Shown: positions 1 to 64,000, counted from the stretch's first letter. The stretch is DNA of 64,000 nt from Verrucomicrobiia bacterium (GCA_963664225.1 OY760937.1:4800001-4864000); one strand, 5' to 3'. The notes: generated by a model from the letters alone, not told the origin. Program-made: numbers and translations.

Positions 1-1
1 G

Positions 2-238
2 CACACGGGCAAACCAGCCGGTGTCAAAGGGGTGGAGATATGGGCCAAGACCGGGAGCGAACCGCCGAAGCGCATTGACGAAATGACGATTCTGGCCTTG
101 GACAGCGGTTCTCCGCACGAGGTGCGTTACCCCGCGTCAGAAGCCGGGCAGACCGCTTATTACCTGGTGCGGTGGATTGGCGAAGATGAGACCAAGGGAC
201 CCTGGAGCAGTTTGTATAGCGCCAATATCCGTTTTTAA
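2..238 (+). CDS. Hypothetical protein, C-terminal part (Fn3-like beta-sandwich); 5' truncated by window edge
   Basis: Frame open from base 2: HTGKPAGVKGVEIWAK...AYYLVRW...GPWS...IRF*. The Y-x-x-RW...GPWS ending resembles Fn3-like domains. Confidence 0.6.
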   Translation, partial: HTGKPAGVKGVEIWAKTGSEPPKRIDEMTILALDSGSPHEVRYPASEAGQTAYYLVRWIGEDETKGPWSSLYSANIRF

Positions 239-684
239 CCACCTGGCAGATTTCAGCAGGCGAGTCGTTTGCGCGCTTCCTGCAAAGCGGGATCGACGCA
301 TGCGGCGCGGTCGGCGCTCCCATCGAGTGTGTTCGGAGGCGCAACGGGGAACCTGACGCGTTTGTCCTTGCGCACCGGGGCGATGGCCCGAACGATTCTC
401 TTTCCCTCTCGTTGTGGGCTTGTGAACCTCACACGAAGTTAAGCCAGACTTTGTGGTTCATGCCCTTACATTCCTCCATTTTCTTCGGCGTTTTTAGAAT
501 GCTTCCAATGGCTCAGACTGCGTTGTTTCGTCCGTCGCATAACGGGGAGTTTCCCTGGTATCACTCTAATTAATGACTTGCGAATCACGACGTCGCAGCC
601 GCTTGCCGGGTTTGGGCTTCGACGCGTCCTAAAAAACCGGGATTGATATGGAGGCGCGGTTTTGGCATTTAGTGGCGGGTCATT

Positions 685-2313
685 ATGAAATTCAGGAAAG
701 TTGTTTTGCTGGCGGTCGGGATGGGGATGGGGATTATTTCTTCAGTCGGCGCGGCGGCACCAGGAGCGCGGGTGGGGAATTCATTGGTTCAATACCATTT
801 TTTGGGATTAGACCAGGTTGCCTCAGACACAAACGCCCAGTCGATCCATGCCTTGTCTGGGTCGCCATCCACGCGGCAATTGCGCGAGCAGGTCTTGGAA
901 AAACTTTCTGCGGCGCCGCAACAACTTTTTGCCGGGCGCATTTCCTCCCAGTCCGCACCAACTGCGCCGTTATTTAGTCCATTATGGGAGGATCTGTTGC
1001 GCAACGAATCTTTTGGAGAATTGCATGGGAGCGCCAAAGAGCCGCTGGAATGGGTGCTGGCCGTGCGTTTGAATGATGATCGGGCCGGCCTGTGGAGTTC
1101 GAATTTGAGCAAGGTGGCGATGCAATGGGGTTTGGGAACGCCTGCTGCAGTAAAAATTGCCGACGCCTCGGGCTGGGTGGCAGGCGGAGCTGGGAAGGGG
1201 AATGAGCGTGCGGCCCAGTTCCTATGTGTGCGCGCCCATTCATGGGTAGTTATAGGCGTGGGAACCCATGAATTGCGGGCGACGAAGGCGTTGTTGGAAC
1301 GATTGGATAAACAGGACAAGATGGCTTTTTCCGAAGAAGGAGCCTGTTTGACGATAAAAAGTGATCTGGCAGGGTTGAGTCATTGGTGGACAGTACCCAT
1401 GCTTCGCCAATTCAATTGCGCGGATCTGCCGTTTCTGGATCTTTCCAGCTCGTTTAAAGCGGGCAATTTATATTCCAGCGGCACGCTGACATTCGCCCAT
1501 GCCCGAAAGGTGGACTTGCAGCCCTGGCAAATCCCGATCGACCTGCTGCGCGATCCGCTGATCAGTTTCACCGCCGTTCAAGGGGTGCATTCCTGGCTTA
1601 AGGATTTGGACTGGATCAAGACGCTGCACATCGATAACCCGCCCAACCAGGCTTTTTCATGGGCGCAAGAGTTCATGCCGTTCATGACCTTTGTTGCAGC
1701 GCCAATGAACAACGCCTCGAACGCCATTCCTGCCATCTCGCGGAACCTGCCGACGCTCATCGATCAATATGCGGGAACCAACCGTTCCGGGACGCTGCGT
1801 TATTTTACCAATCAAAACCAGGTTGTCTGGACCGGGCTTCCTGCGGTTGTCCCATTCGTCACTACGGTCAACGTTTCCGGACAGGATTATTTATTTGGTG
1901 GCTGTGTTCTGCCTTGGGTGACGACGAATCTTCCTCCCACCGAGTTGCTGACACAAGTCACCGGGCGCACGAATCTGGTCTATTATGATTGGGAGGTGAC
2001 GGGGGCGCGACTAAGCCAGGTGCGGGTTTTGGAGCAAATCAGGGACATGGTGTTCAGCACATCGACAACGTTTGACGACGTGCAGCGCACAAACTCCTTT
2101 GGCAATGCCTGGCTGACATCCGCCGCGCCAATATTGGGGAATGTGGTGACTGAGATTTCCATGCAATCAAACAACCAATGGACGTTGAAACGAAAATCCA
2201 GCGCCGGATTCACGGCGTATGAGTTGATCCAGGTCATCAAATGGCTGGACGATCCTCAATTCCCGTTGTTTGGCCATACGCTCGCCGCTCCTGAACGCCG
2301 GGGCGCAAAGTAA
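685..2313 (+). CDS. Secreted hypothetical protein (542 aa)
   Basis: Long ORF with an N-terminal Sec-type signal (MKFRKVVLLAVGMGMGIISSVGAAA). No family recognised. Ends 16 nt before pdxJ. Confidence 0.75.
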   Translation: MKFRKVVLLAVGMGMGIISSVGAAAPGARVGNSLVQYHFLGLDQVASDTNAQSIHALSGSPSTRQLREQVLEKLSAAPQQLFAGRISSQSAPTAPLFSPLWEDLLRNESFGELHGSAKEPLEWVLAVRLNDDRAGLWSSNLSKVAMQWGLGTPAAVKIADASGWVAGGAGKGNERAAQFLCVRAHSWVVIGVGTHELRATKALLERLDKQDKMAFSEEGACLTIKSDLAGLSHWWTVPMLRQFNCADLPFLDLSSSFKAGNLYSSGTLTFAHARKVDLQPWQIPIDLLRDPLISFTAVQGVHSWLKDLDWIKTLHIDNPPNQAFSWAQEFMPFMTFVAAPMNNASNAIPAISRNLPTLIDQYAGTNRSGTLRYFTNQNQVVWTGLPAVVPFVTTVNVSGQDYLFGGCVLPWVTTNLPPTELLTQVTGRTNLVYYDWEVTGARLSQVRVLEQIRDMVFSTSTTFDDVQRTNSFGNAWLTSAAPILGNVVTEISMQSNNQWTLKRKSSAGFTAYELIQVIKWLDDPQFPLFGHTLAAPERRGAK

Positions 2314-2329
2314 ATTCACCATTTTTACC

Positions 2330-3070
2330 ATGCTCAAACTGGGTGTTAATATCGATCATGTGGCCACCATTCGGCAGGCCCGCTATCATGGACGCGACAC
2401 GGGTGAGCCCAGTCCTCTGGAGGCGGCGCTCCTCTGCGAAGCGGCGGGCGCACACGGGATTACGGCACATCTGCGGGAGGACCGCCGTCATATCCAGGAT
2501 CGTGATATCTGGGAATTGAGAAAAGAGATCAAGACCCGGTTGAACATGGAAATGGCCAATACACCGGGTATTCTCGAAATCGCCCTGCGCCTTAAACCGG
2601 AAATCGTTTGCCTGGTGCCGGAACGCCGCCAGGAGGTGACGACCGAAGGCGGTTTGGATGCCGCCGGTCAATGCACGTCCCTGACGGAAACGAGAAAACG
2701 GCTCAATGACAAAGGGATCGATGTGAGCCTGTTCATCGGGCCGGATGCCCATCAAGTGGAAGCCGCCGCCAGGATTGGGAGCCAATTCATCGAATTGCAC
2801 ACCGGGGCTTTTGCGGAGAGTGCCCATTCGCCGGAATTGTTTCAGAAGGAAATCAAGCGGTTGGTGGATGCCGCACGCCAGGCGCATGGACTGGGGCTTA
2901 AAGTCAACGCGGGACATGGTTTGAATTATCAGAATATGACCGCTTTGTGGGCCGTTCCACACATGGTCGAGTTGAACATCGGCCACAGCATCATCAGTCG
3001 CGCGGTGATGGTTGGTTTGCCCGTCGCCGTGAAGGAAATGCTCGCGCTGATGAGCCAGTATCGCGGCTAA
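2330..3070 (+). CDS. pdxJ: Pyridoxine 5'-phosphate synthase
   Basis: LGVNIDHVATIRQAR, HLREDRRHIQ, TTEGGLD, IELHTG, NAGHGL and ELNIGHSII motifs; ATG at 2330. Confidence 0.97.
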   Translation: MLKLGVNIDHVATIRQARYHGRDTGEPSPLEAALLCEAAGAHGITAHLREDRRHIQDRDIWELRKEIKTRLNMEMANTPGILEIALRLKPEIVCLVPERRQEVTTEGGLDAAGQCTSLTETRKRLNDKGIDVSLFIGPDAHQVEAAARIGSQFIELHTGAFAESAHSPELFQKEIKRLVDAARQAHGLGLKVNAGHGLNYQNMTALWAVPHMVELNIGHSIISRAVMVGLPVAVKEMLALMSQYRG

Positions 3071-3091
3071 AACTCTCTATCGAATCCGATC

Positions 3092-3490
3092 ATGATACTT
3101 GGAGTTGGCATCGATTTAGTCGAAACCGCACGCATCAAAGCGTCGATGGACAAATTTGGCGATCGCTTTCTTGCCCGCATTTTGCGGCCGGGCGAGCAGG
3201 AATATTGCCGCAAGTTCCGGGATCCTGAAACGCATGTGGCCGCGCGATTTTCGGCCAAGGAGGCCATCTCAAAGGCCTTTGGAACCGGTATTGGCAAGGA
3301 GTTGGGCTGGTTGGATATGGAGATCGTAAACCAGCCGGGAGGCCGTCCGGTGGCCATTCTTCATGATCGTGGGTTGGAACTGCTGGCGGCACGCGGCGGG
3401 CATGCATTGCATGTGAGCTTGAGCCACACCCGCAGTCATGCCACCGCCATCGCCATCCTGACCGACGAACACCCACCAGGCCAGGTCTGA
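3092..3490 (+). CDS. acpS: Holo-[acyl-carrier-protein] synthase
   Basis: GVGIDLVE, ARFSAKEAISKAFGTG and VSLSH motifs; canonical pdxJ-acpS order. Confidence 0.96.
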   Translation: MILGVGIDLVETARIKASMDKFGDRFLARILRPGEQEYCRKFRDPETHVAARFSAKEAISKAFGTGIGKELGWLDMEIVNQPGGRPVAILHDRGLELLAARGGHALHVSLSHTRSHATAIAILTDEHPPGQV

Positions 3491-3551
3491 AGCGCGCGGG
3501 AAAGTCTTTAATTCATAGTTGTCGGGGTGCGCTACTTTCTATGGATTAAGC

Positions 3552-3580
3552 TTGCCAGTTTCCTTGTGAACACTTAAAGT
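3552..3580 (+). promoter_or_regulatory. Putative sigma70 promoter, leaderless geometry (DICT gene)
   Basis: TTGCCA-N17-TAAAGT, then 6 nt, then GTG at 3587. Confidence 0.55.
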
Positions 3581-3586
3581 CGAAGC

Positions 3587-4384
3587 GTGGCTGGCAACCG
3601 ATCCCGAACGAACAGCGATTTTTTAAGCCGTGTGGATGAATATCTTCCCACCGACGCGGCCGTGATCGCCGTTGACGCCTCCGAACAGTCCGAACCGGTG
3701 GCCAGCGTGGATCTTCTAAATGGGAATACTTTCTACCTCTTCAGCTCCGACGCACTACTGGCTGCGAGCCACGCCATAGAGGATTTGGCCCTGGACGAGG
3801 CCAACGGAACCTTGCTAGTCGTGTTGCAGGATTTCGACAATTTCGACACCGATCGGGAACGCTACGCCCTGCTGGCGGCGACCATAGACGGTGTTGCGGT
3901 GGTGGGCTGCGGACGCAAGCCCCGGCATTGTGGACGTGTGCAATTCATAACAGCGGGTCAGAGCGCACTGAAGGATTTTTGGGTCGTGCTTTATCAAGGA
4001 CGCCAGACTCAGGCGCTGGTCATGAGTCGGCAGACGCACCGCACAAACGCTTTTGAAGATCGCACTTTTGTCGGGTTTTATACCTTTGACGCCCGGTTGA
4101 TTGCCAGAGTGCGACAGGACATCGAGGGCTTGTTGCATGGGGAATCGCCGGCTTTGCGCGAGTATGACCGGCTGCGGCAGATCGATCGCACGGTTAAGGA
4201 GGTTCGCGCGGTCTTGCGCCGGGAGCAACTGGCTTTGGATTCGACTCACAACAAAATCCAATTTGGCCGCGTTCAACCCAGGACACTGGCTTCGCGCATC
4301 GACTCCATAGTCAACCAATTGCAAACCATCAAAACCATGCTGCCAGAAGATCCAACTCGCGCGGCATCTCCCAACAAATCATGA
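3587..4384 (+). CDS. DICT sensory domain protein with C-terminal helical/coiled-coil tail
   Basis: LLAASHAIEDLA...LLVVLQDFDNF...ERYALLA...FWVVL...FVGFYTFD matches the DICT domain pattern. No enzymatic output domain seen. Confidence 0.7.
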   Translation: MAGNRSRTNSDFLSRVDEYLPTDAAVIAVDASEQSEPVASVDLLNGNTFYLFSSDALLAASHAIEDLALDEANGTLLVVLQDFDNFDTDRERYALLAATIDGVAVVGCGRKPRHCGRVQFITAGQSALKDFWVVLYQGRQTQALVMSRQTHRTNAFEDRTFVGFYTFDARLIARVRQDIEGLLHGESPALREYDRLRQIDRTVKEVRAVLRREQLALDSTHNKIQFGRVQPRTLASRIDSIVNQLQTIKTMLPEDPTRAASPNKS

Positions 4385-5043
4385 TCGAACTTTTCCAATT
4401 CCCATGGAGTCCATACTGCATTGTTCAACGGCGCCTGCTTGAATATTCGGGCGCCCGCTTCAAGATCGTCAACATTCCCCAGGGGGATCGATCAATCATC
4501 TGGAAGCTGACGCGCCAAAGGTATTATGCCGTGCCCATCATTCGCGATGGGCGAACCGTGGTGTTTGAGACAGATGAGGATTCGCAGGTGATCGCCAAAT
4601 ACATCGATGGAAAGTATGAATTGGGGCTTTTTCCCTCCACGCTGGCCGGCGTTCAAAAAATTCTCTGGAGATATTTTGAATCGGAGATCGAATCCGTTGG
4701 CTTCAAGCTCAACGACATTTACTACAGGGAATTTGTGCCGCAAAACGAGCGGCTCTCCTTCATCCGGCACAAGGACCGCAAGTTCGGCCACGGTTGCCTC
4801 GAACTTTGGACCAAGGAACAAGCGGCGTTGCTGCAGGACTTGGAGCAAAGGCTCCAACCCTGTGACCAAATGCTCATCGGCAAGCCATTCCTGCTCGGGG
4901 ATAAGCCGCTATTTGTGGACTTCGACCTCTACGGCATGCTCGGCAATTATTTGCATTCCGGCCATTACGATATGCCTGCGTCGCATACCCGGCTGGCGGA
5001 GTGGCGCCAACGCATGGACAAGCTTGTAAAGGCGAAGGTTTGA
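4381..5043 (+). CDS. Glutathione S-transferase family protein
   Basis: N-terminal thioredoxin-like FPWSPYC, YAVPII, DSQVIAKYID; C-terminal PFLLGDKPLFVDF. ATGA overlap with the upstream gene. Confidence 0.85.
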   Translation: MIELFQFPWSPYCIVQRRLLEYSGARFKIVNIPQGDRSIIWKLTRQRYYAVPIIRDGRTVVFETDEDSQVIAKYIDGKYELGLFPSTLAGVQKILWRYFESEIESVGFKLNDIYYREFVPQNERLSFIRHKDRKFGHGCLELWTKEQAALLQDLEQRLQPCDQMLIGKPFLLGDKPLFVDFDLYGMLGNYLHSGHYDMPASHTRLAEWRQRMDKLVKAKV

Positions 5044-5113
5044 CCGGGCTTTGCATGACCGTTCTTCGTTTTGGAATTGAAAATCGTGGGGTGTGAGGTT
5101 TACTCGCGCCGAC

Positions 5114-5737
5114 ATGGTTCAATTTTCTGTCATATCGTTTCACGCCTCATCCATCCTTTGGGCCATGGCGGCTGTCCTTGCAGCCTATGCGCTGGGATGC
5201 TTCTCCACGGGTTTTTTCTATTACAAATGGCGGACCGGCAGGGACATTCGGGACTTTGGCAGCGGAAATGCGGGAGCGCGGAATGTGGGGCGCGCCTTGG
5301 GCAAGGCCGGATTCTTTGTCACCTTTCTCGGTGACTTTGGCAAAGGCATGATGGCGACAGGACTGGTGCGAGTGTTTCATCTGGACCCATGGGTTGCGGC
5401 AGGGGTTTTGGTGGCGGTGGTGGCGGGGCATAACTGGCCGGCGCCATTGCAGTTCCGGGGCGGCAAAGGGATGGCGACCGCGGGAGGGGCCATATTGTTA
5501 TTTGATTGGACGCTCACGGCTTGCTCAGCGGCGGCATTTATCGTGATCTGGATAATTTTGCGAAGGACAACGCTCAGCGGTCTGCTGGCTTGCGCCGCGG
5601 CCCCGGTGTTGCTCTGGATATTCAAGCCCGAATTGCCACTGGTCATGGGCGCTTCGATTCTTGCCTTGGAGGTCCTGATCGCGCATCATGCCAATGTGCG
5701 CGAGGAAATTTTGCGGCTGGGTTTGCGCCGCAGCTGA
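5114..5737 (+). CDS. plsY: PlsY-family acyltransferase (glycerol-3-phosphate acyltransferase or paralogue)
   Basis: Motif 1 GSGNAGARNVGR, DFGKG, GHNWP, motif 2 FRGGKGMATAGG, motif 3 AHHANV; multi-pass hydrophobic. Start could be 5093, 5114 or later. Confidence 0.85.
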   Translation: MVQFSVISFHASSILWAMAAVLAAYALGCFSTGFFYYKWRTGRDIRDFGSGNAGARNVGRALGKAGFFVTFLGDFGKGMMATGLVRVFHLDPWVAAGVLVAVVAGHNWPAPLQFRGGKGMATAGGAILLFDWTLTACSAAAFIVIWIILRRTTLSGLLACAAAPVLLWIFKPELPLVMGASILALEVLIAHHANVREEILRLGLRRS

Positions 5738-5759
5738 AGAAAGCGCACTGCATAGGGTT

Positions 5760-7394
5760 ATGGAATCTCAACAACCACTGAAATTTAAGATAGCGAACGA
5801 AGATTGGGAATTCGAGTTGGTGCATCGGCTCAATTACAAGACTTTCGTGGAGGAAATTCCACAACACAAACCGCATCCCAACCAGCGACTTGTTGATAAG
5901 TTCCATTCGGAGAACACTTACATCATCGCGATGGACGGGAATACGCTGGCCGGAATGATCGCTTTCCGTTCGAACCGGCCATTTTCCCTGGACCACAAAA
6001 TTGCGAATCTCGATTCTTACCTGCCGCCGGGCCGCACGGTATGCGAAGTCCGGTTGCTGGCAGTCGAGCGGGCCTATCGCACGGGTTGGGCGTTTCGCGG
6101 GTTAGCGGAGTTTCTGGCCCAATACGGATTGGCGCAGGGCTATGACCTGGCGGTGATTTCGGGAACCACGCGTCAGCTCAAGCTCTATCAGCACCTCGGT
6201 TTTAAACCGTTTGGCCCCACTGTGGGTGAGGTCGGAGCCCAGTTTCAGCCGATGTATCTGACGCTGGAGGCGTTTCTGGAACAAGCCAGCGCCGTGCTTC
6301 AGAACAACGATGGTTCCCAGGTCAGAACCGTCAGTTTCCTGCCGGGTCCGGTGTCCATTGCAATGCCAGTCCAAAATGCTTTGGGGCAGTCGGCCATTTC
6401 CCATCGGTCGGACCACTTTCTACTTAATTTCCAAATCACCCAGCAATTGCTTCGGAAAATGACCGGGGCGCGCGAAGTGGAAATATTGCTGGGTTCCGGT
6501 ACGCTGGCCAACGATGTCGTGGCGGGCCAATGGAAGCTGGAGACCAAACCGGGTTTGATCCTGAGCAACGGCGAGTTTGGCGAACGGCTGATGAACCATG
6601 CACAACGCATGGGGCTGTCCTTTGAAGCGCATCAAAAGGCCTGGGGCGAATCGTATGATTTGAAGGCGGTCCGCAAACAATTGGAAGGGAACCGGAATCT
6701 CGGGTGGTTGTGGGCGGTGCATTGTGAAACGTCCACAGGCATTCTTAACGACATTGCCGGATTGAAAAAGTTGTGCGCCGAGTTCGGCCTGAAATTGGGC
6801 TTGGATTGCATCAGCACATTGGGCGTTCTGCCGGTCAACCTTGAGGGAGTGTATCTGGCCTCGGGTGTCAGCGGCAAGGGGCTGGCTTCATTTCCCGGCC
6901 TGTCGATGGTTTTTCATAATTACAAGGCCGTGCCCGCGCCTGACCGGCTGCCACGTTACCTGGACCTTGGCTATTGCGCCGCGTGCGAAGGAATTCCCTT
7001 CACTCATTCCTCGAATTTGCTCGGGGCTTTGCTGGCGGCCCTGCGCCGGAACAATTCGAGGCGTTATGCGGAATTGGTGGAGACGGCGGACTGGCTGCGC
7101 ACGCAATTGTTGGAAGCGGGATTTCATCTTGTGGCGCCTGCTTCAGAGGCTTCGCCCGCGGTATTCACTATCGCGCTTCCACGCAATATCCATTCGCGGA
7201 TCGCCGCCAAACGGATGCAAAAGGCGGGCTATCTGCTCAGTTACGGCAGTGAGTATTTGCTGCGCCGCAACTGGATTCAGATTTGCCTTATGGGCGAATA
7301 TTCCCGCGATGACCTGATGGGCCTGCTGGCGGCATTGCGGTCCTTGCATCGCAACCACGAGCCGAAATCGGCGAGCCTTGCGGCAACGGCTTGA
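5760..7394 (+). CDS. Fusion: N-acyl amino acid synthase-like GNAT (N-term) plus class V PLP aminotransferase (C-term); N-acyl-serinol synthase-like
   Basis: N-term HRLNYKTFVEEIPQH...LVDKFH...EVRLLAVERAYR...LYQHLGF. C-term FLPGPV, GSGTLAND, NGEFGERL, VHCETSTG, LDCISTLG and SGKGL (PLP Lys). Confidence 0.8.
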   Translation: MESQQPLKFKIANEDWEFELVHRLNYKTFVEEIPQHKPHPNQRLVDKFHSENTYIIAMDGNTLAGMIAFRSNRPFSLDHKIANLDSYLPPGRTVCEVRLLAVERAYRTGWAFRGLAEFLAQYGLAQGYDLAVISGTTRQLKLYQHLGFKPFGPTVGEVGAQFQPMYLTLEAFLEQASAVLQNNDGSQVRTVSFLPGPVSIAMPVQNALGQSAISHRSDHFLLNFQITQQLLRKMTGAREVEILLGSGTLANDVVAGQWKLETKPGLILSNGEFGERLMNHAQRMGLSFEAHQKAWGESYDLKAVRKQLEGNRNLGWLWAVHCETSTGILNDIAGLKKLCAEFGLKLGLDCISTLGVLPVNLEGVYLASGVSGKGLASFPGLSMVFHNYKAVPAPDRLPRYLDLGYCAACEGIPFTHSSNLLGALLAALRRNNSRRYAELVETADWLRTQLLEAGFHLVAPASEASPAVFTIALPRNIHSRIAAKRMQKAGYLLSYGSEYLLRRNWIQICLMGEYSRDDLMGLLAALRSLHRNHEPKSASLAATA

Positions 7395-7407
7395 ACGAGG
7401 CGGGGGC

Positions 7408-8205
7408 CTACTCCGCGTCCTCCGACTTGTTTAAAGCGCCGGGATCGTTGCACACCCCATGTTTGGCGGCTCCGATAAAATCGAGCATCACTCGACTCGC
7501 GGGGCTGGTGAATTCGCGTCGCGCATTTTCTAGGATATCCTTGAAACGTCCCGGTGTGCGGAACAGTTTGTGATACATCCGCCTGAGTTCCAGCCGTTGT
7601 TGAGAGTCGAAACCGGCCCTGCGCAATCCAACGGTGTTCAGTCCGCAGATGTGATTGATGCCGCGGCTGATGGTGTAAGGGGGCAGATCCTTGCTGATGG
7701 CGGTTCCCCCCTGCATCAGTGCCAGCGTGCCCACCCGCGAAAATTGGTGCAAAAGGCAGTTGCCGGAAATGAAGGCACGATCATCCACATGCACATGCCC
7801 GCCAAACAGGGTGCCATTGGCAATGATGACATGGTTGCCCACCGCAGAGTTGTGGCCGATGTGGCAGTTGGCCATGAACAGATTATGGGAGCCAATGACG
7901 GTGTCTTCGGCCAGTTTATTGGAGCGATGCACGGTGACGTGTTCCCGGAAGACGTTTTGGTCGCCAATGCGCAATCGCGTCGGTTCATCCGCATATTTCA
8001 AATCCTGCGGCGCATCCCCGATGACACAGCCTGCATGAAAAACATTGCGGGCGCCGATCTGGGTGTGGCCGGTCAAGTATACGTGAGGACCGATTTTGCA
8101 TTGGGGACCGACACTCACATGGGCGTCAATGACCGCATAAGGGCCAATATCAGCGGTGGGATCGATCTGGGCTTTGGGATCGATGACAGCAGTGGGATGG
8201 ATCAT
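7408..8205 (-). CDS. lpxA: Acyl-ACP:UDP-N-acetylglucosamine O-acyltransferase
   Basis: IHPTAVID hexapeptide repeats, PQDLKY, REHVTVHR, HIGHN, GGHV, LHQF and GLNTVGLRRAGF. Confidence 0.92.
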   Translation of the reverse strand: MIHPTAVIDPKAQIDPTADIGPYAVIDAHVSVGPQCKIGPHVYLTGHTQIGARNVFHAGCVIGDAPQDLKYADEPTRLRIGDQNVFREHVTVHRSNKLAEDTVIGSHNLFMANCHIGHNSAVGNHVIIANGTLFGGHVHVDDRAFISGNCLLHQFSRVGTLALMQGGTAISKDLPPYTISRGINHICGLNTVGLRRAGFDSQQRLELRRMYHKLFRTPGRFKDILENARREFTSPASRVMLDFIGAAKHGVCNDPGALNKSEDAE

Positions 8206-8235
8206 ATTTAATAAAGAAAATCGTTGGGAAAAATT

Positions 8236-8946
8236 CTACGAATAAAAATAGCCCAGCTCGCGCAATGACACGTAATCCTTGGGGCGTTCCTGTGTCTTCC
8301 GGCCCAGGATCACATGGTCGAGGACTTCGATTTTGAGGAGTTGGCCGGCGCGAATCAGATCGCGTGTGGCCTTGATATCCGCCTCGGAGGGCGTGGGATC
8401 GCCGCTGGGATGATTATGGGCCAGAATGACCGCGGAGCTGTTGGCCAGGATGGCTGCGCGAAAGACTTCACGGGGATGAATGAGGATGGTGTCGAGCGTT
8501 CCTTGATTGACACGTTCAATGCCTATGAGCCGCCTGCGCGTATTGAGCATCAGGACATGAAAGAATTCCACATCGCATAGGCGGACCTGCTCACGCAAGA
8601 CGTCCGCCACGCGTTCCGGTGTGTCCAGCAGGGGTTCTTCATTGTGAATCTCCCGGGCCATGCGTGCGGCGAGCGTGAAAGCGCTTTTCAGGGTGATGGC
8701 TTTGCTGCGGCCCACGCCTTTGATGGTGCACAGATCCTTCAATGGGGCACGCGCCAGTGCATCAAGTGTTTGGAATTTGGCGGTAAGCTGGGCGGCGATT
8801 TGGATTGCCGATACGCCACGCGTTCCGGTGCGCAGCAAAATGGCGATGAGTTCCGCGTTGGTTAAATGCTCCGCACCCATGGCCACCATCCGTTCCCTGG
8901 GGCGGTCATTTTCGGGCATATCCATGATGCGTAAACCATCGGCCAT
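8236..8946 (-). CDS. radC: RadC family JAB-domain protein
   Basis: RPRERM...ELIAILLRTG, HhH IKGVG, HPREVF, AHNHPSGDPTPSEAD and LDHVI. Confidence 0.95.
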   Translation of the reverse strand: MADGLRIMDMPENDRPRERMVAMGAEHLTNAELIAILLRTGTRGVSAIQIAAQLTAKFQTLDALARAPLKDLCTIKGVGRSKAITLKSAFTLAARMAREIHNEEPLLDTPERVADVLREQVRLCDVEFFHVLMLNTRRRLIGIERVNQGTLDTILIHPREVFRAAILANSSAVILAHNHPSGDPTPSEADIKATRDLIRAGQLLKIEVLDHVILGRKTQERPKDYVSLRELGYFYS

Positions 8947-9081
8947 GTCCGGGCATCATTGCCTGACGGCGCTCTTTTTCAATCCCAAACCGCGCACAAT
9001 TCCCTTGAAACATCTCCATCGGGTGGCAAATTGGGCCTATGTCAGCAAACCAGTTCAAATCCAAATGGAGTTTCCCTTCTT

Positions 9082-10446
9082 ATGAATAATACTCAAACCC
9101 GCATCTCTCGCCGTCGGTTTTTGCGCGCATCCGCCGCATCGGCCGCCATCGCCCCATTTTTCATGGGGACGTTTGCAAGGGGCGTTTCGCCCAATGAAAA
9201 AATGAATCATGCCTGCATTGGAGTGGGTGGCATGGGGTGGGGTGATCTGAATAATTTTCTCCAGCACCCGCGTGTTCAAATTACCGCGTTATGCGATGTG
9301 GATGCGAACAATCTGCAAAATGCGGCCAAGGCGGTTCCCGGCGCGCGGCTATATCGTGACTGGCGCGAATTGCTCGAGAAAGAGGGGGATCGCATTGATT
9401 CCGTCAATGCGGCTGTGCCCGATCATTCGCACTTTCCGATCATCTACAGCGCGATTCAAAAAGGCAAACACGTCTATTGCCAGAAACCAATGTGCCATGA
9501 TGTGGCCGAGGTGCGCGCCTTGACAGAAGCGGCCGTACGCAAAAAGGTGATCAGCCAGCTTGGCACCCAGGTTGCTTCGAGCGTTGGAGACCGGACAGCG
9601 GTGGAATTTCTCAGATCCGGTGTGATCGGCAAAGTCCAGAAGGCCTTTCTTTGCTCGAATCGTCCGGGCGCCGTGGAAACCTACCGGTTAAAAGGTCCAC
9701 GTCCAGCCCAGGGGCAGGAGCCGCCGGATTATTTGAAGTGGGATCTCTGGCTCGGCACCGCGCCTGTGCGTCCGTATGTGCCGGACATTTATCATCAGAC
9801 CAAATGGCGTGCATGGCAGGATTTCGGCACCGGTTGGTCTGGCGACATCGGTTGCCATATTTTTGACGCGGTCTGGAAGGGGCTGAAAATGGCTCCCCCG
9901 ACCTCGGTCATCGCCGAGGTGCAGCAATCCTGGAAGAACTCGCCTGAGCGCCGTGGGGATACCTGGCCTCAGGGCGATCATATCACTTGGGTCTTTCCTG
10001 GCAACGAGTTCACCGATTCGAAGGAGTGGACTTTGGAGTGGTTTGACGGGGAATTTTATCCACCCAAGGAAATTCGGGCCTTGTATTCGGTGGAGGATTA
10101 TCCTGCGGAATCGGCCATGGTGGTGGGAACAGAAGGGGCCATGCTTAATCCGCACGGCGGCACGCCTGTGTTATTACCTGAAGCCAAGTTCAAGGATGTC
10201 AAACGGCCCAAGTTGGAGAACCGAAACCATTACCACCACTTCATCGATGCCTGCCTGGGCGGGCCGATGTGCGAATCCCACTTTGCGCAGTCGGGTCCTA
10301 TGACCGAGGCCATCATTTTGGGCACGGTGGCCATTCGCAATCCGGATCAAAAATTGGAGTGGGATGCGAAAAATCTGAAAATTGCGAACTTCCCCGAAGC
10401 GGAAAAATTCCTACGCCGCACTTACCGCGACGGTTGGAAGGTGTAA
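9082..10446 (+). CDS. Tat-exported Gfo/Idh/MocA oxidoreductase
   Basis: SRRRFL Tat motif, IGVGGMG, PDHSH, CQKPM, WDLWLG, DFGTG and DIGCH. Confidence 0.9.
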   Translation: MNNTQTRISRRRFLRASAASAAIAPFFMGTFARGVSPNEKMNHACIGVGGMGWGDLNNFLQHPRVQITALCDVDANNLQNAAKAVPGARLYRDWRELLEKEGDRIDSVNAAVPDHSHFPIIYSAIQKGKHVYCQKPMCHDVAEVRALTEAAVRKKVISQLGTQVASSVGDRTAVEFLRSGVIGKVQKAFLCSNRPGAVETYRLKGPRPAQGQEPPDYLKWDLWLGTAPVRPYVPDIYHQTKWRAWQDFGTGWSGDIGCHIFDAVWKGLKMAPPTSVIAEVQQSWKNSPERRGDTWPQGDHITWVFPGNEFTDSKEWTLEWFDGEFYPPKEIRALYSVEDYPAESAMVVGTEGAMLNPHGGTPVLLPEAKFKDVKRPKLENRNHYHHFIDACLGGPMCESHFAQSGPMTEAIILGTVAIRNPDQKLEWDAKNLKIANFPEAEKFLRRTYRDGWKV

Positions 10447-10495
10447 TTACACTCTTAAGGAATAGCCGACCAGTTCAAATTCAGAACTGCGTCGG

Positions 10496-12037
10496 CTATT
10501 TTTGGGCTGTTTCGACGGGCTTAACGGGTTCGATTGGCTTTGGACCGCGCGCCTGGAGAAAACGGTGGATTCCTGCCGCAGCCTTGCGCCCATCGCGCAC
10601 CGCATGCACCACGAGGTTGGGACCGGTCACCTGCGCGCCACCAGAGAAGACGCCCGGCAGACTGGTCATCTGATTTTCGTCCACGACGACTCCCCCCAAG
10701 CCATTGAGTTGTATTCGGCTCCATTCGGGTGTGGCGGGAAAAGGGGTCGCTTCAAATCCAAAAGCGGCGAGTACGATATCCGCAGGCACGAGAAATTCAG
10801 AGCGCGGCATCTGAATGGGCGGTGCGATTCGGCCCAGTTCGCCTATCTCCCATGGGGCGGTGCGCACGCATCGAACATTGGTGACCTGCCCGGAGGCATT
10901 GCCCTGCATTTCGACAGGGGCCGCCAGAAAAATGAATTTCACCCCTTCCTCGCAGGCATTTTTGTATTCGCGTTTGCCGGCGGGCATTTGCGAGGCCTCC
11001 CTCCGATACACGCAGACGACGTCACGCGCGCCCGCGCGAATCGCTGTGCGCACACAATCCATTGCGGTATCGCCACCGCCCAGGACAACCACGCGTTTTC
11101 CGGTTACAGCCATGGGAGTCTGGCCTGTGGCCACACCCATTTTTTTGCCCATCAAAAAGGGCAGGGCCAGACCGACGCCTTGCAGGTCCGCGCCGGGCAA
11201 ATCCAGAGGGCGGGAATTTTGGGATCCCATGCTCAGGAAAACCGCGTCGTAATTCTGGATGAGCGATTTGAGGCCCACTTCTTTTTCCACAGTCACGCCT
11301 GTTAAAAATCGGACGCCACGTTGCTGCAAAAGACCCAAACGCCGTTCGACCACTGTGTTTTCCAATTTAAACTCGGGTATTCCGTGCGTGAGCAGGCCTC
11401 CCGGATGATTTGACGCCTCAAAGACCGTGACCAAATATCCCCGAGCCGCCAATTCGTCGGCGCAGGACAGGCCCGCCGGACCCGAGCCGACAACCGCCAC
11501 CGTCATTCCATTTGGGGTTGGATGCGGAATCTCGATGCCACCATGGGCAAAGGCATATTCGTTGATGAATTTCTCAATTGCGCCGATGGGAATGACATCG
11601 GCCTTATCCGTTAACGCACACATGCTTTCGCAAAGGCGCTCCTGGGAGCAGACTCGTGCGCAAATCTCCGGCATATTGCTCGTGGTCCGCGAAATGGCGG
11701 CGGCTTCGAGAAATTTTCCCTCGGCGGCCAGCCCCAGCCACTCGGGAATGCGGTTGCCCAAGGGACAGCCCTGCATGCAAAATGGCAGTCCGCACTGAAT
11801 ACAGCGACTGGCCTGAATTTTTACGATCTCTTCGTCGTAGAGGGAATAAATCTCGCGGAAATCGGCCATTCGTTCGAGGGCGGAGCGCTTGGGCGGGTCC
11901 TGCCGGGGTAGGTCATACCATACGTATTTGGGACTTTCGGCGAAGTTGCTGGCAGGCTTCATGAGGTTGGTGTGGGGACCGGTGCCGTGTGAAGCGGGCT
12001 TATTTGTGTCCTTGGGAGTGCCGTCGGCTGTTTTCAT
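10496..12037 (-). CDS. GltD/SudA-like NAD(P)-dependent Fe-S flavoprotein (stand-alone)
   Basis: CIQCGLPFCMQGCP and CARVCSQERLCESMC Fe-S motifs; VGSGPAG (FAD), GIPEFKL, GGGDTAMDC, YRR. Start 12037 or 11962. Confidence 0.88.
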   Translation of the reverse strand: MKTADGTPKDTNKPASHGTGPHTNLMKPASNFAESPKYVWYDLPRQDPPKRSALERMADFREIYSLYDEEIVKIQASRCIQCGLPFCMQGCPLGNRIPEWLGLAAEGKFLEAAAISRTTSNMPEICARVCSQERLCESMCALTDKADVIPIGAIEKFINEYAFAHGGIEIPHPTPNGMTVAVVGSGPAGLSCADELAARGYLVTVFEASNHPGGLLTHGIPEFKLENTVVERRLGLLQQRGVRFLTGVTVEKEVGLKSLIQNYDAVFLSMGSQNSRPLDLPGADLQGVGLALPFLMGKKMGVATGQTPMAVTGKRVVVLGGGDTAMDCVRTAIRAGARDVVCVYRREASQMPAGKREYKNACEEGVKFIFLAAPVEMQGNASGQVTNVRCVRTAPWEIGELGRIAPPIQMPRSEFLVPADIVLAAFGFEATPFPATPEWSRIQLNGLGGVVVDENQMTSLPGVFSGGAQVTGPNLVVHAVRDGRKAAAGIHRFLQARGPKPIEPVKPVETAQK

Positions 12038-12085
12038 GGGCGCAATGGGTATCTCATCTTCATCAGGTGTCTGGCGAATGACCGG

Positions 12086-12094
12086 ATTATAACA
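12086..12094 (-). promoter_or_regulatory. Extended -10 promoter (TGtTATAAT) for the GltD-like gene
   Basis: Minus strand reads TGTTATAAT, 49 nt upstream of the ATG at 12037. Confidence 0.5.
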
Positions 12095-12265
12095 TCCGCA
12101 GTCCGTCACGGACACCGTTCATACCGCAATCAATTTCCCGGTCCGGCTCAATATACACCCCACGCGTTGGACAGGCCCCCATGACTGCGGCTGCTTTTTT
12201 TTCAGTTTCTTTGTTTTTTAGTCTATCTCCAAACCGCCTCACGAGCAAGCGGGTTGTCGGTTGTT

Positions 12266-12757
12266 TCATTTGGTTATTGCCACAGGAGCAAGACCGAAAT
12301 CGGTTAATTCCCGCACGAGTTTTTCCGCCAAATCCTCAAGGATGGCCTGCAAGGTCGGAGTCAATTGGTCGCTCAATTCAGTGGAAGCGGGAACGACGCC
12401 AAACAAGGTGATTTCCTTGGGGCAACATCCGCGCAATTCGCTGATCATGAGCATTTCCTGCACGCCAATCTGATGCGGGGAAAGTTTTACGGGCAATCGA
12501 TGCCGCATAAAATCCTCTTTTTCGTAGCGAAAGCACTGGCCAGGAGTCCCTTGCGACTCGGCTGTCACGGTGTCGATGATATAGACGCGCTCGGCCTCCT
12601 CAATTTTGTGTGTGGCCATGATCCCCAGCGTGCCCGCGTCAAAAAGTTCGACGTTTTGCGGGAAGGTGTAGCGCGCCTCCAGATATTGGATGAAATGAAC
12701 GCCAAATCCTTCGTCGGAAAGCAGCAGATTGCCCGCGCCAAAGATCAGCACCTTCAT
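12266..12757 (-). CDS. hybD: Hydrogenase maturation endopeptidase (HyaD/HybD)
   Basis: GAGNLLLSDEGFGVH, DAGTLG and LSPHQIG; follows the large subunit. Confidence 0.93.
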   Translation of the reverse strand: MKVLIFGAGNLLLSDEGFGVHFIQYLEARYTFPQNVELFDAGTLGIMATHKIEEAERVYIIDTVTAESQGTPGQCFRYEKEDFMRHRLPVKLSPHQIGVQEMLMISELRGCCPKEITLFGVVPASTELSDQLTPTLQAILEDLAEKLVRELTDFGLAPVAITK

Positions 12758-12830
12758 GGGAACAAGTGCTCCAATCCGGACCGGACCGGTTGCGAGGCAA
12801 TTCGGGCATTATAAGACATCGTATCCGTTT

Positions 12831-14516
12831 TCAGCGCACCTGCACCGAAGTTAGTTCCCGTCCTTGAGGGTCGATGGAATGCACCGCGCAGGCGATGCAA
12901 GGATCGAACGAATGGACGGTACGCAGCACTTCGAGCGGCTTTTCGGCATCCGCAATCGGGGTGCCCGGCAGGGAGGCTTCATAGGGGCCGGCCACGCCTT
13001 TTTCGTCGCGCGGAGAGGCGTTCCATGTGGTGGGGACCACGGCCTGGTAATTGTCGATTTTCTTGTCCTTGATGACGATCCAGTGCGAGAGGCTGCCTCG
13101 GGGGGCTTCGTGAAAACCGACGCCTTTGAATTCGCCGGAAGGTATCTCGGTGTGGTTGGCGTAGGTTTTATCGCCACTCCCGACATTCGCGATGAGCTTG
13201 TCTAGATAATCAATGGAAAGATCGGCCATGACATTGGCCCGGATACCGCGAGCCAGAATGCGGCCCATGGTGGAGTGAAAATCCTTCAATTCGATTCCAA
13301 GGCTGGTTTTGGCCCCATCGACCAATGACTTGATCCGGGGATTTCCTGCGACGTAGTTGACGAGCACTTGTGCCGAAGGACCAACCTGGACGGGTTGGCC
13401 TTCCAGTCGCGGCGCTTTGCACCAGGTGTATTTTGCATCGGGCTTGAAATCGCTATAGCTGGGTTTGGTCTCGCCCTTCCAGGGATGCAGCGGCGCGTCG
13501 TCTTCATACCAGGCATGAGCGGAGGACTCCTGAATATTTGCGATCAAATACTCGTCCTTGTGGTCCTTAATGGGGCGAATTTTGGCCAGATCCCCCTGGG
13601 TGATGATGCCGCCGGTCAGGCCGAATTGGGTGGCCCTGGCGTCTTCGGGGAATTCAGGGACGGCCATGTAGTTGGTAACGCCCGCACCGTAACCGAACCA
13701 TTCCTTGTAGGCACCTGCGATGGCCAGGAGATCGGGATAATAAACCTGCTGAACAAAGGTGCGCGATTCTTCCATTAGCGAGCGCAAGAGCGCCAGACGC
13801 TCCATGTTAAGAGTCGCCAGGTTTTCGGTGTTGATGGCCGTGGCCACGCCGCCCACGACCAAGTTCTGAATGTGCGGATTTTTACCACCCAAAACGGCGA
13901 TTGCCTGGGCTGCCTTGCGTTGGTAATCGAACGCCTTGAGATAGTGCGCGACGGCCAGAAGATTGATTTCCGGAGGGAGCTTCATCGCGGGATGTCCCCA
14001 ATAACCTGAAGCAAAAAGACCGAGTTTGCCGCCATCGACGAAGGATTGCAGGCGGTTGCGCACGGCTTTGAATTCGGTTTCGCTGTTTCCCGACCAATCC
14101 GAGAGGCTTTGGGCAATTTGAGCGGTCTTCTTCGGATCCGCCTTCAAGGCCGAGACCAGGTCCACCCAGTCCAGCGCGGACAGGTGGTAGAAATGCACGA
14201 TGTGATCCTGCACGGAATGCTGCGCAATCATGATGTTGCGGACGAGTTGCGCATTCAGAGGGATCTCGACTTTCAGGGCGTGTTCGACCGCGCGGATTGA
14301 GCTGATGGCATGAACGGTGGTGCAAACGCCGCAAAAGCGTTGCACATAGGTCCAGGCATCCTGGGGTTCACGGCCTTTGAGGATGACCTCGATGCCGCGC
14401 CACATCTGGGCCGATGCCCAGGCCTTGGTCACCTGGCCATCTCCCACCTCGACATCCATGCGGAGGTGACCTTCGATGCGCGTGACGGGATCCAAAGTAA
14501 TCGTGCGAGTAGCCAT
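12831..14516 (-). CDS. hybC: [NiFe]-hydrogenase large subunit (group 1, hydrogenase-2 type)
   Basis: DPVTRIEGH, L1 QRFCGVCTTVH, EAPRG, L2 SFDPCIACAVH plus a cleavable C-terminal extension. Confidence 0.95.
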   Translation of the reverse strand: MATRTITLDPVTRIEGHLRMDVEVGDGQVTKAWASAQMWRGIEVILKGREPQDAWTYVQRFCGVCTTVHAISSIRAVEHALKVEIPLNAQLVRNIMIAQHSVQDHIVHFYHLSALDWVDLVSALKADPKKTAQIAQSLSDWSGNSETEFKAVRNRLQSFVDGGKLGLFASGYWGHPAMKLPPEINLLAVAHYLKAFDYQRKAAQAIAVLGGKNPHIQNLVVGGVATAINTENLATLNMERLALLRSLMEESRTFVQQVYYPDLLAIAGAYKEWFGYGAGVTNYMAVPEFPEDARATQFGLTGGIITQGDLAKIRPIKDHKDEYLIANIQESSAHAWYEDDAPLHPWKGETKPSYSDFKPDAKYTWCKAPRLEGQPVQVGPSAQVLVNYVAGNPRIKSLVDGAKTSLGIELKDFHSTMGRILARGIRANVMADLSIDYLDKLIANVGSGDKTYANHTEIPSGEFKGVGFHEAPRGSLSHWIVIKDKKIDNYQAVVPTTWNASPRDEKGVAGPYEASLPGTPIADAEKPLEVLRTVHSFDPCIACAVHSIDPQGRELTSVQVR

Positions 14517-14556
14517 TGCTTGATAGAGGGTATGATTAAATTCTCAGTGTTTGCTC

Positions 14557-15882
14557 TTATATTTCCACGCATTCCTGATTGCCGGTTGTAACGGCGGCTT
14601 TGCCGGATGGATGGCGTGCGGTCCGAGTGCCATGGCCTTCGGATATGACCTTGGGCAGCACCGGGCAAAGTTTGACCATCACCTGATAGCCCAGTAATTC
14701 CAGGGAAACTATTCCAACGGTGATCATCACTTCGGAGAGGGACGGGAAATAGGTCCAGCCCTGACCCGGATTGAATCCGATCAGATAGACGTTGAAGCGG
14801 TAAAGACCTCCGCCCAGGACAATGAACACTGCGGAGATGAACAACGCCCTTGGGGAGTGGCGTCTTTTCGTCGAGCAGAGGATGAATGACCCGTAGCACA
14901 GCAACGCGACCTGCAATAAGAAGAAGAAGGAGTAAAAGTCGAAGCGGAAGGCCGCAGCCAATTGATTGCGATTAATAAGATCACCAAAAACCACCGTCAG
15001 CCAGATTCCCGTCAACCACGGTATGATGCGCGCCAGGCCGGCCAGTTCATTGACTTCGTAGGGCCGATCGAAAGCATAGGAGGAGAGGATTGATTCCAGC
15101 AACACGACAGCGTAGCCGATGTAGATACAATTGATCAGGAATAACAGGGGCAGAAAACCGGTGTGCCATAGGGGATGGAGTTTCGTGGCGGCAATCAGCA
15201 GCAGCGATCCCAGGCTGGACTGGTGCATGGTCGGCAGAGTGACTCCCAGAACGATGATGAATATGAGCACCTTGTCGAGTTTGGGCCTGGCCCACGCGGC
15301 AAGCACGCGCACCCATTCCATCCGGTTGGACAGGACTTCCTGGCTCGGCGCCAATTTGGGATTGAGCCAGTCCATGAAGGCGCGCAACCGCCGCCACCGG
15401 GTTGATTCGAGAGAAGTCAGTATCGCCGGCAGAAACTCGATGATCAGCACGGTGCTGTAGGCCATGACGCAGAGGGCCAGTTCGAACATCACCGAATTAA
15501 ACTGCATCTTCGAGGGGATGAAAAAATTGTAGAAATTCCACGGACGCCCGATGTCCACCATGATCGAGAAACCGGCCAGCGCGTAACCGAACATGCTGGT
15601 AAGAATGCAGGATCGGATCAGCGGGTGATAATGCATGCGGTTACGGATGTAGATCAGAATCGCCACTGCATAGCCGCCGCAGGAAATGGCGGTTCCCGTG
15701 GCCATATCATACGCGATCCAGATGCCCCATGGGTAGCCGTCGCTCAAGTTGGTGACCGCGCCCAACCCCTTGAAACAACGGACGCCGATCAGAACCATTC
15801 CAATGATGGTCAGGACCACCAGCACCAGGAATGATGGTGTGACAATCCGACCCTCCTGTTTTTGATATTCGTCGTGGCCCAT
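14557..15882 (-). CDS. hybB: Hydrogenase-2 integral membrane subunit (NrfD family)
   Basis: GLGAVTNLSDGYPWGIWIAYD, DIGRPW, LPTMHQSSLGSL, KLHPLW and YRFNVYL. Confidence 0.92.
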   Translation of the reverse strand: MGHDEYQKQEGRIVTPSFLVLVVLTIIGMVLIGVRCFKGLGAVTNLSDGYPWGIWIAYDMATGTAISCGGYAVAILIYIRNRMHYHPLIRSCILTSMFGYALAGFSIMVDIGRPWNFYNFFIPSKMQFNSVMFELALCVMAYSTVLIIEFLPAILTSLESTRWRRLRAFMDWLNPKLAPSQEVLSNRMEWVRVLAAWARPKLDKVLIFIIVLGVTLPTMHQSSLGSLLLIAATKLHPLWHTGFLPLLFLINCIYIGYAVVLLESILSSYAFDRPYEVNELAGLARIIPWLTGIWLTVVFGDLINRNQLAAAFRFDFYSFFFLLQVALLCYGSFILCSTKRRHSPRALFISAVFIVLGGGLYRFNVYLIGFNPGQGWTYFPSLSEVMITVGIVSLELLGYQVMVKLCPVLPKVISEGHGTRTARHPSGKAAVTTGNQECVEI

Positions 15883-16821
15883 TTACGATTTCCCCTTTTT
15901 CTTCGCGCCCGCCTCAGGCGATTCCTTGTCCGCGCCGTTTTGCTTCATGTTTTTGAGAGCCAGGGCGCAAAGTGTTCCGTACAGGGCTATCGGCGCGAAG
16001 AATCCCTTGTAGATCGTGTGCTGTATCTTCTCGGAAAACTCGGCTGGGGCCTCCTTCTGGAGTTCCGGAAGGCCCAGTTTGGAAAACGGCATCGCGGCCA
16101 GATACAGGTGGTTGGTGCCGCCGACTTCATGCTCGCCATAAACATGGTCCACGTATTTGTTCGGATGGCTTTTGATCCGGGCATGAGCCTCTGTGAGCAA
16201 TTCCTGACGCTTGCCAAAGAGTATGGCCCCGGTCGGACAGGTTTCCGCGCAGGCGGTGATTCCTTTTTGAACCAGGTTCGTCCTCCGGCAAAAGTCGCAT
16301 TTGACTATTTGTGGTATCGGACGGTCCCATTGGGATTTGGGAATATTGAAGGAGCAGGCCACCTGGCAGTAACGACAGCCGATGCAGTTGTCCTTGTTGT
16401 AATCGACAATTCCAGTGACCTTGTCCTTGGTCATGGCGCTGACCGGACAGACGGAGACGCAGGAGGGCTTCTGGCAATGCATGCAGGAATACTTTATATA
16501 GGACCAGATCCCCTTTTTCTCCTTGAACAGTTTAATGATGGTCCGGGTGTCGCCCGATAAATCCTCAGGTGCGTCCCACACGGCGTCCTTATCGAACGGG
16601 GCTTTTTCGAAGGCAAGGCTGCCGTAATCGCCATTGACCCGTTTGCAGGCGGACATGCAGGCCTTGCAACCGACGCATTTGGTGGCGTCATAGAGCATGC
16701 CCAACTCGTCATTGTTGACCTTGTGCTCCGTGGAGGCTTCGGTGCTGACGGTTGCGGCCATGCATCCCGCTCCCGCCGCTCCAATTGCCTTGAAAAAACC
16801 GCGTCTATTTTGTTTTTTCAC
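15883..16821 (-). CDS. hybA: Hydrogenase-2 Fe-S subunit
   Basis: GTG start overlapping the hybO end; NRRGFFK Tat motif; four ferredoxin Cys clusters (CVGCKACMSAC, CMHCQKPSCVSVCP, CIGCRYCQVAC, CDFC...CAETCP); SEKIQHTIYKG plus C-terminal TM. Confidence 0.93.
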   Translation of the reverse strand: MKKQNRRGFFKAIGAAGAGCMAATVSTEASTEHKVNNDELGMLYDATKCVGCKACMSACKRVNGDYGSLAFEKAPFDKDAVWDAPEDLSGDTRTIIKLFKEKKGIWSYIKYSCMHCQKPSCVSVCPVSAMTKDKVTGIVDYNKDNCIGCRYCQVACSFNIPKSQWDRPIPQIVKCDFCRRTNLVQKGITACAETCPTGAILFGKRQELLTEAHARIKSHPNKYVDHVYGEHEVGGTNHLYLAAMPFSKLGLPELQKEAPAEFSEKIQHTIYKGFFAPIALYGTLCALALKNMKQNGADKESPEAGAKKKGKS

Positions 16822-17926
16822 GTCCTGCCTTGGTTGGTGGGTTTTCGGGAAGTTTTTTGGCCACCATTGCGCCCGCGCCCAGAAGCGCTCCGGCGGCAAG
16901 GCCCACAATTCCGGTGGTCAACGGGTCAGGACCTTTGCCCTTTTCCTTCAAATCGACCGGTGCGTAACTGTCAAATGGCGTCGGCTCATGGATTTGCACC
17001 TTTTCGGCAATGGGCATTTTAAACAAAATATCCGGTTCCGTGCAGCCAATGCAGGGATGTCCGATGGAAACAGGCCAGGCGCCAACGTCATTAAACCTTA
17101 GAACCGAGCAGTTTGCATATGTCGCGGGACCTTTGCACCCCAGCTTGTAGAGGCAATATCCCTGCGCGTGCGTGTCGTCGCCATAGGAAAGCGCGAAGCG
17201 ACCGGCGTCAAAATGTGGACGACGCTCACAATGCTCATGGATCTTGCGTCCGTAGGCGAACTTGGGCCGTCCCAGCGCATCGAGTTCGGGCAGTTTCTTA
17301 AAGGTCAAATAATACAGGACGGTCGAAAGGAAATTATAGGGATTGGGCGGACAACCTGGGATGTTGATGATCGGCTTGTCTTTGATAATGTCGCGCACGC
17401 CAACGGCCCCGGTGGGGTTGACTCCCACGGATTGGATGCCGCCATAGCTGGCGCAAGTGCCAATGGCGATAATGGCCGCCGCTCCGTCCGCCGCGTGACG
17501 CAGCGATTCCAGAGCCGTTTTACCGCCCACTTTGCAGTAAATGCCGTTCCCGGCGGTGGGGATGGCTCCCTCGACCACGAGAATGTAGCGTCCACGATTA
17601 TCGGTCAAAGACTTCTGCAAGGATTCCTCGGCTTGATGACCCGAACCGGCCATCAAGGTCTCGTGGTAATCCAGGGAAATCATGTCAAAAATTAGATTTG
17701 ATAATGTAGGATGGCTCGAGCGCAGTAGAGATTCTGAACAGCCGGTGCATTCCTGGAAATGAAGCCAGATGACGGGGGGATTATTATTGGCCGTGGCAGC
17801 CTCTATCACCTTGGCGCGCATGCTGAAAGGCAATCCCATCAGCGCGGTTGCCGTCACACACATCTTGACGAACTCGCGCCGGGGCAAATTCCCATGTATT
17901 CCACCCTTGTTTCCCGTTTTTTTCAT
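16805..17926 (-). CDS. hybO: [NiFe]-hydrogenase small subunit
   Basis: PRREFVK Tat motif, QECTGCSES, GTCASYGG, PGCPPNP, HEHCERR, CLYKLGCKGP, HPCIGC and C-terminal TM anchor. Start 17926 or 17950. Confidence 0.94.
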   Translation of the reverse strand: MKKTGNKGGIHGNLPRREFVKMCVTATALMGLPFSMRAKVIEAATANNNPPVIWLHFQECTGCSESLLRSSHPTLSNLIFDMISLDYHETLMAGSGHQAEESLQKSLTDNRGRYILVVEGAIPTAGNGIYCKVGGKTALESLRHAADGAAAIIAIGTCASYGGIQSVGVNPTGAVGVRDIIKDKPIINIPGCPPNPYNFLSTVLYYLTFKKLPELDALGRPKFAYGRKIHEHCERRPHFDAGRFALSYGDDTHAQGYCLYKLGCKGPATYANCSVLRFNDVGAWPVSIGHPCIGCTEPDILFKMPIAEKVQIHEPTPFDSYAPVDLKEKGKGPDPLTTGIVGLAAGALLGAGAMVAKKLPENPPTKAGREKTK

Positions 17927-18113
17927 CGCAGAGACAAAATTATAATTCATCGTCAAAAGGCCCGAATCATTGGTTCTACTAATTCTGCATGAGTTTGACG
18001 CGACGAACAAGAGATAAATTTATGTTATCGAAATAAATTTTCGAAATCGCGTTTTGGATGGGGCCGGGCGGTTTTGTCTTTTTTTATTTCAACGTTTTCC
18101 TCATAGTGTCCGG

Positions 18114-19637
18114 GTGTCTGCTTTGATCGCCATAGTTGGCCGACCTAACGTCGGCAAGTCAGCCTTGTTTAACCGCATCGTCGGCAAGCGCATTGCCATT
18201 GTTCATGACGAGCCGGGTGTCACGCGGGATCGCATTAGTGCCGAGGCCGAGTGGCATGGGCACCCATTCACCCTTGTGGATACCGGGGGCATCGGGATGC
18301 TGCGCGGGGAAAAAACGGGGGATGTGCTCGCGCAAGCTGCTTATGCGCAGGTCCAGATTGCCATTGAGGCCGCGCAAGTGGTCATTCTCGTGGTCAATGT
18401 TCAGGAGGGGTTGATGCCTTTGGACCGGGAAGTGGCAATGCGTCTGCGAACCGCCGGGAAAACTGTTCTCGTGGCGGTCAATAAGACGGATCAAGCCGGC
18501 GCGGAGGCCAATGCGGTGGATTTTGCGGCCCTGGGTTTTCCGAAAATCCTGCCGGTCAGCGCGATTCATGGGCGTGGCATTGACGCGTTGATGGATGCGG
18601 CGATGAAACATTTGCCCAAGGAGGACAGGGTGAAGCCTGCGTCCGACGCCGGGGCGGAAACCAAAACGTGGCCTGAAGGTCCGCTGAAGATTGCAATTGT
18701 CGGGCGGCCCAATGTGGGGAAATCCTCGCTGACCAACGCGCTGACGCAATCCGAGCGGGTCATTGTCTCACCGATTCCGGGCACCACGCGCGATGCGGTG
18801 GATGTGCCTTTCCAGGTGGAGTGCGACGGGGTGAAGCAGGATTATATTTTGATCGACACGGCTGGTTTGCGCAAACGGCGGCATGTGGACAACACGGTCG
18901 AGTTTTACAGTGTCTCGCGCGCCGAGGAGTCCGTGCGGCGCAGCGACATTGTGGTGTTTGTGCTGGATGCCGAATCGGGGATCATGGAGCAGGACAAGAA
19001 GATCGCCGATCTGATTGTGACTGAAAAGAAGGCCTGCGTGGTGGTGGTCAACAAGTGGGACCTTGTTTCGGAGGGCGTGGAAGAGGTGAGGAAGAAGGAA
19101 TTGGAGCGGCGCAAGGGGACCAAGCGGCGCGAGGGGGCGCCTGAACCGATGACGACTCTGGCGGCGTTTGCCGAATGGGTGCAGGGGGCCATGTTTTTTC
19201 TGGATTACGCGCCTGTCATTTTTACCTCAGCCAAGGAGGGATATCATCTGGATCGCCTGCTTGAGGCGATCCGGTATGTGGCGGCGCAATTGTGCCAGCG
19301 GGTGCCAACGTCCCTGCTGAACCGGGTGATTCAGCAGGCGATTGAAACACGACAGCCGGTAAGCGATCAGGGCCATTTTCTGAAGTTCTTTTACGCAACG
19401 CAGAAAGCGATTGCCCCGCCCACATTTCTGCTGTTCGTGAATCGAAGGGAAATTTTCTCGCCGCCGTATGCAAAATATCTGGCGGGAGTGCTGCGGAAGA
19501 ACTTTGGATATGAGGGTTGTCCCATTGTGTTCGAAGCTCGCGCCCGTCCCCGAACGGTGGACCCCAAGCGCTCAAGGGCCAAGCTTGGGGAAAAGGGGAA
19601 GCGCGGCGGATTCAACCAGAGAAATCAGCGGGATTGA
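18114..19637 (+). CDS. der: Ribosome biogenesis GTPase Der (EngA)
   Basis: Two G-domains (GRPNVGKS twice, DTGG/DTAG, NKTD/NKWD) and a KH-like C-terminus; GTG at 18114. Confidence 0.97.
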   Translation: MSALIAIVGRPNVGKSALFNRIVGKRIAIVHDEPGVTRDRISAEAEWHGHPFTLVDTGGIGMLRGEKTGDVLAQAAYAQVQIAIEAAQVVILVVNVQEGLMPLDREVAMRLRTAGKTVLVAVNKTDQAGAEANAVDFAALGFPKILPVSAIHGRGIDALMDAAMKHLPKEDRVKPASDAGAETKTWPEGPLKIAIVGRPNVGKSSLTNALTQSERVIVSPIPGTTRDAVDVPFQVECDGVKQDYILIDTAGLRKRRHVDNTVEFYSVSRAEESVRRSDIVVFVLDAESGIMEQDKKIADLIVTEKKACVVVVNKWDLVSEGVEEVRKKELERRKGTKRREGAPEPMTTLAAFAEWVQGAMFFLDYAPVIFTSAKEGYHLDRLLEAIRYVAAQLCQRVPTSLLNRVIQQAIETRQPVSDQGHFLKFFYATQKAIAPPTFLLFVNRREIFSPPYAKYLAGVLRKNFGYEGCPIVFEARARPRTVDPKRSRAKLGEKGKRGGFNQRNQRD

Positions 19638-20266
19638 ACCGCTTCGGTGAACTGGCAGGCCAGGCTGGTCAATAGAGGCCAGTCCTTGGACTCCAATATT
19701 CCTGGAGAGACAAGCGCACTGCCCACGCCCAGGGCGGCGCTGCCTGCGCGCATGAAGGCAGCGGCATTTTTCAAATCCACGCCCCCTGTGGGGACCAGCC
19801 GTAAATGAGGCATGGGGGCCAGCAGGGCTTGGATGAAACAGGGGCCCAGGTTGTCCGCTGGAAAAATCTTCACAAAATCCGCGCCGGCTTCGTGGGCCGT
19901 CTGCGCTTCTGTCGGGGTGCAGGCCCCGAGCATGACCGCCCGGTCGGACTCGTGAACGGCGCCCACCAATTCGGGTCTGCAGATGGGGCTGACGATGAAT
20001 TGCGCGCCCGCAGCCAGACATGCACGACAGGAGGCGAGGTTGAGCACGCTGCCCGCGCCGATCAATGCCCGCGCACCAAACAGGCTCGATGCCGCCCGAA
20101 TGGCTTCCACTGCGCCGGGGGTTGTGAGCGTGATTTCCACAGCCACCACGCCACCCCGAATCAAGGCATCCACCAACGCCGGAATTTGTTCGGCACCCCG
20201 CGCGCGCACCACGGCAATGATGCCAGGCTGGCATAGCTGCTGACAGATTTCAGCGCGTGAGAGCAT
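19625..20266 (-). CDS. eda: KDPG/KHG aldolase
   Basis: IIAVVR, VEITLTTP, IGAGSV, FIVSP, TPTE, VKIFPA and VPTGGV. Start 20266 or GTG 20287. Confidence 0.92.
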   Translation of the reverse strand: MLSRAEICQQLCQPGIIAVVRARGAEQIPALVDALIRGGVVAVEITLTTPGAVEAIRAASSLFGARALIGAGSVLNLASCRACLAAGAQFIVSPICRPELVGAVHESDRAVMLGACTPTEAQTAHEAGADFVKIFPADNLGPCFIQALLAPMPHLRLVPTGGVDLKNAAAFMRAGSAALGVGSALVSPGILESKDWPLLTSLACQFTEAVQSR

Positions 20267-20289
20267 CGAATCAGGCTGGCGCGACACCG

Positions 20290-21561
20290 CTATTTTTTCT
20301 CATACACGACGCGCACCGCCTTGCCCTCCTGCCGGGCCAGGGTTCCCGGCGGAAACACATCGCCTTTGGGGCTGAAACCGAGGCGTTCCTTCAGATGTTT
20401 TTCCACCATGTAACCGGTCACTCCGGGTTCCGCCTCGACGTTGATGCGCAGGTCGCGCACGCCGTCATGGTCCTCGACGATCATCTGGTAATGGGCCAGA
20501 ACGCCCGGAATTTCCATGAGCGCCTGCTCGATCTGACGCGGGAAAAAGTTGACGCCCTTGATGATGAGCATGTCATCGACACGGCCGGTGACGCGGTCGA
20601 TCCTCAGGCAGGTGCGGCCGCAGGCGCACGGTTTGCGTGTCAAAACCCGTGTGAAATCTCCGGTCTTGAATCGAATGACCGGCATGGCCTCCCGGGTGAG
20701 TGAAGTGAAGACAATTTCCCCTGTTTTGCCATCTTCCACCGGTTCGCCGGTTTTAGGATCCACCACTTCCACAATGTATTGGTCTTCCCAGACGTGGATG
20801 CCGCAATGTTGCTGGCAATCCATGCCGGTGGTGCTGACGCCGCCGGTTTCGGTCATTCCGTAAATATCAAAGGCCTCGATGCCCAGGCCGTTTTCGATTT
20901 TTTCGCGCATGCTGTCTGAGAAGGTTTCAGCGCCAAACATGCCGATTTTCAGGGAGGGTATTTCGAGCTTTTGCGCCTGGAGCACTTCCATGATGCGGGT
21001 GGCGTAGGAGACGACGCCCATGAGTCCCTTGATCTTGAAGTCGTTCATGAGCTTGATCTGGCGCGGTGTGTTTCCGGCCCCGGCGGGAATGATGAACTGA
21101 CCGGCCTTGCGTGCTCCGTGATAAAAGCCGAAACCGCCGTTGAACAAGCCAAAAGAGGGGGTGATCTGGATGCCATCGGCCTGTTGGAGGCCCGCCATCC
21201 GATAGCATCGGGCCATGCATTCGGCCCATTGGTCGAGATCGGCCTGGGTATAGGCCATGACAACGGGAGAACCAGTCGAACCCGAGCTCATGTGCATCTC
21301 GCGCAATTCCGAACGGTTCACGCAGAGCATTTCCATGGGGTAGGCGAGGCGGAAGTCCTCCTTGTTGATGAAAGGGAGGCTGCGAATATCCTCGATCAGC
21401 TCGATATCGCCTGGTTTCACACCGGCCTTGTCCATTTTTGCCCGGTAAAATGGGCTGTTGGCATGGACGCGTTGGACAAGTTCCTTGAGCCTCTGCAATT
21501 GAAGGCTGGCCAGCTCGTCCCGGGACATCGTTTCCGCTTTTTGATTCCAATATAAATTCAT
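20290..21561 (-). CDS. paaK: Phenylacetate-CoA ligase family protein
   Basis: SSGSTG P-loop, FGAE, DIYGMTE, IRFKTGD and GRVDDMLIIKGVNFFP. Substrate not determinable. Confidence 0.85.
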   Translation of the reverse strand: MNLYWNQKAETMSRDELASLQLQRLKELVQRVHANSPFYRAKMDKAGVKPGDIELIEDIRSLPFINKEDFRLAYPMEMLCVNRSELREMHMSSGSTGSPVVMAYTQADLDQWAECMARCYRMAGLQQADGIQITPSFGLFNGGFGFYHGARKAGQFIIPAGAGNTPRQIKLMNDFKIKGLMGVVSYATRIMEVLQAQKLEIPSLKIGMFGAETFSDSMREKIENGLGIEAFDIYGMTETGGVSTTGMDCQQHCGIHVWEDQYIVEVVDPKTGEPVEDGKTGEIVFTSLTREAMPVIRFKTGDFTRVLTRKPCACGRTCLRIDRVTGRVDDMLIIKGVNFFPRQIEQALMEIPGVLAHYQMIVEDHDGVRDLRINVEAEPGVTGYMVEKHLKERLGFSPKGDVFPPGTLARQEGKAVRVVYEKK

Positions 21562-21697
21562 AACGAACCGCTTTGCTTTGTTATGCGGGCGAGCCTATGC
21601 CTTTCAATTTGAAAAAGTCAACAGGAAGAGCGCGTGCGAATCAATTATCGCGGGCATTTCAGGACAGCGAAGGCATTAATCGAAGGGATGAAAGCAT

Positions 21698-21734
21698 AAA
21701 AAAAGCGCCCCGCCGTTTAAGAGCGGGACGCTTT
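21698..21734 (-). terminator. Rho-independent terminator of the Gfo/Idh/MocA gene
   Basis: Minus strand AAAGCGTCCCGC-loop-GCGGGGCGCTTT plus T-run, 17 nt after the stop. Confidence 0.8.
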
Positions 21735-21750
21735 GTGAGTATGAATTAAA

Positions 21751-23139
21751 TCAGGATTCCCATCCGGCGCGATTGTTGCGGCTGACGAATTTAGCGGCAT
21801 CAGGCAGGTTGGGCGACATCATGTTCGGGCCGTCCCATTCCATGCGATTGCCTTCACCCATGCGCAGGGCGATGCAGCCGAGGAGAATGATTTCGGTCAG
21901 ATACGCGGCTACATCGAAATTTGAGTAAGCCGGCGTGCCTTCCTTCATCATGCGGAACCATTCCTGCATGTGACCCGGGGAGCGGGGGATGGTTAAAGGA
22001 ATATCTTTGCAGGCCTCGTGTTTGTCCCCGGCAACGAAGTCATCCTGGCCCTTGAGGGCGAGGTAGAACTGGGCGCCGTAGTCATCCGGCGAGAAGATCT
22101 TGCCTTTATCTCCGACGATCAGGGCGCCGCTGCCCGGGAGTTTGCCCATCATGGTGATGATTTCCTTGCTGACCTCGGCATCGGGGCGCAGAGGCTTCAG
22201 CGGATCGCCCGGATTGCCGTCATACCACCAGAATTTGATCGGAGGCAGACCTTCGCGTTCAGGGAACTCAAAGCGGATGCGCGAGGTCTTGGGGAAGGTC
22301 TCCGGGAAGAACTTGGAGGCCATTTCCAGCTCGACCACGTTGGGGAAGCCCAACTTGAGCGCGCGGAACGGCATGTTGACCGTATGGCAGGCCATGTCGC
22401 CGAGGGCGCCCGTACCGAAATCGAACCAACCGCGCCAATTGAATGGGCAATAGTTCTTTTTGTAAGGACGCATCGCCGCCGGCCCGAGCCAGAGATCCCA
22501 ATCCAGATTTTCGGGAACGGTGTCTTCGCCCGTGGGACGCTCAAGGCCCTGGGGCCACACGGGCCGGTTGGACCAGACATGCAGCTCAAGAGGCTTGCCA
22601 ATCACGCCCGATTGAATGACCTCGACAGCACGGCGCAGACCGTTTTCGGAGCTGCCCTGGTTGCCCATCTGGGTGGCCAGTTTCTTTTCCTTGGCCAGCG
22701 AGCGCATGATGCGCGCTTCCTTGACGGTCTGGACGAGGGGTTTTTGGCAGAAGCAGTGTTTGCCCATCTTCATGGCGCGAATCGCGGCTACGCCATGGTT
22801 GTGGTCAGGTGTGGAAACGGTGACCGCATCGATTTCGCTTCCCATTTCCTCGAGCAGCTTGCGGTAATCGCGATACTGTTTGGCCTTGGGGTAACGTTTC
22901 GCTTTGCTTTCGAGCGTGTTTTTATCGACATCGCAGATCGCGACGATATTGCCGCCGCAGGAGCCGGCGTCGTTGCTGTCGCTGTCGCCCTTGCCGCCGA
23001 CGCCAATGCAAGCAACATTGATGCGGTCGTTGGCGCCCAGGACATTACCCACATAAGGGAATGCGAGGGTGGAGGCACCCAAAGCCAGCGAAGCGCGGCT
23101 GAGGAATTGCCGACGATTAAGAACATTCATGTTAGCCAT
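21751..23139 (-). CDS. Tat-exported Gfo/Idh/MocA oxidoreductase
   Basis: NRRQFL, IGVGGKG, TPDHNH, CQKPL, QMGNQG, WDLWLGP and DFGTGALGDMACH. Confidence 0.9.
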   Translation of the reverse strand: MANMNVLNRRQFLSRASLALGASTLAFPYVGNVLGANDRINVACIGVGGKGDSDSNDAGSCGGNIVAICDVDKNTLESKAKRYPKAKQYRDYRKLLEEMGSEIDAVTVSTPDHNHGVAAIRAMKMGKHCFCQKPLVQTVKEARIMRSLAKEKKLATQMGNQGSSENGLRRAVEVIQSGVIGKPLELHVWSNRPVWPQGLERPTGEDTVPENLDWDLWLGPAAMRPYKKNYCPFNWRGWFDFGTGALGDMACHTVNMPFRALKLGFPNVVELEMASKFFPETFPKTSRIRFEFPEREGLPPIKFWWYDGNPGDPLKPLRPDAEVSKEIITMMGKLPGSGALIVGDKGKIFSPDDYGAQFYLALKGQDDFVAGDKHEACKDIPLTIPRSPGHMQEWFRMMKEGTPAYSNFDVAAYLTEIILLGCIALRMGEGNRMEWDGPNMMSPNLPDAAKFVSRNNRAGWES

Positions 23140-23319
23140 GGTATCCAATGGTTTGATTTTGGTTCGTATTAAAGTGCGAATGCAAAGATTTTTACGCTGG
23201 AAGCGGTGATTGAACAAGTTTTTTCGAACGCCAATTTGCCTTGGCGTTAGTATTTGACGCTCAACAGGATAAACGCGCCGCTAAAATGCCGGACACCGGT
23301 GGGGCGGTGTTGGCCAGGC

Positions 23320-23520
23320 TCACTCTTCAAAACACCTTCGGCCAGGTTTGCAGCAACCCGGGTGAACCGGTTGATCGTCCGCTCCCACTTCTGTGAGAGT
23401 GCGGTTGCACCAAAAATGACTGGAACCGCCGGCGGGTTCAGTGGTGGTGGGCTCAGTGTCCGGTTCGGGGTGCGGAATAAACATCTTCTTTGTCCGCAGG
23501 TTTTTACAGGATTCAGCCAT
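23320..23520 (-). CDS. Small Cys-rich hypothetical protein (66 aa), last gene of the molybdoenzyme operon
   Basis: ATG 4 nt after the FAD-subunit stop, same strand; C5, C38, C56, C57, C63; fills an otherwise empty gap. Confidence 0.6.
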   Translation of the reverse strand: MAESCKNLRTKKMFIPHPEPDTEPTTTEPAGGSSHFWCNRTLTEVGADDQPVHPGCCKPGRRCFEE

Positions 23521-23524
23521 AGGA

Positions 23525-24493
23525 TCAGGCGATGAGTTGAAGGAGTGTTCTTTGGATCAGAGTGCGCGCCATGGGGATTTTATAGGCGTTTTGCGAGAGC
23601 GGTTCGGCGTCTGCGAGCAGGCGTTGGGCCACTTGTGCGGCGAGGTCGGCATCCAAGTTTTTGCCTTCCATTAATTTTAGGGCAGCGGTGACAGTATAGG
23701 GAATTGGCGCGATGGATCCCAGGTAGATGCGTCCCGAAGCGATCTTCGAACCGTCCATTTGTGCGGCGGCGGCGCAACTGACCAGCGCCCAATCGAAATC
23801 CGCCTTCTGACTGATTTGCATATAGGAGCTGCGCGCGCCTTGGGACGGATTGGGTATTTCCACCCGGAGAATAAGATCGCCGGATTGCAGGGAGTTATGC
23901 GCGGTGGGATTGTCCCAGGCTCTGGCGTATAAATCGGCAATGGACCAACGCAGCATTTCGGTGTCCCGTTGCACAATGACCCGGGCATCCAGCGCAGCCA
24001 GGGCGATGCTGAGATTGGAAACGACCGGGCTGATGCAGGGATTGCCGGTAAAGAGGCTGTGGTATCGGTTTTCACCATCCCGGGCGTAACAGGTGGTGCC
24101 CCATTTTTTAAGGCATTTGACGTCGCGGTGACGGAAATACCAACAGCGGGAATGCTGGGCCAGGTTTCCACCCAGGGAGGCAACGTTTCGGATCTGGCGG
24201 GATCCTACATCCGTGGCCGCCTGATGGAGAGCGGGGAAGGTCTTTGAGAGATCGGCGTGGTCTTCGATTTGGGCGACGGTGACGTTGGCGCCTATGGTCC
24301 AGTATTCGGCACCGGGTTGAATGGTGTTCAGGCCGACGAGGGATTTGATATCGACCAGAATATCCGGTTCGACCAGGTATTCTTTCATCAGGCCCAGAAG
24401 GTCATTGCCTCCGGCGAGGTACGCGCCCTTCTTTCCGACCAATTCGCGGGCGCTTTCGATGGTTTGTGCGGTGGCAAATTGAAAGGATTTCAT
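23525..24493 (-). CDS. Xanthine dehydrogenase family FAD subunit (PaoB/YagS-like)
   Basis: YLAGGNDL and QIRNVASLGGN; four-Cys insert RCWYFR...C...C...C as in [4Fe-4S]-bearing PaoB/HcrB; LGSIAPIP. Confidence 0.9.
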   Translation of the reverse strand: MKSFQFATAQTIESARELVGKKGAYLAGGNDLLGLMKEYLVEPDILVDIKSLVGLNTIQPGAEYWTIGANVTVAQIEDHADLSKTFPALHQAATDVGSRQIRNVASLGGNLAQHSRCWYFRHRDVKCLKKWGTTCYARDGENRYHSLFTGNPCISPVVSNLSIALAALDARVIVQRDTEMLRWSIADLYARAWDNPTAHNSLQSGDLILRVEIPNPSQGARSSYMQISQKADFDWALVSCAAAAQMDGSKIASGRIYLGSIAPIPYTVTAALKLMEGKNLDADLAAQVAQRLLADAEPLSQNAYKIPMARTLIQRTLLQLIA

Positions 24494-26565
24494 ACGGCTT
24501 TGAATTTTCCAAGGGCGGCAAGGACACGAGCGGGGGTGATTGGGAGATGGGAAACGCGAACGCCGATGGCGTTGGCCACGGCATTGGCAATGGCGGCGGC
24601 GGTGGGAATGGTGACAGGTTCTCCAACTCCGATGACGCCACGCTCCGGCATATCGAGCAGCACGATGTCGATTTCGGGAACATCGGCGATGCCTGAGAGC
24701 TTGTAAGTTTCGAAATTGGGATTAAGGACCACCCCGCTTTCACGGTCCATGATCCGCTCTTCGAACAACGCATAACCCATGCCCATGATGATGCCTCCAT
24801 TGACCTGGCTTTCGCAGGTCAGGGGGCTGATCACAAGGCCGCAATCCTGAATGCAGGTCACTTTCTTGACACGCACCACGCCGGTTTCCGTATCCACCTC
24901 GACTTCGGCAAATTGAACGCCGCCGACGCCGTTGGAAGAAAGGCCCTGACGCCACTCGCCGGAAACCACGAGCGGGTTGACTCCGAGTTTTTTGCAGGCT
25001 TCGAGCCAATGCGAACCGCGGGCATCCGGAATGCCGGTTTTGGTTTGAAGCTCTTCAAGGGCGCGGGAGCAGGTGTCCAAAATGGCCGGGGAGACTGAGG
25101 CGCAGGTGGTGCTGCCGCCGCTGCCGCCGGAGGGCGGATAACGGGTGTCGCCGATTCTTGCGGTGATTTGTTCTGGGGACAGTTGAAAAATTTCGGCCGC
25201 GATCACGGAAATCACGGTTTTTGTGCCGGTGCCCAAGTCCTGTGTTCCGCAGCGGATTTCGACGCTTCCATCGGGATTGATTTGGGCCTCGGCCTTGGTG
25301 CCGCCGCCGCCGCCGCCCCAACTGGCTCCGGCGCAGCCAATGCCTGTTTTGATGACACCGGGGGAGCTGCCCGGCTTTTTGTATTTTTCCTTCCAATCGC
25401 AGCGTTCGCGGCCCATTTCGTATTCGCGTCGGCGGGTGGGGGAAGGATCATTCTTGATTCGAAACTCGACGGGGTCAATGCCCAACTTGACAGCGAGATC
25501 GTCCATCATGGACTCCATGCCGAAGGAGGCTTGGGGATGTCCCGGGGCGCGAAAGGCCCTGGCGGAACCGGCATTGACGGCCACGCCACTGTGTTGAACT
25601 CGGGTATTGGGGACCGTGTAAATGTACGGAGCAGGGAATTCAGCGCCACCTCCGCCTCCCTCTGTGGAACCGCCGCTACCGATTCCCGGAGTGCCGTAAG
25701 CTTCGAGTTGGTAGGCAGTTAGTTTGCCATCTGCCGATGCGGCCAGTTTAACATGTTGAAAACTTGAGGGCCGGTTTCCGGCGGCAAGGGCTTCATCGAA
25801 ACGGGTGAGCATGATCCTGACGGGCGCTCCGGCCATTTTCGAGAGATTGGCTGCCAGCGAACCTTCCACGCCAGGTCCGAACTTGGCTCCGAAACCGCCT
25901 CCCATGAATTCACTGATCACCTGAACCTTGCTTTGATCCACTTTGAGATTGCCGGCCAGACCTTCGCGGACGCTGAAAATCCCCTGGGTCGAGGCCCAGG
26001 CGGTGACTCCCTCATCGGTCCAGGAAACCGTGTTGCCGTGGGTTTCCAAAGCGTGATGCAATTGAACCGGTGTGCTCAGGAAATTTTCAACCACGGCTGC
26101 CGCTAGCGAGAAAGCCTTGTCGGGATCACCTCTCTCATTCACCCTTGGTTTGGAGAGATTGGGGGAATTCTCCCAAACTGCCGTCGAATCGTTTTTTCTG
26201 GCGTCCTCCTCCCGTACGACAAAAGGCAGGGGGGTGGCTGTGACCTCGATGACTCGCAGCGCGTCGAGACACGCCTGTTTGGTCAGGCCGGCCACGGCGG
26301 CAAGTTCCTCGCCATAATAACGCACTGTGCGGGAACCTTCGCGAACAGCCATGGCGGCCTTGATCCCGGGTACCTGGAGGGCCTTGCCCAGGTCAATGCT
26401 GGTCACTTTTGCAGCAGGCCATTTGCTGCGCAGGATCATGCCGTAGAGCCAGCCTTTGGGCTGAACGTCAGAAGTGTATTTGGCGGCACCGGTGACCTTG
26501 GCGCGACCGTCCACGCGCAGGGTGCGCTTGCCGATTTGGGTGGGTTTATCAGGCCAGGCTGGCAT
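24490..26565 (-). CDS. Xanthine dehydrogenase family molybdopterin-binding subunit (PaoC/YagR-like)
   Basis: RVDGRAKVTGAAKY, WASTQG, MGGGFGAK, AFRAPG, QDLGTG, GSGGS, SQVNGG and GVGEP (catalytic Glu). Confidence 0.93.
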   Translation of the reverse strand: MPAWPDKPTQIGKRTLRVDGRAKVTGAAKYTSDVQPKGWLYGMILRSKWPAAKVTSIDLGKALQVPGIKAAMAVREGSRTVRYYGEELAAVAGLTKQACLDALRVIEVTATPLPFVVREEDARKNDSTAVWENSPNLSKPRVNERGDPDKAFSLAAAVVENFLSTPVQLHHALETHGNTVSWTDEGVTAWASTQGIFSVREGLAGNLKVDQSKVQVISEFMGGGFGAKFGPGVEGSLAANLSKMAGAPVRIMLTRFDEALAAGNRPSSFQHVKLAASADGKLTAYQLEAYGTPGIGSGGSTEGGGGGAEFPAPYIYTVPNTRVQHSGVAVNAGSARAFRAPGHPQASFGMESMMDDLAVKLGIDPVEFRIKNDPSPTRRREYEMGRERCDWKEKYKKPGSSPGVIKTGIGCAGASWGGGGGGTKAEAQINPDGSVEIRCGTQDLGTGTKTVISVIAAEIFQLSPEQITARIGDTRYPPSGGSGGSTTCASVSPAILDTCSRALEELQTKTGIPDARGSHWLEACKKLGVNPLVVSGEWRQGLSSNGVGGVQFAEVEVDTETGVVRVKKVTCIQDCGLVISPLTCESQVNGGIIMGMGYALFEERIMDRESGVVLNPNFETYKLSGIADVPEIDIVLLDMPERGVIGVGEPVTIPTAAAIANAVANAIGVRVSHLPITPARVLAALGKFKAV

Positions 26566-27211
26566 AGGGAATTACCTCAATATTACTGGTTACGGTCGCG
26601 CCGGACGCTTTTAAAACGGCTTTGATAATGCGGGGCTGGGTGCCGCATCGACAGATGTTTCCAGCGCAGGCGTGTTGTATGTCCTGGGCCGTTGGATGGG
26701 GATTGAATTTCAAAAGGGCGGTTGCGCTCATGATAAAGCCCGGAGTGCAGTAACCGCACATGAGGGCGTCCTGTTCCAGGAAAGCCTCTTGAACATTGTT
26801 GAGTTTACCCTCCGGACTCAGGCCTTCGACAGTGGTGATCGGCTGGCTCTGGGCTTCGATGGCCAGTTTCATGCAAGCGTAAACGGGCTGGCCATCCAAC
26901 CAGACGGTGCAGGCCCCGCAGGTGCCGCGGTCGCAAACCTCTTTTGGGCCGGTAATGGATAGATTATTACGCAGGACATCGAGCAGGGTGACGCGTGGTT
27001 CGACCTCAAGATGAAACTCTTTGCCGTTGACCTTCAGGGAGATGGGGACAGCGCCAGGACCAAGGATTTTTTCCGAGCGTGTCTGCTCCAATTGTTCTGC
27101 CATGTTTTGAGCCTGGGTCGCAGCAGTGGCCACCGCGGTGGTGCCCAGACTCTTGAGGAAATTGCGCCGGGTAAGACTCGTTCCAGGCGCATCCGGTGGT
27201 GGTTTGTTCAT
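26549..27211 (-). CDS. Xanthine dehydrogenase family 2x[2Fe-2S] subunit with Tat signal (PaoA/YagT-like)
   Basis: TRRNFLK, CDRGTCGACTV, CGYCTPG and GNICRC. Confidence 0.93.
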   Translation of the reverse strand: MNKPPPDAPGTSLTRRNFLKSLGTTAVATAATQAQNMAEQLEQTRSEKILGPGAVPISLKVNGKEFHLEVEPRVTLLDVLRNNLSITGPKEVCDRGTCGACTVWLDGQPVYACMKLAIEAQSQPITTVEGLSPEGKLNNVQEAFLEQDALMCGYCTPGFIMSATALLKFNPHPTAQDIQHACAGNICRCGTQPRIIKAVLKASGATVTSNIEVIPYASLA

Positions 27212-27435
27212 CGACAATTATTTTCCATTCACTTTGATTGGACTCCGCCCCAAGGACGACCCGCGTGATCACCCGCCCCAGCTAATCATGGTAATTAAAG
27301 TAATTCATGCCCCGGGTTATGCAAAAAATATTTGGGCGGGAACATGCCACGGAAGCGCGGTGGATGCCGGGGAGTGCAGATGAGGACAGATGTCGGAGAA
27401 ATCGTATCCGGCTCTGAACGCAGAATTTCCGCGTG

Positions 27436-28413
27436 TCAGGCCAGCGCGGCGAGTTCGGAGCGGGTCATTTCGATGATCATATCATCGAAGGAAATGACCG
27501 GTTTCCAGGCCAGGATATCTCTTGCCTTGGAGGCGTTGCCCGCCAGGTTGGACGGTTCGGAGACGCGCACGAATCGCGGATCCAGCCGGACGTGATTCTG
27601 CCAGTCCAGACCGACTGTGGCGAAGGCGCGGTCGACAACGTCCTGCACCGAATGGAGCTGGCCGGTGGCAAAGACATAATCCCCGGGCTGGTCATGCTCC
27701 AGGGCAAGCAACATGCCGCGAACGTAATCGCGGGCATGGCCCCAGTCACGCCGGGCCGAGGTGTCCCCCAGCGGAAGTTCCTTTTGAAGGCCCAGTTTGA
27801 TGGCGGCTGCGGCGTGGCAGATTTTGCGGGTGACGAAGTTTTCGCCCCTTCGCGGGGATTCGTGGTTGAACATGATCCCGTTGCAGGCGAAAAGGCCAAA
27901 GGCCTTGCGATAGACCCCGACCATCTGTGTGGCGAAGGCTTTGGCGCAGCCATAGGGATTGACCGGCGCGCACGGGGTGTTTTCGTCCTGGGGACAAATG
28001 ACCGGCTGTCCAAATATTTCGCTGGAGGAGGCATGGAAAAGCCGGGCCGGCTTGGGCAGGTCGCGAATGATTTCGAGCAGGCGCAAGGTGCCCATCGCGG
28101 TCGTTTCGCAGGTGGACTCGGGTATTTCAAAGCTCAATCCGACATGGCTCTGACCGGCGAGGTGATAAATCTGGTCGGGCGCCACCTTGAGCAGGACGCG
28201 GCGCAACGTGGTGGGGTCGTCCAGATCGGCGTAATGGAGGAAAAGCCGGCGCCCGTAAATGGCGGGATCGGAGAAAAGATGATCCAGGCGGGATCGATCC
28301 AGCGAACTGGTCCGCCGGACCAATCCATGAACCTCAATATCCCGGGCCAGCAGCAGTTCGCACAGGTAGGAACCGTCCTGACCGGTGATGCCGGTGATCA
28401 AGGCGCGGGGCAT
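27436..28413 (-). CDS. gmd: GDP-mannose 4,6-dehydratase (second copy)
   Basis: [46 protein letters not shown] and RDWG. Confidence 0.88.
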   Translation of the reverse strand: MPRALITGITGQDGSYLCELLLARDIEVHGLVRRTSSLDRSRLDHLFSDPAIYGRRLFLHYADLDDPTTLRRVLLKVAPDQIYHLAGQSHVGLSFEIPESTCETTAMGTLRLLEIIRDLPKPARLFHASSSEIFGQPVICPQDENTPCAPVNPYGCAKAFATQMVGVYRKAFGLFACNGIMFNHESPRRGENFVTRKICHAAAAIKLGLQKELPLGDTSARRDWGHARDYVRGMLLALEHDQPGDYVFATGQLHSVQDVVDRAFATVGLDWQNHVRLDPRFVRVSEPSNLAGNASKARDILAWKPVISFDDMIIEMTRSELAALA

Positions 28414-28417
28414 TGGA

Positions 28418-29431
28418 TTAGTGGCTGGGTTTGACTTTGCCCGCGAGTTGGTCGCTCAAGGCTTCCACATCCGCATCAACCATGATTTTGACCAGATCGG
28501 CGAATTTGGTTTTGGGCTCCCAGCCCAGTTTGGTCCTGGCCTTGGAGTAATCGCCGATCAGCAGATCCACCTCTGCGGGGCGGTAGTAGCGTTCGTCAAT
28601 GACGACATGCTTTTGCCAATCCAGGCCCGCATGACCAAAGGCGCACTCGAGGAACTCGCGCACGGAATGGGTTTCATTGGTCGCGATGACGTAATCATCA
28701 GGCTGGTCCTGCTGGAGGATGAGCCACATGGCTTCGACATATTCCTTGGCAAAGCCCCAATCGCGTTTGGCGTCGAGATTGCCCAGGAAAAGTTTGTCCT
28801 GAAGTCCCGCTTTGATGAGGGCGACGGCGCGCGTGATTTTGCGGGTCACAAAGGTCTCGCCCCGGCGTGGGGATTCGTGGTTGAAAAGGATCCCATTACT
28901 CGCGTGCATGCCGTAGGACTCACGATAGTTGACGGTAATCCAGTAGGCGTAAGTCTTGGCGCAGGCATAGGGGCTGCGCGGGTAGAAGGGGGTGGTCTCG
29001 GTCTGGGGCACTTCGCGGACCTTGCCATACATTTCGCTGGATGAGGCCTGGTAGAAACGAGGTCGGATGCCGGTTTCGCGAATGGCCTCAAGGAGGCGGA
29101 TGACTCCCGTGGCGGTGATGTCGGTGGTGTATTCGGGGCTGTCAAAGCTCACGCGCACATGGCTTTGAGCCGCGAGATTGTAAACTTCTTCGGGCTGGAT
29201 GCGGCCAATCAGACGGGAGAGGCCGCTTGCGTCGCTCAGATCACCATAGTGGAGGAACAGGCGGCTTTTGGAGGAGTGGGGATCCGCATAAATCGCGTCC
29301 AGGCGTCCGGTGTTAAAGGTGCTGGCACGGCGGATAATGCCATGCACTTCGTAGCCTTTTGAAAGCAATAATTCCGCCAGGTAGGAGCCATCCTGGCCGG
29401 TGATGCCGGTGATTAGAGCCTTTTTTGACAT
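28418..29431 (-). CDS. gmd: GDP-mannose 4,6-dehydratase
   Basis: [54 protein letters not shown] and RPAEVD. Confidence 0.96.
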
Positions 29432-29667
29432 AATCGTTTTGTGTAAAATGACGCCCGCCTTTGCGGTCAGGCCAACATGAGCATGACCTTAAATCATGGC
29501 AAAAGGCGAGATGATTTTTGTTTGATTTGAGGTTTTTCGCATGCTTGCGCATCGGATCGGTCTTTTCAGGATTCTCCCGCGTTCTTTCAATGGCGGATTT
29601 GGTGTTCTTGGGACGGCACATTATCATTGCAATCAGGCTCCGGTCCTGTTCAATGCCATGCATGACG

Positions 29668-30396
29668 ATGAACCAATCCAATTTCAAGGCCTGTCTGGCG
29701 CGCGCGACCGGCGTGGTTTTGATTCTTGCGTGCGCTGGATTTGCGGCGTTGGCGGCGGATAAGGCCAGGGAGCCTCAGGAGGTCGATCCCGGCGCCGCAG
29801 GTGGAGCCCCGTCCGACGCAGTGGTGCTTTTCGACGGCAAGGATCTTTCCAAATGGCGCGGTGAAAAGGGCGGCGAGGCACGGTGGGAGGTGGCCGGAGG
29901 CTGCGCCACGGTCAACGGCACCGGCAGTCTTTTTACAAAGGAAGTATTCGGGGATGTGCAATTGCATCTGGAATGGGCCTCGCCGCAAAAGGTTGAGGGA
30001 GAAGGCCAGGGCCGCGGGAACAGCGGGGTGTATTTCCAGGGCCGGTATGAAATTCAGGTGCTCGATTGCTACCATAACAAAACCTATTTCGACGGTATGA
30101 CCGGGGCGTTCTACAGTAACTTTGCCCCTTTGGTGAATGCCTGCCGCAAGCCGGGAGAGTGGCAGTCTTACGACATTGTCTTTCACGCGCCAAGGCCGGC
30201 TGCGGATGGCAAAAGCGTGGAACCGGGTTCCCTCACGGTGTTTCTGAACGGGATTCTGGTGCAGGACCATGTCCCGGTCAAAGGCTCCACCACGTCGGCC
30301 GCCTTTACAGGCGCGGTGGTCAAAGGCCCTTTGATGCTCCAGGACCATGGCAATCCAGTGCGTTACCGCAACATCTGGCTGCGCCCTTTGAACTAA
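29668..30396 (+). CDS. DUF1080 family secreted protein (3-keto-glycoside hydratase/hydrolase family)
   Basis: Signal peptide; PSDAVVLFDGKDLSKW, GNSGVY, YEIQVLD, GEWQSYDI, LQDHG and YRNIW. Confidence 0.9.
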   Translation: MNQSNFKACLARATGVVLILACAGFAALAADKAREPQEVDPGAAGGAPSDAVVLFDGKDLSKWRGEKGGEARWEVAGGCATVNGTGSLFTKEVFGDVQLHLEWASPQKVEGEGQGRGNSGVYFQGRYEIQVLDCYHNKTYFDGMTGAFYSNFAPLVNACRKPGEWQSYDIVFHAPRPAADGKSVEPGSLTVFLNGILVQDHVPVKGSTTSAAFTGAVVKGPLMLQDHGNPVRYRNIWLRPLN

Positions 30397-30473
30397 CCCC
30401 AGTCGCTCAATGGAACGGGCGCCTGACGACCATCGTTTTCCAAAATCAATTCTGAATATTAATCAATCCACAC

Positions 30474-30803
30474 ATGTCCAAACTACCTGAGAAGTTCGAA
30501 GCTGTTTCCGTTGTTACCAAGGCCAATGTTTATTTTGACGGTAAAGTGGTGAGCCACACGGTCCTGTTCAAAGATGGCGCGAAGAAGACCTTGGGACTTA
30601 TCTATCCGGGTAAATACCATTTTGGGACCGAAGCGTCGGAGCGGATGGAGTTGGTCGCCGGAGATTGCGTTATCCAAATTGACGGACAACAGACCAAGGC
30701 TTCGTTCGGAGCGGGTCAGGCCTTTGAGGTGCCCGCCCATTCGGGTTTCGATATTGAGGTGCGCCAGGGTATTTGCGAGTATATTTGCTCCTATCTTCCT
30801 TAG
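30474..30803 (+). CDS. ppnP: Pyrimidine/purine nucleoside phosphorylase (DUF1255)
   Basis: KANVYFDGKVVS, KTLG, YHFGT..E.M, FEVPAHSGF and YICSY. Confidence 0.92.
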   Translation: MSKLPEKFEAVSVVTKANVYFDGKVVSHTVLFKDGAKKTLGLIYPGKYHFGTEASERMELVAGDCVIQIDGQQTKASFGAGQAFEVPAHSGFDIEVRQGICEYICSYLP

Positions 30804-30913
30804 CCGCAGGTTTATGCTTTGGTGAGGGAATTGTTTTCGGGGCGGGTGACCTTTTATCTTGAGCGTAAATTTTAAAAATGTAATAATTGAATGTAAGGAC
30901 CACCGTTTCCCAA

Positions 30914-32011
30914 ATGCATAAAATATTGGTTATCGACGACGAAGCGCCATTGCGCCAGCTCATATTGGCGGCGTTGCGGACCAAAGGTTTTACGGGCTTG
31001 GAGGCGGAAAACGGCCAGGTGGGTGTCGATATGGCTCGAAACCACCTTCCCGATCTGGTTTTATGCGATGTGATGATGCCGTGCATGGACGGTTATGCAA
31101 CCGTGGCGGCACTGCGCCGCGAACCCACCACGACGGCGATTCCCATTGTGTTGATGACCGGGCGGCCTGACAACGCGGGAATGCGCCAGGGTATGAACAT
31201 GGGCGCGGACGATTACCTCCCCAAGCCGTTCAGCATAGAGGAGCTTCTGGCCACCGTCGAGGCCCGGATCAAGATGCAGCAGGCCATCAGGCAGGAGGCG
31301 GAAAAGAAGCTTTCTGAACTCAGGACCAACATCAGCCTGGCCATGCCGCATGAATTATTCACCCCGCTAAGCGGGATCATAGGCTTTGCAGACCTTCTTA
31401 CCGGGGATACTACAGGAATGCAGCCCGAGGAAATCTCCGAAATTGGACGGGCCATCGCGACATCCGCCGAGCGCCTGCACCGGGTGATCGAAAATTATTT
31501 GATTTACGCCCAGATCGAGATTCTTGCCGCGGACATGGAAAGAGTGGCCCAACTCAAGGAAGGACTGACGACGAACGCCAGGGAAATCATCCATTTGGAG
31601 GCCACCACACTGGCCACCAAAACCGAACGGGCGGCGGATTTGCAGGTGGAGATTGAGGAGGGTTCCGTGGCCATGCTCGACGAGTATTTGCGCAAGGTCA
31701 TCGGTGAGGTGACCGGCAACGCCTTTAAGTTTTCAGAACCGGGCACCCCGGTCGTGGTGCGTGGCAGTGTGACACGCGACGGCTATGCCGTTTCAATCGA
31801 AGATCAGGGGCGGGGGATGTCCGCCGGACAAATCGCGCGCACTGGCGCCTACATGCAGTTCGAGCGCAAAGTTTACGAACAACAAGGCTCAGGCCTGGGT
31901 TTGGTGATCGCGCGGCGTTTAATGGAAATTCACGGCGGCACTTTGTCCATCGCAAGCGAGCCAGGCACGGGAACGACCGTGACCGTGCGCTTCCCAGGCA
32001 GGACTTCCTGA
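30914..32011 (+). CDS. Hybrid response regulator/histidine kinase (REC-HisKA-HATPase)
   Basis: ILVIDDE...LCDVMMP...GADDYLPKPF; H-box HELFTPL; NAFKFS, DQGRG and GSGLGL. Confidence 0.92.
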   Translation: MHKILVIDDEAPLRQLILAALRTKGFTGLEAENGQVGVDMARNHLPDLVLCDVMMPCMDGYATVAALRREPTTTAIPIVLMTGRPDNAGMRQGMNMGADDYLPKPFSIEELLATVEARIKMQQAIRQEAEKKLSELRTNISLAMPHELFTPLSGIIGFADLLTGDTTGMQPEEISEIGRAIATSAERLHRVIENYLIYAQIEILAADMERVAQLKEGLTTNAREIIHLEATTLATKTERAADLQVEIEEGSVAMLDEYLRKVIGEVTGNAFKFSEPGTPVVVRGSVTRDGYAVSIEDQGRGMSAGQIARTGAYMQFERKVYEQQGSGLGLVIARRLMEIHGGTLSIASEPGTGTTVTVRFPGRTS

Positions 32012-32256
32012 TTTCCGCCAGACTCCATTTTTGCGTCAACCGGCATTGGCTCGTTTAAAATCTCAAGAGATGGCTTTGTTTGCAGCGCCATGCTTCAAGC
32101 CCGCGAGCGATTCCGGAAGCCGGTGAAGGCCCTTTCGGGCGATCAGGCCGAAGGCGCGTTAGAGTCAATATAAACTTTTAAATCAGCCGGTTAAATGCCG
32201 CTTTGACGATGGATTCGTTGCGGGTGTAGATTATTCAGGTCATCCATGAGGCTGCT

Positions 32257-32589
32257 ATGATACATAACAGGATTGAGGAATTGGAAAAAAAGATCACCGG
32301 TGCGCCCAACGTCAACGAAGAAACCAGAGGTGAATTGTTGAAGCTGGTGTCTGAAATAAAGCGGGAAATATCCGCTTTGCCGCAAGGTCAGTCCGATCAG
32401 GCTCAAAGCATAGCGGGTTTTGCGGCGGTCACGGCCCATGAGGCGGTGCGCGCGGAACAGAATCCGCAGCTCCTCCGCCTCTCCGTGGAAGGGCTTCAGG
32501 CATCGGTCAATGGATTTGAGAATACGCATCCCGGCCTGGTGCAGGCCGTCAATTCCTTTTGCCGGACACTGTCCAATCTGGGCATTTGA
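32257..32589 (+). CDS. Small helical hypothetical protein (DUF4404-like)
   Basis: C-terminal FENTHPGLVQAVNSFCRTLSNLGI resembles the DUF4404 ending; GAGG upstream. Confidence 0.7.
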   Translation: MIHNRIEELEKKITGAPNVNEETRGELLKLVSEIKREISALPQGQSDQAQSIAGFAAVTAHEAVRAEQNPQLLRLSVEGLQASVNGFENTHPGLVQAVNSFCRTLSNLGI

Positions 32590-32764
32590 AAGCGTGAAAG
32601 CGCGTCGGCTCCGGTGGCTTCCTTGCCAGCCGATGGCCAAGGGAGGCGCGATTTCCAATCTGGTTGCAACGTCGCAGGTGTGCAAATAAGAGGGTTGGAA
32701 TTGAGTGGATTGGGACCCCATGAAAGGGTCGGCGGATGCTAGTCAGGGAACCATTAATCAAAAC

Positions 32765-33559
32765 ATGAAACAGCCTTTTAAGATTACAGGGAAGGTTCAG
32801 ATCAAGAATTTGAAGCCGGATTTTCACAATGGCATGGAGAAGGCCGATGCGCGTGAAGAAACCGAGAAATACGGCAAGCGCATTGGGGACTTGCAGACGC
32901 TACTCTATGCCAACGCGGACCGTGCGGTTGTCATCCTTTTTCAGGGCATGGATGCCAGCGGCAAAGACGGCGCGGTCAAACGGGTGCTGGAATTTGTCAA
33001 TCCAGCCGGCGTGGATACGACGAATTTCAAGGCGCCATCCTCCGAAGAGCGCGCGCATGATTACCTGTGGCGGGTGCACAAGGCGGTGCCGAGGTTTGGG
33101 TATATCGGGGTGTTCAATCGCTCGCATTACGAGGAGGTCTTGATCGTGCGGGTGATGAATCTGCAGCCGGAAAAAGTCTGGAAAAAGCGCTACGACCAGA
33201 TCAACGCATTCGAACGTTATCTCTCGGAGAACAACGTCCTGTTGCTGAAATATTTCCTGCATATCAGCAAGGAGGAGCAGGCCAGGCGCTTTGAGGAGCG
33301 ATTGCAGGACCCGCGGAAAAACTGGAAGTTTTCCGAGGACGATTTGAAGGTGCGCGCCCATTGGGATGCCTATCAGGCGGCCTTTGAGGAGATGCTCAAC
33401 CGCTGCAGCACGACCTGCGCGCCTTGGCATGTGGTGCCGGCCGATCATAAATGGTATCGGGACTATGTCATCGCGCGGCATGTGGCGGAAGTTCTTGAGG
33501 GGTTGAAAATGAAGTGGCCCAGGCCCATCGCGGACCCTTCGAAAATCAAGGTCGTCTAG
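32765..33559 (+). CDS. ppk2: Polyphosphate kinase 2 family (class III-like)
   Basis: QGMDASGKDG Walker A, FKAPS.EE.HDYLWR, FNRSHYE and KNWKFS..D. Confidence 0.93.
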   Translation: MKQPFKITGKVQIKNLKPDFHNGMEKADAREETEKYGKRIGDLQTLLYANADRAVVILFQGMDASGKDGAVKRVLEFVNPAGVDTTNFKAPSSEERAHDYLWRVHKAVPRFGYIGVFNRSHYEEVLIVRVMNLQPEKVWKKRYDQINAFERYLSENNVLLLKYFLHISKEEQARRFEERLQDPRKNWKFSEDDLKVRAHWDAYQAAFEEMLNRCSTTCAPWHVVPADHKWYRDYVIARHVAEVLEGLKMKWPRPIADPSKIKVV

Positions 33560-33753
33560 GAAAAGCTTTGCGGCAGGGGCGTTGGCAGGAAGTTAAAAGC
33601 TGTTTTAAGGACGGTGACAGGCTTTGGCATCTGGATTTTTCATTGATTTGGCAAAGCCCCTCGTGCAGTGTCCCATTCATTGCTTTGTGAACACACGTCC
33701 TGGATGGCATGGGTGTGTTTTTCATTCAGTGGAAATCGCTTTTATCTGAATTT

Positions 33754-34863
33754 ATGTCGATGGATCAGGAACATTTTATTGAGGACATATCTCGCCAGTT
33801 TCAAATTTATGGCGAAATACTCCACGCCGAGCCTTGTAAAATCGGTCATATCAACGAAACCTTCGCTGCCACGTATGCCCAGGCGGGAACGCGGGTGCGT
33901 TATATCCATCAGAAGATCAACCAGAACGTGTTCAAGGACCCGGAGTCGTTGATGAACAACTTGACCCGCGTGACCACCCACATCCGCAACAAGCTCTCCA
34001 GTCGCGGCGAGCGGGATGTGACACGTAAGGCGCTGATCCTGGTGCCGGCACGGGACGGGCGTCCGTTTCACAGGAATGGGGATGGGGACTATTGGAGGAC
34101 GTTTTTCTTCGTCGAAGGGGCGCAAACTTTTGAGGCGGTGCAAACAACCGCGCAGGCTTTTCAGGCCGGTTGCGCTTTCGGCAATTTTCAAAGTTTATTG
34201 GTGGATCTGCCCGGCGAACGCCTGGTCGAGACCATTCCGGGATTTCATAACACGCGCAAGCGCTTTGACCATTTTCAAAAGATTGCAGGAGAGGATCATT
34301 GCAATCGGGCCCAGAGCGCCGCGGCGGAGATCGATTTTGCCCTGCGGCATGAGGGGATTGTGGATGTTCTTTTGAATGCGCTGGCCAGCGGCCAGATACC
34401 GGAGCGGATCACGCATAATGATACCAAGTTCAACAATGTCATGCTCGACAACGCGACAGGCAGCCAGATCTGCGTGCTCGATCTGGATACCGTGATGCCC
34501 GGTCTGGTGTTGTACGATTTCGGCGATATGGTGCGCACCACCACCAGTTCCACCCTCGAGGATGAGAAGGATCTGTCGCGCGTTCAAATGCAAATGCCGA
34601 TGTTTGAGGCCCTGACGCGCGGTTATCTCGAGGCGGCCGGTGAGTTTCTGACTCCGACGGAAAAGGCGCTCCTGGCCTTTTCGGGCAAATTGATCACCTT
34701 TACCATCGGTTTGCGGTTTCTCACGGATTACCTTGCGGGCGACAAATATTTTCGCGTGCACCGGCCGGGGCACAATCTCGACCGATGCCGCACTCAGTTC
34801 AAGCTCATGGAATCGATCGAACAGCAGGAAGAGGCCATGCAAAATTTAATCGACCGGATTTGA
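33754..34863 (+). CDS. Aminoglycoside phosphotransferase-family kinase (N-acetylhexosamine kinase-like)
   Basis: GHINETF, QKIN..VF, ETIPGFH, HNDTKFNN, DLDTVMPG, YDFGD and RFLTDYL. Confidence 0.85.
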   Translation: MSMDQEHFIEDISRQFQIYGEILHAEPCKIGHINETFAATYAQAGTRVRYIHQKINQNVFKDPESLMNNLTRVTTHIRNKLSSRGERDVTRKALILVPARDGRPFHRNGDGDYWRTFFFVEGAQTFEAVQTTAQAFQAGCAFGNFQSLLVDLPGERLVETIPGFHNTRKRFDHFQKIAGEDHCNRAQSAAAEIDFALRHEGIVDVLLNALASGQIPERITHNDTKFNNVMLDNATGSQICVLDLDTVMPGLVLYDFGDMVRTTTSSTLEDEKDLSRVQMQMPMFEALTRGYLEAAGEFLTPTEKALLAFSGKLITFTIGLRFLTDYLAGDKYFRVHRPGHNLDRCRTQFKLMESIEQQEEAMQNLIDRI

Positions 34864-34920
34864 CCGCAACCTGATCGACCGGCATATTTCCCGCCGCTGC
34901 AATTTCCAAAGTGCCAAAGT

Positions 34921-36303
34921 TCATCCGCGGCGCGCATGCCCACGCTTGCGTGCCATCAGGCGCGAGAGGCAGAAGGCCATTTCCAGCGCCTGCTCGCAAT
35001 TCAGCCGGGGATCGACCGGGGTCAGATACGCCCGGCCCAGGTCAGCTTCGGTAATGCCGCTGGACCCGCCGATGCACTCGGTCACATTTTGCCCGGTCAG
35101 CTCGAAGTGAACCCCGCCCAGATGGGATCCACACTGTTGGTGAATGGCAAAGGACTGCTCCAGTTCGGAAAGGATCTTTTCGAACCGCCGGGTCTTTATT
35201 CCCGTGGAAGTGACTTCGGTGTTTCCGTGCATGGGATCGCAGCTCCAGAGAACGTCCTTGCCCCGGCTTCGCACCGCTTCAATGACAGGGGGCAGGGATT
35301 TCTCAACATGATCGGCCCCGAAGCGGTGAATGAACGTGAGCCGACCGGGTTCGTTTAGTGGATTGAGAAGGTCGCACAACGCCAGCACCTCATCGGGTTC
35401 GATGGGGTGGCCTATTTTCACCGCTATCGGATTCTGGATGCCGCGAAAATATTCAAGGTGGGCGCCGCCCAGGGCGCGGGTGCGATTGCCGATCCAGGGG
35501 AAATGGGAGCTGAGATTATACCAGCCGCTGCGGCGGGGCACCTGCCGGGTCTGGGCCTGCTCGTAAAGCAGATGCAAGCCTTCATGGCTCGTAAAGAAAT
35601 CGACCCGGTTCATCTGGGCCAGGCTGTTGCCGGTGAGCGTTTCCATGAACCGCACCGATTCGGTAATGCTCTCGACCATTCGCGTGTATTCCGCTGCCAG
35701 GGGAGATTTGCGGACAAATTCCAGATCCCAATACTCGGGATGGTGCAGGTCGGCGAAGCCGCCATCGATGAGCGCGCGGATGAAATTGACGGTCAAGGCC
35801 GCATGTTCGTAGCCACGCAATAGATAGGTCGGATTGGGTGTCCGCGAGGCAAGATCGAATTCCGGCCGGTTGATCAGGTCGCCGCGATAAGGCGGGAGGG
35901 TGACTCCCTTTTTGGTTTCAGTGTTTGAGGAACGCGGTTTGGCGTATTGGCCTCCGAAACGGCCGACACGGATCACCCGTTTGCGGCCACCCTGCACCAG
36001 CACAAGACTCATCTGGAGAAGCACTTTGAGCTTTGCGGTAATCAACACCGCTTCGCAGTCCTCAAAGCTTTCCGAGCAATCGCCACCCTGGAGGAGAAAA
36101 CGCTCGCCGCGCGCGGCTTCGGCCAGTTGAGACTTGAGGCTCTCGACCTCCCAACTGGTCACCAGCGGGGGGAGGTGGGAAAGCTGCTTCAGAACAGCCT
36201 GCAAAGCCTCGGCGTCGGGATAAACCGGCTGCTGCGCCGCCGCCTTTTCCTGCCAGCCATCCGGCCGCCATCCACTCGATTCAGGTGTGTTTTTCATGTC
36301 CAT
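34921..36303 (-). CDS. Class II DAHP synthase (3-deoxy-7-phosphoheptulonate synthase)
   Basis: QQPVYPD, QGGDCSE, GQYAKPRS, YRGD, TSHE, WIGNRTR, CDPMHGNT, GGVHFELTG and DPRLN. Confidence 0.95.
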   Translation of the reverse strand: MDMKNTPESSGWRPDGWQEKAAAQQPVYPDAEALQAVLKQLSHLPPLVTSWEVESLKSQLAEAARGERFLLQGGDCSESFEDCEAVLITAKLKVLLQMSLVLVQGGRKRVIRVGRFGGQYAKPRSSNTETKKGVTLPPYRGDLINRPEFDLASRTPNPTYLLRGYEHAALTVNFIRALIDGGFADLHHPEYWDLEFVRKSPLAAEYTRMVESITESVRFMETLTGNSLAQMNRVDFFTSHEGLHLLYEQAQTRQVPRRSGWYNLSSHFPWIGNRTRALGGAHLEYFRGIQNPIAVKIGHPIEPDEVLALCDLLNPLNEPGRLTFIHRFGADHVEKSLPPVIEAVRSRGKDVLWSCDPMHGNTEVTSTGIKTRRFEKILSELEQSFAIHQQCGSHLGGVHFELTGQNVTECIGGSSGITEADLGRAYLTPVDPRLNCEQALEMAFCLSRLMARKRGHARRG

Positions 36304-36524
36304 GTCGCTCTGAATATAAAGCCTGCCACGCAAACGGTTCCCTGACCAAACAATTCTAGGGTTCCGGTTTGAAAAACCGTTGCCGCTATTGACCCAATTG
36401 GAACGTTTTCCAAAGAATGTAAATGGAAAGAATGTAAAATAACTTGGACAAGCGCAATTCCTGGCATTGACAGCCTCAGCGTCTATGGCGAGTCTGCGCG
36501 CGCAATTGTTCTAGCAACCATTGC

Positions 36525-36554
36525 TTGACAAAAAGAAATGTGTGATTATATAAA
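36525..36554 (+). promoter_or_regulatory. Putative sigma70 promoter of emrAB
   Basis: TTGACA (36525-36530)-N18-TATAAA (36549-36554). Confidence 0.5.
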
Positions 36555-36599
36555 CACCACAATTGTCAGGATGTTAAGTGCATATTTGGATTTGAGCGC

Positions 36600-37835
36600 A
36601 TGAACGAAGAAAAACCGATCGCATTCGAAGAACGAACCACACCCGATGTGGGATCGCGGAAAAAAAAGGCGCAGCCGGCCGCGCGTCTGATTCTTCTGTT
36701 CATGGCCGGCGCCCTGCTGACCGTGGGTTTCTTCTACGGCCTCCAGTACACCGTCATGACCTTCACGCATGAATCGACAGACGATGCGTTTATTCAGGCG
36801 CATGTGGTGTCCGTGGCTCCACGGGTCGCCGGGCAGGTCCAGGCTGTGCATGTCAATGACAACCAACTGGTGAAAAAAGGGGACGCTCTGGTGGAATTGG
36901 ATCCCCGCGACTATGAAATGCGCCTGGCTCTAAAGCGGGATGCAATCGCCGCGGCCAACGCAAACCTCGACTCTGCCCAGGCCGGTCTGGCTTTGATGAA
37001 GGCGCGGCTGGAAACCGCCGAGGCGAATCAGCGCCAGGAAAAGGCCCATGCGGACTCTTCCAGGGCCACCGCGGATCGCGCCCAGGCCGATCTGAAACGA
37101 AACGAAATTCTGCGCGAAAAGGGTGTGGTGTCAGCGGGCGAATTCGACCGTGCGCGCGCCGAGGCCGAATCGGCGGCGGCGGATCGCATTGCTGGTGAAC
37201 AGAAGGCGGATGCGGCGACATCGCAGGTCGCCGAAGCGCGGGCGCAGGTCGGTCTTACATTGACGATGGTGAACAGCGCCTTGACGAAGACAAAACAGGC
37301 GGGCACGGACAAGGAAGTCGGCGAATTGGATCTTTCGTACACGCATATCGTGGCGCCCTGCGACGGGCGCGTGACCCGCAAAGCGGTCGAGCCAGGGGAC
37401 TATGTCCAGGTTGGCCAATCGCTACTCGCATTGGTGCCAACAAACGTCTGGATCGCGGCCAATTTCAAGGAAACTCAGCTCGCAGAGGTGCGTCCCGGGC
37501 AGGCAGTGGAGATTCATATCGACGCCTACCCCGGCAAGAGCTGGCAGGGCCATGTGGACAGCATCATGGCCGGCAGCGGGGCAAGCTTCAGCATGTTGCC
37601 GCCGGAGAACGCGGTTGGAAATTTCGTGAAGGTCGTTCAGCGCGTCCCGGTGAAGATTCTCTTTGACGATCCACCGGCGCCCGACCGGACTCTTGGTCCC
37701 GGCATGTCAGTCATCCCATCCGTGCGCACCAGCGCCTTTGTGCTACCAGCAATGGTTTTGTGGATCGGAGCGCTCGTGCTGGCGGTGCTGACGACTCTGG
37801 GCCTGGCCCGAGTGATCGCCCATCTGCAGAATTGA
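36600..37835 (+). CDS. emrA: HlyD/EmrA family periplasmic adaptor
   Basis: N-terminal TM, ESTDDAF, coiled-coil hairpin, ANFKETQL and FSMLPPENAVGNFVKVVQRVPV. Confidence 0.92.
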   Translation: MNEEKPIAFEERTTPDVGSRKKKAQPAARLILLFMAGALLTVGFFYGLQYTVMTFTHESTDDAFIQAHVVSVAPRVAGQVQAVHVNDNQLVKKGDALVELDPRDYEMRLALKRDAIAAANANLDSAQAGLALMKARLETAEANQRQEKAHADSSRATADRAQADLKRNEILREKGVVSAGEFDRARAEAESAAADRIAGEQKADAATSQVAEARAQVGLTLTMVNSALTKTKQAGTDKEVGELDLSYTHIVAPCDGRVTRKAVEPGDYVQVGQSLLALVPTNVWIAANFKETQLAEVRPGQAVEIHIDAYPGKSWQGHVDSIMAGSGASFSMLPPENAVGNFVKVVQRVPVKILFDDPPAPDRTLGPGMSVIPSVRTSAFVLPAMVLWIGALVLAVLTTLGLARVIAHLQN

Positions 37836-37850
37836 GGCGCCACAATTCCC

Positions 37851-39431
37851 ATGGCCGACCTGAAACCAACCGCCGCGGCCGAGTGGCGTCCAAAGCATAA
37901 TCCATGGCTGATCGCCCTGGCGGTGATGCTGGCGCCGTTCATGGAAGTGCTGGACACTTCAGTCGCCAACGTCGCGCTGCCGCACATCGGCGGCAACCTT
38001 TCCGCCACGCCTGAGGAAGCCACATGGGTGCTGACGAGCTATCTGGTTTCCAATGCCATCATTCTGCCCATGACCGGCTGGCTGGGAAATTATTTTGGCC
38101 GTCGACGGTTGTTTTTGCTCTGTGTGGTGCTGTTCACCTTCGCATCGGTCCTTTGTGGGATGGCCACAAGCCTTGGATTCTTAATTGTGGCGCGCATCGT
38201 GCAGGGGTTGGGCGGCGGCGCGATGGTGCCGATCGCCCAGGCGATTTTGCTGGAGAGCTTTCCTGTGAACAAACGGGGCGCGGCCATGGCGGCGTTCAGC
38301 ATGGGCATTATTGTGGCGCCAATCCTCGGTCCCACACTCGGCGGCTGGATCACGGACAATTATTCCTGGCGCTGGATTTTCTACATCAACGTGCCTGTGG
38401 GAATCCTCGCGTTCCTCCTGGGAGAGGAACTCATCGAGGATCCGCCCTATATCGGGCGAAATCAGCGCGCGCGGGTCGATTTCGCCGGTTTTGCCCTGCT
38501 GGCCATCTGGCTGGGGACGCTTCAAATCATTCTGGACCAGGGCCAGGAAAAAGATTGGTTTGGGTCGGACTTGATTTGCTGGCTGACCGCCATCTCGGCA
38601 ATGGCGATGATCGTGTTTTTATTCTGGGAGTTCCGGGTCGAGCATCCGGTCGTGGATTTGCGCGTGCTGGGGAATCGCAATTTTTCGACGGGTCTGCTGC
38701 TGATTACGATGGTGGGCGTGGTGCTTTACGGCACCACCGCGGCGATCCCCATCTATTTGCAGACGCTTATGGGTTATACGGCGCTCGGCAGCGGTCTGAC
38801 ACTCAGCCCGCGCGGAATTGCCGCGTTCGTCACCACCATTGTGATGGGCCGGTTGGTCGGACGCGTGCGAAATCGCTACCTGCTCATCATCGGTTTCTTT
38901 CTGGTGGCCGTGTCGTCTTTCATGCTGGGAAATATTAACCTCTCGGCCGATATGGCTCACATAATCTGGCCCAGCGTGGTCAATGGCATCGGCATCAGCT
39001 TCATCTTTGTGCCGCTGACCACCTCGGCAGTCGCCTACATGCGACAGGACCAAATGGGCAATGCGACAGGACTTTACAATCTCATGCGCAACATCGGCGG
39101 CAGTCTCGGCATTGCGCTTGTCACGACGATGCTGGCGCGGCACTCGCAAATCCACCAGGCGATGATGGTCGTTCATACCACTCCCTATGACCCGGCATTC
39201 ATGCACCAATTCGCAGTCACTCAAGCCGGCCTGGCCTCGCACAGTGACCCTGTCGCCGCCACCATGCAATCCCGCCAGATTCTCTACGGGAAAGTCCTTC
39301 AACAAGCCAGCCTCTGGGCTTTTGTGGACAACTTCCGCTTGTTCGGTCTGTGCTGTCTCGCGTGCATCCCGGTGGTCTTCCGCTTCAAGAGAATCCCGCA
39401 CCATTCGAATGCGCCGGTTGACGCGCATTGA
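37851..39431 (+). CDS. emrB: DHA2 family MFS efflux permease
   Basis: MEVLDTSVANVALP, WVLTSYL, APILGPTLGG, WRWIFYINVP and RNIGGS. Confidence 0.93.
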   Translation: MADLKPTAAAEWRPKHNPWLIALAVMLAPFMEVLDTSVANVALPHIGGNLSATPEEATWVLTSYLVSNAIILPMTGWLGNYFGRRRLFLLCVVLFTFASVLCGMATSLGFLIVARIVQGLGGGAMVPIAQAILLESFPVNKRGAAMAAFSMGIIVAPILGPTLGGWITDNYSWRWIFYINVPVGILAFLLGEELIEDPPYIGRNQRARVDFAGFALLAIWLGTLQIILDQGQEKDWFGSDLICWLTAISAMAMIVFLFWEFRVEHPVVDLRVLGNRNFSTGLLLITMVGVVLYGTTAAIPIYLQTLMGYTALGSGLTLSPRGIAAFVTTIVMGRLVGRVRNRYLLIIGFFLVAVSSFMLGNINLSADMAHIIWPSVVNGIGISFIFVPLTTSAVAYMRQDQMGNATGLYNLMRNIGGSLGIALVTTMLARHSQIHQAMMVVHTTPYDPAFMHQFAVTQAGLASHSDPVAATMQSRQILYGKVLQQASLWAFVDNFRLFGLCCLACIPVVFRFKRIPHHSNAPVDAH

Positions 39432-39541
39432 TCAGTGCATGGCGACTGGCATCGGGATTCAATAACTTCCTGCAAGATAACCACTGAATAAGGCGGAAAT
39501 GGCCGCCAAAAGCGCTGTGCTGTCGGAGTGGCGACTAACGG

Positions 39542-42500
39542 TCAAGGGAAAAGCTCCATGAGCGCGTCCGCGAAGAGTTTCATGCCGCGTTGATCGGGGT
39601 GATTGATGGAATTAACCATGATCGTGTTGTAGGGGATCCCCTGGCGCCACAGACGACCGTAGCGCAGGGAGGCATCAGCAAGAGCGACATGGTGTTTGGC
39701 GGCGAATTCGCGCAGGCCCTTGACGTAGGGGCGCGGATCCTCGTCGCAGTCGCGTTCCCTCGTCAGACCCATCCAGTCAGGTCTCACATAATGCGGCGTG
39801 AGAACAATCCATTCCGCATTGATGGATTGAAAGTCGGCCAGCAGTTGGGCGTATCGTTGCTCGACCTGCTCCGGATTCATGCCGGCGTCATTGACAAACT
39901 CGGAGACGATCAGGTCGGGCTTTTGGGCGAGCACCTTTTCCTTGTAGTTGTGGACGCTGCCCGGCGGTTCTTGGAGGTAGCTCGACGTGTTGCGGCCGCC
40001 CCAGGCTTCAGTGATCAGCTCTATTTTGGCGTTTGGAAAACGGCTCTGCAATCGAGCGACGAACTGCTCCTGCCAGCGGCCTCGCACCACCTGGGCCAGA
40101 TAACTCCCATCGGTCACGCTATCGCCCCAGGCCAGAATGCGCACAGGACCGCCTTCGCGCAACTTGGCCGTTGTTTTCGGCAGAAGCGTTTCGGCGATGC
40201 TTGGGGATGGTTTTGGCGGCTCGGGATACGCCGTTTCAAGAATGGGAAATAGATGATCCGTAGTTAATCTTGAAATCATTCCCGGCAGGTACAGGTTGGC
40301 CAGCAACGTATCGCCCGTCTCGATTTTGGGCGGAAGCGGAGCCGACGCGCGCGGTTCGCCCTGTCGGATGACAATGCGCCCTTCGGATGCGAGCACCACG
40401 GAATCAATCCGCAACAAGCCGTGTCGATAAGAGGCAAATACCGGCTGAATCTCGCCGATCCGGCCTTGGGGGAGTCGGCCGATGGTGCCCCATGCAAGGT
40501 CAGCGTCATAATCTTTTCCAGATTCAAAAAGAGTGGAATCAGGTTCGGTTCCGGCACACAGCGTTAGGCTCGCAGGATCCAGCAGGCCCGGTGTGCTGCA
40601 TTCCTGGGCAAACACGCCGCGCAGGACAGCCCCCTTGCTCCAACCGCCCGCATTGGTATTGAATTGAGGCAGACGATCATAACGTTCGTTCTCAACAACT
40701 CGATACGCAGGCGTGGTGATCGCCACCGTGGCCACCATGTTGGAGCCTTTGAGTGAAGCCGGAACGGACACCTGCAGTTGCCAGTCGCCCGTGAGTTGAA
40801 GATCCACTCCAGCATTGGATTCATGCAGGGCAGGGGAGGCGATTGGCTTTAATAGAATTTGTTCGATTTCCACGTGAACGCCGCTTTGGTTTCCCGGGTC
40901 CAGTCGGAGCCGGGTGACGATGCCTGTCCAGCGTTGGTTATTCTTCACGGGCAATTCATAATCATGCCACTGGCCATCGACAAATATCGGAAAACGGAGG
41001 CTGCTGGCTTCGCTTTCGGGCCAGCGTTTGGTGCGCCAAAAAAGCTGGGCGGTATCGTTGGTGATCGCTCCAGAGACACTGCTCAACCGCATCCGCACGC
41101 AGACATGGGAGAATTCTCCGGCCCGCGCCTGAGTGGGAGGTCCAAAGAAAGCGGGATCGTTCCCAACGGTTACGGCCTTTAGTGAGCCGGAGTCCACCCG
41201 GACCTGGTCCAGATGCATCGTGTTCTTCCAGTCCGTGGAATCTTTCTCAAAGGTCCATTTGGTTTTAAACGATGTGTCAGACGCCAGATCATAAGGCCCC
41301 ATGCCAACATCCACCGGGGCCAGGTCCGCATGTTCGGCCGGGGCATCGGTAAAGACATCCCGGATGGCGTCCAGGTAGCCGAAACCGAATTCCTTGTGAG
41401 GTTCGATATAGGAGCCTTCGCCCCATTCATTCCAGGCCTCAATCAGGATCGACGGCAGGACGCGCGAGTTGGTGGAATTGGTTTCCAGAAAATTACGGGC
41501 GTCCTGAAGGTGTTGTTTGAACAACTCGGGGGATCGACCGTAACGAACCAGAGAGGAATCTCCGTGCCAGGGGCGACTATCCCAGCCACCGCTAAGGGGT
41601 AACAGGATCGGCAACGAATCTTCCTTCAGTAATTGGGACCAATGATCGTGATAGGCGGGAACGAGACTGGAATAGGGAGCCTTATTATCGGAGCCGGATA
41701 CCCCCAAGCCAGGCCAGTTGTATGCGGTCACGGCATCGTAATTCTCTCCTTCCACCTGGCGGGCATTGCCCACGCACGCGACGAGATAGAGTCCCGGCAG
41801 TCCGGCCTTGCGACACTCCTCGCGCATGACCTCAAAGGCCTTGTTGACCCCGGCGACACCCATGTCGTTTTTGTAGTTGTATGGGCTGAAGATGATCACG
41901 ACGGGTTTGCCATCGATGCGGTAATATTCGGGGCGCTGGAAATAATGGGTGATCCAAAATTGCGACACCGCCAGGGAATCTTCGACGGAATGCGTCTTGG
42001 GCGCGTTATGATTGGCCCAGAGCAGGCAGAAGTTGAGCAGGTTTTTATAACGGGCATTGAACAAACCTTTGTGCAGGCCGTGCTCGAGCTGGCGCGAACC
42101 CTGCGTCCAATACCAATCATAGGCGAAATAGGTGATGCCGTGTTCCACAGCCCATTTGATTTGCCAGTCGGCCACCTCCGGATTGCCCTCGCGATACCAG
42201 CCCAGCATCGGCTTGCGCTCGGGAAAACGCTCAATCGGCTGCCATTGGCTTCGGCTTTGCCACCCCGGGAAATAATAAGCGCCCACATCATATTTTCCGC
42301 GCACGGGTTTGGGCACTGGCACATAGTCGGCCTTTGGCAGATGCGGCAACGCCGCGAACGATATTACGGCTTGGTTGGTGACACTTTCGACATTGTCTGC
42401 CGATAAGATCAAGCTGGCCAATCCAGAACTCGGTTGTGAACATTCCACCGTCCAACTCAATGAAACCTCTTCGGAGTAGCCCAGACGCGTTGGCATCGCA

Positions 42501-43618
42501 TCCGGTTGGGGAGAGGCCGTGATATGGATGCCTTCCGGCGTTGCGAGGCTGGCTCGCAAGTGGGTGGCGGCCTCGCCTCCCGTGTTGGAAATCAAGGCCG
42601 TGATTTTTGCAGGGACGCCTGCACGCGGTGCCGCCTCGTCCAAGCCAAAGCTCAGAACCGAGAGTTGGGGCGGTCCTTGGGGCCCGGTGGCAACCGCGAG
42701 TGAGCGCACTGTTGTTAAGGCTCCAGGAGCATCCGAAGGTTGAAGTCCCAGTGCGAGAACCCGGCCTTTCCAGTCCGGTGCGGCCAGCATATCCAGATTG
42801 TAGGTGTGTTCCATTCCATCGGGGATAATGGGAAAATAATGCGCGTGCATGCCGGAGGTTTTGTCTGTCGCAAAAATCACCCGTGCTTGTTTTCCCTGTG
42901 TGGCGCTCATGCGGATGGAAACATAGGTTTTATCGACAGTCTCCACTTGCAAGGGCGGGCCCAGAAGAAAATCGTTCGATGACTCCGCCGTCACATTCAA
43001 ACCGCCGGGCGTGTTGGAGACAGCAACGGATCCGATGGCCATCCAATTCGCCATCCCCCCGGTGAAATCAAACACGGGTGTTTCTGCAGGAGTGGTGGCT
43101 GGCAGTTCTGCAATCCGAATGTATTGAATCGAGAATTGCGAGCTGCCGAACAAATCGAAACGCAACCGGATGATTTTTCCTTCTGTCTGCCAGAATGGGA
43201 AAAGCCGGTAGAGATGCCATTGGCCATCGCCAACGACCTGGAAATCCGTGCGCTTTTCACCTGTAAAACCGCCGTATTTTCCCTGGTTTGTATTGCTCCA
43301 GTAAAACTCGGCCATGCCGCTGTGATCTGCCTTCAGCCGCACTTCGATGATCTGCCGGGGCGATGCGGCGAATTCAAAGGGCGTTTGAAGTTCCAGGATC
43401 GGATCGTCTCCCGTGGTCCGGCAGGATAAGGCCCCATCCCGAACCGTGGCGTTTGTGGTATCTCCGTTGACGGCCCACCCCTTAAGGTTGTTTTCCTGGT
43501 CAAATGACCATTCGGCCAATGTCCGATTCACGGAATCACCGAATAGGCTGGTTCCGAATGCGAGACAAAGCGCGAGCAGCGACAGGATAAAAAAAGGATC
43601 ACGGAGACGGTATTTCAT
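39542..43618 (-). CDS. Secreted multidomain enzyme: repeated CBM-like modules, GH99-like (WbsX) domain and C-terminal SGNH esterase
   Basis: Signal peptide; AYYFPGW...YDWYW...WANH...IDGKPV...GWDSRPW...AWNEWGEGSYIEP; C-terminal WGDSVT...WGG...FVND...NHP. Confidence 0.85.
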   Translation of the reverse strand: MKYRLRDPFFILSLLALCLAFGTSLFGDSVNRTLAEWSFDQENNLKGWAVNGDTTNATVRDGALSCRTTGDDPILELQTPFEFAASPRQIIEVRLKADHSGMAEFYWSNTNQGKYGGFTGEKRTDFQVVGDGQWHLYRLFPFWQTEGKIIRLRFDLFGSSQFSIQYIRIAELPATTPAETPVFDFTGGMANWMAIGSVAVSNTPGGLNVTAESSNDFLLGPPLQVETVDKTYVSIRMSATQGKQARVIFATDKTSGMHAHYFPIIPDGMEHTYNLDMLAAPDWKGRVLALGLQPSDAPGALTTVRSLAVATGPQGPPQLSVLSFGLDEAAPRAGVPAKITALISNTGGEAATHLRASLATPEGIHITASPQPDAMPTRLGYSEEVSLSWTVECSQPSSGLASLILSADNVESVTNQAVISFAALPHLPKADYVPVPKPVRGKYDVGAYYFPGWQSRSQWQPIERFPERKPMLGWYREGNPEVADWQIKWAVEHGITYFAYDWYWTQGSRQLEHGLHKGLFNARYKNLLNFCLLWANHNAPKTHSVEDSLAVSQFWITHYFQRPEYYRIDGKPVVIIFSPYNYKNDMGVAGVNKAFEVMREECRKAGLPGLYLVACVGNARQVEGENYDAVTAYNWPGLGVSGSDNKAPYSSLVPAYHDHWSQLLKEDSLPILLPLSGGWDSRPWHGDSSLVRYGRSPELFKQHLQDARNFLETNSTNSRVLPSILIEAWNEWGEGSYIEPHKEFGFGYLDAIRDVFTDAPAEHADLAPVDVGMGPYDLASDTSFKTKWTFEKDSTDWKNTMHLDQVRVDSGSLKAVTVGNDPAFFGPPTQARAGEFSHVCVRMRLSSVSGAITNDTAQLFWRTKRWPESEASSLRFPIFVDGQWHDYELPVKNNQRWTGIVTRLRLDPGNQSGVHVEIEQILLKPIASPALHESNAGVDLQLTGDWQLQVSVPASLKGSNMVATVAITTPAYRVVENERYDRLPQFNTNAGGWSKGAVLRGVFAQECSTPGLLDPASLTLCAGTEPDSTLFESGKDYDADLAWGTIGRLPQGRIGEIQPVFASYRHGLLRIDSVVLASEGRIVIRQGEPRASAPLPPKIETGDTLLANLYLPGMISRLTTDHLFPILETAYPEPPKPSPSIAETLLPKTTAKLREGGPVRILAWGDSVTDGSYLAQVVRGRWQEQFVARLQSRFPNAKIELITEAWGGRNTSSYLQEPPGSVHNYKEKVLAQKPDLIVSEFVNDAGMNPEQVEQRYAQLLADFQSINAEWIVLTPHYVRPDWMGLTRERDCDEDPRPYVKGLREFAAKHHVALADASLRYGRLWRQGIPYNTIMVNSINHPDQRGMKLFADALMELFP

Positions 43619-43909
43619 AGTGGTTCAAAATGGGAAAAGCCTTCAAATATTCATGAAAGGAAATGCGAATGACATCTCCTGCGTTGTTCAGATTTCATGG
43701 ATCGAATTTCTGCAAAAAATGTTATGAACGCAAATCAAATAGCGCCTATCCAGGCGGAATAAAAGAAGCCGTTAAGGGTGTTTGCCGAAATGAAACGGGC
43801 CTCACTCCAGCAGCAAAAAGTGTCCCCAAGTGAGCTGGGTTTTGGGATTGACGGGGGCGGCCAATAAATTACACCTTGTCCGCATTAAATCCAAAGCAAC
43901 GATGTTTTT

Positions 43910-45235
43910 ATGAATACCCGCTTATTTCCAGCGTTTTGTGTCAGCGCCGCTTCTTTAATCGCCCTGTGGACAACGGTGTTTGCGGCGGACGATGCCTTGG
44001 AAGTCAAACCCGGGGACGCTTTCTTTGCAAAATATGAGCCGGTCAAAGCGCCGGAACCTTCCGGCCTGATGCTCAAGCGTGGAGATCGCCTTGCCATTTG
44101 CGGAGATTCGATCACCGAGCAAAAGATGTATTCGCGGATCATGGAGACCTATTTAACGGTTGCCACGCCCGAACTGGGGATCACGGTCCGTCAATATGGC
44201 TGGAGCGGGGAGACGACGCCGGGCTTTTTGGGGCGCATGAGCAATGACTGCCTGCAATTCCATCCCAATGTGGCCACCACCTGCTACGGAATGAATGATC
44301 ACGGGTATCGGGCCTACGAGGAGGAAATTGGAAAGCGCTATCGCGATTCCACAGAATCGATGGTCCATGCCTTTAAGGATGCGGGCGTCCGCGTCATCAT
44401 CGGCTCGCCGGGGTGCATTGGGAAAAAACCCACATGGACCCAGGCCACCGACGCCACGATTTCGGATATGAATCAAAGTTTGTGCATGCTGCGCAACATC
44501 GATATTGAGATCGCCCGAAATGAGAAAGTGGGATTCGCCGATGTGTTCTGGCCCATGCTGACCAGTGGATTTACGGCGCAACAAAAATTCGGACCCGACT
44601 ACGGCATTGCCGGCAAGGATGGCGTGCATCCAGGTTGGGCTGGTCATCTGGTGATGGCGTATGCGTATTTGCATGCCATGGCGCTACCGGGCGAAATTGG
44701 CACCTATGTCGTGGACCTCAAGGCCAACGAGGCGGGAGTGTCTCTGGGGCACACCATGGATTCTTTCAAGGACGGCGTTCTGACGATTACCAGCCGAAAG
44801 TATCCCTTCTGCGCTCCGGCAGCGGAGCTTTCCAGGGACGACGCGTTGCGCTCGGGCATGGCCCTGGTGCCCTTTAATGAGGAGCTTAATCGCCTGATGT
44901 TGATTGTGAAAAACGGGACTGCGGACAAGTACCGGGTTACGTGGGGCGCCGAGAGCCGCGATTACTCAGCGGACCAATTGACCAAAGGCATCAACCTTGC
45001 CGAGGATTTTGCGAACAACCCTTTCAGTGAGGCGTTCAAGAAAGTGGATGAGACCGTGGCGGCCAAGCAGAATTATGAGACACGCCAGATCAAGGATTTA
45101 TTCCACGGTCCTGAGGGCCAGGCGGATTTGGCGGCGACCGTGGCATTAACGGAGGAAACACGCGCCCCGTTGGCGGAAGCCGTCCGCAAGGCGTTCGTTC
45201 CCGTGACCCATACGATCAAAATCGAAGCTCAATAA
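43910..45235 (+). CDS. Secreted SGNH/GDSL hydrolase
   Basis: Signal peptide; CGDSITEQ, GWSGE, YGMND and DGVHP. Confidence 0.9.
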   Translation: MNTRLFPAFCVSAASLIALWTTVFAADDALEVKPGDAFFAKYEPVKAPEPSGLMLKRGDRLAICGDSITEQKMYSRIMETYLTVATPELGITVRQYGWSGETTPGFLGRMSNDCLQFHPNVATTCYGMNDHGYRAYEEEIGKRYRDSTESMVHAFKDAGVRVIIGSPGCIGKKPTWTQATDATISDMNQSLCMLRNIDIEIARNEKVGFADVFWPMLTSGFTAQQKFGPDYGIAGKDGVHPGWAGHLVMAYAYLHAMALPGEIGTYVVDLKANEAGVSLGHTMDSFKDGVLTITSRKYPFCAPAAELSRDDALRSGMALVPFNEELNRLMLIVKNGTADKYRVTWGAESRDYSADQLTKGINLAEDFANNPFSEAFKKVDETVAAKQNYETRQIKDLFHGPEGQADLAATVALTEETRAPLAEAVRKAFVPVTHTIKIEAQ

Positions 45236-45351
45236 TAGTTTTTCGACTCAAGAAAGTTGGAGTAATCTGCAGGGGATACCGCTCGCAGGATATTCCGGCC
45301 GTTTCTTGAGACTTGGAGTCCCCGAAAAACGGACTTTTATTCCCGTGCATT

Positions 45352-45369
45352 AAAGCCCCGAGGCTTTTT
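45352..45369 (+). terminator. Possible short intrinsic terminator
   Basis: AAAGCC-CCGA-GGCTTT plus TT; weak stem. Confidence 0.4.
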
Positions 45370-45548
45370 GTGTCTGGAATTTTCCATTTGCGGTTTTCTC
45401 ATTTCGGCCTGAATAATGAGGCACAATGGAATCTGGCCGTTGAGCCAGCCTTTGGTTGACCCGCTGGCATGCGATGGAATGACTCCTGGAATATGCAGGG
45501 GGCGAATGAACCGCATCGCCACATTGCGGGAATGATTGAATTTGCCTG

Positions 45549-46172
45549 ATGACAAGTACGATACAAATCGATGGAGCCGCTTCGCACATTAGGGAGCAGA
45601 CCCCGGTGCGTCATGATTTGGAGGCGATCCTGACGTTGATTCCGTCGGGTTCGCGCGCTTTGGATCTGGGTTGCGGCGAGGGATTTTTACTTGAGCAATT
45701 GGTGCGCCAAAAGCAGGTGCAAGCCCGCGGCGTGGAACTGAGTGAAGACAACGTGCGCGCCTGCATCGGCAGGGGCCTTTCCGTGCGCCAGGGCAACATT
45801 GATGAAGGCCTTGCCGACTACTCCAATGCCGCGTTTGATTTTGTGATCCTGAGCCAGACGCTGGCGTTTTTGGATCATCCAAGGACGGTCGTTCAAGAAA
45901 TGTTGCGCGTGGGCCAGCGGGTGATTATTTCTTTTGAGAACGCCGGGTATTGGCGGTTGCGCTGGCGGTCCCTGACAGGCCGCGGTTCGGGATCTATTCT
46001 GAACAGCGGGGAATCCCGCGCCCGCGCGATCACGATTCCTCAATTTCTCGATTTTGCCAACTCCATCGGCACGCAGGTCGATGCCTCCATTTTCTTAAGG
46101 CATAAACGCATGATTGGCATGCTCCCGACCTTTCGCGCGGAAGTGGCCGTGTTCGTGCTCAAAGGCCGTTAA
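45549..46172 (+). CDS. metW: MetW-family SAM-dependent methyltransferase-like protein
   Basis: RHDL..I..LI..GSRALDLGCGEG, GVEL, GLSVRQGNIDEGLADY, FDFVILSQTL and EMLRVG. Confidence 0.8.
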   Translation: MTSTIQIDGAASHIREQTPVRHDLEAILTLIPSGSRALDLGCGEGFLLEQLVRQKQVQARGVELSEDNVRACIGRGLSVRQGNIDEGLADYSNAAFDFVILSQTLAFLDHPRTVVQEMLRVGQRVIISFENAGYWRLRWRSLTGRGSGSILNSGESRARAITIPQFLDFANSIGTQVDASIFLRHKRMIGMLPTFRAEVAVFVLKGR

Positions 46173-46250
46173 CGGCCCGTTTCAGGCGTATCAGGGTGAA
46201 CGCAGGGCGTGTGCATTTGAAAGAAACTCAAATCTTTTGAAAAGCGAGCC

Positions 46251-46871
46251 ATGAACAAGACGATCCTGGGATCAACGGTTGCGTCGGCCTTCACCGGCTG
46301 GGGCATTTTTTGGAAGTCATGGTTATTGTTCGCCGGATCCTTTGTGGGGGCGGTTTATATCCACGAGATTGGCCACTGTATTTTTGCGTGGTTGCAGGGA
46401 TGTCCGGCAATTCCCACTCCGGCCAAGGAGTATTTTCTTAGACCCCCGCCACCCGGCTCTCAGAACCTGATTTCGCTGGGCGGTATCATCGGTTCGGTGG
46501 TCGTTCTGATTGGGGCAATGTGCTGGCTGTTATTCAAGCCCGACGCAACCCGGTCCGCGTTGCTCGCGGGCGCAATGACAATACCTGGTTTTTACACTTT
46601 GCGGTTTCTGCTGGCGGGACGGGGGCATGATGCCACCGAATTTCAGGAAGCACAGTCGGCGGTCGGCCTCAGCTATTCTGGCCACACCTTGGATTGGTTT
46701 TTTCTGGTGTTTTTTGTCGCGGCTGGGGTGTTTTGGTTCTGGCGAATCCACCCACGCATTTCAATTCGACTTTTCGGGCGTCTAATCCTTGGTGCTGTTG
46801 TGGCACTGGTCCTGGTGGTTGTGTTGCAGTCCGCAAATAATGCCATATTCGATCCGATCTTTGGACGTTGA
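46251..46871 (+). CDS. Membrane protein with HExxH motif (M50-like peptidase candidate)
   Basis: Several TM segments; YIHEIGH after the first TM; ISLGG; GHD. Confidence 0.6.
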   Translation: MNKTILGSTVASAFTGWGIFWKSWLLFAGSFVGAVYIHEIGHCIFAWLQGCPAIPTPAKEYFLRPPPPGSQNLISLGGIIGSVVVLIGAMCWLLFKPDATRSALLAGAMTIPGFYTLRFLLAGRGHDATEFQEAQSAVGLSYSGHTLDWFFLVFFVAAGVFWFWRIHPRISIRLFGRLILGAVVALVLVVVLQSANNAIFDPIFGR

Positions 46872-46910
46872 ACAAAAAGCGGGCGGACTTTCAAGACACC
46901 GGAAGAAACA

Positions 46911-46946
46911 AAAAAAGAACCACGCAGCCAGTGCGTGGTTCTTTTT
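46911..46946. terminator. Bidirectional intrinsic terminator
   Basis: AAAAAGAACCACGCA-GCCAG-TGCGTGGTTCTTTTT perfect inverted repeat between convergent genes. Confidence 0.88.
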
Positions 46947-46972
46947 GAATCAATAAAGGCAATGTGCCGTTA

Positions 46973-48397
46973 TCAGGCAGGGATTTCCCAACCTTTGCGA
47001 TAGTTTTCCTTGATGAAGCGCTCTGCTTCCGGCGCGTTGGTCGCCTTCATATTCGCTGCGTCCCAATAAATCTTCTTTTGCACGCGCATGGCCAGCAGAC
47101 CCAGCAGGCCCACTTCGGTCAATCCGGCGCCGTATTCGAAATTGCTGCTGGGTTTTGCGCCGCCTTTGCAGGCATCGAGCCAGTCGCGATGATGGCCTTT
47201 GGAGCGGGGCAGTGTCTTGGGCGGCCGGACATAGACGTCGTTCTTGGAGCCGGGCAGCATGCGCGGATCGCCGCCCCATCCGGGGCAGGTGATCATCCCC
47301 TTGGAGCCGACGAACAGGGTGCCATTGCCTCCGGCGCCGAGTTGATCGTCGTCTTCCAAACCTTCCGGCCGGGGTGGCATCAGCCCGCCCTCGTACCAGG
47401 TGAATTTCACCGGCGGCTTATTGCCGCGCGCCGGGAATTGGTAGGTATAGAGGCCGCCTGGAGGCGCCATGTAATCGTCCACACCGCCTACTCCGTGAGC
47501 CTCGATGCTGGTGGGGGCCTTCAGGTCCAGTGCCCAGCAGGCCGGATCGAAGTTGTGGCAGAAAAAGTCGCCAATGGGCGCGGTGCCGAAATCCCAGTAG
47601 TCCCGCCAACTCACCGGGGAGTAAGCCGAGCTGTAGGGTCGCATCTCGCGCGGTCCGATCCACAGATCCCAATTCACGCCGGCGGGGGTTGCTTCCGGGG
47701 CCGGGCGGCCGGACCAATATTTTTTATTCCAGCGTGAAGCGGCGGTCCAGGCATGAACCTCGCGAATTTCACCGATGGCGTCCGCCCAGATCCATTCGCA
47801 GGTCTGGCGGATGCTGTCTCCCGAGTGGCCCTGGTTGCCCATCTGCGTGGCCACACCGGTTTCCTGGGCCACTTTTGCAATGAGCCGGGCCTCCCAGATG
47901 TTGTGGGTCAGCGGCTTTTCGCAATAGGCATGCTTGCCCTGACGCATGGCGTTAATACAAACGTAGGCGTGCAGGTGATCGGGCGTGGCGCACAGAATGG
48001 CGTCGATCGATTTTTCCTTCTCGAGCATGACCCGGAAATCCTCGTATTCGGCAACGCTGTAATTGGGGGTTTTCTCTGAGAAATGCTTTTCGATCTCGTC
48101 TTTCACCGGCTTACGGCCGCCCATGCCCTTAAAATAATACTCCTCGAGGCTGAACGATTCGATGGGATCGGCCACCGCAACGATTTGCGCGTCCGCATGT
48201 GGGAATAGGGCGCGGACATTGGTGCGGCCCTGGCCTCCGCAGCCAATGAGGGCGATGTTTACTTTATCGCTGGGAGCCACAAATTTCGGGCCGCCCAGAA
48301 CATGCCGTGGGATGATCGTCAGCCCGGCAATGGCTGCGGACGTTGTGCCTAAAAACTTGCGGCGGGTGAGACCGCTTTTCTTCAGTGTTTCTTTCAT
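46973..48397 (-). CDS. Tat-exported Gfo/Idh/MocA oxidoreductase
   Basis: TRRKFL, IGCGGQG, TPDHLH, CEKPL, QMGNQG, WDLWIGP and DFGT. Confidence 0.9.
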   Translation of the reverse strand: MKETLKKSGLTRRKFLGTTSAAIAGLTIIPRHVLGGPKFVAPSDKVNIALIGCGGQGRTNVRALFPHADAQIVAVADPIESFSLEEYYFKGMGGRKPVKDEIEKHFSEKTPNYSVAEYEDFRVMLEKEKSIDAILCATPDHLHAYVCINAMRQGKHAYCEKPLTHNIWEARLIAKVAQETGVATQMGNQGHSGDSIRQTCEWIWADAIGEIREVHAWTAASRWNKKYWSGRPAPEATPAGVNWDLWIGPREMRPYSSAYSPVSWRDYWDFGTAPIGDFFCHNFDPACWALDLKAPTSIEAHGVGGVDDYMAPPGGLYTYQFPARGNKPPVKFTWYEGGLMPPRPEGLEDDDQLGAGGNGTLFVGSKGMITCPGWGGDPRMLPGSKNDVYVRPPKTLPRSKGHHRDWLDACKGGAKPSSNFEYGAGLTEVGLLGLLAMRVQKKIYWDAANMKATNAPEAERFIKENYRKGWEIPA

Positions 48398-48622
48398 AAT
48401 GATATCAGGATTAACAATGCGGAATGTGCGACGAAATGGAGTTTTGAAGCGCGATTTTGGTTCCGGCCATGGCGGCGATGCCCGGCGCAAAAGCGCATAA
48501 AGCGCCCGTCGCTCTGTTCAAATCGCGGATTGGGTTCAAAGCGACGTAAAATCTGTGGCAAAAACCGTGGGGACACAAGCCGAAAGTGGCCCCGCTGGAC
48601 AAGCGAAAGGGCTGGTTAAAAG

Positions 48623-49027
48623 CTATTCCCGCGCGGTTTGAGGCGGCTCCGAAGGGATGCCCGTGTCTTCCGGCGTGAGTTTGCCTTTGGCCTTGAGGGC
48701 GGCATGTTCCAAATCGACCTTAAACTCATATCGGAACTGCGGGGTGACGAGGATGTTTTTGAAAAATCCGCAGCGTTTCTGGATGATGATGCGGCGGCGG
48801 GAACCCTTCCAGGTATTGGACCATGGCTCGGCCCATTTGGTGCGGCTTTTCGATACGAGTATGATGTCCTGAAGGCGCACCCAGCGTAATGGAATCCCAA
48901 ACAACACGATTTCGAAATGGGTTTTTGTAATCCGGTAGTGCAATTGCGTGGGCAACCATAGAATTAATGCAATCAGGGCTATGGTGGATAGCCCAAGACA
49001 CAATAACTGATATAACCACGGCGCCAT
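48623..49027 (-). CDS. Hypothetical membrane-anchored protein (bacterial PH-like)
   Basis: N-terminal TM, then YRIT...EIVLFG...V.LQDI...ILVTP pattern. Confidence 0.55.
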   Translation of the reverse strand: MAPWLYQLLCLGLSTIALIALILWLPTQLHYRITKTHFEIVLFGIPLRWVRLQDIILVSKSRTKWAEPWSNTWKGSRRRIIIQKRCGFFKNILVTPQFRYEFKVDLEHAALKAKGKLTPEDTGIPSEPPQTARE

Positions 49028-49093
49028 AGTTTGTTAGAAAAGCTGTGACGCGACCTTACCCAAGCTTTGCGAGATTGCAAAGAAAAAAATAAT

Positions 49094-49717
49094 TTATTTC
49101 AAGGCGGGATCGGGAATGAAAATCTTTTTACCGGGATAAACCGCGCTGGCTTTCAAGCCTGGATTGGCCTTTAACACCATGTCCATGGTGACTTTGATCC
49201 CTTGCTTGCGGTATTCGGCCACAATGGCGGAGAGGGAGTCCCCCTTCTGGACCACGTATTCATAACCCTTCATTTCGGTGGCTGCCGCTGTATCCTCCGG
49301 TTGTTTGGCCCGGGGCTTGACCGAATCGCGCGGTGGCGCGGGAATTGGAGTTTCGGCTATTTTCTGCAATTTCTCGAGCATTTGGCGCCGTTCCGCATCC
49401 CGTTTCTGGTCGAGTTCCTGAACCTTGTTCGCCAGGTGTCTGATATCCTCCTGCGTGGCGTAGTTGGGATTCGATGTCTTGAGCCGGTCAATATCTTCGC
49501 GCACCTGGCGCAGTTCCTGACCCATTTCAGCAAGTCTTTTTAAAACGGTTGTCTGCGAGGCCTGCAAATCCTCCACCGCCGAGTTTAATCGGCGATAGCG
49601 CTCTTCTTCAGCCTGGCGCCGGGCTGCTGCGGCGGCCGCATCAGCATCCTGAGCTTTTGGCACCAGCGTGACGAGCGCCAGGGCCAGCATGGTAATCAGA
49701 AAACCATTCAGTTTCAT
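49094..49717 (-). CDS. Secreted coiled-coil plus LysM peptidoglycan-binding protein
   Basis: Signal peptide, long heptad region and C-terminal YVVQKGDSLSAI...ANPGL...VYPGKKIFIP. Confidence 0.88.
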   Translation of the reverse strand: MKLNGFLITMLALALVTLVPKAQDADAAAAAARRQAEEERYRRLNSAVEDLQASQTTVLKRLAEMGQELRQVREDIDRLKTSNPNYATQEDIRHLANKVQELDQKRDAERRQMLEKLQKIAETPIPAPPRDSVKPRAKQPEDTAAATEMKGYEYVVQKGDSLSAIVAEYRKQGIKVTMDMVLKANPGLKASAVYPGKKIFIPDPALK

Positions 49718-49723
49718 GACGGG

Positions 49724-49752
49724 AACATAGGAACCGCACGGTTCGGGCGCAA
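49724..49752 (-). promoter_or_regulatory. Putative sigma70 promoter, leaderless geometry (LysM gene)
   Basis: Minus strand TTGCGC-N17-TATGTT-N6-ATG(49717). Confidence 0.55.
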
Positions 49753-49837
49753 GAACGGAATGCATCGGCATTTTATGCGCGATCCCGGGCCGCGCATCGT
49801 GGAATTATTCGGCCCCTGCATCGATTGAGGCATGGGC

Positions 49838-49866
49838 TTGCAGGTCTGGGGGAGGTGTGTCATTCT
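49838..49866 (+). promoter_or_regulatory. Putative sigma70 promoter, leaderless geometry (FMN reductase)
   Basis: TTGCAG-N17-CATTCT (with TGn extension)-N6-ATG(49873). Confidence 0.55.
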
Positions 49867-49872
49867 GCCGGC

Positions 49873-50424
49873 ATGATCAACTTGATTGTGGGCACGAACC
49901 GGCCGGGAAGCAATACGCGCAAGGTTTCTGCGCAAGTTGAGGAAATTTACCGAAATCTGGGTGTGCCATTGCAGACCCTGGATCTGGCCGATATGCCGCA
50001 GGAGATTTATTTGCCGTCCGCCTACTCTGTCAAACCGGCGGCATTCAAAAAGTTTTCGGATGCGGTGGTCAATGCCCACGGGCTGATTGTGGTCACGCCC
50101 GAATACAACGGCAGCATGCCGGGAGTGCTCAAGTATTTCATAGATATGCTCAAATTCCCGGAGAGCTTTTGCAAGCGGCCGGTCTGTTTCGTCGGATTGT
50201 CAGCGGGGATCTGGGGGGCGTTGCGCCCGATCGAGGAATTGGAGCTGGTCTTCGGTTATCGCAAGGCCTTTGTCTATCCTGAGCGCGTTTTCATCCCCGG
50301 AATCCAGTCAGTTCTCAATCCACAGGGGCGGATCGAAGATGCGGAGATTCTCGGACGTCTAAAATCCCAAGCGACGGGTTTTATTGATTTTGTCGAGCGA
50401 TTGGACGGCGTTCACTTGAAATGA
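49873..50424 (+). CDS. NADPH-dependent FMN reductase (flavodoxin-like)
   Basis: IVGTNRPGSNT, VTPEYNGSMPGVLKYFID and G.WGALRP. Confidence 0.92.
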   Translation: MINLIVGTNRPGSNTRKVSAQVEEIYRNLGVPLQTLDLADMPQEIYLPSAYSVKPAAFKKFSDAVVNAHGLIVVTPEYNGSMPGVLKYFIDMLKFPESFCKRPVCFVGLSAGIWGALRPIEELELVFGYRKAFVYPERVFIPGIQSVLNPQGRIEDAEILGRLKSQATGFIDFVERLDGVHLK

Positions 50425-50529
50425 ATGTATTGGAATCACGGCCGCGCAACGGACGGATTGGAACTTGTCATGACCAAAATCGATGCAATGGAATTAGAGT
50501 ATTAACTTTGAAATGAAGGATCGAAAATT

Positions 50530-51567
50530 ATGATTAACGTGGGTGTAGTTGGAATGGGGTTCATGGGGGTGACTCATATTAAGGCTTACGCCAAGATCGA
50601 AGGGGTGCGATTGGCGGCCATTTGTGATGCCGTGCGCCTGCCGCTGGACGGGGATTTGTCGAAGGTCGCCGGGAACCTCAACGACACAAACCCGGTGAAA
50701 CTGGACATGACCAAGGTCAAGGCTTTCAAACGGCTGGAGGATTTGCTGGCGGATCCGGAGATCGACCTGATCGATTTATGCGTGCCCACACAGGCGCATG
50801 TGCCACTGGCCATCGCCGCGTTGAAGGCGGGCAAACATGTCGTTTGCGAAAAGCCACTGGCACGGACCTCGGCGCAGGCCCGGCAGATAGCCCAGGAAGC
50901 GGCTCGGTCCAAGGGATTGTTCATGCCTGCAATGTGCATTCGCTTCTGGCCTGAATGGGCGTGGGTGAAGCAGGCCATTGAAGATGGAACTTATGGTAAA
51001 GTGCTCGCGGCGCGGTTTCGGCGCGTGTCCGAAGCGCCGGCTTGGGGACGCGAAACTTACTTCAAGGGGGAAATTTCCGGCGGCGCCTTGCTGGACCTTC
51101 ACATTCATGACACGGACTTCGCGCAATATTGCTTTGGCCGGCCATTGAGCGTTTCATCGCATGGATTTCCAATCTACAGCGGGACCATCGATTACGTGGT
51201 GACCCAGTATGAAGTGGCCAGCGGTGCGGTGGTGTTTGCCGAAGGCGGCTGGATCATGAGCGACGGCTTCGGATTCAACATGAGTTACACCGTGCATTTT
51301 GAAAATGCCACCGCTGATTTTGACTCGGGGCGCGGCGCTGACGCACTGCGTCTCTATGAGCGGGGACAGGCTCCGCGCACAATCAAATGCGAAGGCGTGG
51401 ATGGCTACGTGGGTGAACTGAGCTATCTGGTCGATGCGATTCGCGCCGGACGGCCTTTAAAAAAATGCACCGCGCTGGATGGCCTGAGCTCCGTGGAAAT
51501 CTGCGAAGCCGAGGAGCGGTCGATCAAGGAAAAACGGCCGGTCCAACTTCCTCCGTTGACCCTTTAA
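50530..51567 (+). CDS. Cytoplasmic Gfo/Idh/MocA oxidoreductase
   Basis: VGMGFMG, CEKPL, IRFWP and GGALLDLHIHD; no signal peptide. Confidence 0.9.
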   Translation: MINVGVVGMGFMGVTHIKAYAKIEGVRLAAICDAVRLPLDGDLSKVAGNLNDTNPVKLDMTKVKAFKRLEDLLADPEIDLIDLCVPTQAHVPLAIAALKAGKHVVCEKPLARTSAQARQIAQEAARSKGLFMPAMCIRFWPEWAWVKQAIEDGTYGKVLAARFRRVSEAPAWGRETYFKGEISGGALLDLHIHDTDFAQYCFGRPLSVSSHGFPIYSGTIDYVVTQYEVASGAVVFAEGGWIMSDGFGFNMSYTVHFENATADFDSGRGADALRLYERGQAPRTIKCEGVDGYVGELSYLVDAIRAGRPLKKCTALDGLSSVEICEAEERSIKEKRPVQLPPLTL

Positions 51568-51645
51568 CAGACGTATTTTGCAAAGTGAGCGGTGGATGAA
51601 CGGAAATTTCCGTCCACCGCTCCAGCTTTCCGGCATCAGCGCAGT

Positions 51646-53574
51646 TTATCGTTTAATGCGTCCGGCGGTGCGGGCATCCACAGCCTCGATACCCAGAGCG
51701 CGCGCGGGCGAGTTCTCGTCAAAGCGGAAATCCGCCTCCCGCCAATTCTTAAACAGAGGGTCTTCAATGCTGCTGCCTTCCGGGGCGCCTTCCAGGGTTA
51801 CCTTCTGAGTGTATTGATCCATGGCCACACGCTCGATCCGATTGGTCCCGCTATAAAAGATGTTCTTGGACCAGTTGGTGACGGCGTTCCAACCCTCGAT
51901 CCGGATTTTTCCCGTGGCATAGAAGACGTTTCTGGCAATGGTATAGTCGGTGGAGCGGGGCAGGGTGATCTTCATGTCCCCGTCATAAGCGAACATGTTG
52001 TTGCGGATGACATTATTTGTGGCCATATGATTGTGGGACGGCCAGCCGACGTTGATGGAGGTGTTTTTTTCCACGATGCAGTGCCAACTGCGTTCATCCA
52101 GGTAATAAGCGGAAGCGCCATAACCGCCCAGATCCACAAAATCCCTGGCCAGATTTCCGCGCATGATGCAATTGGTTGCGGCAAAGAGATAGATGGCCGC
52201 GCCGTCGTGGAGCACTTTCATGCAATCGTAAATCAGATTGTTTTCGATGGTGTTGGTGTTTCCTCCATAATTGATGGCGGCATAGGTGCAGTCGTGAATT
52301 TCGTTGTGACTGACTCGATTGTTGGTGCCGCCTCTGAAAATTCCAATGGCGCTGGGGAACATCAGCCCCACGCCGTGAACATGGTTGTCATAAATCATGG
52401 TGTTCACGCCGCCCACATAGATGCCACCCGCGCCGCACTGGCCCACGTCGCAATGTTCCACGCGCAGCTTGCGATCGGATTCGTGCCCCCCGTTAATGCC
52501 ATGTCCGGCCACATTCGTCACCGTGAGATGATTCAGAAAGCAGTTCTCCGTCCGTTCAAGCGCGATGGCTCCGTCAAAGGCGGCTGCACCAAAACCGCCA
52601 GCGATGAGCGGCACTGTGGTCACCGAGAAAACAAGGTCCTTGATTGTGGTGTTGCGCAATGGGAGATTCGATTTTCCTTTCAGTCGAAGAATGGTGGAGC
52701 GCGTGGGAATGATGACTTCCGCCCTGGTCATGTCCTGCCCGGGTAATGGCCAGTAAACGACTTTGGAGCGGGCCCGATCAAAATACCATTGGCCGGGCTT
52801 TTTCATTCCTTCGCGGACATTCCAAATCACATATTTGCGGACATCGAACGCGCCCGGAGGATGCCCTGTAGCCGGGGATAATTTCAAGATGGCCTTGGCG
52901 GCGTCATGGGCGATCACACCGACACAGGATTCATCCCACATGTGGTAAACGGTGATTTCGGCATTTTTGATTTCCAGTTTCGCGTTCAGATCGCCCGCTT
53001 TATATTTGAGCGTCGTCAATTCCTCTTCTGTGGGGGGGCGTTTCCATCCGCCACCAGTCGAACTCATCCACGGCACATCGAAATGGGTGACATGCTCAAA
53101 AGTGCCCGTTTCAGGGAGGCGCGCCCTGGGGCACATCCGCCCATCGACCTGCAGCAGTCGGATGTCCCAGTTGGTGTTTTTATCGACTTTTAACCCGTCG
53201 CTTTGAGCCCTGCCAGAACCAAACGGTGGAAGGCTGGCAGCGAAAAACCCATCTCCATCGGGCTGCCAGCCTTCGAGTCGGCGGCCGCCAATCAAAACGG
53301 GTGTTTCCCCCGGAGCTGCCTGGATCGTCAAATTGGAGTCCTGCGGTTCGAGAACGAGGCTGGTGTCAAAATATCGACCGCCCCGAACGATGATTTGATG
53401 CGGAGCGGAGTTGGTCGCCGAGCGCGCCGCATCGCGTGCCTGGGTGAGTGTGGCCATCGGTGCTTCTTTGGTGCCGGGCGCATCCTCCCGTCCATCGGAG
53501 GCTACGTAAAAAACGGACGATTGAGCCTCCAGCGAGAAGGCGATAAGACTCAGGCAGAGGATTTTTACAGACAT
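51646..53574 (-). CDS. Secreted right-handed parallel beta-helix protein (GH141-like)
   Basis: Signal peptide; FYVASDG...GT...P.ATL..ARDA, RGGRY, PRAR.P, PGQWYFD, DGAAIY, YLDE and DPLF...DFR. Confidence 0.82.
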   Translation of the reverse strand: MSVKILCLSLIAFSLEAQSSVFYVASDGREDAPGTKEAPMATLTQARDAARSATNSAPHQIIVRGGRYFDTSLVLEPQDSNLTIQAAPGETPVLIGGRRLEGWQPDGDGFFAASLPPFGSGRAQSDGLKVDKNTNWDIRLLQVDGRMCPRARLPETGTFEHVTHFDVPWMSSTGGGWKRPPTEEELTTLKYKAGDLNAKLEIKNAEITVYHMWDESCVGVIAHDAAKAILKLSPATGHPPGAFDVRKYVIWNVREGMKKPGQWYFDRARSKVVYWPLPGQDMTRAEVIIPTRSTILRLKGKSNLPLRNTTIKDLVFSVTTVPLIAGGFGAAAFDGAIALERTENCFLNHLTVTNVAGHGINGGHESDRKLRVEHCDVGQCGAGGIYVGGVNTMIYDNHVHGVGLMFPSAIGIFRGGTNNRVSHNEIHDCTYAAINYGGNTNTIENNLIYDCMKVLHDGAAIYLFAATNCIMRGNLARDFVDLGGYGASAYYLDERSWHCIVEKNTSINVGWPSHNHMATNNVIRNNMFAYDGDMKITLPRSTDYTIARNVFYATGKIRIEGWNAVTNWSKNIFYSGTNRIERVAMDQYTQKVTLEGAPEGSSIEDPLFKNWREADFRFDENSPARALGIEAVDARTAGRIKR

Positions 53575-53716
53575 CATGAACTATTTAGACGGATCGATTC
53601 ATACCGCAAATTCAAAATTATTGATGGGAATGTTTTATTTCGAATTGCGAAGTCTTTGGGAGTGTCTAAAAATTGATACGCTGTTGAGATTCACCAAATT
53701 AATTAGGAGACCTGAT

Positions 53717-54961
53717 ATGAAACGATTCATTGCACTGTTGAGTTTGTGCCTTGCGCCCGCATTGGCTCAAAGCGTGGCTGCGGCCAATGGGGATTGGGCA
53801 CAGTGGCGCGGTCCGCTCAGGAGCGGAGTTTCGAGCGAGACGGGCCTGCTCAAGCAATGGCCTGCCGAGGGACCGGCGCTGGTCTGGAAGGCCACCGGCA
53901 TTGGAGGTGGATATTCCAGTGTCGCGGTTGCCGAAGGGCGCATTTACACCCTGGGCGAGGACAAGGACGCCTCCTATTTGCGGGCGATGAATGCCCAGGA
54001 TGGAAAAATTCTCTGGTCGGTGAAAATTGGCAAGGCCGGCGTAACGGGTTGGGGTGGCTTCTCCGGACCTCGTAGCACCCCTACCATCGACGGTGATAAT
54101 ATCTATTGCCTGGGTCATTTCGGCGATCTGGTCTGCGTATCTGCGGATGGGAAAGTGGTCTGGCAAAAGAACCTCGTCACCGATTTCGGCGGCGCACTTC
54201 CCGAATGGGGCTTTGCGGAATCGCCCCTGGTGGATGGCGGCAAAGTGCTCTGCACACCGGGCGGCGACCAGGGCAGCGTCATTGCTCTGGATAAAAAAAC
54301 CGGAGAAACGCTGTGGCGCACTAAAGAGATCACGGACAAGGCGCATTACGCCTCGATCATTCTGGAGACCATTGATGGCGTGCGGCAATACATCCAGTTA
54401 ACCGATGCGACCCTGATGGGCCTGGCCGGGGATGGCAAGGTGCTGTGGCGCGCGAAAAGAGAGGGCAAAACCGCCGTCATTCCGACACCGGTTTATTTTG
54501 ATCATCATGTCTTCGTGACCTCGGGCTACGAAGCAGGCTGCAATCTTTTCAAAATCACCAAAACGGATGCCGGATTTTCGGCGGAGCAGGTCTATGCCAG
54601 CAAGGATTTCATGAACCATCATGGCGGTGTGGTGCAGGTGGGGGAATATGTCTATGGACATTCCGACCGCAAAGGCTGGATGTGCCAGGAGATCAAGACC
54701 GGCAAGATCATGTGGAGCGAAAAGGAAAAGTTGCGCAAAGGGTCCATCTGCGCGGCGGATGGGTTTCTATATCTGCGCGCCGAGGATGAAAAAGGAACCG
54801 TGGCTCTTGTCGAAGCCAGCCCGGCGGGTTTTGTGGAGAAGGGGCGTTTCGATCAGCCCGATCGCAGCAACAAGAATAGCTGGCCGCACCCGGTGATCGC
54901 CAATGGCCGCCTTTATCTGCGCGACCAGGATCTGTTGCTCTGTTACGAGCTGAAAAAGTAA
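53717..54961 (+). CDS. Secreted PQQ-binding-like beta-propeller protein
   Basis: Signal peptide; DWAQWRGP.RSG, repeated G...W motifs and WPHPVIANGRLYLRD. Confidence 0.88.
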   Translation: MKRFIALLSLCLAPALAQSVAAANGDWAQWRGPLRSGVSSETGLLKQWPAEGPALVWKATGIGGGYSSVAVAEGRIYTLGEDKDASYLRAMNAQDGKILWSVKIGKAGVTGWGGFSGPRSTPTIDGDNIYCLGHFGDLVCVSADGKVVWQKNLVTDFGGALPEWGFAESPLVDGGKVLCTPGGDQGSVIALDKKTGETLWRTKEITDKAHYASIILETIDGVRQYIQLTDATLMGLAGDGKVLWRAKREGKTAVIPTPVYFDHHVFVTSGYEAGCNLFKITKTDAGFSAEQVYASKDFMNHHGGVVQVGEYVYGHSDRKGWMCQEIKTGKIMWSEKEKLRKGSICAADGFLYLRAEDEKGTVALVEASPAGFVEKGRFDQPDRSNKNSWPHPVIANGRLYLRDQDLLLCYELKK

Positions 54962-54986
54962 CGAAGAATCGAATTCTTACGAATGG

Positions 54987-55023
54987 GGCTGTTGCGGATA
55001 GAGATCGGCAACAGCCTTTTTTT
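54987..55023 (+). terminator. Rho-independent terminator
   Basis: GGCTGTTGC...GCAACAGCC followed by 7 T. Confidence 0.85.
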
Positions 55024-55085
55024 CTGGACAGTCATCGCTGGGAGCTGTGCTATGGTGGGGAACACAGATTACTGAACCACTTGCC

Positions 55086-56450
55086 ATGAGTATGAACATC
55101 GATAATGCCTCGTCGCGCCGGGATTTCATTAAAACCACCGGTCAGATTGTTGCCGTCTCCGCGCTCGCGGGCGTGCCGTTGCCGCAGGTGCATGCGGCGG
55201 GGAGCGACGAGATCCAGGTGGCACTCGTTGGCTGTGGCGGCCGGGGCACTGGCGCCGCCTCCCAGGCGTTATCGACCAGGAGCGGCCCTATCAAATTGGT
55301 GGCCATGGCGGATGTTTTTGAGAAGAGAATGTCCGGCAGCTATGCCGAGCTGAAAAAGAATCACGCCAGCCAGGTGGAGGTGCCCGAGGATCGCAAATTC
55401 CTCGGTTTTGATGCTTACAAAAAGGCGATGGATTGTCTCAAGCCGGGCGACGTGGTGATTTTTGCAACTCCTCCGGCGTTTCGCTGGGTGCATTTCCAAT
55501 ATGCGATTGAGAAGAACCTGAACGTCTTCATGGAAAAACCCGTCACGGTGGATGCTCCAACGACGCGCAAAATGCTCGAATTGGCAGGGGAATCCGAAAA
55601 GAAAAATCTCAAGGTGGGCGTGGGTCTGATGATCCGGCACTGCAAAGGGCGCAAAGAGCTTTATCAGCGGATCAAGGACGGCGAGATCGGAGATATCATG
55701 ATGCTCCGCGCCTACCGGATGCACGGGCCTGGAGGAAACGCAGGTCCACGTCCGGAGGGCATGTCGGAACTTCTCTACCAGGTGCAGAAGTTTCATAGTT
55801 TTCTCTGGTCCAGCGGCGGCGTCTTCAGCGACTACTACATTCACCAGATCGACGAATGCTGCTGGATGAAAGATGCCTGGCCGGTAAAGGCCCAAGCCAC
55901 TGGAGGGCGTCACTTTCGTGGGAAATCCCTGGATCAGAATTTCGACAATTACGCTGTGGAATACACTTTTCCAGACGGAACCAAATTCTTTTATTACGGA
56001 CGTAACATGGTGGGCTGCCATGAGGAATTTGCGAGCTACGCCCACGGCACCAAGGGTTCGGCCATCGTCACCACCTCCAGCCATGTTCCCGGCAAGGTGC
56101 GCACGTTCAAGGGCCAGAACCTCACACCGGAAAACATGCTTTGGGCATTCCCTCAACCTGAACTTAATCCCTACCAATTGGAATGGAACGACTTGATCGA
56201 AGCGATCCGCAACGACAAGCCTTATAACGAGGTCAAGCGCGGCGCGATGGCCAGCCTGATCACCTCCATGGGCCGCATGGCGGCTCACACGGGCCAGGAG
56301 ATTACTCTGGATCAAATGATGAGCGGCCAGCACGAGTTTGCTCCCACCGTCGATCAATTTACAATGACCTCTCCTGCGCCCATCGAGGCCGGACCCGATG
56401 GCAAATATCCCGTGCCTGAACCGGGGATCAAACAGGATCGAGAGTATTAA
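55086..56450 (+). CDS. Tat-exported Gfo/Idh/MocA oxidoreductase
   Basis: SRRDFIK, VGCGGRGTGA, ATPPAFR, FMEKPV and IHQID. Confidence 0.9.
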   Translation: MSMNIDNASSRRDFIKTTGQIVAVSALAGVPLPQVHAAGSDEIQVALVGCGGRGTGAASQALSTRSGPIKLVAMADVFEKRMSGSYAELKKNHASQVEVPEDRKFLGFDAYKKAMDCLKPGDVVIFATPPAFRWVHFQYAIEKNLNVFMEKPVTVDAPTTRKMLELAGESEKKNLKVGVGLMIRHCKGRKELYQRIKDGEIGDIMMLRAYRMHGPGGNAGPRPEGMSELLYQVQKFHSFLWSSGGVFSDYYIHQIDECCWMKDAWPVKAQATGGRHFRGKSLDQNFDNYAVEYTFPDGTKFFYYGRNMVGCHEEFASYAHGTKGSAIVTTSSHVPGKVRTFKGQNLTPENMLWAFPQPELNPYQLEWNDLIEAIRNDKPYNEVKRGAMASLITSMGRMAAHTGQEITLDQMMSGQHEFAPTVDQFTMTSPAPIEAGPDGKYPVPEPGIKQDREY

Positions 56451-56793
56451 CCCCCTGATACCGGGCTGCGGAGTCGCAGATCGTGAAAAAATTGCGCGTG
56501 TTCCTCACGGCAGCGATCTGCATTGACGCGACGATTTATCGCGCTTCGGAATAATCTTTGAAAACAGCCGCTGCAAGGTTTATGTTCTCACGCTTTGAAC
56601 AGGATTTCCTCATGATGTAAATCATGGCATTGAGTCCGGGTGAACTGAAACGTGTTTCTTTGAATGAGCTTCCGGGTGTGCCCTGCGGGAATTGGAAATG
56701 AACGAGAGCAATAACAGCGATGCGTTGGGGGATGTTTCCGAGTCGGATGCTGACCCCCTTCCTGCGGACGATAGGCAACGCCACGATTTTAGT

Positions 56794-57555
56794 GTGAGTC
56801 GTAGCGGTCGTCGGCGCCTGGATCAGGCCATGGTGGAACAGGGTTTGTGCGAGAGTCGTGAAAAGGCCAAAAGAGCGATCCTCGCGGGACAGGTGCGGGT
56901 GAATCAGCAGGTGGCCCGCAAACCCAGCGACAGTGTGAAATTGACTGATGTGGTCGTGCTGGAAGCCCTGGACCGCTATGTCAGCCGTGGCGGTCACAAA
57001 CTGGAAGGCGCATTACGCGGCTTCGAATTCAAAGTGGAAGGCATGACGGCGGTGGACATTGGAGCTTCCACTGGTGGTTTCACCGATTGCCTGTTGCAGC
57101 ATGGGGCCGTCAGGGTTTATGCGGTGGATGTGGGCACCGGACAACTGGCCTGGAAATTGCGACAGGACCCGCGGGTTGTTGTGATGGAGAAGACCAATGC
57201 GCGCGCGCTGCATGAGGGATCGTTTCCACCGCCTTTTGTACCGGTCGATCTGGTCGTGATCGATTGCTCGTTCATTTCCTTGCGACTATTGCTGCCTGCG
57301 GCTAAAAATATTTTGCGCGTGCATGGCACGATTCTTGCCCTCATTAAACCTCAATTCGAGGCCGGAAAGCTCGAGGTGGATCGGGGGCAGGGCGTGATAA
57401 GGGACCCGGATATTCACCGGCGGGTGATTGGGGAGCTTGAGGCTTTTGTTCGCGAACAGGGACACCTCGAATGGTTGGGCGTTGTGGAATCGCCCTTGCT
57501 GGGACCGGCGGGCAACAAAGAATTCTTGGTGAAAATTGAAAAAACTGGCGCATAA
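56794..57555 (+). CDS. tlyA: TlyA family rRNA 2'-O-methyltransferase
   Basis: S4 domain RLD...SREKA, YVSRGGHKL, DIGASTGGFTD, SFISL, LIKPQFE and GNKEF. Start GTG 56794 chosen; ATG 56698 possible. Confidence 0.93.
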   Translation: MSRSGRRRLDQAMVEQGLCESREKAKRAILAGQVRVNQQVARKPSDSVKLTDVVVLEALDRYVSRGGHKLEGALRGFEFKVEGMTAVDIGASTGGFTDCLLQHGAVRVYAVDVGTGQLAWKLRQDPRVVVMEKTNARALHEGSFPPPFVPVDLVVIDCSFISLRLLLPAAKNILRVHGTILALIKPQFEAGKLEVDRGQGVIRDPDIHRRVIGELEAFVREQGHLEWLGVVESPLLGPAGNKEFLVKIEKTGA

Positions 57556-58426
57556 AATCGAGCGGGTCGGGCTGATTGTCAATCCGGACAAGGCGGTGTG
57601 CCGTTCGGTGGTCAAGACCGCCTCAAATCTGATTGCCGATGGCGGGCGAAAGGTGATGGCGGACGAGGCTACGGCGCGGATGGCGAATCTTAAAACCGGC
57701 GTGGTCAGCGATGCCGCCGCATTGGCCCGTGAGGCGGACTTGCTGTTGGTTTTTGGCGGGGACGGTACGATGCTGCGCGTGGCCCGCGAGGTTGCGGGTG
57801 TGGACACCCCGATTCTGGGCATCAACATTGGAGGCCTGGGTTTCTTAACAGCAGTGCCATCCAGTCAATTGCAGGCGGCTCTGAGAATGGTCTGGGCTGG
57901 TGAATTTGAATTGGAATCGCGGCACTTGATATGCGCCATGGGAATGGCCCAGGGTGCGAATATCGACCAGGTGGCCCTGAACGATTTTGTGATCGGGCGC
58001 ATTGCCGCTTCCCGCATGATCGAGCTGGAAGTCCGCGTGGACGGTCTTGAACTGACCTGCTACCGTTGCGATGGATTGATTGTGAGTTCTCCCACCGGTT
58101 CCACGGCTTATTCGCTCTCGGCGGGTGGCGCCGTGGTGTGTCCCAACGCCGAGGTTCTGACCATTACCCCCATTTGCCCCCACACGTTGTCCAATCGCTC
58201 CGTGGTGGTGAGTCTTAATTCCCGCGTGCAAGTTAAGGCTATTAGTCATAGATTGGAGATGACATTGACCGCCGATGGTCAGGTCCAGACATCGTTGTGC
58301 GCGGGGGATGAGATAACGATCGGGCGCAGTCCCAGGGCAGTGAGCCTGATGCACCTTGCGGGAAGCTCTTTTTTTGCGACATTGCGGCAGAAGCTGAACT
58401 GGAGCGGTTCCAGTTTGCATGTATGA
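57536..58426 (+). CDS. nadK: NAD kinase
   Basis: GGDGTML, GLGFL, ALND, DGLIVSSPTGSTAYSLSAGG and PICPH. Confidence 0.96.
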   Translation: MKKLAHKIERVGLIVNPDKAVCRSVVKTASNLIADGGRKVMADEATARMANLKTGVVSDAAALAREADLLLVFGGDGTMLRVAREVAGVDTPILGINIGGLGFLTAVPSSQLQAALRMVWAGEFELESRHLICAMGMAQGANIDQVALNDFVIGRIAASRMIELEVRVDGLELTCYRCDGLIVSSPTGSTAYSLSAGGAVVCPNAEVLTITPICPHTLSNRSVVVSLNSRVQVKAISHRLEMTLTADGQVQTSLCAGDEITIGRSPRAVSLMHLAGSSFFATLRQKLNWSGSSLHV

Positions 58427-59451
58427 TTCGACTTAAAGATATAGCTGAAAAGGCGGGCGTCTCGGTAATGACGGTTTCCAAAGTACTGCGAGACGCGCCG
58501 GATATTGCCGCGGGCACGAAGGCCCGCATTCGTTTGCTGGCCACCCAGATGGGCTATGTGCCCGACACGATGGCGCAGGGTTTGCGTACGCGCAAAACCA
58601 AGCTGTTGGGGTTGGTTTATTCCGCCATCACCAATCCAGTCTTTCCACGTATTCAACTCGCGGTGGAGGATTGCGCCTTGCAGGCTGGTTACGATCTGGC
58701 CATCGGTCACTCCCTCAACGATCCTCAGCGTGAGGCGATGATCATTCATCGCATGATGTCCCGGCGCGTCGATGGTCTGATCCTCTCGCCATATTACCGG
58801 ATGGCCGATTCAGTTCCAATCTTCGATGAATTGCTCGCAAGCGCCATTCCCACGGTCATTATCGGACAACGTCGCAATTTTTGCAGCCAGTTTCCAAACG
58901 TGGAAATCGACGATTTGCAGGGCGGCCTCCTGGCCATGCGGCATTTGATTGGATTGGGTCACCGGCGAATCGCGTTTTTTGCCGGAATGAGTGTGGTTCC
59001 CTCGTCGCAGGAGCGATTGGAAGGGTATCACAGGGCGTTGCGTGAGGCCCAGATTGAGCCGGACGACCGGCTCGTTTTCAACGCCGGCGGCACCATTGAG
59101 GAAGGTCGGAAGGCAGCCGAACAATTCCTCGCTGAAGCCCCGGGCGCCACGGCGGTATTGGCCGTCAACGATTTGGTTGCCATGGGAGCGGGCACCCTGT
59201 TTTTAGAAAGAGGATTGAAAATTCCCGAAGATATCTCGCTCGTCGGATTTGGAAATGTGCTGGCCAGCGAATATTTTCGAGTGCCGTTGACCACTCTTTC
59301 CCAACCCAAGCACCGGGTCGGCTGTGCCGCTGTTGAGTCCCTGATGCAGTTGATCCGTGGGGAAAAACCCGAAACCCGGCGTTTGCCCATGGAATTAACG
59401 GTGAGATCCAGCACCGCACCACCGAAACCTGCGTCAGCTCCCGCTAATTAA
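58423..59451 (+). CDS. LacI family transcriptional regulator
   Basis: LKDIAEKAGVSVMTVSKVL HTH, GYVP...AQGL, sugar-binding core and IPEDISLVGF. Confidence 0.95.
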   Translation: MIRLKDIAEKAGVSVMTVSKVLRDAPDIAAGTKARIRLLATQMGYVPDTMAQGLRTRKTKLLGLVYSAITNPVFPRIQLAVEDCALQAGYDLAIGHSLNDPQREAMIIHRMMSRRVDGLILSPYYRMADSVPIFDELLASAIPTVIIGQRRNFCSQFPNVEIDDLQGGLLAMRHLIGLGHRRIAFFAGMSVVPSSQERLEGYHRALREAQIEPDDRLVFNAGGTIEEGRKAAEQFLAEAPGATAVLAVNDLVAMGAGTLFLERGLKIPEDISLVGFGNVLASEYFRVPLTTLSQPKHRVGCAAVESLMQLIRGEKPETRRLPMELTVRSSTAPPKPASAPAN

Positions 59452-59498
59452 AGGTGCCGCGCGCGCGCTATGTGAACCAAAATTCAGTTCTCCACCGC

Positions 59499-59526
59499 TT
59501 GTATTTTACACTCGCGGCGGTATGAT
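59499..59526 (+). promoter_or_regulatory. Putative sigma70 promoter, leaderless geometry
   Basis: TTGTAT-N16-TATGAT-N6-ATG(59533). Confidence 0.55.
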
Positions 59527-59532
59527 CCGCCC

Positions 59533-60003
59533 ATGCGTTGGCTCAAAACGATCTTGATATTAGTGTGTTTGTCCCTGGGTGTGGCGCTGTCACAGGCGGC
59601 CACGGAGGGTAAAGTCATCAAGGTGCTACCACACTTTTTGGACCTTGAAGGACGGCACACCCTGAATCCCAGTTTATATGAGCGGGACGCGTATCAGGCG
59701 CATTTGAGAAAAACTCCCGCGGAACAGTCCGGAATCCGCTACGACATCCAATGGCGCGCTCGCGGAATGAAAGACCGCAACGTCCTTCTACGCCTGGAAG
59801 TCCATGCCGGCAAAGGCAACTCCGCCAAACCGATCGTCGTCGAAAAATCGCTCAAACCGCGAACTCGATTCAGCCGCTGGTCGGCGCTACAGATCGACGG
59901 CGCGCAGTATAAAAACATGGGAGCCATCATTTCCTGGCGCGTGACTCTTTGGGACGATGGTCACATGATTGGCGAGCAACGCTCCTTCATGTGGCAGGAA
60001 TAA
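59533..60003 (+). CDS. Secreted hypothetical protein (156 aa)
   Basis: Signal peptide MRWLKTILILVCLSLGVALSQA; beta-rich; no family recognised. Confidence 0.75.
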   Translation: MRWLKTILILVCLSLGVALSQAATEGKVIKVLPHFLDLEGRHTLNPSLYERDAYQAHLRKTPAEQSGIRYDIQWRARGMKDRNVLLRLEVHAGKGNSAKPIVVEKSLKPRTRFSRWSALQIDGAQYKNMGAIISWRVTLWDDGHMIGEQRSFMWQE

Positions 60004-60026
60004 CCAACGGCGCGGTTAAATAATAA

Positions 60027-61385
60027 TCACCACGATTTCTCGATTTCCTCAAGCGTGCGACCTTTGGTTTCCGGCACAAAGAAGACCGTGAATACGATGG
60101 TGAGCGCGCACATGGCTGAATAGATCCAGAAGGTTTTCGCGCTGCCCAGCGTCTCGACCATCACCAGAAACGTCTGAGAGACCAGGTAACACGCTCCCCA
60201 GAGTGTTACAATCGCGAAAGACATGGCGCGTCCGCGTGTGCGAGTGGGAAAGATTTCCGCGATCATCACCCAAACCACCACGCCCATGGAAACCGAGAAG
60301 CTGCCGACATAAGCCATGATCAATCCCAATAGCACGATGCCGTGAACACCCGTGTGAAAGGCGTATCCGACGAGCAGCAGTGCAATGCCCATGCTCGCGC
60401 TGCCCCAGATCAACAATGGTTTGCGCCCAAATCGATCCACCAGGGTCATTGAAATCAGCGTGAAAATAACGTTATTCAAGCCGATCCACACCGTATCGTT
60501 GAAGGCTGCCGCGGCGCCGGAACCGGCCTGCTTGAAGATTTCGGGCGCGAAATACATGATCGCGTTGATGCCGGTGATTTGCTGAAAAACCGCGAGCAGC
60601 ACGCCTATGACCATGGCTTTGCGAAGACCCGGTTTGAAGAGTTCGCCGATGGTACCTTCCTCCTGGTTGATGGCCTCGGTTATTTGGGTCATCTCACGGC
60701 TTGCCTCAACGTCTCCGACAATCCGAACCAGGATGCCTTTGGCTTTTTCGGCCTGGCCATTCTGCGTCAGCCAGCGGGGGCTTTCAGGCACCGGCAGCAA
60801 CAGCACCCAGAAAACCAGGGCTGGCAGCGCGCCAATCCCGAACATCCAACGCCATTTTACGGGATCGCTCAAGGCGGTGTTCAGCACCAGGCTGTTCGTG
60901 AAAAACGCGGCCAATATGCCGGTGACAATGGCCAACTGTTGCAAAGCCACCAGGCGTCCCCGAATTTTCGGCGGTGAGATTTCAGCAATATAAAGGGGTG
61001 AAAGGATTGAGGCGATTCCGATGCCGACGCCGCCAAGCAGTCGCGCCGAAACAAGTTCGGCGACGGTGCGAGAGAGTCCGCAGCCAATGGCTGAGAGCGT
61101 GAAGCAGATGGCTGAGAGGATGAGGATCTTCTTGCGGCCATAACGATCGCTTAGCACGCCGGCCCCGGCCGCTCCGATCATGCACCCCACCAGCGCCGAA
61201 CTCGCCACCCAACCCGTCATGGCCGCCGAGAGATCGAATTCCTTGCGGAAGAATCCGACTGTTCCAGAGATCACGGCCGTATCAAAGCCAAAGAGCAAAC
61301 CACCCGTGGCGGCCACCAGGCTGATCAGGATGAGAAACAACAGACTGCCTGTCGCTGTTTTGGATTCCAATGTGGCGGTCGTCAT
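60027..61385 (-). CDS. Sugar porter family MFS transporter
   Basis: GGLLFGFDTAVISG, DRYGRK, YIAEISP, PESPRWL, QQITGIN, AEIFP and PETKG. Confidence 0.95.
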   Translation of the reverse strand: MTTATLESKTATGSLLFLILISLVAATGGLLFGFDTAVISGTVGFFRKEFDLSAAMTGWVASSALVGCMIGAAGAGVLSDRYGRKKILILSAICFTLSAIGCGLSRTVAELVSARLLGGVGIGIASILSPLYIAEISPPKIRGRLVALQQLAIVTGILAAFFTNSLVLNTALSDPVKWRWMFGIGALPALVFWVLLLPVPESPRWLTQNGQAEKAKGILVRIVGDVEASREMTQITEAINQEEGTIGELFKPGLRKAMVIGVLLAVFQQITGINAIMYFAPEIFKQAGSGAAAAFNDTVWIGLNNVIFTLISMTLVDRFGRKPLLIWGSASMGIALLLVGYAFHTGVHGIVLLGLIMAYVGSFSVSMGVVVWVMIAEIFPTRTRGRAMSFAIVTLWGACYLVSQTFLVMVETLGSAKTFWIYSAMCALTIVFTVFFVPETKGRTLEEIEKSW

Positions 61386-61426
61386 AATGTCCTGTGTGGT
61401 TTTAAACTGAATCGGTCTTTTGGAAC

Positions 61427-62314
61427 TTAGGGTTTGGCGTCCATGAATCCCTGAACTTTGAGCCAGTAAAGGCAATCCGCCGTCCAGGGATGTCCGTTGC
61501 CCAGGCCCATTCCGTGACCGCCTTTTTGATAGATGTGGAGGTCAAACGGAACCCCGGCCTTTCGCATGGCGCTGGCAAAATCCAGGCTGTTTTCCACTTT
61601 AACGGCGTCATCCTCCCAGGTATGCCAGATGAAGCAGGGGGGCGTGGACGCGGTGACCTGCTTTTCGTTGGAGAGCAGTTCGATGTCCGCAGCCGAAGGA
61701 GTTTTGCCAAGCAGGTTCTCGCGTGACCCGAAATGGGTATTGGGCCCCATGCTGATCACCGCATAGCAAAGAATGCCCAGGTCAGGACGGGAGCTTTCCC
61801 GATCGATGGGATCTATGGCGGCAGAATCGCCCGCATCGAAATGAGTCAGGAGGGTGGAGGCCAGGTGGCCGCCTGCCGAGGAACCCATGATGCCGATGCG
61901 TTTCGGATCGATTTTCCAGTTCGCGGCGTTGTGGCGGACCATGCGAACGGCCCGGGCGGCGTCCTGGAGCATGACCGGATGTCGGTAGCCTGCGGAGCCT
62001 AATCGGTATTTGAGCACGAAACCGGTGATGCCGTTTTGATTGAGCCAGACAGCGTAGCCTTCGCCTTCATGCCCGGCCAGACCGCCGTAACCCCCGCCAG
62101 GGCAGATGACGATGGACGCACCGGTGGACTTGGTGGGATCGGGCCGATAGACCGTGAGCGTGGGAATATCCCTGGCGTCAGTCCCCAGCGCGCCCGGGGC
62201 TTTATCCGGCCAAAGAGGTTGGGGTTGTTCTGTTTCCGCGAAAATTGTTGTCGCCGCCATGAACATGGCACAACCCATGCCGGCAAGTCCGGCAAGCAAT
62301 ACGAGGTGTTTCAT
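61427..62314 (-). CDS. Secreted alpha/beta hydrolase (acetylxylan/feruloyl esterase-like)
   Basis: Signal peptide; ICPGGGY, GSSAGGHLA nucleophile elbow, WEDDAV and GGHG. Confidence 0.88.
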   Translation of the reverse strand: MKHLVLLAGLAGMGCAMFMAATTIFAETEQPQPLWPDKAPGALGTDARDIPTLTVYRPDPTKSTGASIVICPGGGYGGLAGHEGEGYAVWLNQNGITGFVLKYRLGSAGYRHPVMLQDAARAVRMVRHNAANWKIDPKRIGIMGSSAGGHLASTLLTHFDAGDSAAIDPIDRESSRPDLGILCYAVISMGPNTHFGSRENLLGKTPSAADIELLSNEKQVTASTPPCFIWHTWEDDAVKVENSLDFASAMRKAGVPFDLHIYQKGGHGMGLGNGHPWTADCLYWLKVQGFMDAKP

Positions 62315-62321
62315 GGCCCGA

Positions 62322-62349
62322 AGTGTAACTTGACGGCCAAAAAGATCAA
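62322..62349 (-). promoter_or_regulatory. Putative sigma70 promoter, leaderless geometry (alpha/beta hydrolase)
   Basis: Minus strand TTGATC-N16-TACACT-N7-ATG(62314). Confidence 0.5.
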
Positions 62350-62458
62350 CGCCACTTTCTATTTGCGTTCCCGGCGCTTCTGCCCTACGGTTCAAGTCAA
62401 TGATTTTTAGCGTCACGACTACAAGCTTTGAGTAGGCTAAGCGGCCATTTGGACCGCC

Positions 62459-62484
62459 AACGCCTCGACGTCGTTCGAGGCGTT
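62459..62484 (+). promoter_or_regulatory. Hairpin in the thrS leader; candidate anticodon-mimic operator
   Basis: Perfect 10-bp stem AACGCCTCGA/TCGAGGCGTT with loop CGTCGT, ending 31 nt before the ATG. Confidence 0.45.
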
Positions 62485-62515
62485 TCGCATTTGTGGCAGG
62501 CGCATTTGAAAACTT

Positions 62516-64000
62516 ATGTCAGAACCAGCAAAACAACCCGTTGAACGCAAGAGTCTGGACGATCGCAACCGGATGACCGAATTGGAGCGGCTGCGGCATT
62601 CCTCCGCCCATATCATGGCGGCCGCTGTGTTGCGGCTGTGGCCTGAAGCCATGCTGGATATCGGACCGCCGACGGAGGAGGGTTTTTATTATGACTTTGA
62701 CCTCCCTAACCATCGTTTCACGCCCGAGGATTTTCCCGCGATCGAAGCGGAGATGAAGAAGATCACGAAGGAAAACCACGTCTTTGAGAAGTCGCTCAAG
62801 ACCCGTGAGGAAGCCCTGGCCTGGTTCCAATCCCACAACCAGAAGTTCAAGGTTGAGCGGTTGGGGGACATTCCCGAAGGCGAGGCGATCTCTTTTTTTC
62901 AAAGCGGTGAGTTTACCGATTTGTGCGCAGGACCGCACGTCATGCGCACCGGAAACGTGAAAGCCTTCAAGCTTTTGCGCGTGGCCTCGGCCTATTACCG
63001 TGGCAACGAAAAGAATCCGCAATTGCAGCGGCTTTACGGAACCGCTTTTCCGAACAAAATCGAACTCGAGGCCTGGCTGGTGGCGCAGGAGGAGGCCAAA
63101 AAGCGCGATCACCGCAAGATCGGACGGGAGATGGAGCTGTTCACCTTCGATGAAGATGTGGGACCAGGGTTGCCGCTTTGGATGCCCAACGGGACCGTGT
63201 TGATCGAGGAGTTGGAAAAACTCGCCAAAGAGACTGAATTTGCGGCTGGTTATGTCCGGGTGCGGACACCCCATCTGGCGCGTGAATCCATGTATAAACT
63301 ATCCGGCCACCTTCCTTATTATGCCGACAGCATGTTTCCACCCATGGAGATGGCGGAAACGGCGGAGGGTGTGGATCTGACCCAGAAAAAAGAGCGCTAC
63401 TATCTCAAGGCGATGAACTGTCCGCATCACCACAAGATATTTTCCGCAGTGCCTCGCAGTTACCGGGATTTGCCGTTGCGCCTGGCTGAATACGGGACCT
63501 GCTACCGCTACGAACAATCGGGCGAGTTGATGGGCTTAATGCGGGTGCGCTCGATGCAGATGAATGACGCACATATCTATTGCACACCGGAACAGTTCGC
63601 CGACGAATTCCGCGCCGTGAACGACATGTATTTGAAGTATTTCAAAATCTTCGGCCTGGGAAAATATCTGATGCGCTTCAGCACGCACGATCCCGCACGG
63701 CTCGGACAGAAGTTTGTCAACGAGCCGGAGCTGTGGAAACAGACCGAGGACATGGTCCGTCGCGTGTTGCAGGAATCGGGAATTGAATATATCGAGGTGC
63801 CCAACGAAGCCGCATTTTACGGACCGAAGATCGACGTCCAAGTTTGGAGCGTGGCGGGTCGGGAGTTCACCATTGCCACCAACCAGGTCGATTTCGCCGT
63901 GCCGCGCCGCTTCGGTCTGGTTTACACCACACGCGAAAACAAGGATGCCACGCCGTTGTGCATCCATCGCGCCCCCCTGGGCACCCACGAGCGTTTCATC
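62516..64000 (+). CDS. thrS: Threonine--tRNA ligase, 3' truncated by window edge
   Basis: Not in the ORF track (no stop in window). Reads LRHSSAH, GFYYDF, DLCAGPH, RDHRKIG, KAMNCPHH, SYRDLP, AAFYGPK, IHRAPLG. Confidence 0.97.
   Translation, partial: MSEPAKQPVERKSLDDRNRMTELERLRHSSAHIMAAAVLRLWPEAMLDIGPPTEEGFYYDFDLPNHRFTPEDFPAIEAEMKKITKENHVFEKSLKTREEALAWFQSHNQKFKVERLGDIPEGEAISFFQSGEFTDLCAGPHVMRTGNVKAFKLLRVASAYYRGNEKNPQLQRLYGTAFPNKIELEAWLVAQEEAKKRDHRKIGREMELFTFDEDVGPGLPLWMPNGTVLIEELEKLAKETEFAAGYVRVRTPHLARESMYKLSGHLPYYADSMFPPMEMAETAEGVDLTQKKERYYLKAMNCPHHHKIFSAVPRSYRDLPLRLAEYGTCYRYEQSGELMGLMRVRSMQMNDAHIYCTPEQFADEFRAVNDMYLKYFKIFGLGKYLMRFSTHDPARLGQKFVNEPELWKQTEDMVRRVLQESGIEYIEVPNEAAFYGPKIDVQVWSVAGREFTIATNQVDFAVPRRFGLVYTTRENKDATPLCIHRAPLGTHERFI

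Follow-up and report, generated by a model that had tools for sequence, protein, structure and literature searches.

Layout and domains of the two-gene locus

The window, a 64,000-nucleotide stretch of DNA from a Verrucomicrobiia bacterium, carries two neighbouring genes on the plus strand, to which all coordinates given here refer. The upstream gene (5114..5737) encodes a PlsY paralogue of 207 aa, counted from an ATG at 5114; a second in-frame start, a GTG, lies at 5093, and the stop codon is the TGA at 5735-5737. The product belongs to the PF02660 family of membrane acyltransferases and has a remodelled acceptor pocket, as described below. A spacer of 22 nt (5738..5759) separates this stop from the start of the second gene (5760..7394), whose 544-aa product joins a FeeM-type N-acyl synthase to a class V aminotransferase. 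The ATG at 5760 agrees with the start seen in 17 aligned homologues. A scan of the locus for promoters and terminators returned only signals at or below shuffle expectation. An earlier, sequence-only reading of this DNA had described a PlsY-family gene 22 nt 5' of a 544-aa fusion, and both the coordinates and the gene content were confirmed. The strings that it had picked out (RLNYKTFVEE, DKFH, EVRLLAV and SGKG) are all found in the fusion translation, and its assignment of the domains to PlsY, a FeeM-type GNAT and a class V aminotransferase was borne out by Pfam matches to PF02660, PF21926/PF13444 and PF00266, respectively.

The N-acyl synthase domain, of the FeeM/LuxI-like GNAT type, occupies residues 1-185 (5760..6314). 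The fusion scores 40.4 bits against the FeeM model PF21926 (cut-off 27; residues 22-161) and 26.1 bits against PF13444 (cut-off 22.4), and the generic GNAT models score below the FeeM model (26.6 bits for Acetyltransf_10 and 24.3 bits for Acetyltransf_1). A search by sequence returned no close solved relative of this domain (best E-value 0.16); its fold is closest to those of FeeM and the AHL synthases, not to those of the small acetyltransferases. The question of whether the domain groups with simple acetyltransferases, raised as a check in the earlier reading, is thereby answered in the negative, with the FeeM model and the FeeM/AHL-synthase fold matching best. Within EVRLLAV, Glu96 and Arg98, which we take from work on FeeM and LuxI to be catalytic, are invariant (80/80 among the best 80 loci).

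A low-confidence linker (residues ~179-198; 6294..6353) leads into the class V PLP aminotransferase domain (residues ~193-530; 6336..7349). The full-length AF2 model is of moderate quality (pLDDT 74.6), with pLDDT below 50 for residues 179-198 and poor confidence around Lys373. The fusion passes the PF00266 (Aminotran_5) cut-off narrowly, with 22.7 against 21.5 bits. Among the NCBIfam models, PhnW-AepZ (TIGR03301) matches residues 193-527 with 128.8 bits, far under its cut-off of 360.8, and TIGR02326 gives 85.7 against 400.8. In a PDB profile search with this domain, matches included 1vjo (E 1.8e-36) and the PhnW structure 7e7g (E 2.2e-33), and Foldseek gave a TMt of 0.82 against PhnW structures.

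The class V AGT/SPT and PhnW enzymes (PDB 1vjo, 7e7g, 1m32, 9kka) are thus the closest solved folds and sequences, and the PLP lysine, Lys373 (6876-6878), and Asp349 are conserved. In contrast to these enzymes, the fusion family has a glutamine, Gln507 (7278-7280), at the position that alignment assigns to an arginine of 1vjo and 7e7g, an arginine that presumably binds the substrate carboxylate or phosphonate. It also has an invariant motif of its own, Ser214-His215-Arg216 (6399-6407). Among the best 80 loci, K373, D349, S214, R216 and Q507 are conserved in 80/80 and H215 in 79/80. An hhalign comparison of the fusion family with three Verrucomicrobiota SerC sequences, made to see whether the Ser-His-Arg motif corresponds to the SerC phosphate-binding motif, gave a probability of 0.11 and no usable alignment of the two motifs. 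Searches of the window's genome found no TIGR01364 SerC and no PEP mutase reaching its cut-off.

Linkage of the two genes across genomes

The sequence-only reading had proposed looking for a separate housekeeping plsY, and one was found beside gpsA, so that the window's genome holds two PlsY genes. The PF02660 scores are 186.9 bits for the housekeeping copy and 137.3 for the cassette copy. PlsX is also present in this genome.

At least 578 species genomes hold a verified relative of the fusion (578 of 600 pattern matches), and their labels cover about eight phyla or more. Among the carriers are mesophilic soil Verrucomicrobiota, Bacillaceae, Sporosarcina, sulfate and metal reducers, Gemmatimonadota and Kiritimatiellota; cultured carriers that can be named include Limisphaera, Lederbergia, Sporosarcina, Neobacillus and Desulforhopalus. 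Counts of loci refer to the best 80, of which 73 are informative, that is, have at least 700 nt of upstream sequence. The proposed adjacency of plsY and fusion proved to be conserved: at 64 of the 73 informative loci, spread over about eight phyla or more, the gene immediately upstream, on the same strand, is a cassette plsY. Over these 64 pairs the junction is usually a 4-nt overlap (44 pairs overlap; median distance -4 nt). No other conserved neighbour emerged from the best 80 loci, for which ORF calling was crude and included some shadow ORFs on the opposite strand.

The upstream plsY is missing from the other nine of the 73 loci. At one of the loci, L066, its place directly upstream is taken by a fusion of a PlsC-type acyltransferase with an MFS domain. 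Five genomes without an upstream plsY were searched for an unlinked second copy and gave none, which suggests that the fusion can work without a cassette plsY.

The second plsY copy tracks the fusion closely. All 61 sampled Verrucomicrobiota genomes have PlsY, and a second copy occurs in just four, the same four that have the full-length fusion; in each it lies directly upstream of the fusion. Four cassette genomes from four phyla likewise have exactly two PlsY matches each. The two genes can also be joined into one: a single 738-aa ORF in genome G038 comprises PlsY, FeeM and Aminotran_5, all five of the N-shifted representatives tested carry PlsY and FeeM, and the three longer matches of the cassette PlsY are all PlsY-synthase-aminotransferase fusions. 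Three further candidates of 761-767 aa (L016, L047 and L059) were rejected, as their upstream extension is out of the plsY frame and they give no PF02660 match in Pfam.

The substrate pocket of the cassette PlsY

Membership of the cassette protein in the PlsY family is clear, with 137.5 bits against PF02660 (G3P_acyltransf; cut-off 24.1) over profile positions 2-162 of 164. It falls under the NCBIfam equivalog cut-off, however, with 120.3 against 137.2 bits for TIGR00023. It aligns with the solved PlsY of Aquifex aeolicus (aaPlsY; 5xj5) with an E-value of 3.4e-19; in this alignment the chain index is the published residue number plus one, and aaPlsY residues are given below by their published numbers.

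Roles have been assigned to the pocket residues of aaPlsY, and the passages of PMC5700162 that deal with them term the substrate pocket 'invariable'. As described there, Ser35, Arg45, Lys104 and Asn180 form a phosphate clamp, Ser142 and His177 are ligands of the 2-OH of glycerol-3-phosphate, and His92 and Thr41 are the side-chain ligands of acyl-phosphate, Thr41 contacting its carbonyl. The same passages report a severe effect for T41A and an 80% loss of activity for N37A. In the window's protein, motif 1 (GSGNAGARNVGR; residues 49-60; 5261..5293) aligns Ser50 with Ser35, Asn52 with Asn37 and Arg60 with Arg45, and places Arg56 at the position of Thr41. Gly156 (5579..5581) occupies the position of Ser142, and in motif 3 (5684..5695) His191 and Asn194 correspond to His177 and Asn180, both kept. 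All four clamp residues are therefore present. The claim that all three PlsY catalytic motifs occur is correct as to the motifs themselves, but it overlooks that Thr41 has become Arg and Ser142 has become Gly.

These replacements extend well beyond the window. We compared 67 cassette PlsY proteins with 30 housekeeping PlsY proteins, the latter drawn from one phylum only, and the two sets separate on a tree (SH-aLRT 99.9). The clamp is largely retained in the cassette proteins: Ser35 in 65/67, Arg45 in 64/67, Lys104 as 57 Lys and 10 Arg, and Asn180 in 54/67, with Arg at that position in nine. His177 is kept in 67/67 and His92 in 66/67. The partners of these two histidines are not. The position of Ser142 holds Gly in 54, Ala in 11 and Ser in two of the 67 cassette copies, against Ser in 30/30 housekeeping copies, leaving the Ser142/His177 pair of 2-OH ligands incomplete. 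The position of Thr41 holds Arg in 56, Lys in three, Thr in seven and Leu in one, against Thr in 30/30, so that the His92/Thr41 pair is incomplete as well. Asn37, which is Asn in 30/30 housekeeping copies and is kept in the window, is replaced by Ser, Gly, Thr or Ala in 52 of the 67.

Compared with the PlsX/PlsY/PlsC pathway, for which aaPlsY (5xj5-5xj9) provides the structures, the cassette PlsY shares the family, the fold, the clamp, His92 and His177. It differs in being a second, lower-scoring copy in which Ser142 is replaced by Gly or Ala, Thr41 by Arg, and Asn37 varies; in being coupled or fused to an amine-making N-acyl synthase; and in having no conserved PlsC-type partner at its locus. 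Retention of the clamp and His177 together with a change in the 2-OH residue fits a backbone that resembles glycerol-phosphate and carries a bulkier group at C2. Replacement of Thr41 and Asn37, which matter for activity in aaPlsY, could also mean that the protein uses another donor or catalyzes another reaction, and not simple O-acylation.

A candidate route to serinol phospholipids

Taken together, the two genes form a self-contained cassette that most probably builds a serinol-phosphate analogue of phosphatidic acid, which would be the core of the serinophospholipids; we hold this with reasonable confidence. The C-terminal class V aminotransferase would convert dihydroxyacetone phosphate (DHAP) to serinol phosphate (2-amino-2-deoxy-glycerol phosphate). 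The FeeM-type synthase would N-acylate the amine with a fatty acyl chain for which acyl-ACP is the probable donor, and the cassette PlsY would clamp the phosphate and esterify the remaining free hydroxyl, the donor probably being acyl-phosphate from PlsX. N-acylation and O-acylation might occur in either order. The resulting N,O-diacyl-serinol phosphate could gain head groups via the ordinary CDP-diacylglycerol route. We infer all of this chemistry, from the choice of keto substrate (DHAP) to the acyl donors and the sequence in which the two acylations would occur.

There is precedent for the individual steps in known systems. Cj1437 of Campylobacter jejuni is a DHAP aminotransferase that makes serinol phosphate. 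Conversion of DHAP to serinol phosphate is also attributed, in parts of PMC3222319, to the RtxA N-terminal domain from Bradyrhizobium elkanii, and serinol is described there as accumulating in Escherichia coli that expresses RtxA. Both enzymes catalyze the step that we propose for the fusion's C-terminal domain, and we liken them to it by reaction, not by sequence; their products go to rhizobitoxine or capsule decoration, not to lipids. The nas enzyme of Gemella, reportedly described by Cohen et al. in Nature in 2017, is said to combine an N-acyl synthase and an aminotransferase in two domains. This reported architecture is that of the window's fusion, a likeness drawn from the description and not from sequence, and the Gemella enzyme does not appear by name among the best 120 relatives of a Bacillota member. 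Expression of Gemella haemolysans nas alone in E. coli yields N-oleoyl serinol, according to the relevant part of PMC13012048. The nas products are regarded as mono-acyl lipids that signal to the host, not as membrane phospholipids.

The bacterial aminolipid pathways offer a parallel for the pairing of the two acyltransferases. In OlsB/OlsA, GlsB/GlsA and OlsF, as the passages searched in the 2024 review PMC11631085 describe them, an N-acyl synthase of the acyl-ACP type (the FeeM/OlsB/LuxI fold group) is paired with an O-acyltransferase that acts after it, on a 3-hydroxy fatty acid. The same kinds of activity are paired here, but the amine of the cassette is predicted to be made in cis by the fused aminotransferase, the second acyltransferase is of the PlsY and not the PlsC type, the ester is predicted to lie on the backbone, and the predicted product keeps its phosphate. 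Those passages of the review contain neither 'serinol' nor 'aminotransferase'.

A lipid of the predicted kind has been reported from the same phylum. Serinophospholipids of Limisphaera ngatamarikiensis have been reported (Vyssotski et al., J. Nat. Prod. 2025, 88:373), and, by the report's title and a sentence that cites it, they are a 'third type of phospholipid' whose diacylated backbone derives from serine (serinol). The cassette is predicted to make lipids of this class, which in Limisphaera are known, as far as that title and sentence go, from a chemical description. One of the fusion homologues (P0046), with 59% identity to the window's fusion, is assigned to L. ngatamarikiensis by NCBI; the locus L129 encodes it with 100% identity over 550 aa and has a cassette plsY directly upstream. 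In all four Limisphaera genomes the fusion is present and has plsY immediately upstream. The cassette is present in the species reported to have the serinol-backbone lipid; this is presence in one genus and not a genetic test, and the window comes from another lineage of Verrucomicrobiota. In the literature searched we found no paper linking these genes to the serinophospholipid or linking serinol to PlsY, and among the listed papers on diacylserinol or serinol lipids none, judged by titles and the openings of abstracts, dealt with a natural bacterial diacyl-serinol lipid. The diacyl-serinol pathway put forward in the sequence-only reading is supported in part, by the domains, the adjacency, the co-occurrence of the second plsY, the fusions, the pocket and the presence in Limisphaera. 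Its accompanying remark that it knew of no characterized product of this kind has been overtaken by the 2025 report.

Several other readings of the PlsY paralogue were weighed against this pathway. It might acylate not the backbone hydroxyl but another site, such as the 3-hydroxyl of the N-linked fatty acid, to give an acyloxyacyl aminolipid, as with OlsA and GlsA. The known aminolipid pathways, as far as PMC11631085 was searched, do O-acylate a 3-hydroxy fatty acid, a PlsC-type acyltransferase-MFS fusion stands in plsY's place at L066, and most cassette copies have another residue in place of Thr41, the ligand of the acyl-phosphate carbonyl. We nevertheless consider this improbable, because the change falls on the 2-OH residue and spares the clamp and His177, and because the sentence that cites the serinophospholipids speaks of diacylation of the backbone. 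Still less probable is an ordinary glycerol-3-phosphate acyltransferase isozyme that balances acyl flux, the locus itself yielding N-acyl serinol, a signal-type lipid. Such an isozyme would be in keeping with a clear PF02660 member that has the phosphate clamp, and with the nine of 73 informative loci, among the best 80, that have no plsY. It is hard to reconcile with a score under the equivalog cut-off, with the replacement in most cassette copies of Ser142, Thr41 and Asn37, each 30/30 in the housekeeping set, and with a second plsY seen, among the 61 Verrucomicrobiota genomes, only together with the fusion and sometimes fused to it. A non-catalytic role, as a membrane anchor or a substrate-binding platform for the soluble synthase-aminotransferase, is likewise very unlikely. 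Thr41, Asn37 and Ser142, whose mutation cripples Aquifex PlsY according to the passages cited above, are indeed replaced, and C-terminal fusion to soluble domains exists in G038. However, across at least eight phyla there is hardly any variation in the clamp, His92, His177 or the glycine-rich loops, which points to more than an anchor, since an anchor would not need them, and the replacements are themselves conserved (Arg, Gly) and not random.

A different doubt concerns the amine. The aminotransferase might produce 2-aminoethylphosphonate, ethanolamine phosphate, phosphoserine or a non-phosphorylated amino alcohol. In that case, the N-acyl derivative of that compound would be the lipid. The top NCBIfam match and several of the top PDB matches are 2-aminoethylphosphonate transaminases, and the comparison with SerC yielded no residue-level evidence for DHAP. 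The score against the PhnW equivalog (128.8 against a cut-off of 360.8) nonetheless argues against such an assignment, as do the glutamine found in place of the PhnW/AGT arginine in 80/80 of the best loci and the lack of a PEP mutase at cut-off in the genome. The phosphorylated amines listed would also offer PlsY no free hydroxyl, an objection that does not cover the non-phosphorylated amino alcohol. Overall, we think another amine unlikely, and serinol phosphate remains the amine in the pathway that we prefer.

In its broader form, the proposal is that the cassette is the biosynthetic route to serinophospholipids, that this lipid, which would have an amide where the sn-2 ester otherwise lies, is widespread in bacteria, and that a specialised PlsY clade acylates the amino-backbone. 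We lean towards this reading, with less assurance than for the core pathway. If it is correct, there would be a gene basis for a third type of phospholipid backbone, beside glycerol and the sphingoid bases. Serinol phospholipids would become a genome-readable trait, and the cassette could predict which bacteria make them; the 'third type of phospholipid' would then be widespread in bacterial membranes and not a curiosity of one thermophile. PlsY, thought to have a single function, would have a sister clade that is specialised and whose pocket has been rebuilt. Exchanging the sn-2 ester for an amide should alter hydrogen bonding and hydrolytic stability and, we would expect, sensitivity to phospholipase A2. 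Finally, the N-acyl serinol signals of the human microbiome would be tied to a membrane-lipid pathway.

The plsY-fusion cassette and its surroundings

The sequence-only reading placed a PlsY-family gene 22 nt before a 544-aa fusion of an N-acyl synthase and a class V aminotransferase. This arrangement stands: the motif strings quoted for it were all found in the translation, and the Pfam domains agree. The PlsY-family ORF (5114–5737, + strand, with an in-frame GTG at 5093) matches PF02660 at 137.5 bits (cut-off 24.1). The fusion ORF (5760–7394, + strand), whose start is consistent with 17 aligned homologues, matches PF21926 FeeM (40.4 bits, cut-off 27, residues 22–161), PF13444 (26.1 bits, cut-off 22.4) and PF00266 (22.7 bits, cut-off 21.5).

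The cassette is flanked 5' by pdxJ, acpS and genes for a DICT-domain and a GST-like protein, and 3' by lpxA on the opposite strand. None of these is kept beside the fusion in other loci, and they lie outside the two-gene unit. pdxJ (PF03740, 318.6 bits) and then acpS (PF01648) are found at 2270–3490 (+ strand), ~1.6 kb 5' of the cassette; they serve PLP precursor formation and ACP activation, and both cofactors are expected to be needed by the fusion. Because the pair is not kept in other loci, its nearness is probably a coincidence. The DICT-domain (PF10069) and GST/glutaredoxin-2-like (PF13417) genes overlap by 4 nt (3587–5043, + strand) immediately 5' of the cassette plsY. Elsewhere, the 64-kb window carries a membrane-bound [NiFe] hydrogenase operon (12266–18010, − strand) encoding a small subunit (PF01058 and PF14720), a 4Fe-4S protein, an NrfD-like membrane protein, a large subunit (PF00374, 740 bits) and a HycI-type maturation protease. 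It also contains five Gfo/Idh/MocA-family oxidoreductase genes (8959–10446, 21751–23217, 46973–48490, 50530–51567 and 55047–56450), a 1358-aa protein with a WbsX-type glycosyltransferase/glycosidase domain and a C-terminal GDSL lipase-like domain (39542–43618, − strand), and a second GDSL protein (43910–45235).

Conservation of the gene pair

Fusion relatives were sought in one genome per species and confirmed in at least 578 species genomes (578 of 600 pattern matches); neighbourhoods were counted in the best 80 loci of these. The labels of these 80 include Verrucomicrobiota, Methylomirabilota, Acidobacteriota, Desulfobacterota, Gemmatimonadota, Kiritimatiellota (Pontiella), Bacillota (Lederbergia, Desulfitobacteriaceae), a Burkholderiales MAG, Sumerlaeaceae and Krumholzibacteriia; the Bifidobacterium label carried by a few MAGs seems to be wrong. 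Of the 73 loci in which the fusion is preceded by 700 nt or more of sequence, 64 have plsY as the immediately preceding gene in the same orientation, and the adjacency seen in the window is conserved across phyla. Three of the seven loci with shorter upstream DNA end in the 3' part of plsY at the contig edge. The median distance from plsY stop to fusion start is −4 nt: 44 of the 64 pairs overlap, 38 of them by exactly 4 nt, and gaps of 0–30, 31–100 and >100 nt are seen in 15, 3 and 2 pairs, respectively.

At L066, one of the nine loci without a directly upstream plsY, the gene immediately 5' of the fusion encodes a PlsC-type acyltransferase joined to an MFS domain; the other loci have unrelated neighbours. 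The L066 gene (338–2266), in a Burkholderiales MAG with one PlsY, occupies the place of plsY in an LplT-Aas-like layout. No unlinked second PlsY was found in the assembled sequence of five genomes lacking the upstream plsY (0–1 PlsY, or two fragments).

In one sampled Verrucomicrobiota genome (G038), plsY and the fusion form one 738-aa ORF (PF02660 at residues 20–190, FeeM at 227–366, Aminotran_5 at 417–698). A search of 1.84 billion cluster representatives with the synthase domain alone returned 196 proteins at E ≤1e-30; among the best 150 of these, PlsY precedes FeeM in each of the five whose match begins around residue 190–210; two of these are complete proteins (734 and 768 aa) and the remaining three are truncated. 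With the cassette PlsY as query, three longer proteins were found, each of which combines PlsY with FeeM (758–776 aa). Three ORFs of 761–767 aa were rejected as PlsY fusions, being frame artefacts. Genes for a MarR regulator and for a class I SAM methyltransferase directly precede the G038 triple fusion (L119, 1779–3096), and a methyltransferase also lies upstream of the fusion at L044; the methyltransferases could be candidates for a head-group methylation step.

A specialised second PlsY

A separate housekeeping plsY, whose presence the sequence-only reading had left to a genome search, was found in the source genome. Of its two PF02660 matches, the housekeeping copy (C1:5211153–5211707) scores 186.9 bits and is directly followed by a 326-aa ORF, putatively gpsA as read by eye; the window copy scores 137.3 bits and falls under the TIGR00023 equivalog cut-off (120.3 vs 137.2). 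The genome has a single FeeM-type gene and also encodes PlsX, which supplies acyl-phosphate.

Across 61 evenly drawn Verrucomicrobiota genomes, PlsY occurs in all. A second, lower-scoring PlsY (111–137 bits) occurs in four (G000, G035, G038 and G045), which are exactly those with a full-length fusion, and it is immediately 5' in each. Four further genomes have only weaker fusion matches and a single PlsY each: split N-acyl synthase and aminotransferase gene pairs in G052 and G013, and the aminotransferase alone in G002 and G031. The G013 split form (L117, 486–2556) consists of a MarR regulator, a 184-aa FeeM-like N-acyl synthase and an overlapping 360-aa aminotransferase that retains SHRS and is without the Arg aligned in AGT and PhnW; the other is at G052:C17:41282–42846. 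Four genomes that carry the cassette and represent four phyla (Lederbergia citrea, Desulforhopalus singaporensis, a Pontiellaceae isolate and Limisphaera sp.) have exactly two PlsY each, one scoring 174–188 and the other 123–146 bits.

The window PlsY aligns without gaps to Aquifex PlsY (5xj5) over the relevant regions. According to PMC5700162, the phosphate of glycerol-3-phosphate is held in a clamp formed by Ser35, Arg45, Lys104 and Asn180, the 2-OH of this substrate is contacted by Ser142 and His177, Asn37 is probably intermediate-stabilising, and the pocket is termed 'invariable' over 7,288 homologues. We compared 67 cassette PlsY with 30 housekeeping PlsY, all of the latter from Verrucomicrobiota. 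The housekeeping set has the Aquifex residue in 30/30 at each of these positions and at Thr41 and His92. In the cassette set, the phosphate clamp is largely retained (Ser35 in 65/67; Arg45 in 64/67; position 104 K 57, R 10; position 180 N 54, R 9), as are His177 (67/67) and His92 (66/67), whereas Ser142 is replaced (G 54, A 11, S 2). Changes are also seen at Thr41 (R 56, K 3, T 7, L 1), Asn37 (S 34, N 15, G 9, T 7, A 2), window residue 67 (F 61, Y 6, vs G in 30/30) and the residue before His177 (A 54, T 8, vs R 19, K 11).

One branch (SH-aLRT 99.9) splits the two sets in a maximum-likelihood tree. Cassette PlsY from many phyla group together in it; with all housekeeping PlsY drawn from a single phylum, the tree shows this grouping only and gives no rooted history. 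Judged from their sequences, the cassette PlsY are a distinct clade with a predicted rebuilt pocket. In our reading, their acceptor would be a phosphate ester shaped like glycerol-3-phosphate with a non-hydroxyl group at C2, which serinol phosphate or its N-acyl form would match exactly. The Thr41-to-Arg change implies that the donor side or transition state also differs.

Proposed aminotransferase chemistry and the predicted lipid

Among NCBIfam models, the C-terminal 340 residues of the fusion are closest to 2-aminoethylphosphonate aminotransferases, but far under the cut-off (128.8 vs 360.8); the domain aligns with AGT and PhnW structures (profile E 1.8e-36 and 2.2e-33; TMt up to 0.82). No PEP mutase scores over the cut-off in the source genome (20.9 vs 31.5), which counts against a phosphonate role. 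Lys373, the PLP lysine, is the same in all 80 loci, as is Asp349. The Arg of 'WRVG' (1vjo) and 'FRVG' (PhnW 7e7g) aligns to Gln507 of 'RNWIQICLMG', which is Gln in 80/80. That Arg binds the substrate carboxylate or phosphonate in AGT and PhnW, although no passage supporting this role was found in the literature searched. Ser214, His215 and Arg216 are kept in 80, 79 and 80 of 80 loci; the motif resembles the SHR of Verrucomicrobiota SerC, a likeness that serves as a lead only, as profile alignment to SerC failed. Of the phosphorylated three-carbon keto substrates, only DHAP yields an amine with a hydroxyl still available to a PlsY-type enzyme. Conversion of DHAP to serinol phosphate has a precedent in RtxA, and serinol accumulates in RtxA-expressing E. 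coli (PMC3222319). The N-terminal ancillary domain of Mycoplasma penetrans methionyl-tRNA synthetase (PDB 9os7) also matches this class V family (E 1.1e-29, chain residues 188–509).

Gemella nas is said to have been described by Cohen et al. in 2017 as a two-domain synthase-aminotransferase. Its expression in E. coli yields N-oleoyl serinol, according to PMC13012048. The logic proposed for the cassette is that of two-step aminolipid synthesis, in which an N-acyl synthase acts before an O-acyltransferase (PMC11631085). The cassette differs in that a fused aminotransferase would supply its amine, its second enzyme is PlsY-type rather than PlsC-type, and its predicted product retains phosphate and can therefore be a phosphatidic-acid analogue.

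No link between serinol and PlsY was found in the literature searched, nor, apart from the serinophospholipids, any natural diacyl-serinol lipid. The sequence-only reading knew of no characterised product of this kind; the lipid class is nevertheless not new, since serinophospholipids from Limisphaera ngatamarikiensis were published in 2025 (Vyssotski et al., J. Nat. Prod., cited in PMC13388977). A fusion homologue named in NCBI as from L. ngatamarikiensis (P0046) is 59% identical to the window fusion. All four genomes of the genus of L004 (Limisphaera sp. 4302-co) have the fusion with the cassette plsY directly upstream on the same strand, and one locus, L129, encodes P0046 (100% over 550 aa). 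Thus, the species reported to have serinophospholipids has the cassette. This match is a correlation in one genus, yet the lipid is the one that the gene content leads one to expect.

The pathway proposed by the sequence-only reading, in which DHAP would be converted to serinol-phosphate, N-acylated by the GNAT and O-acylated by the PlsY paralogue, is the best-supported reading and we consider it likely, each chemical step being a prediction. Within the literature searched, the gene assignment for serinophospholipids appears to be new, as do the recognition of a specialised PlsY clade marked by specific residue changes and the wide distribution of the cassette.
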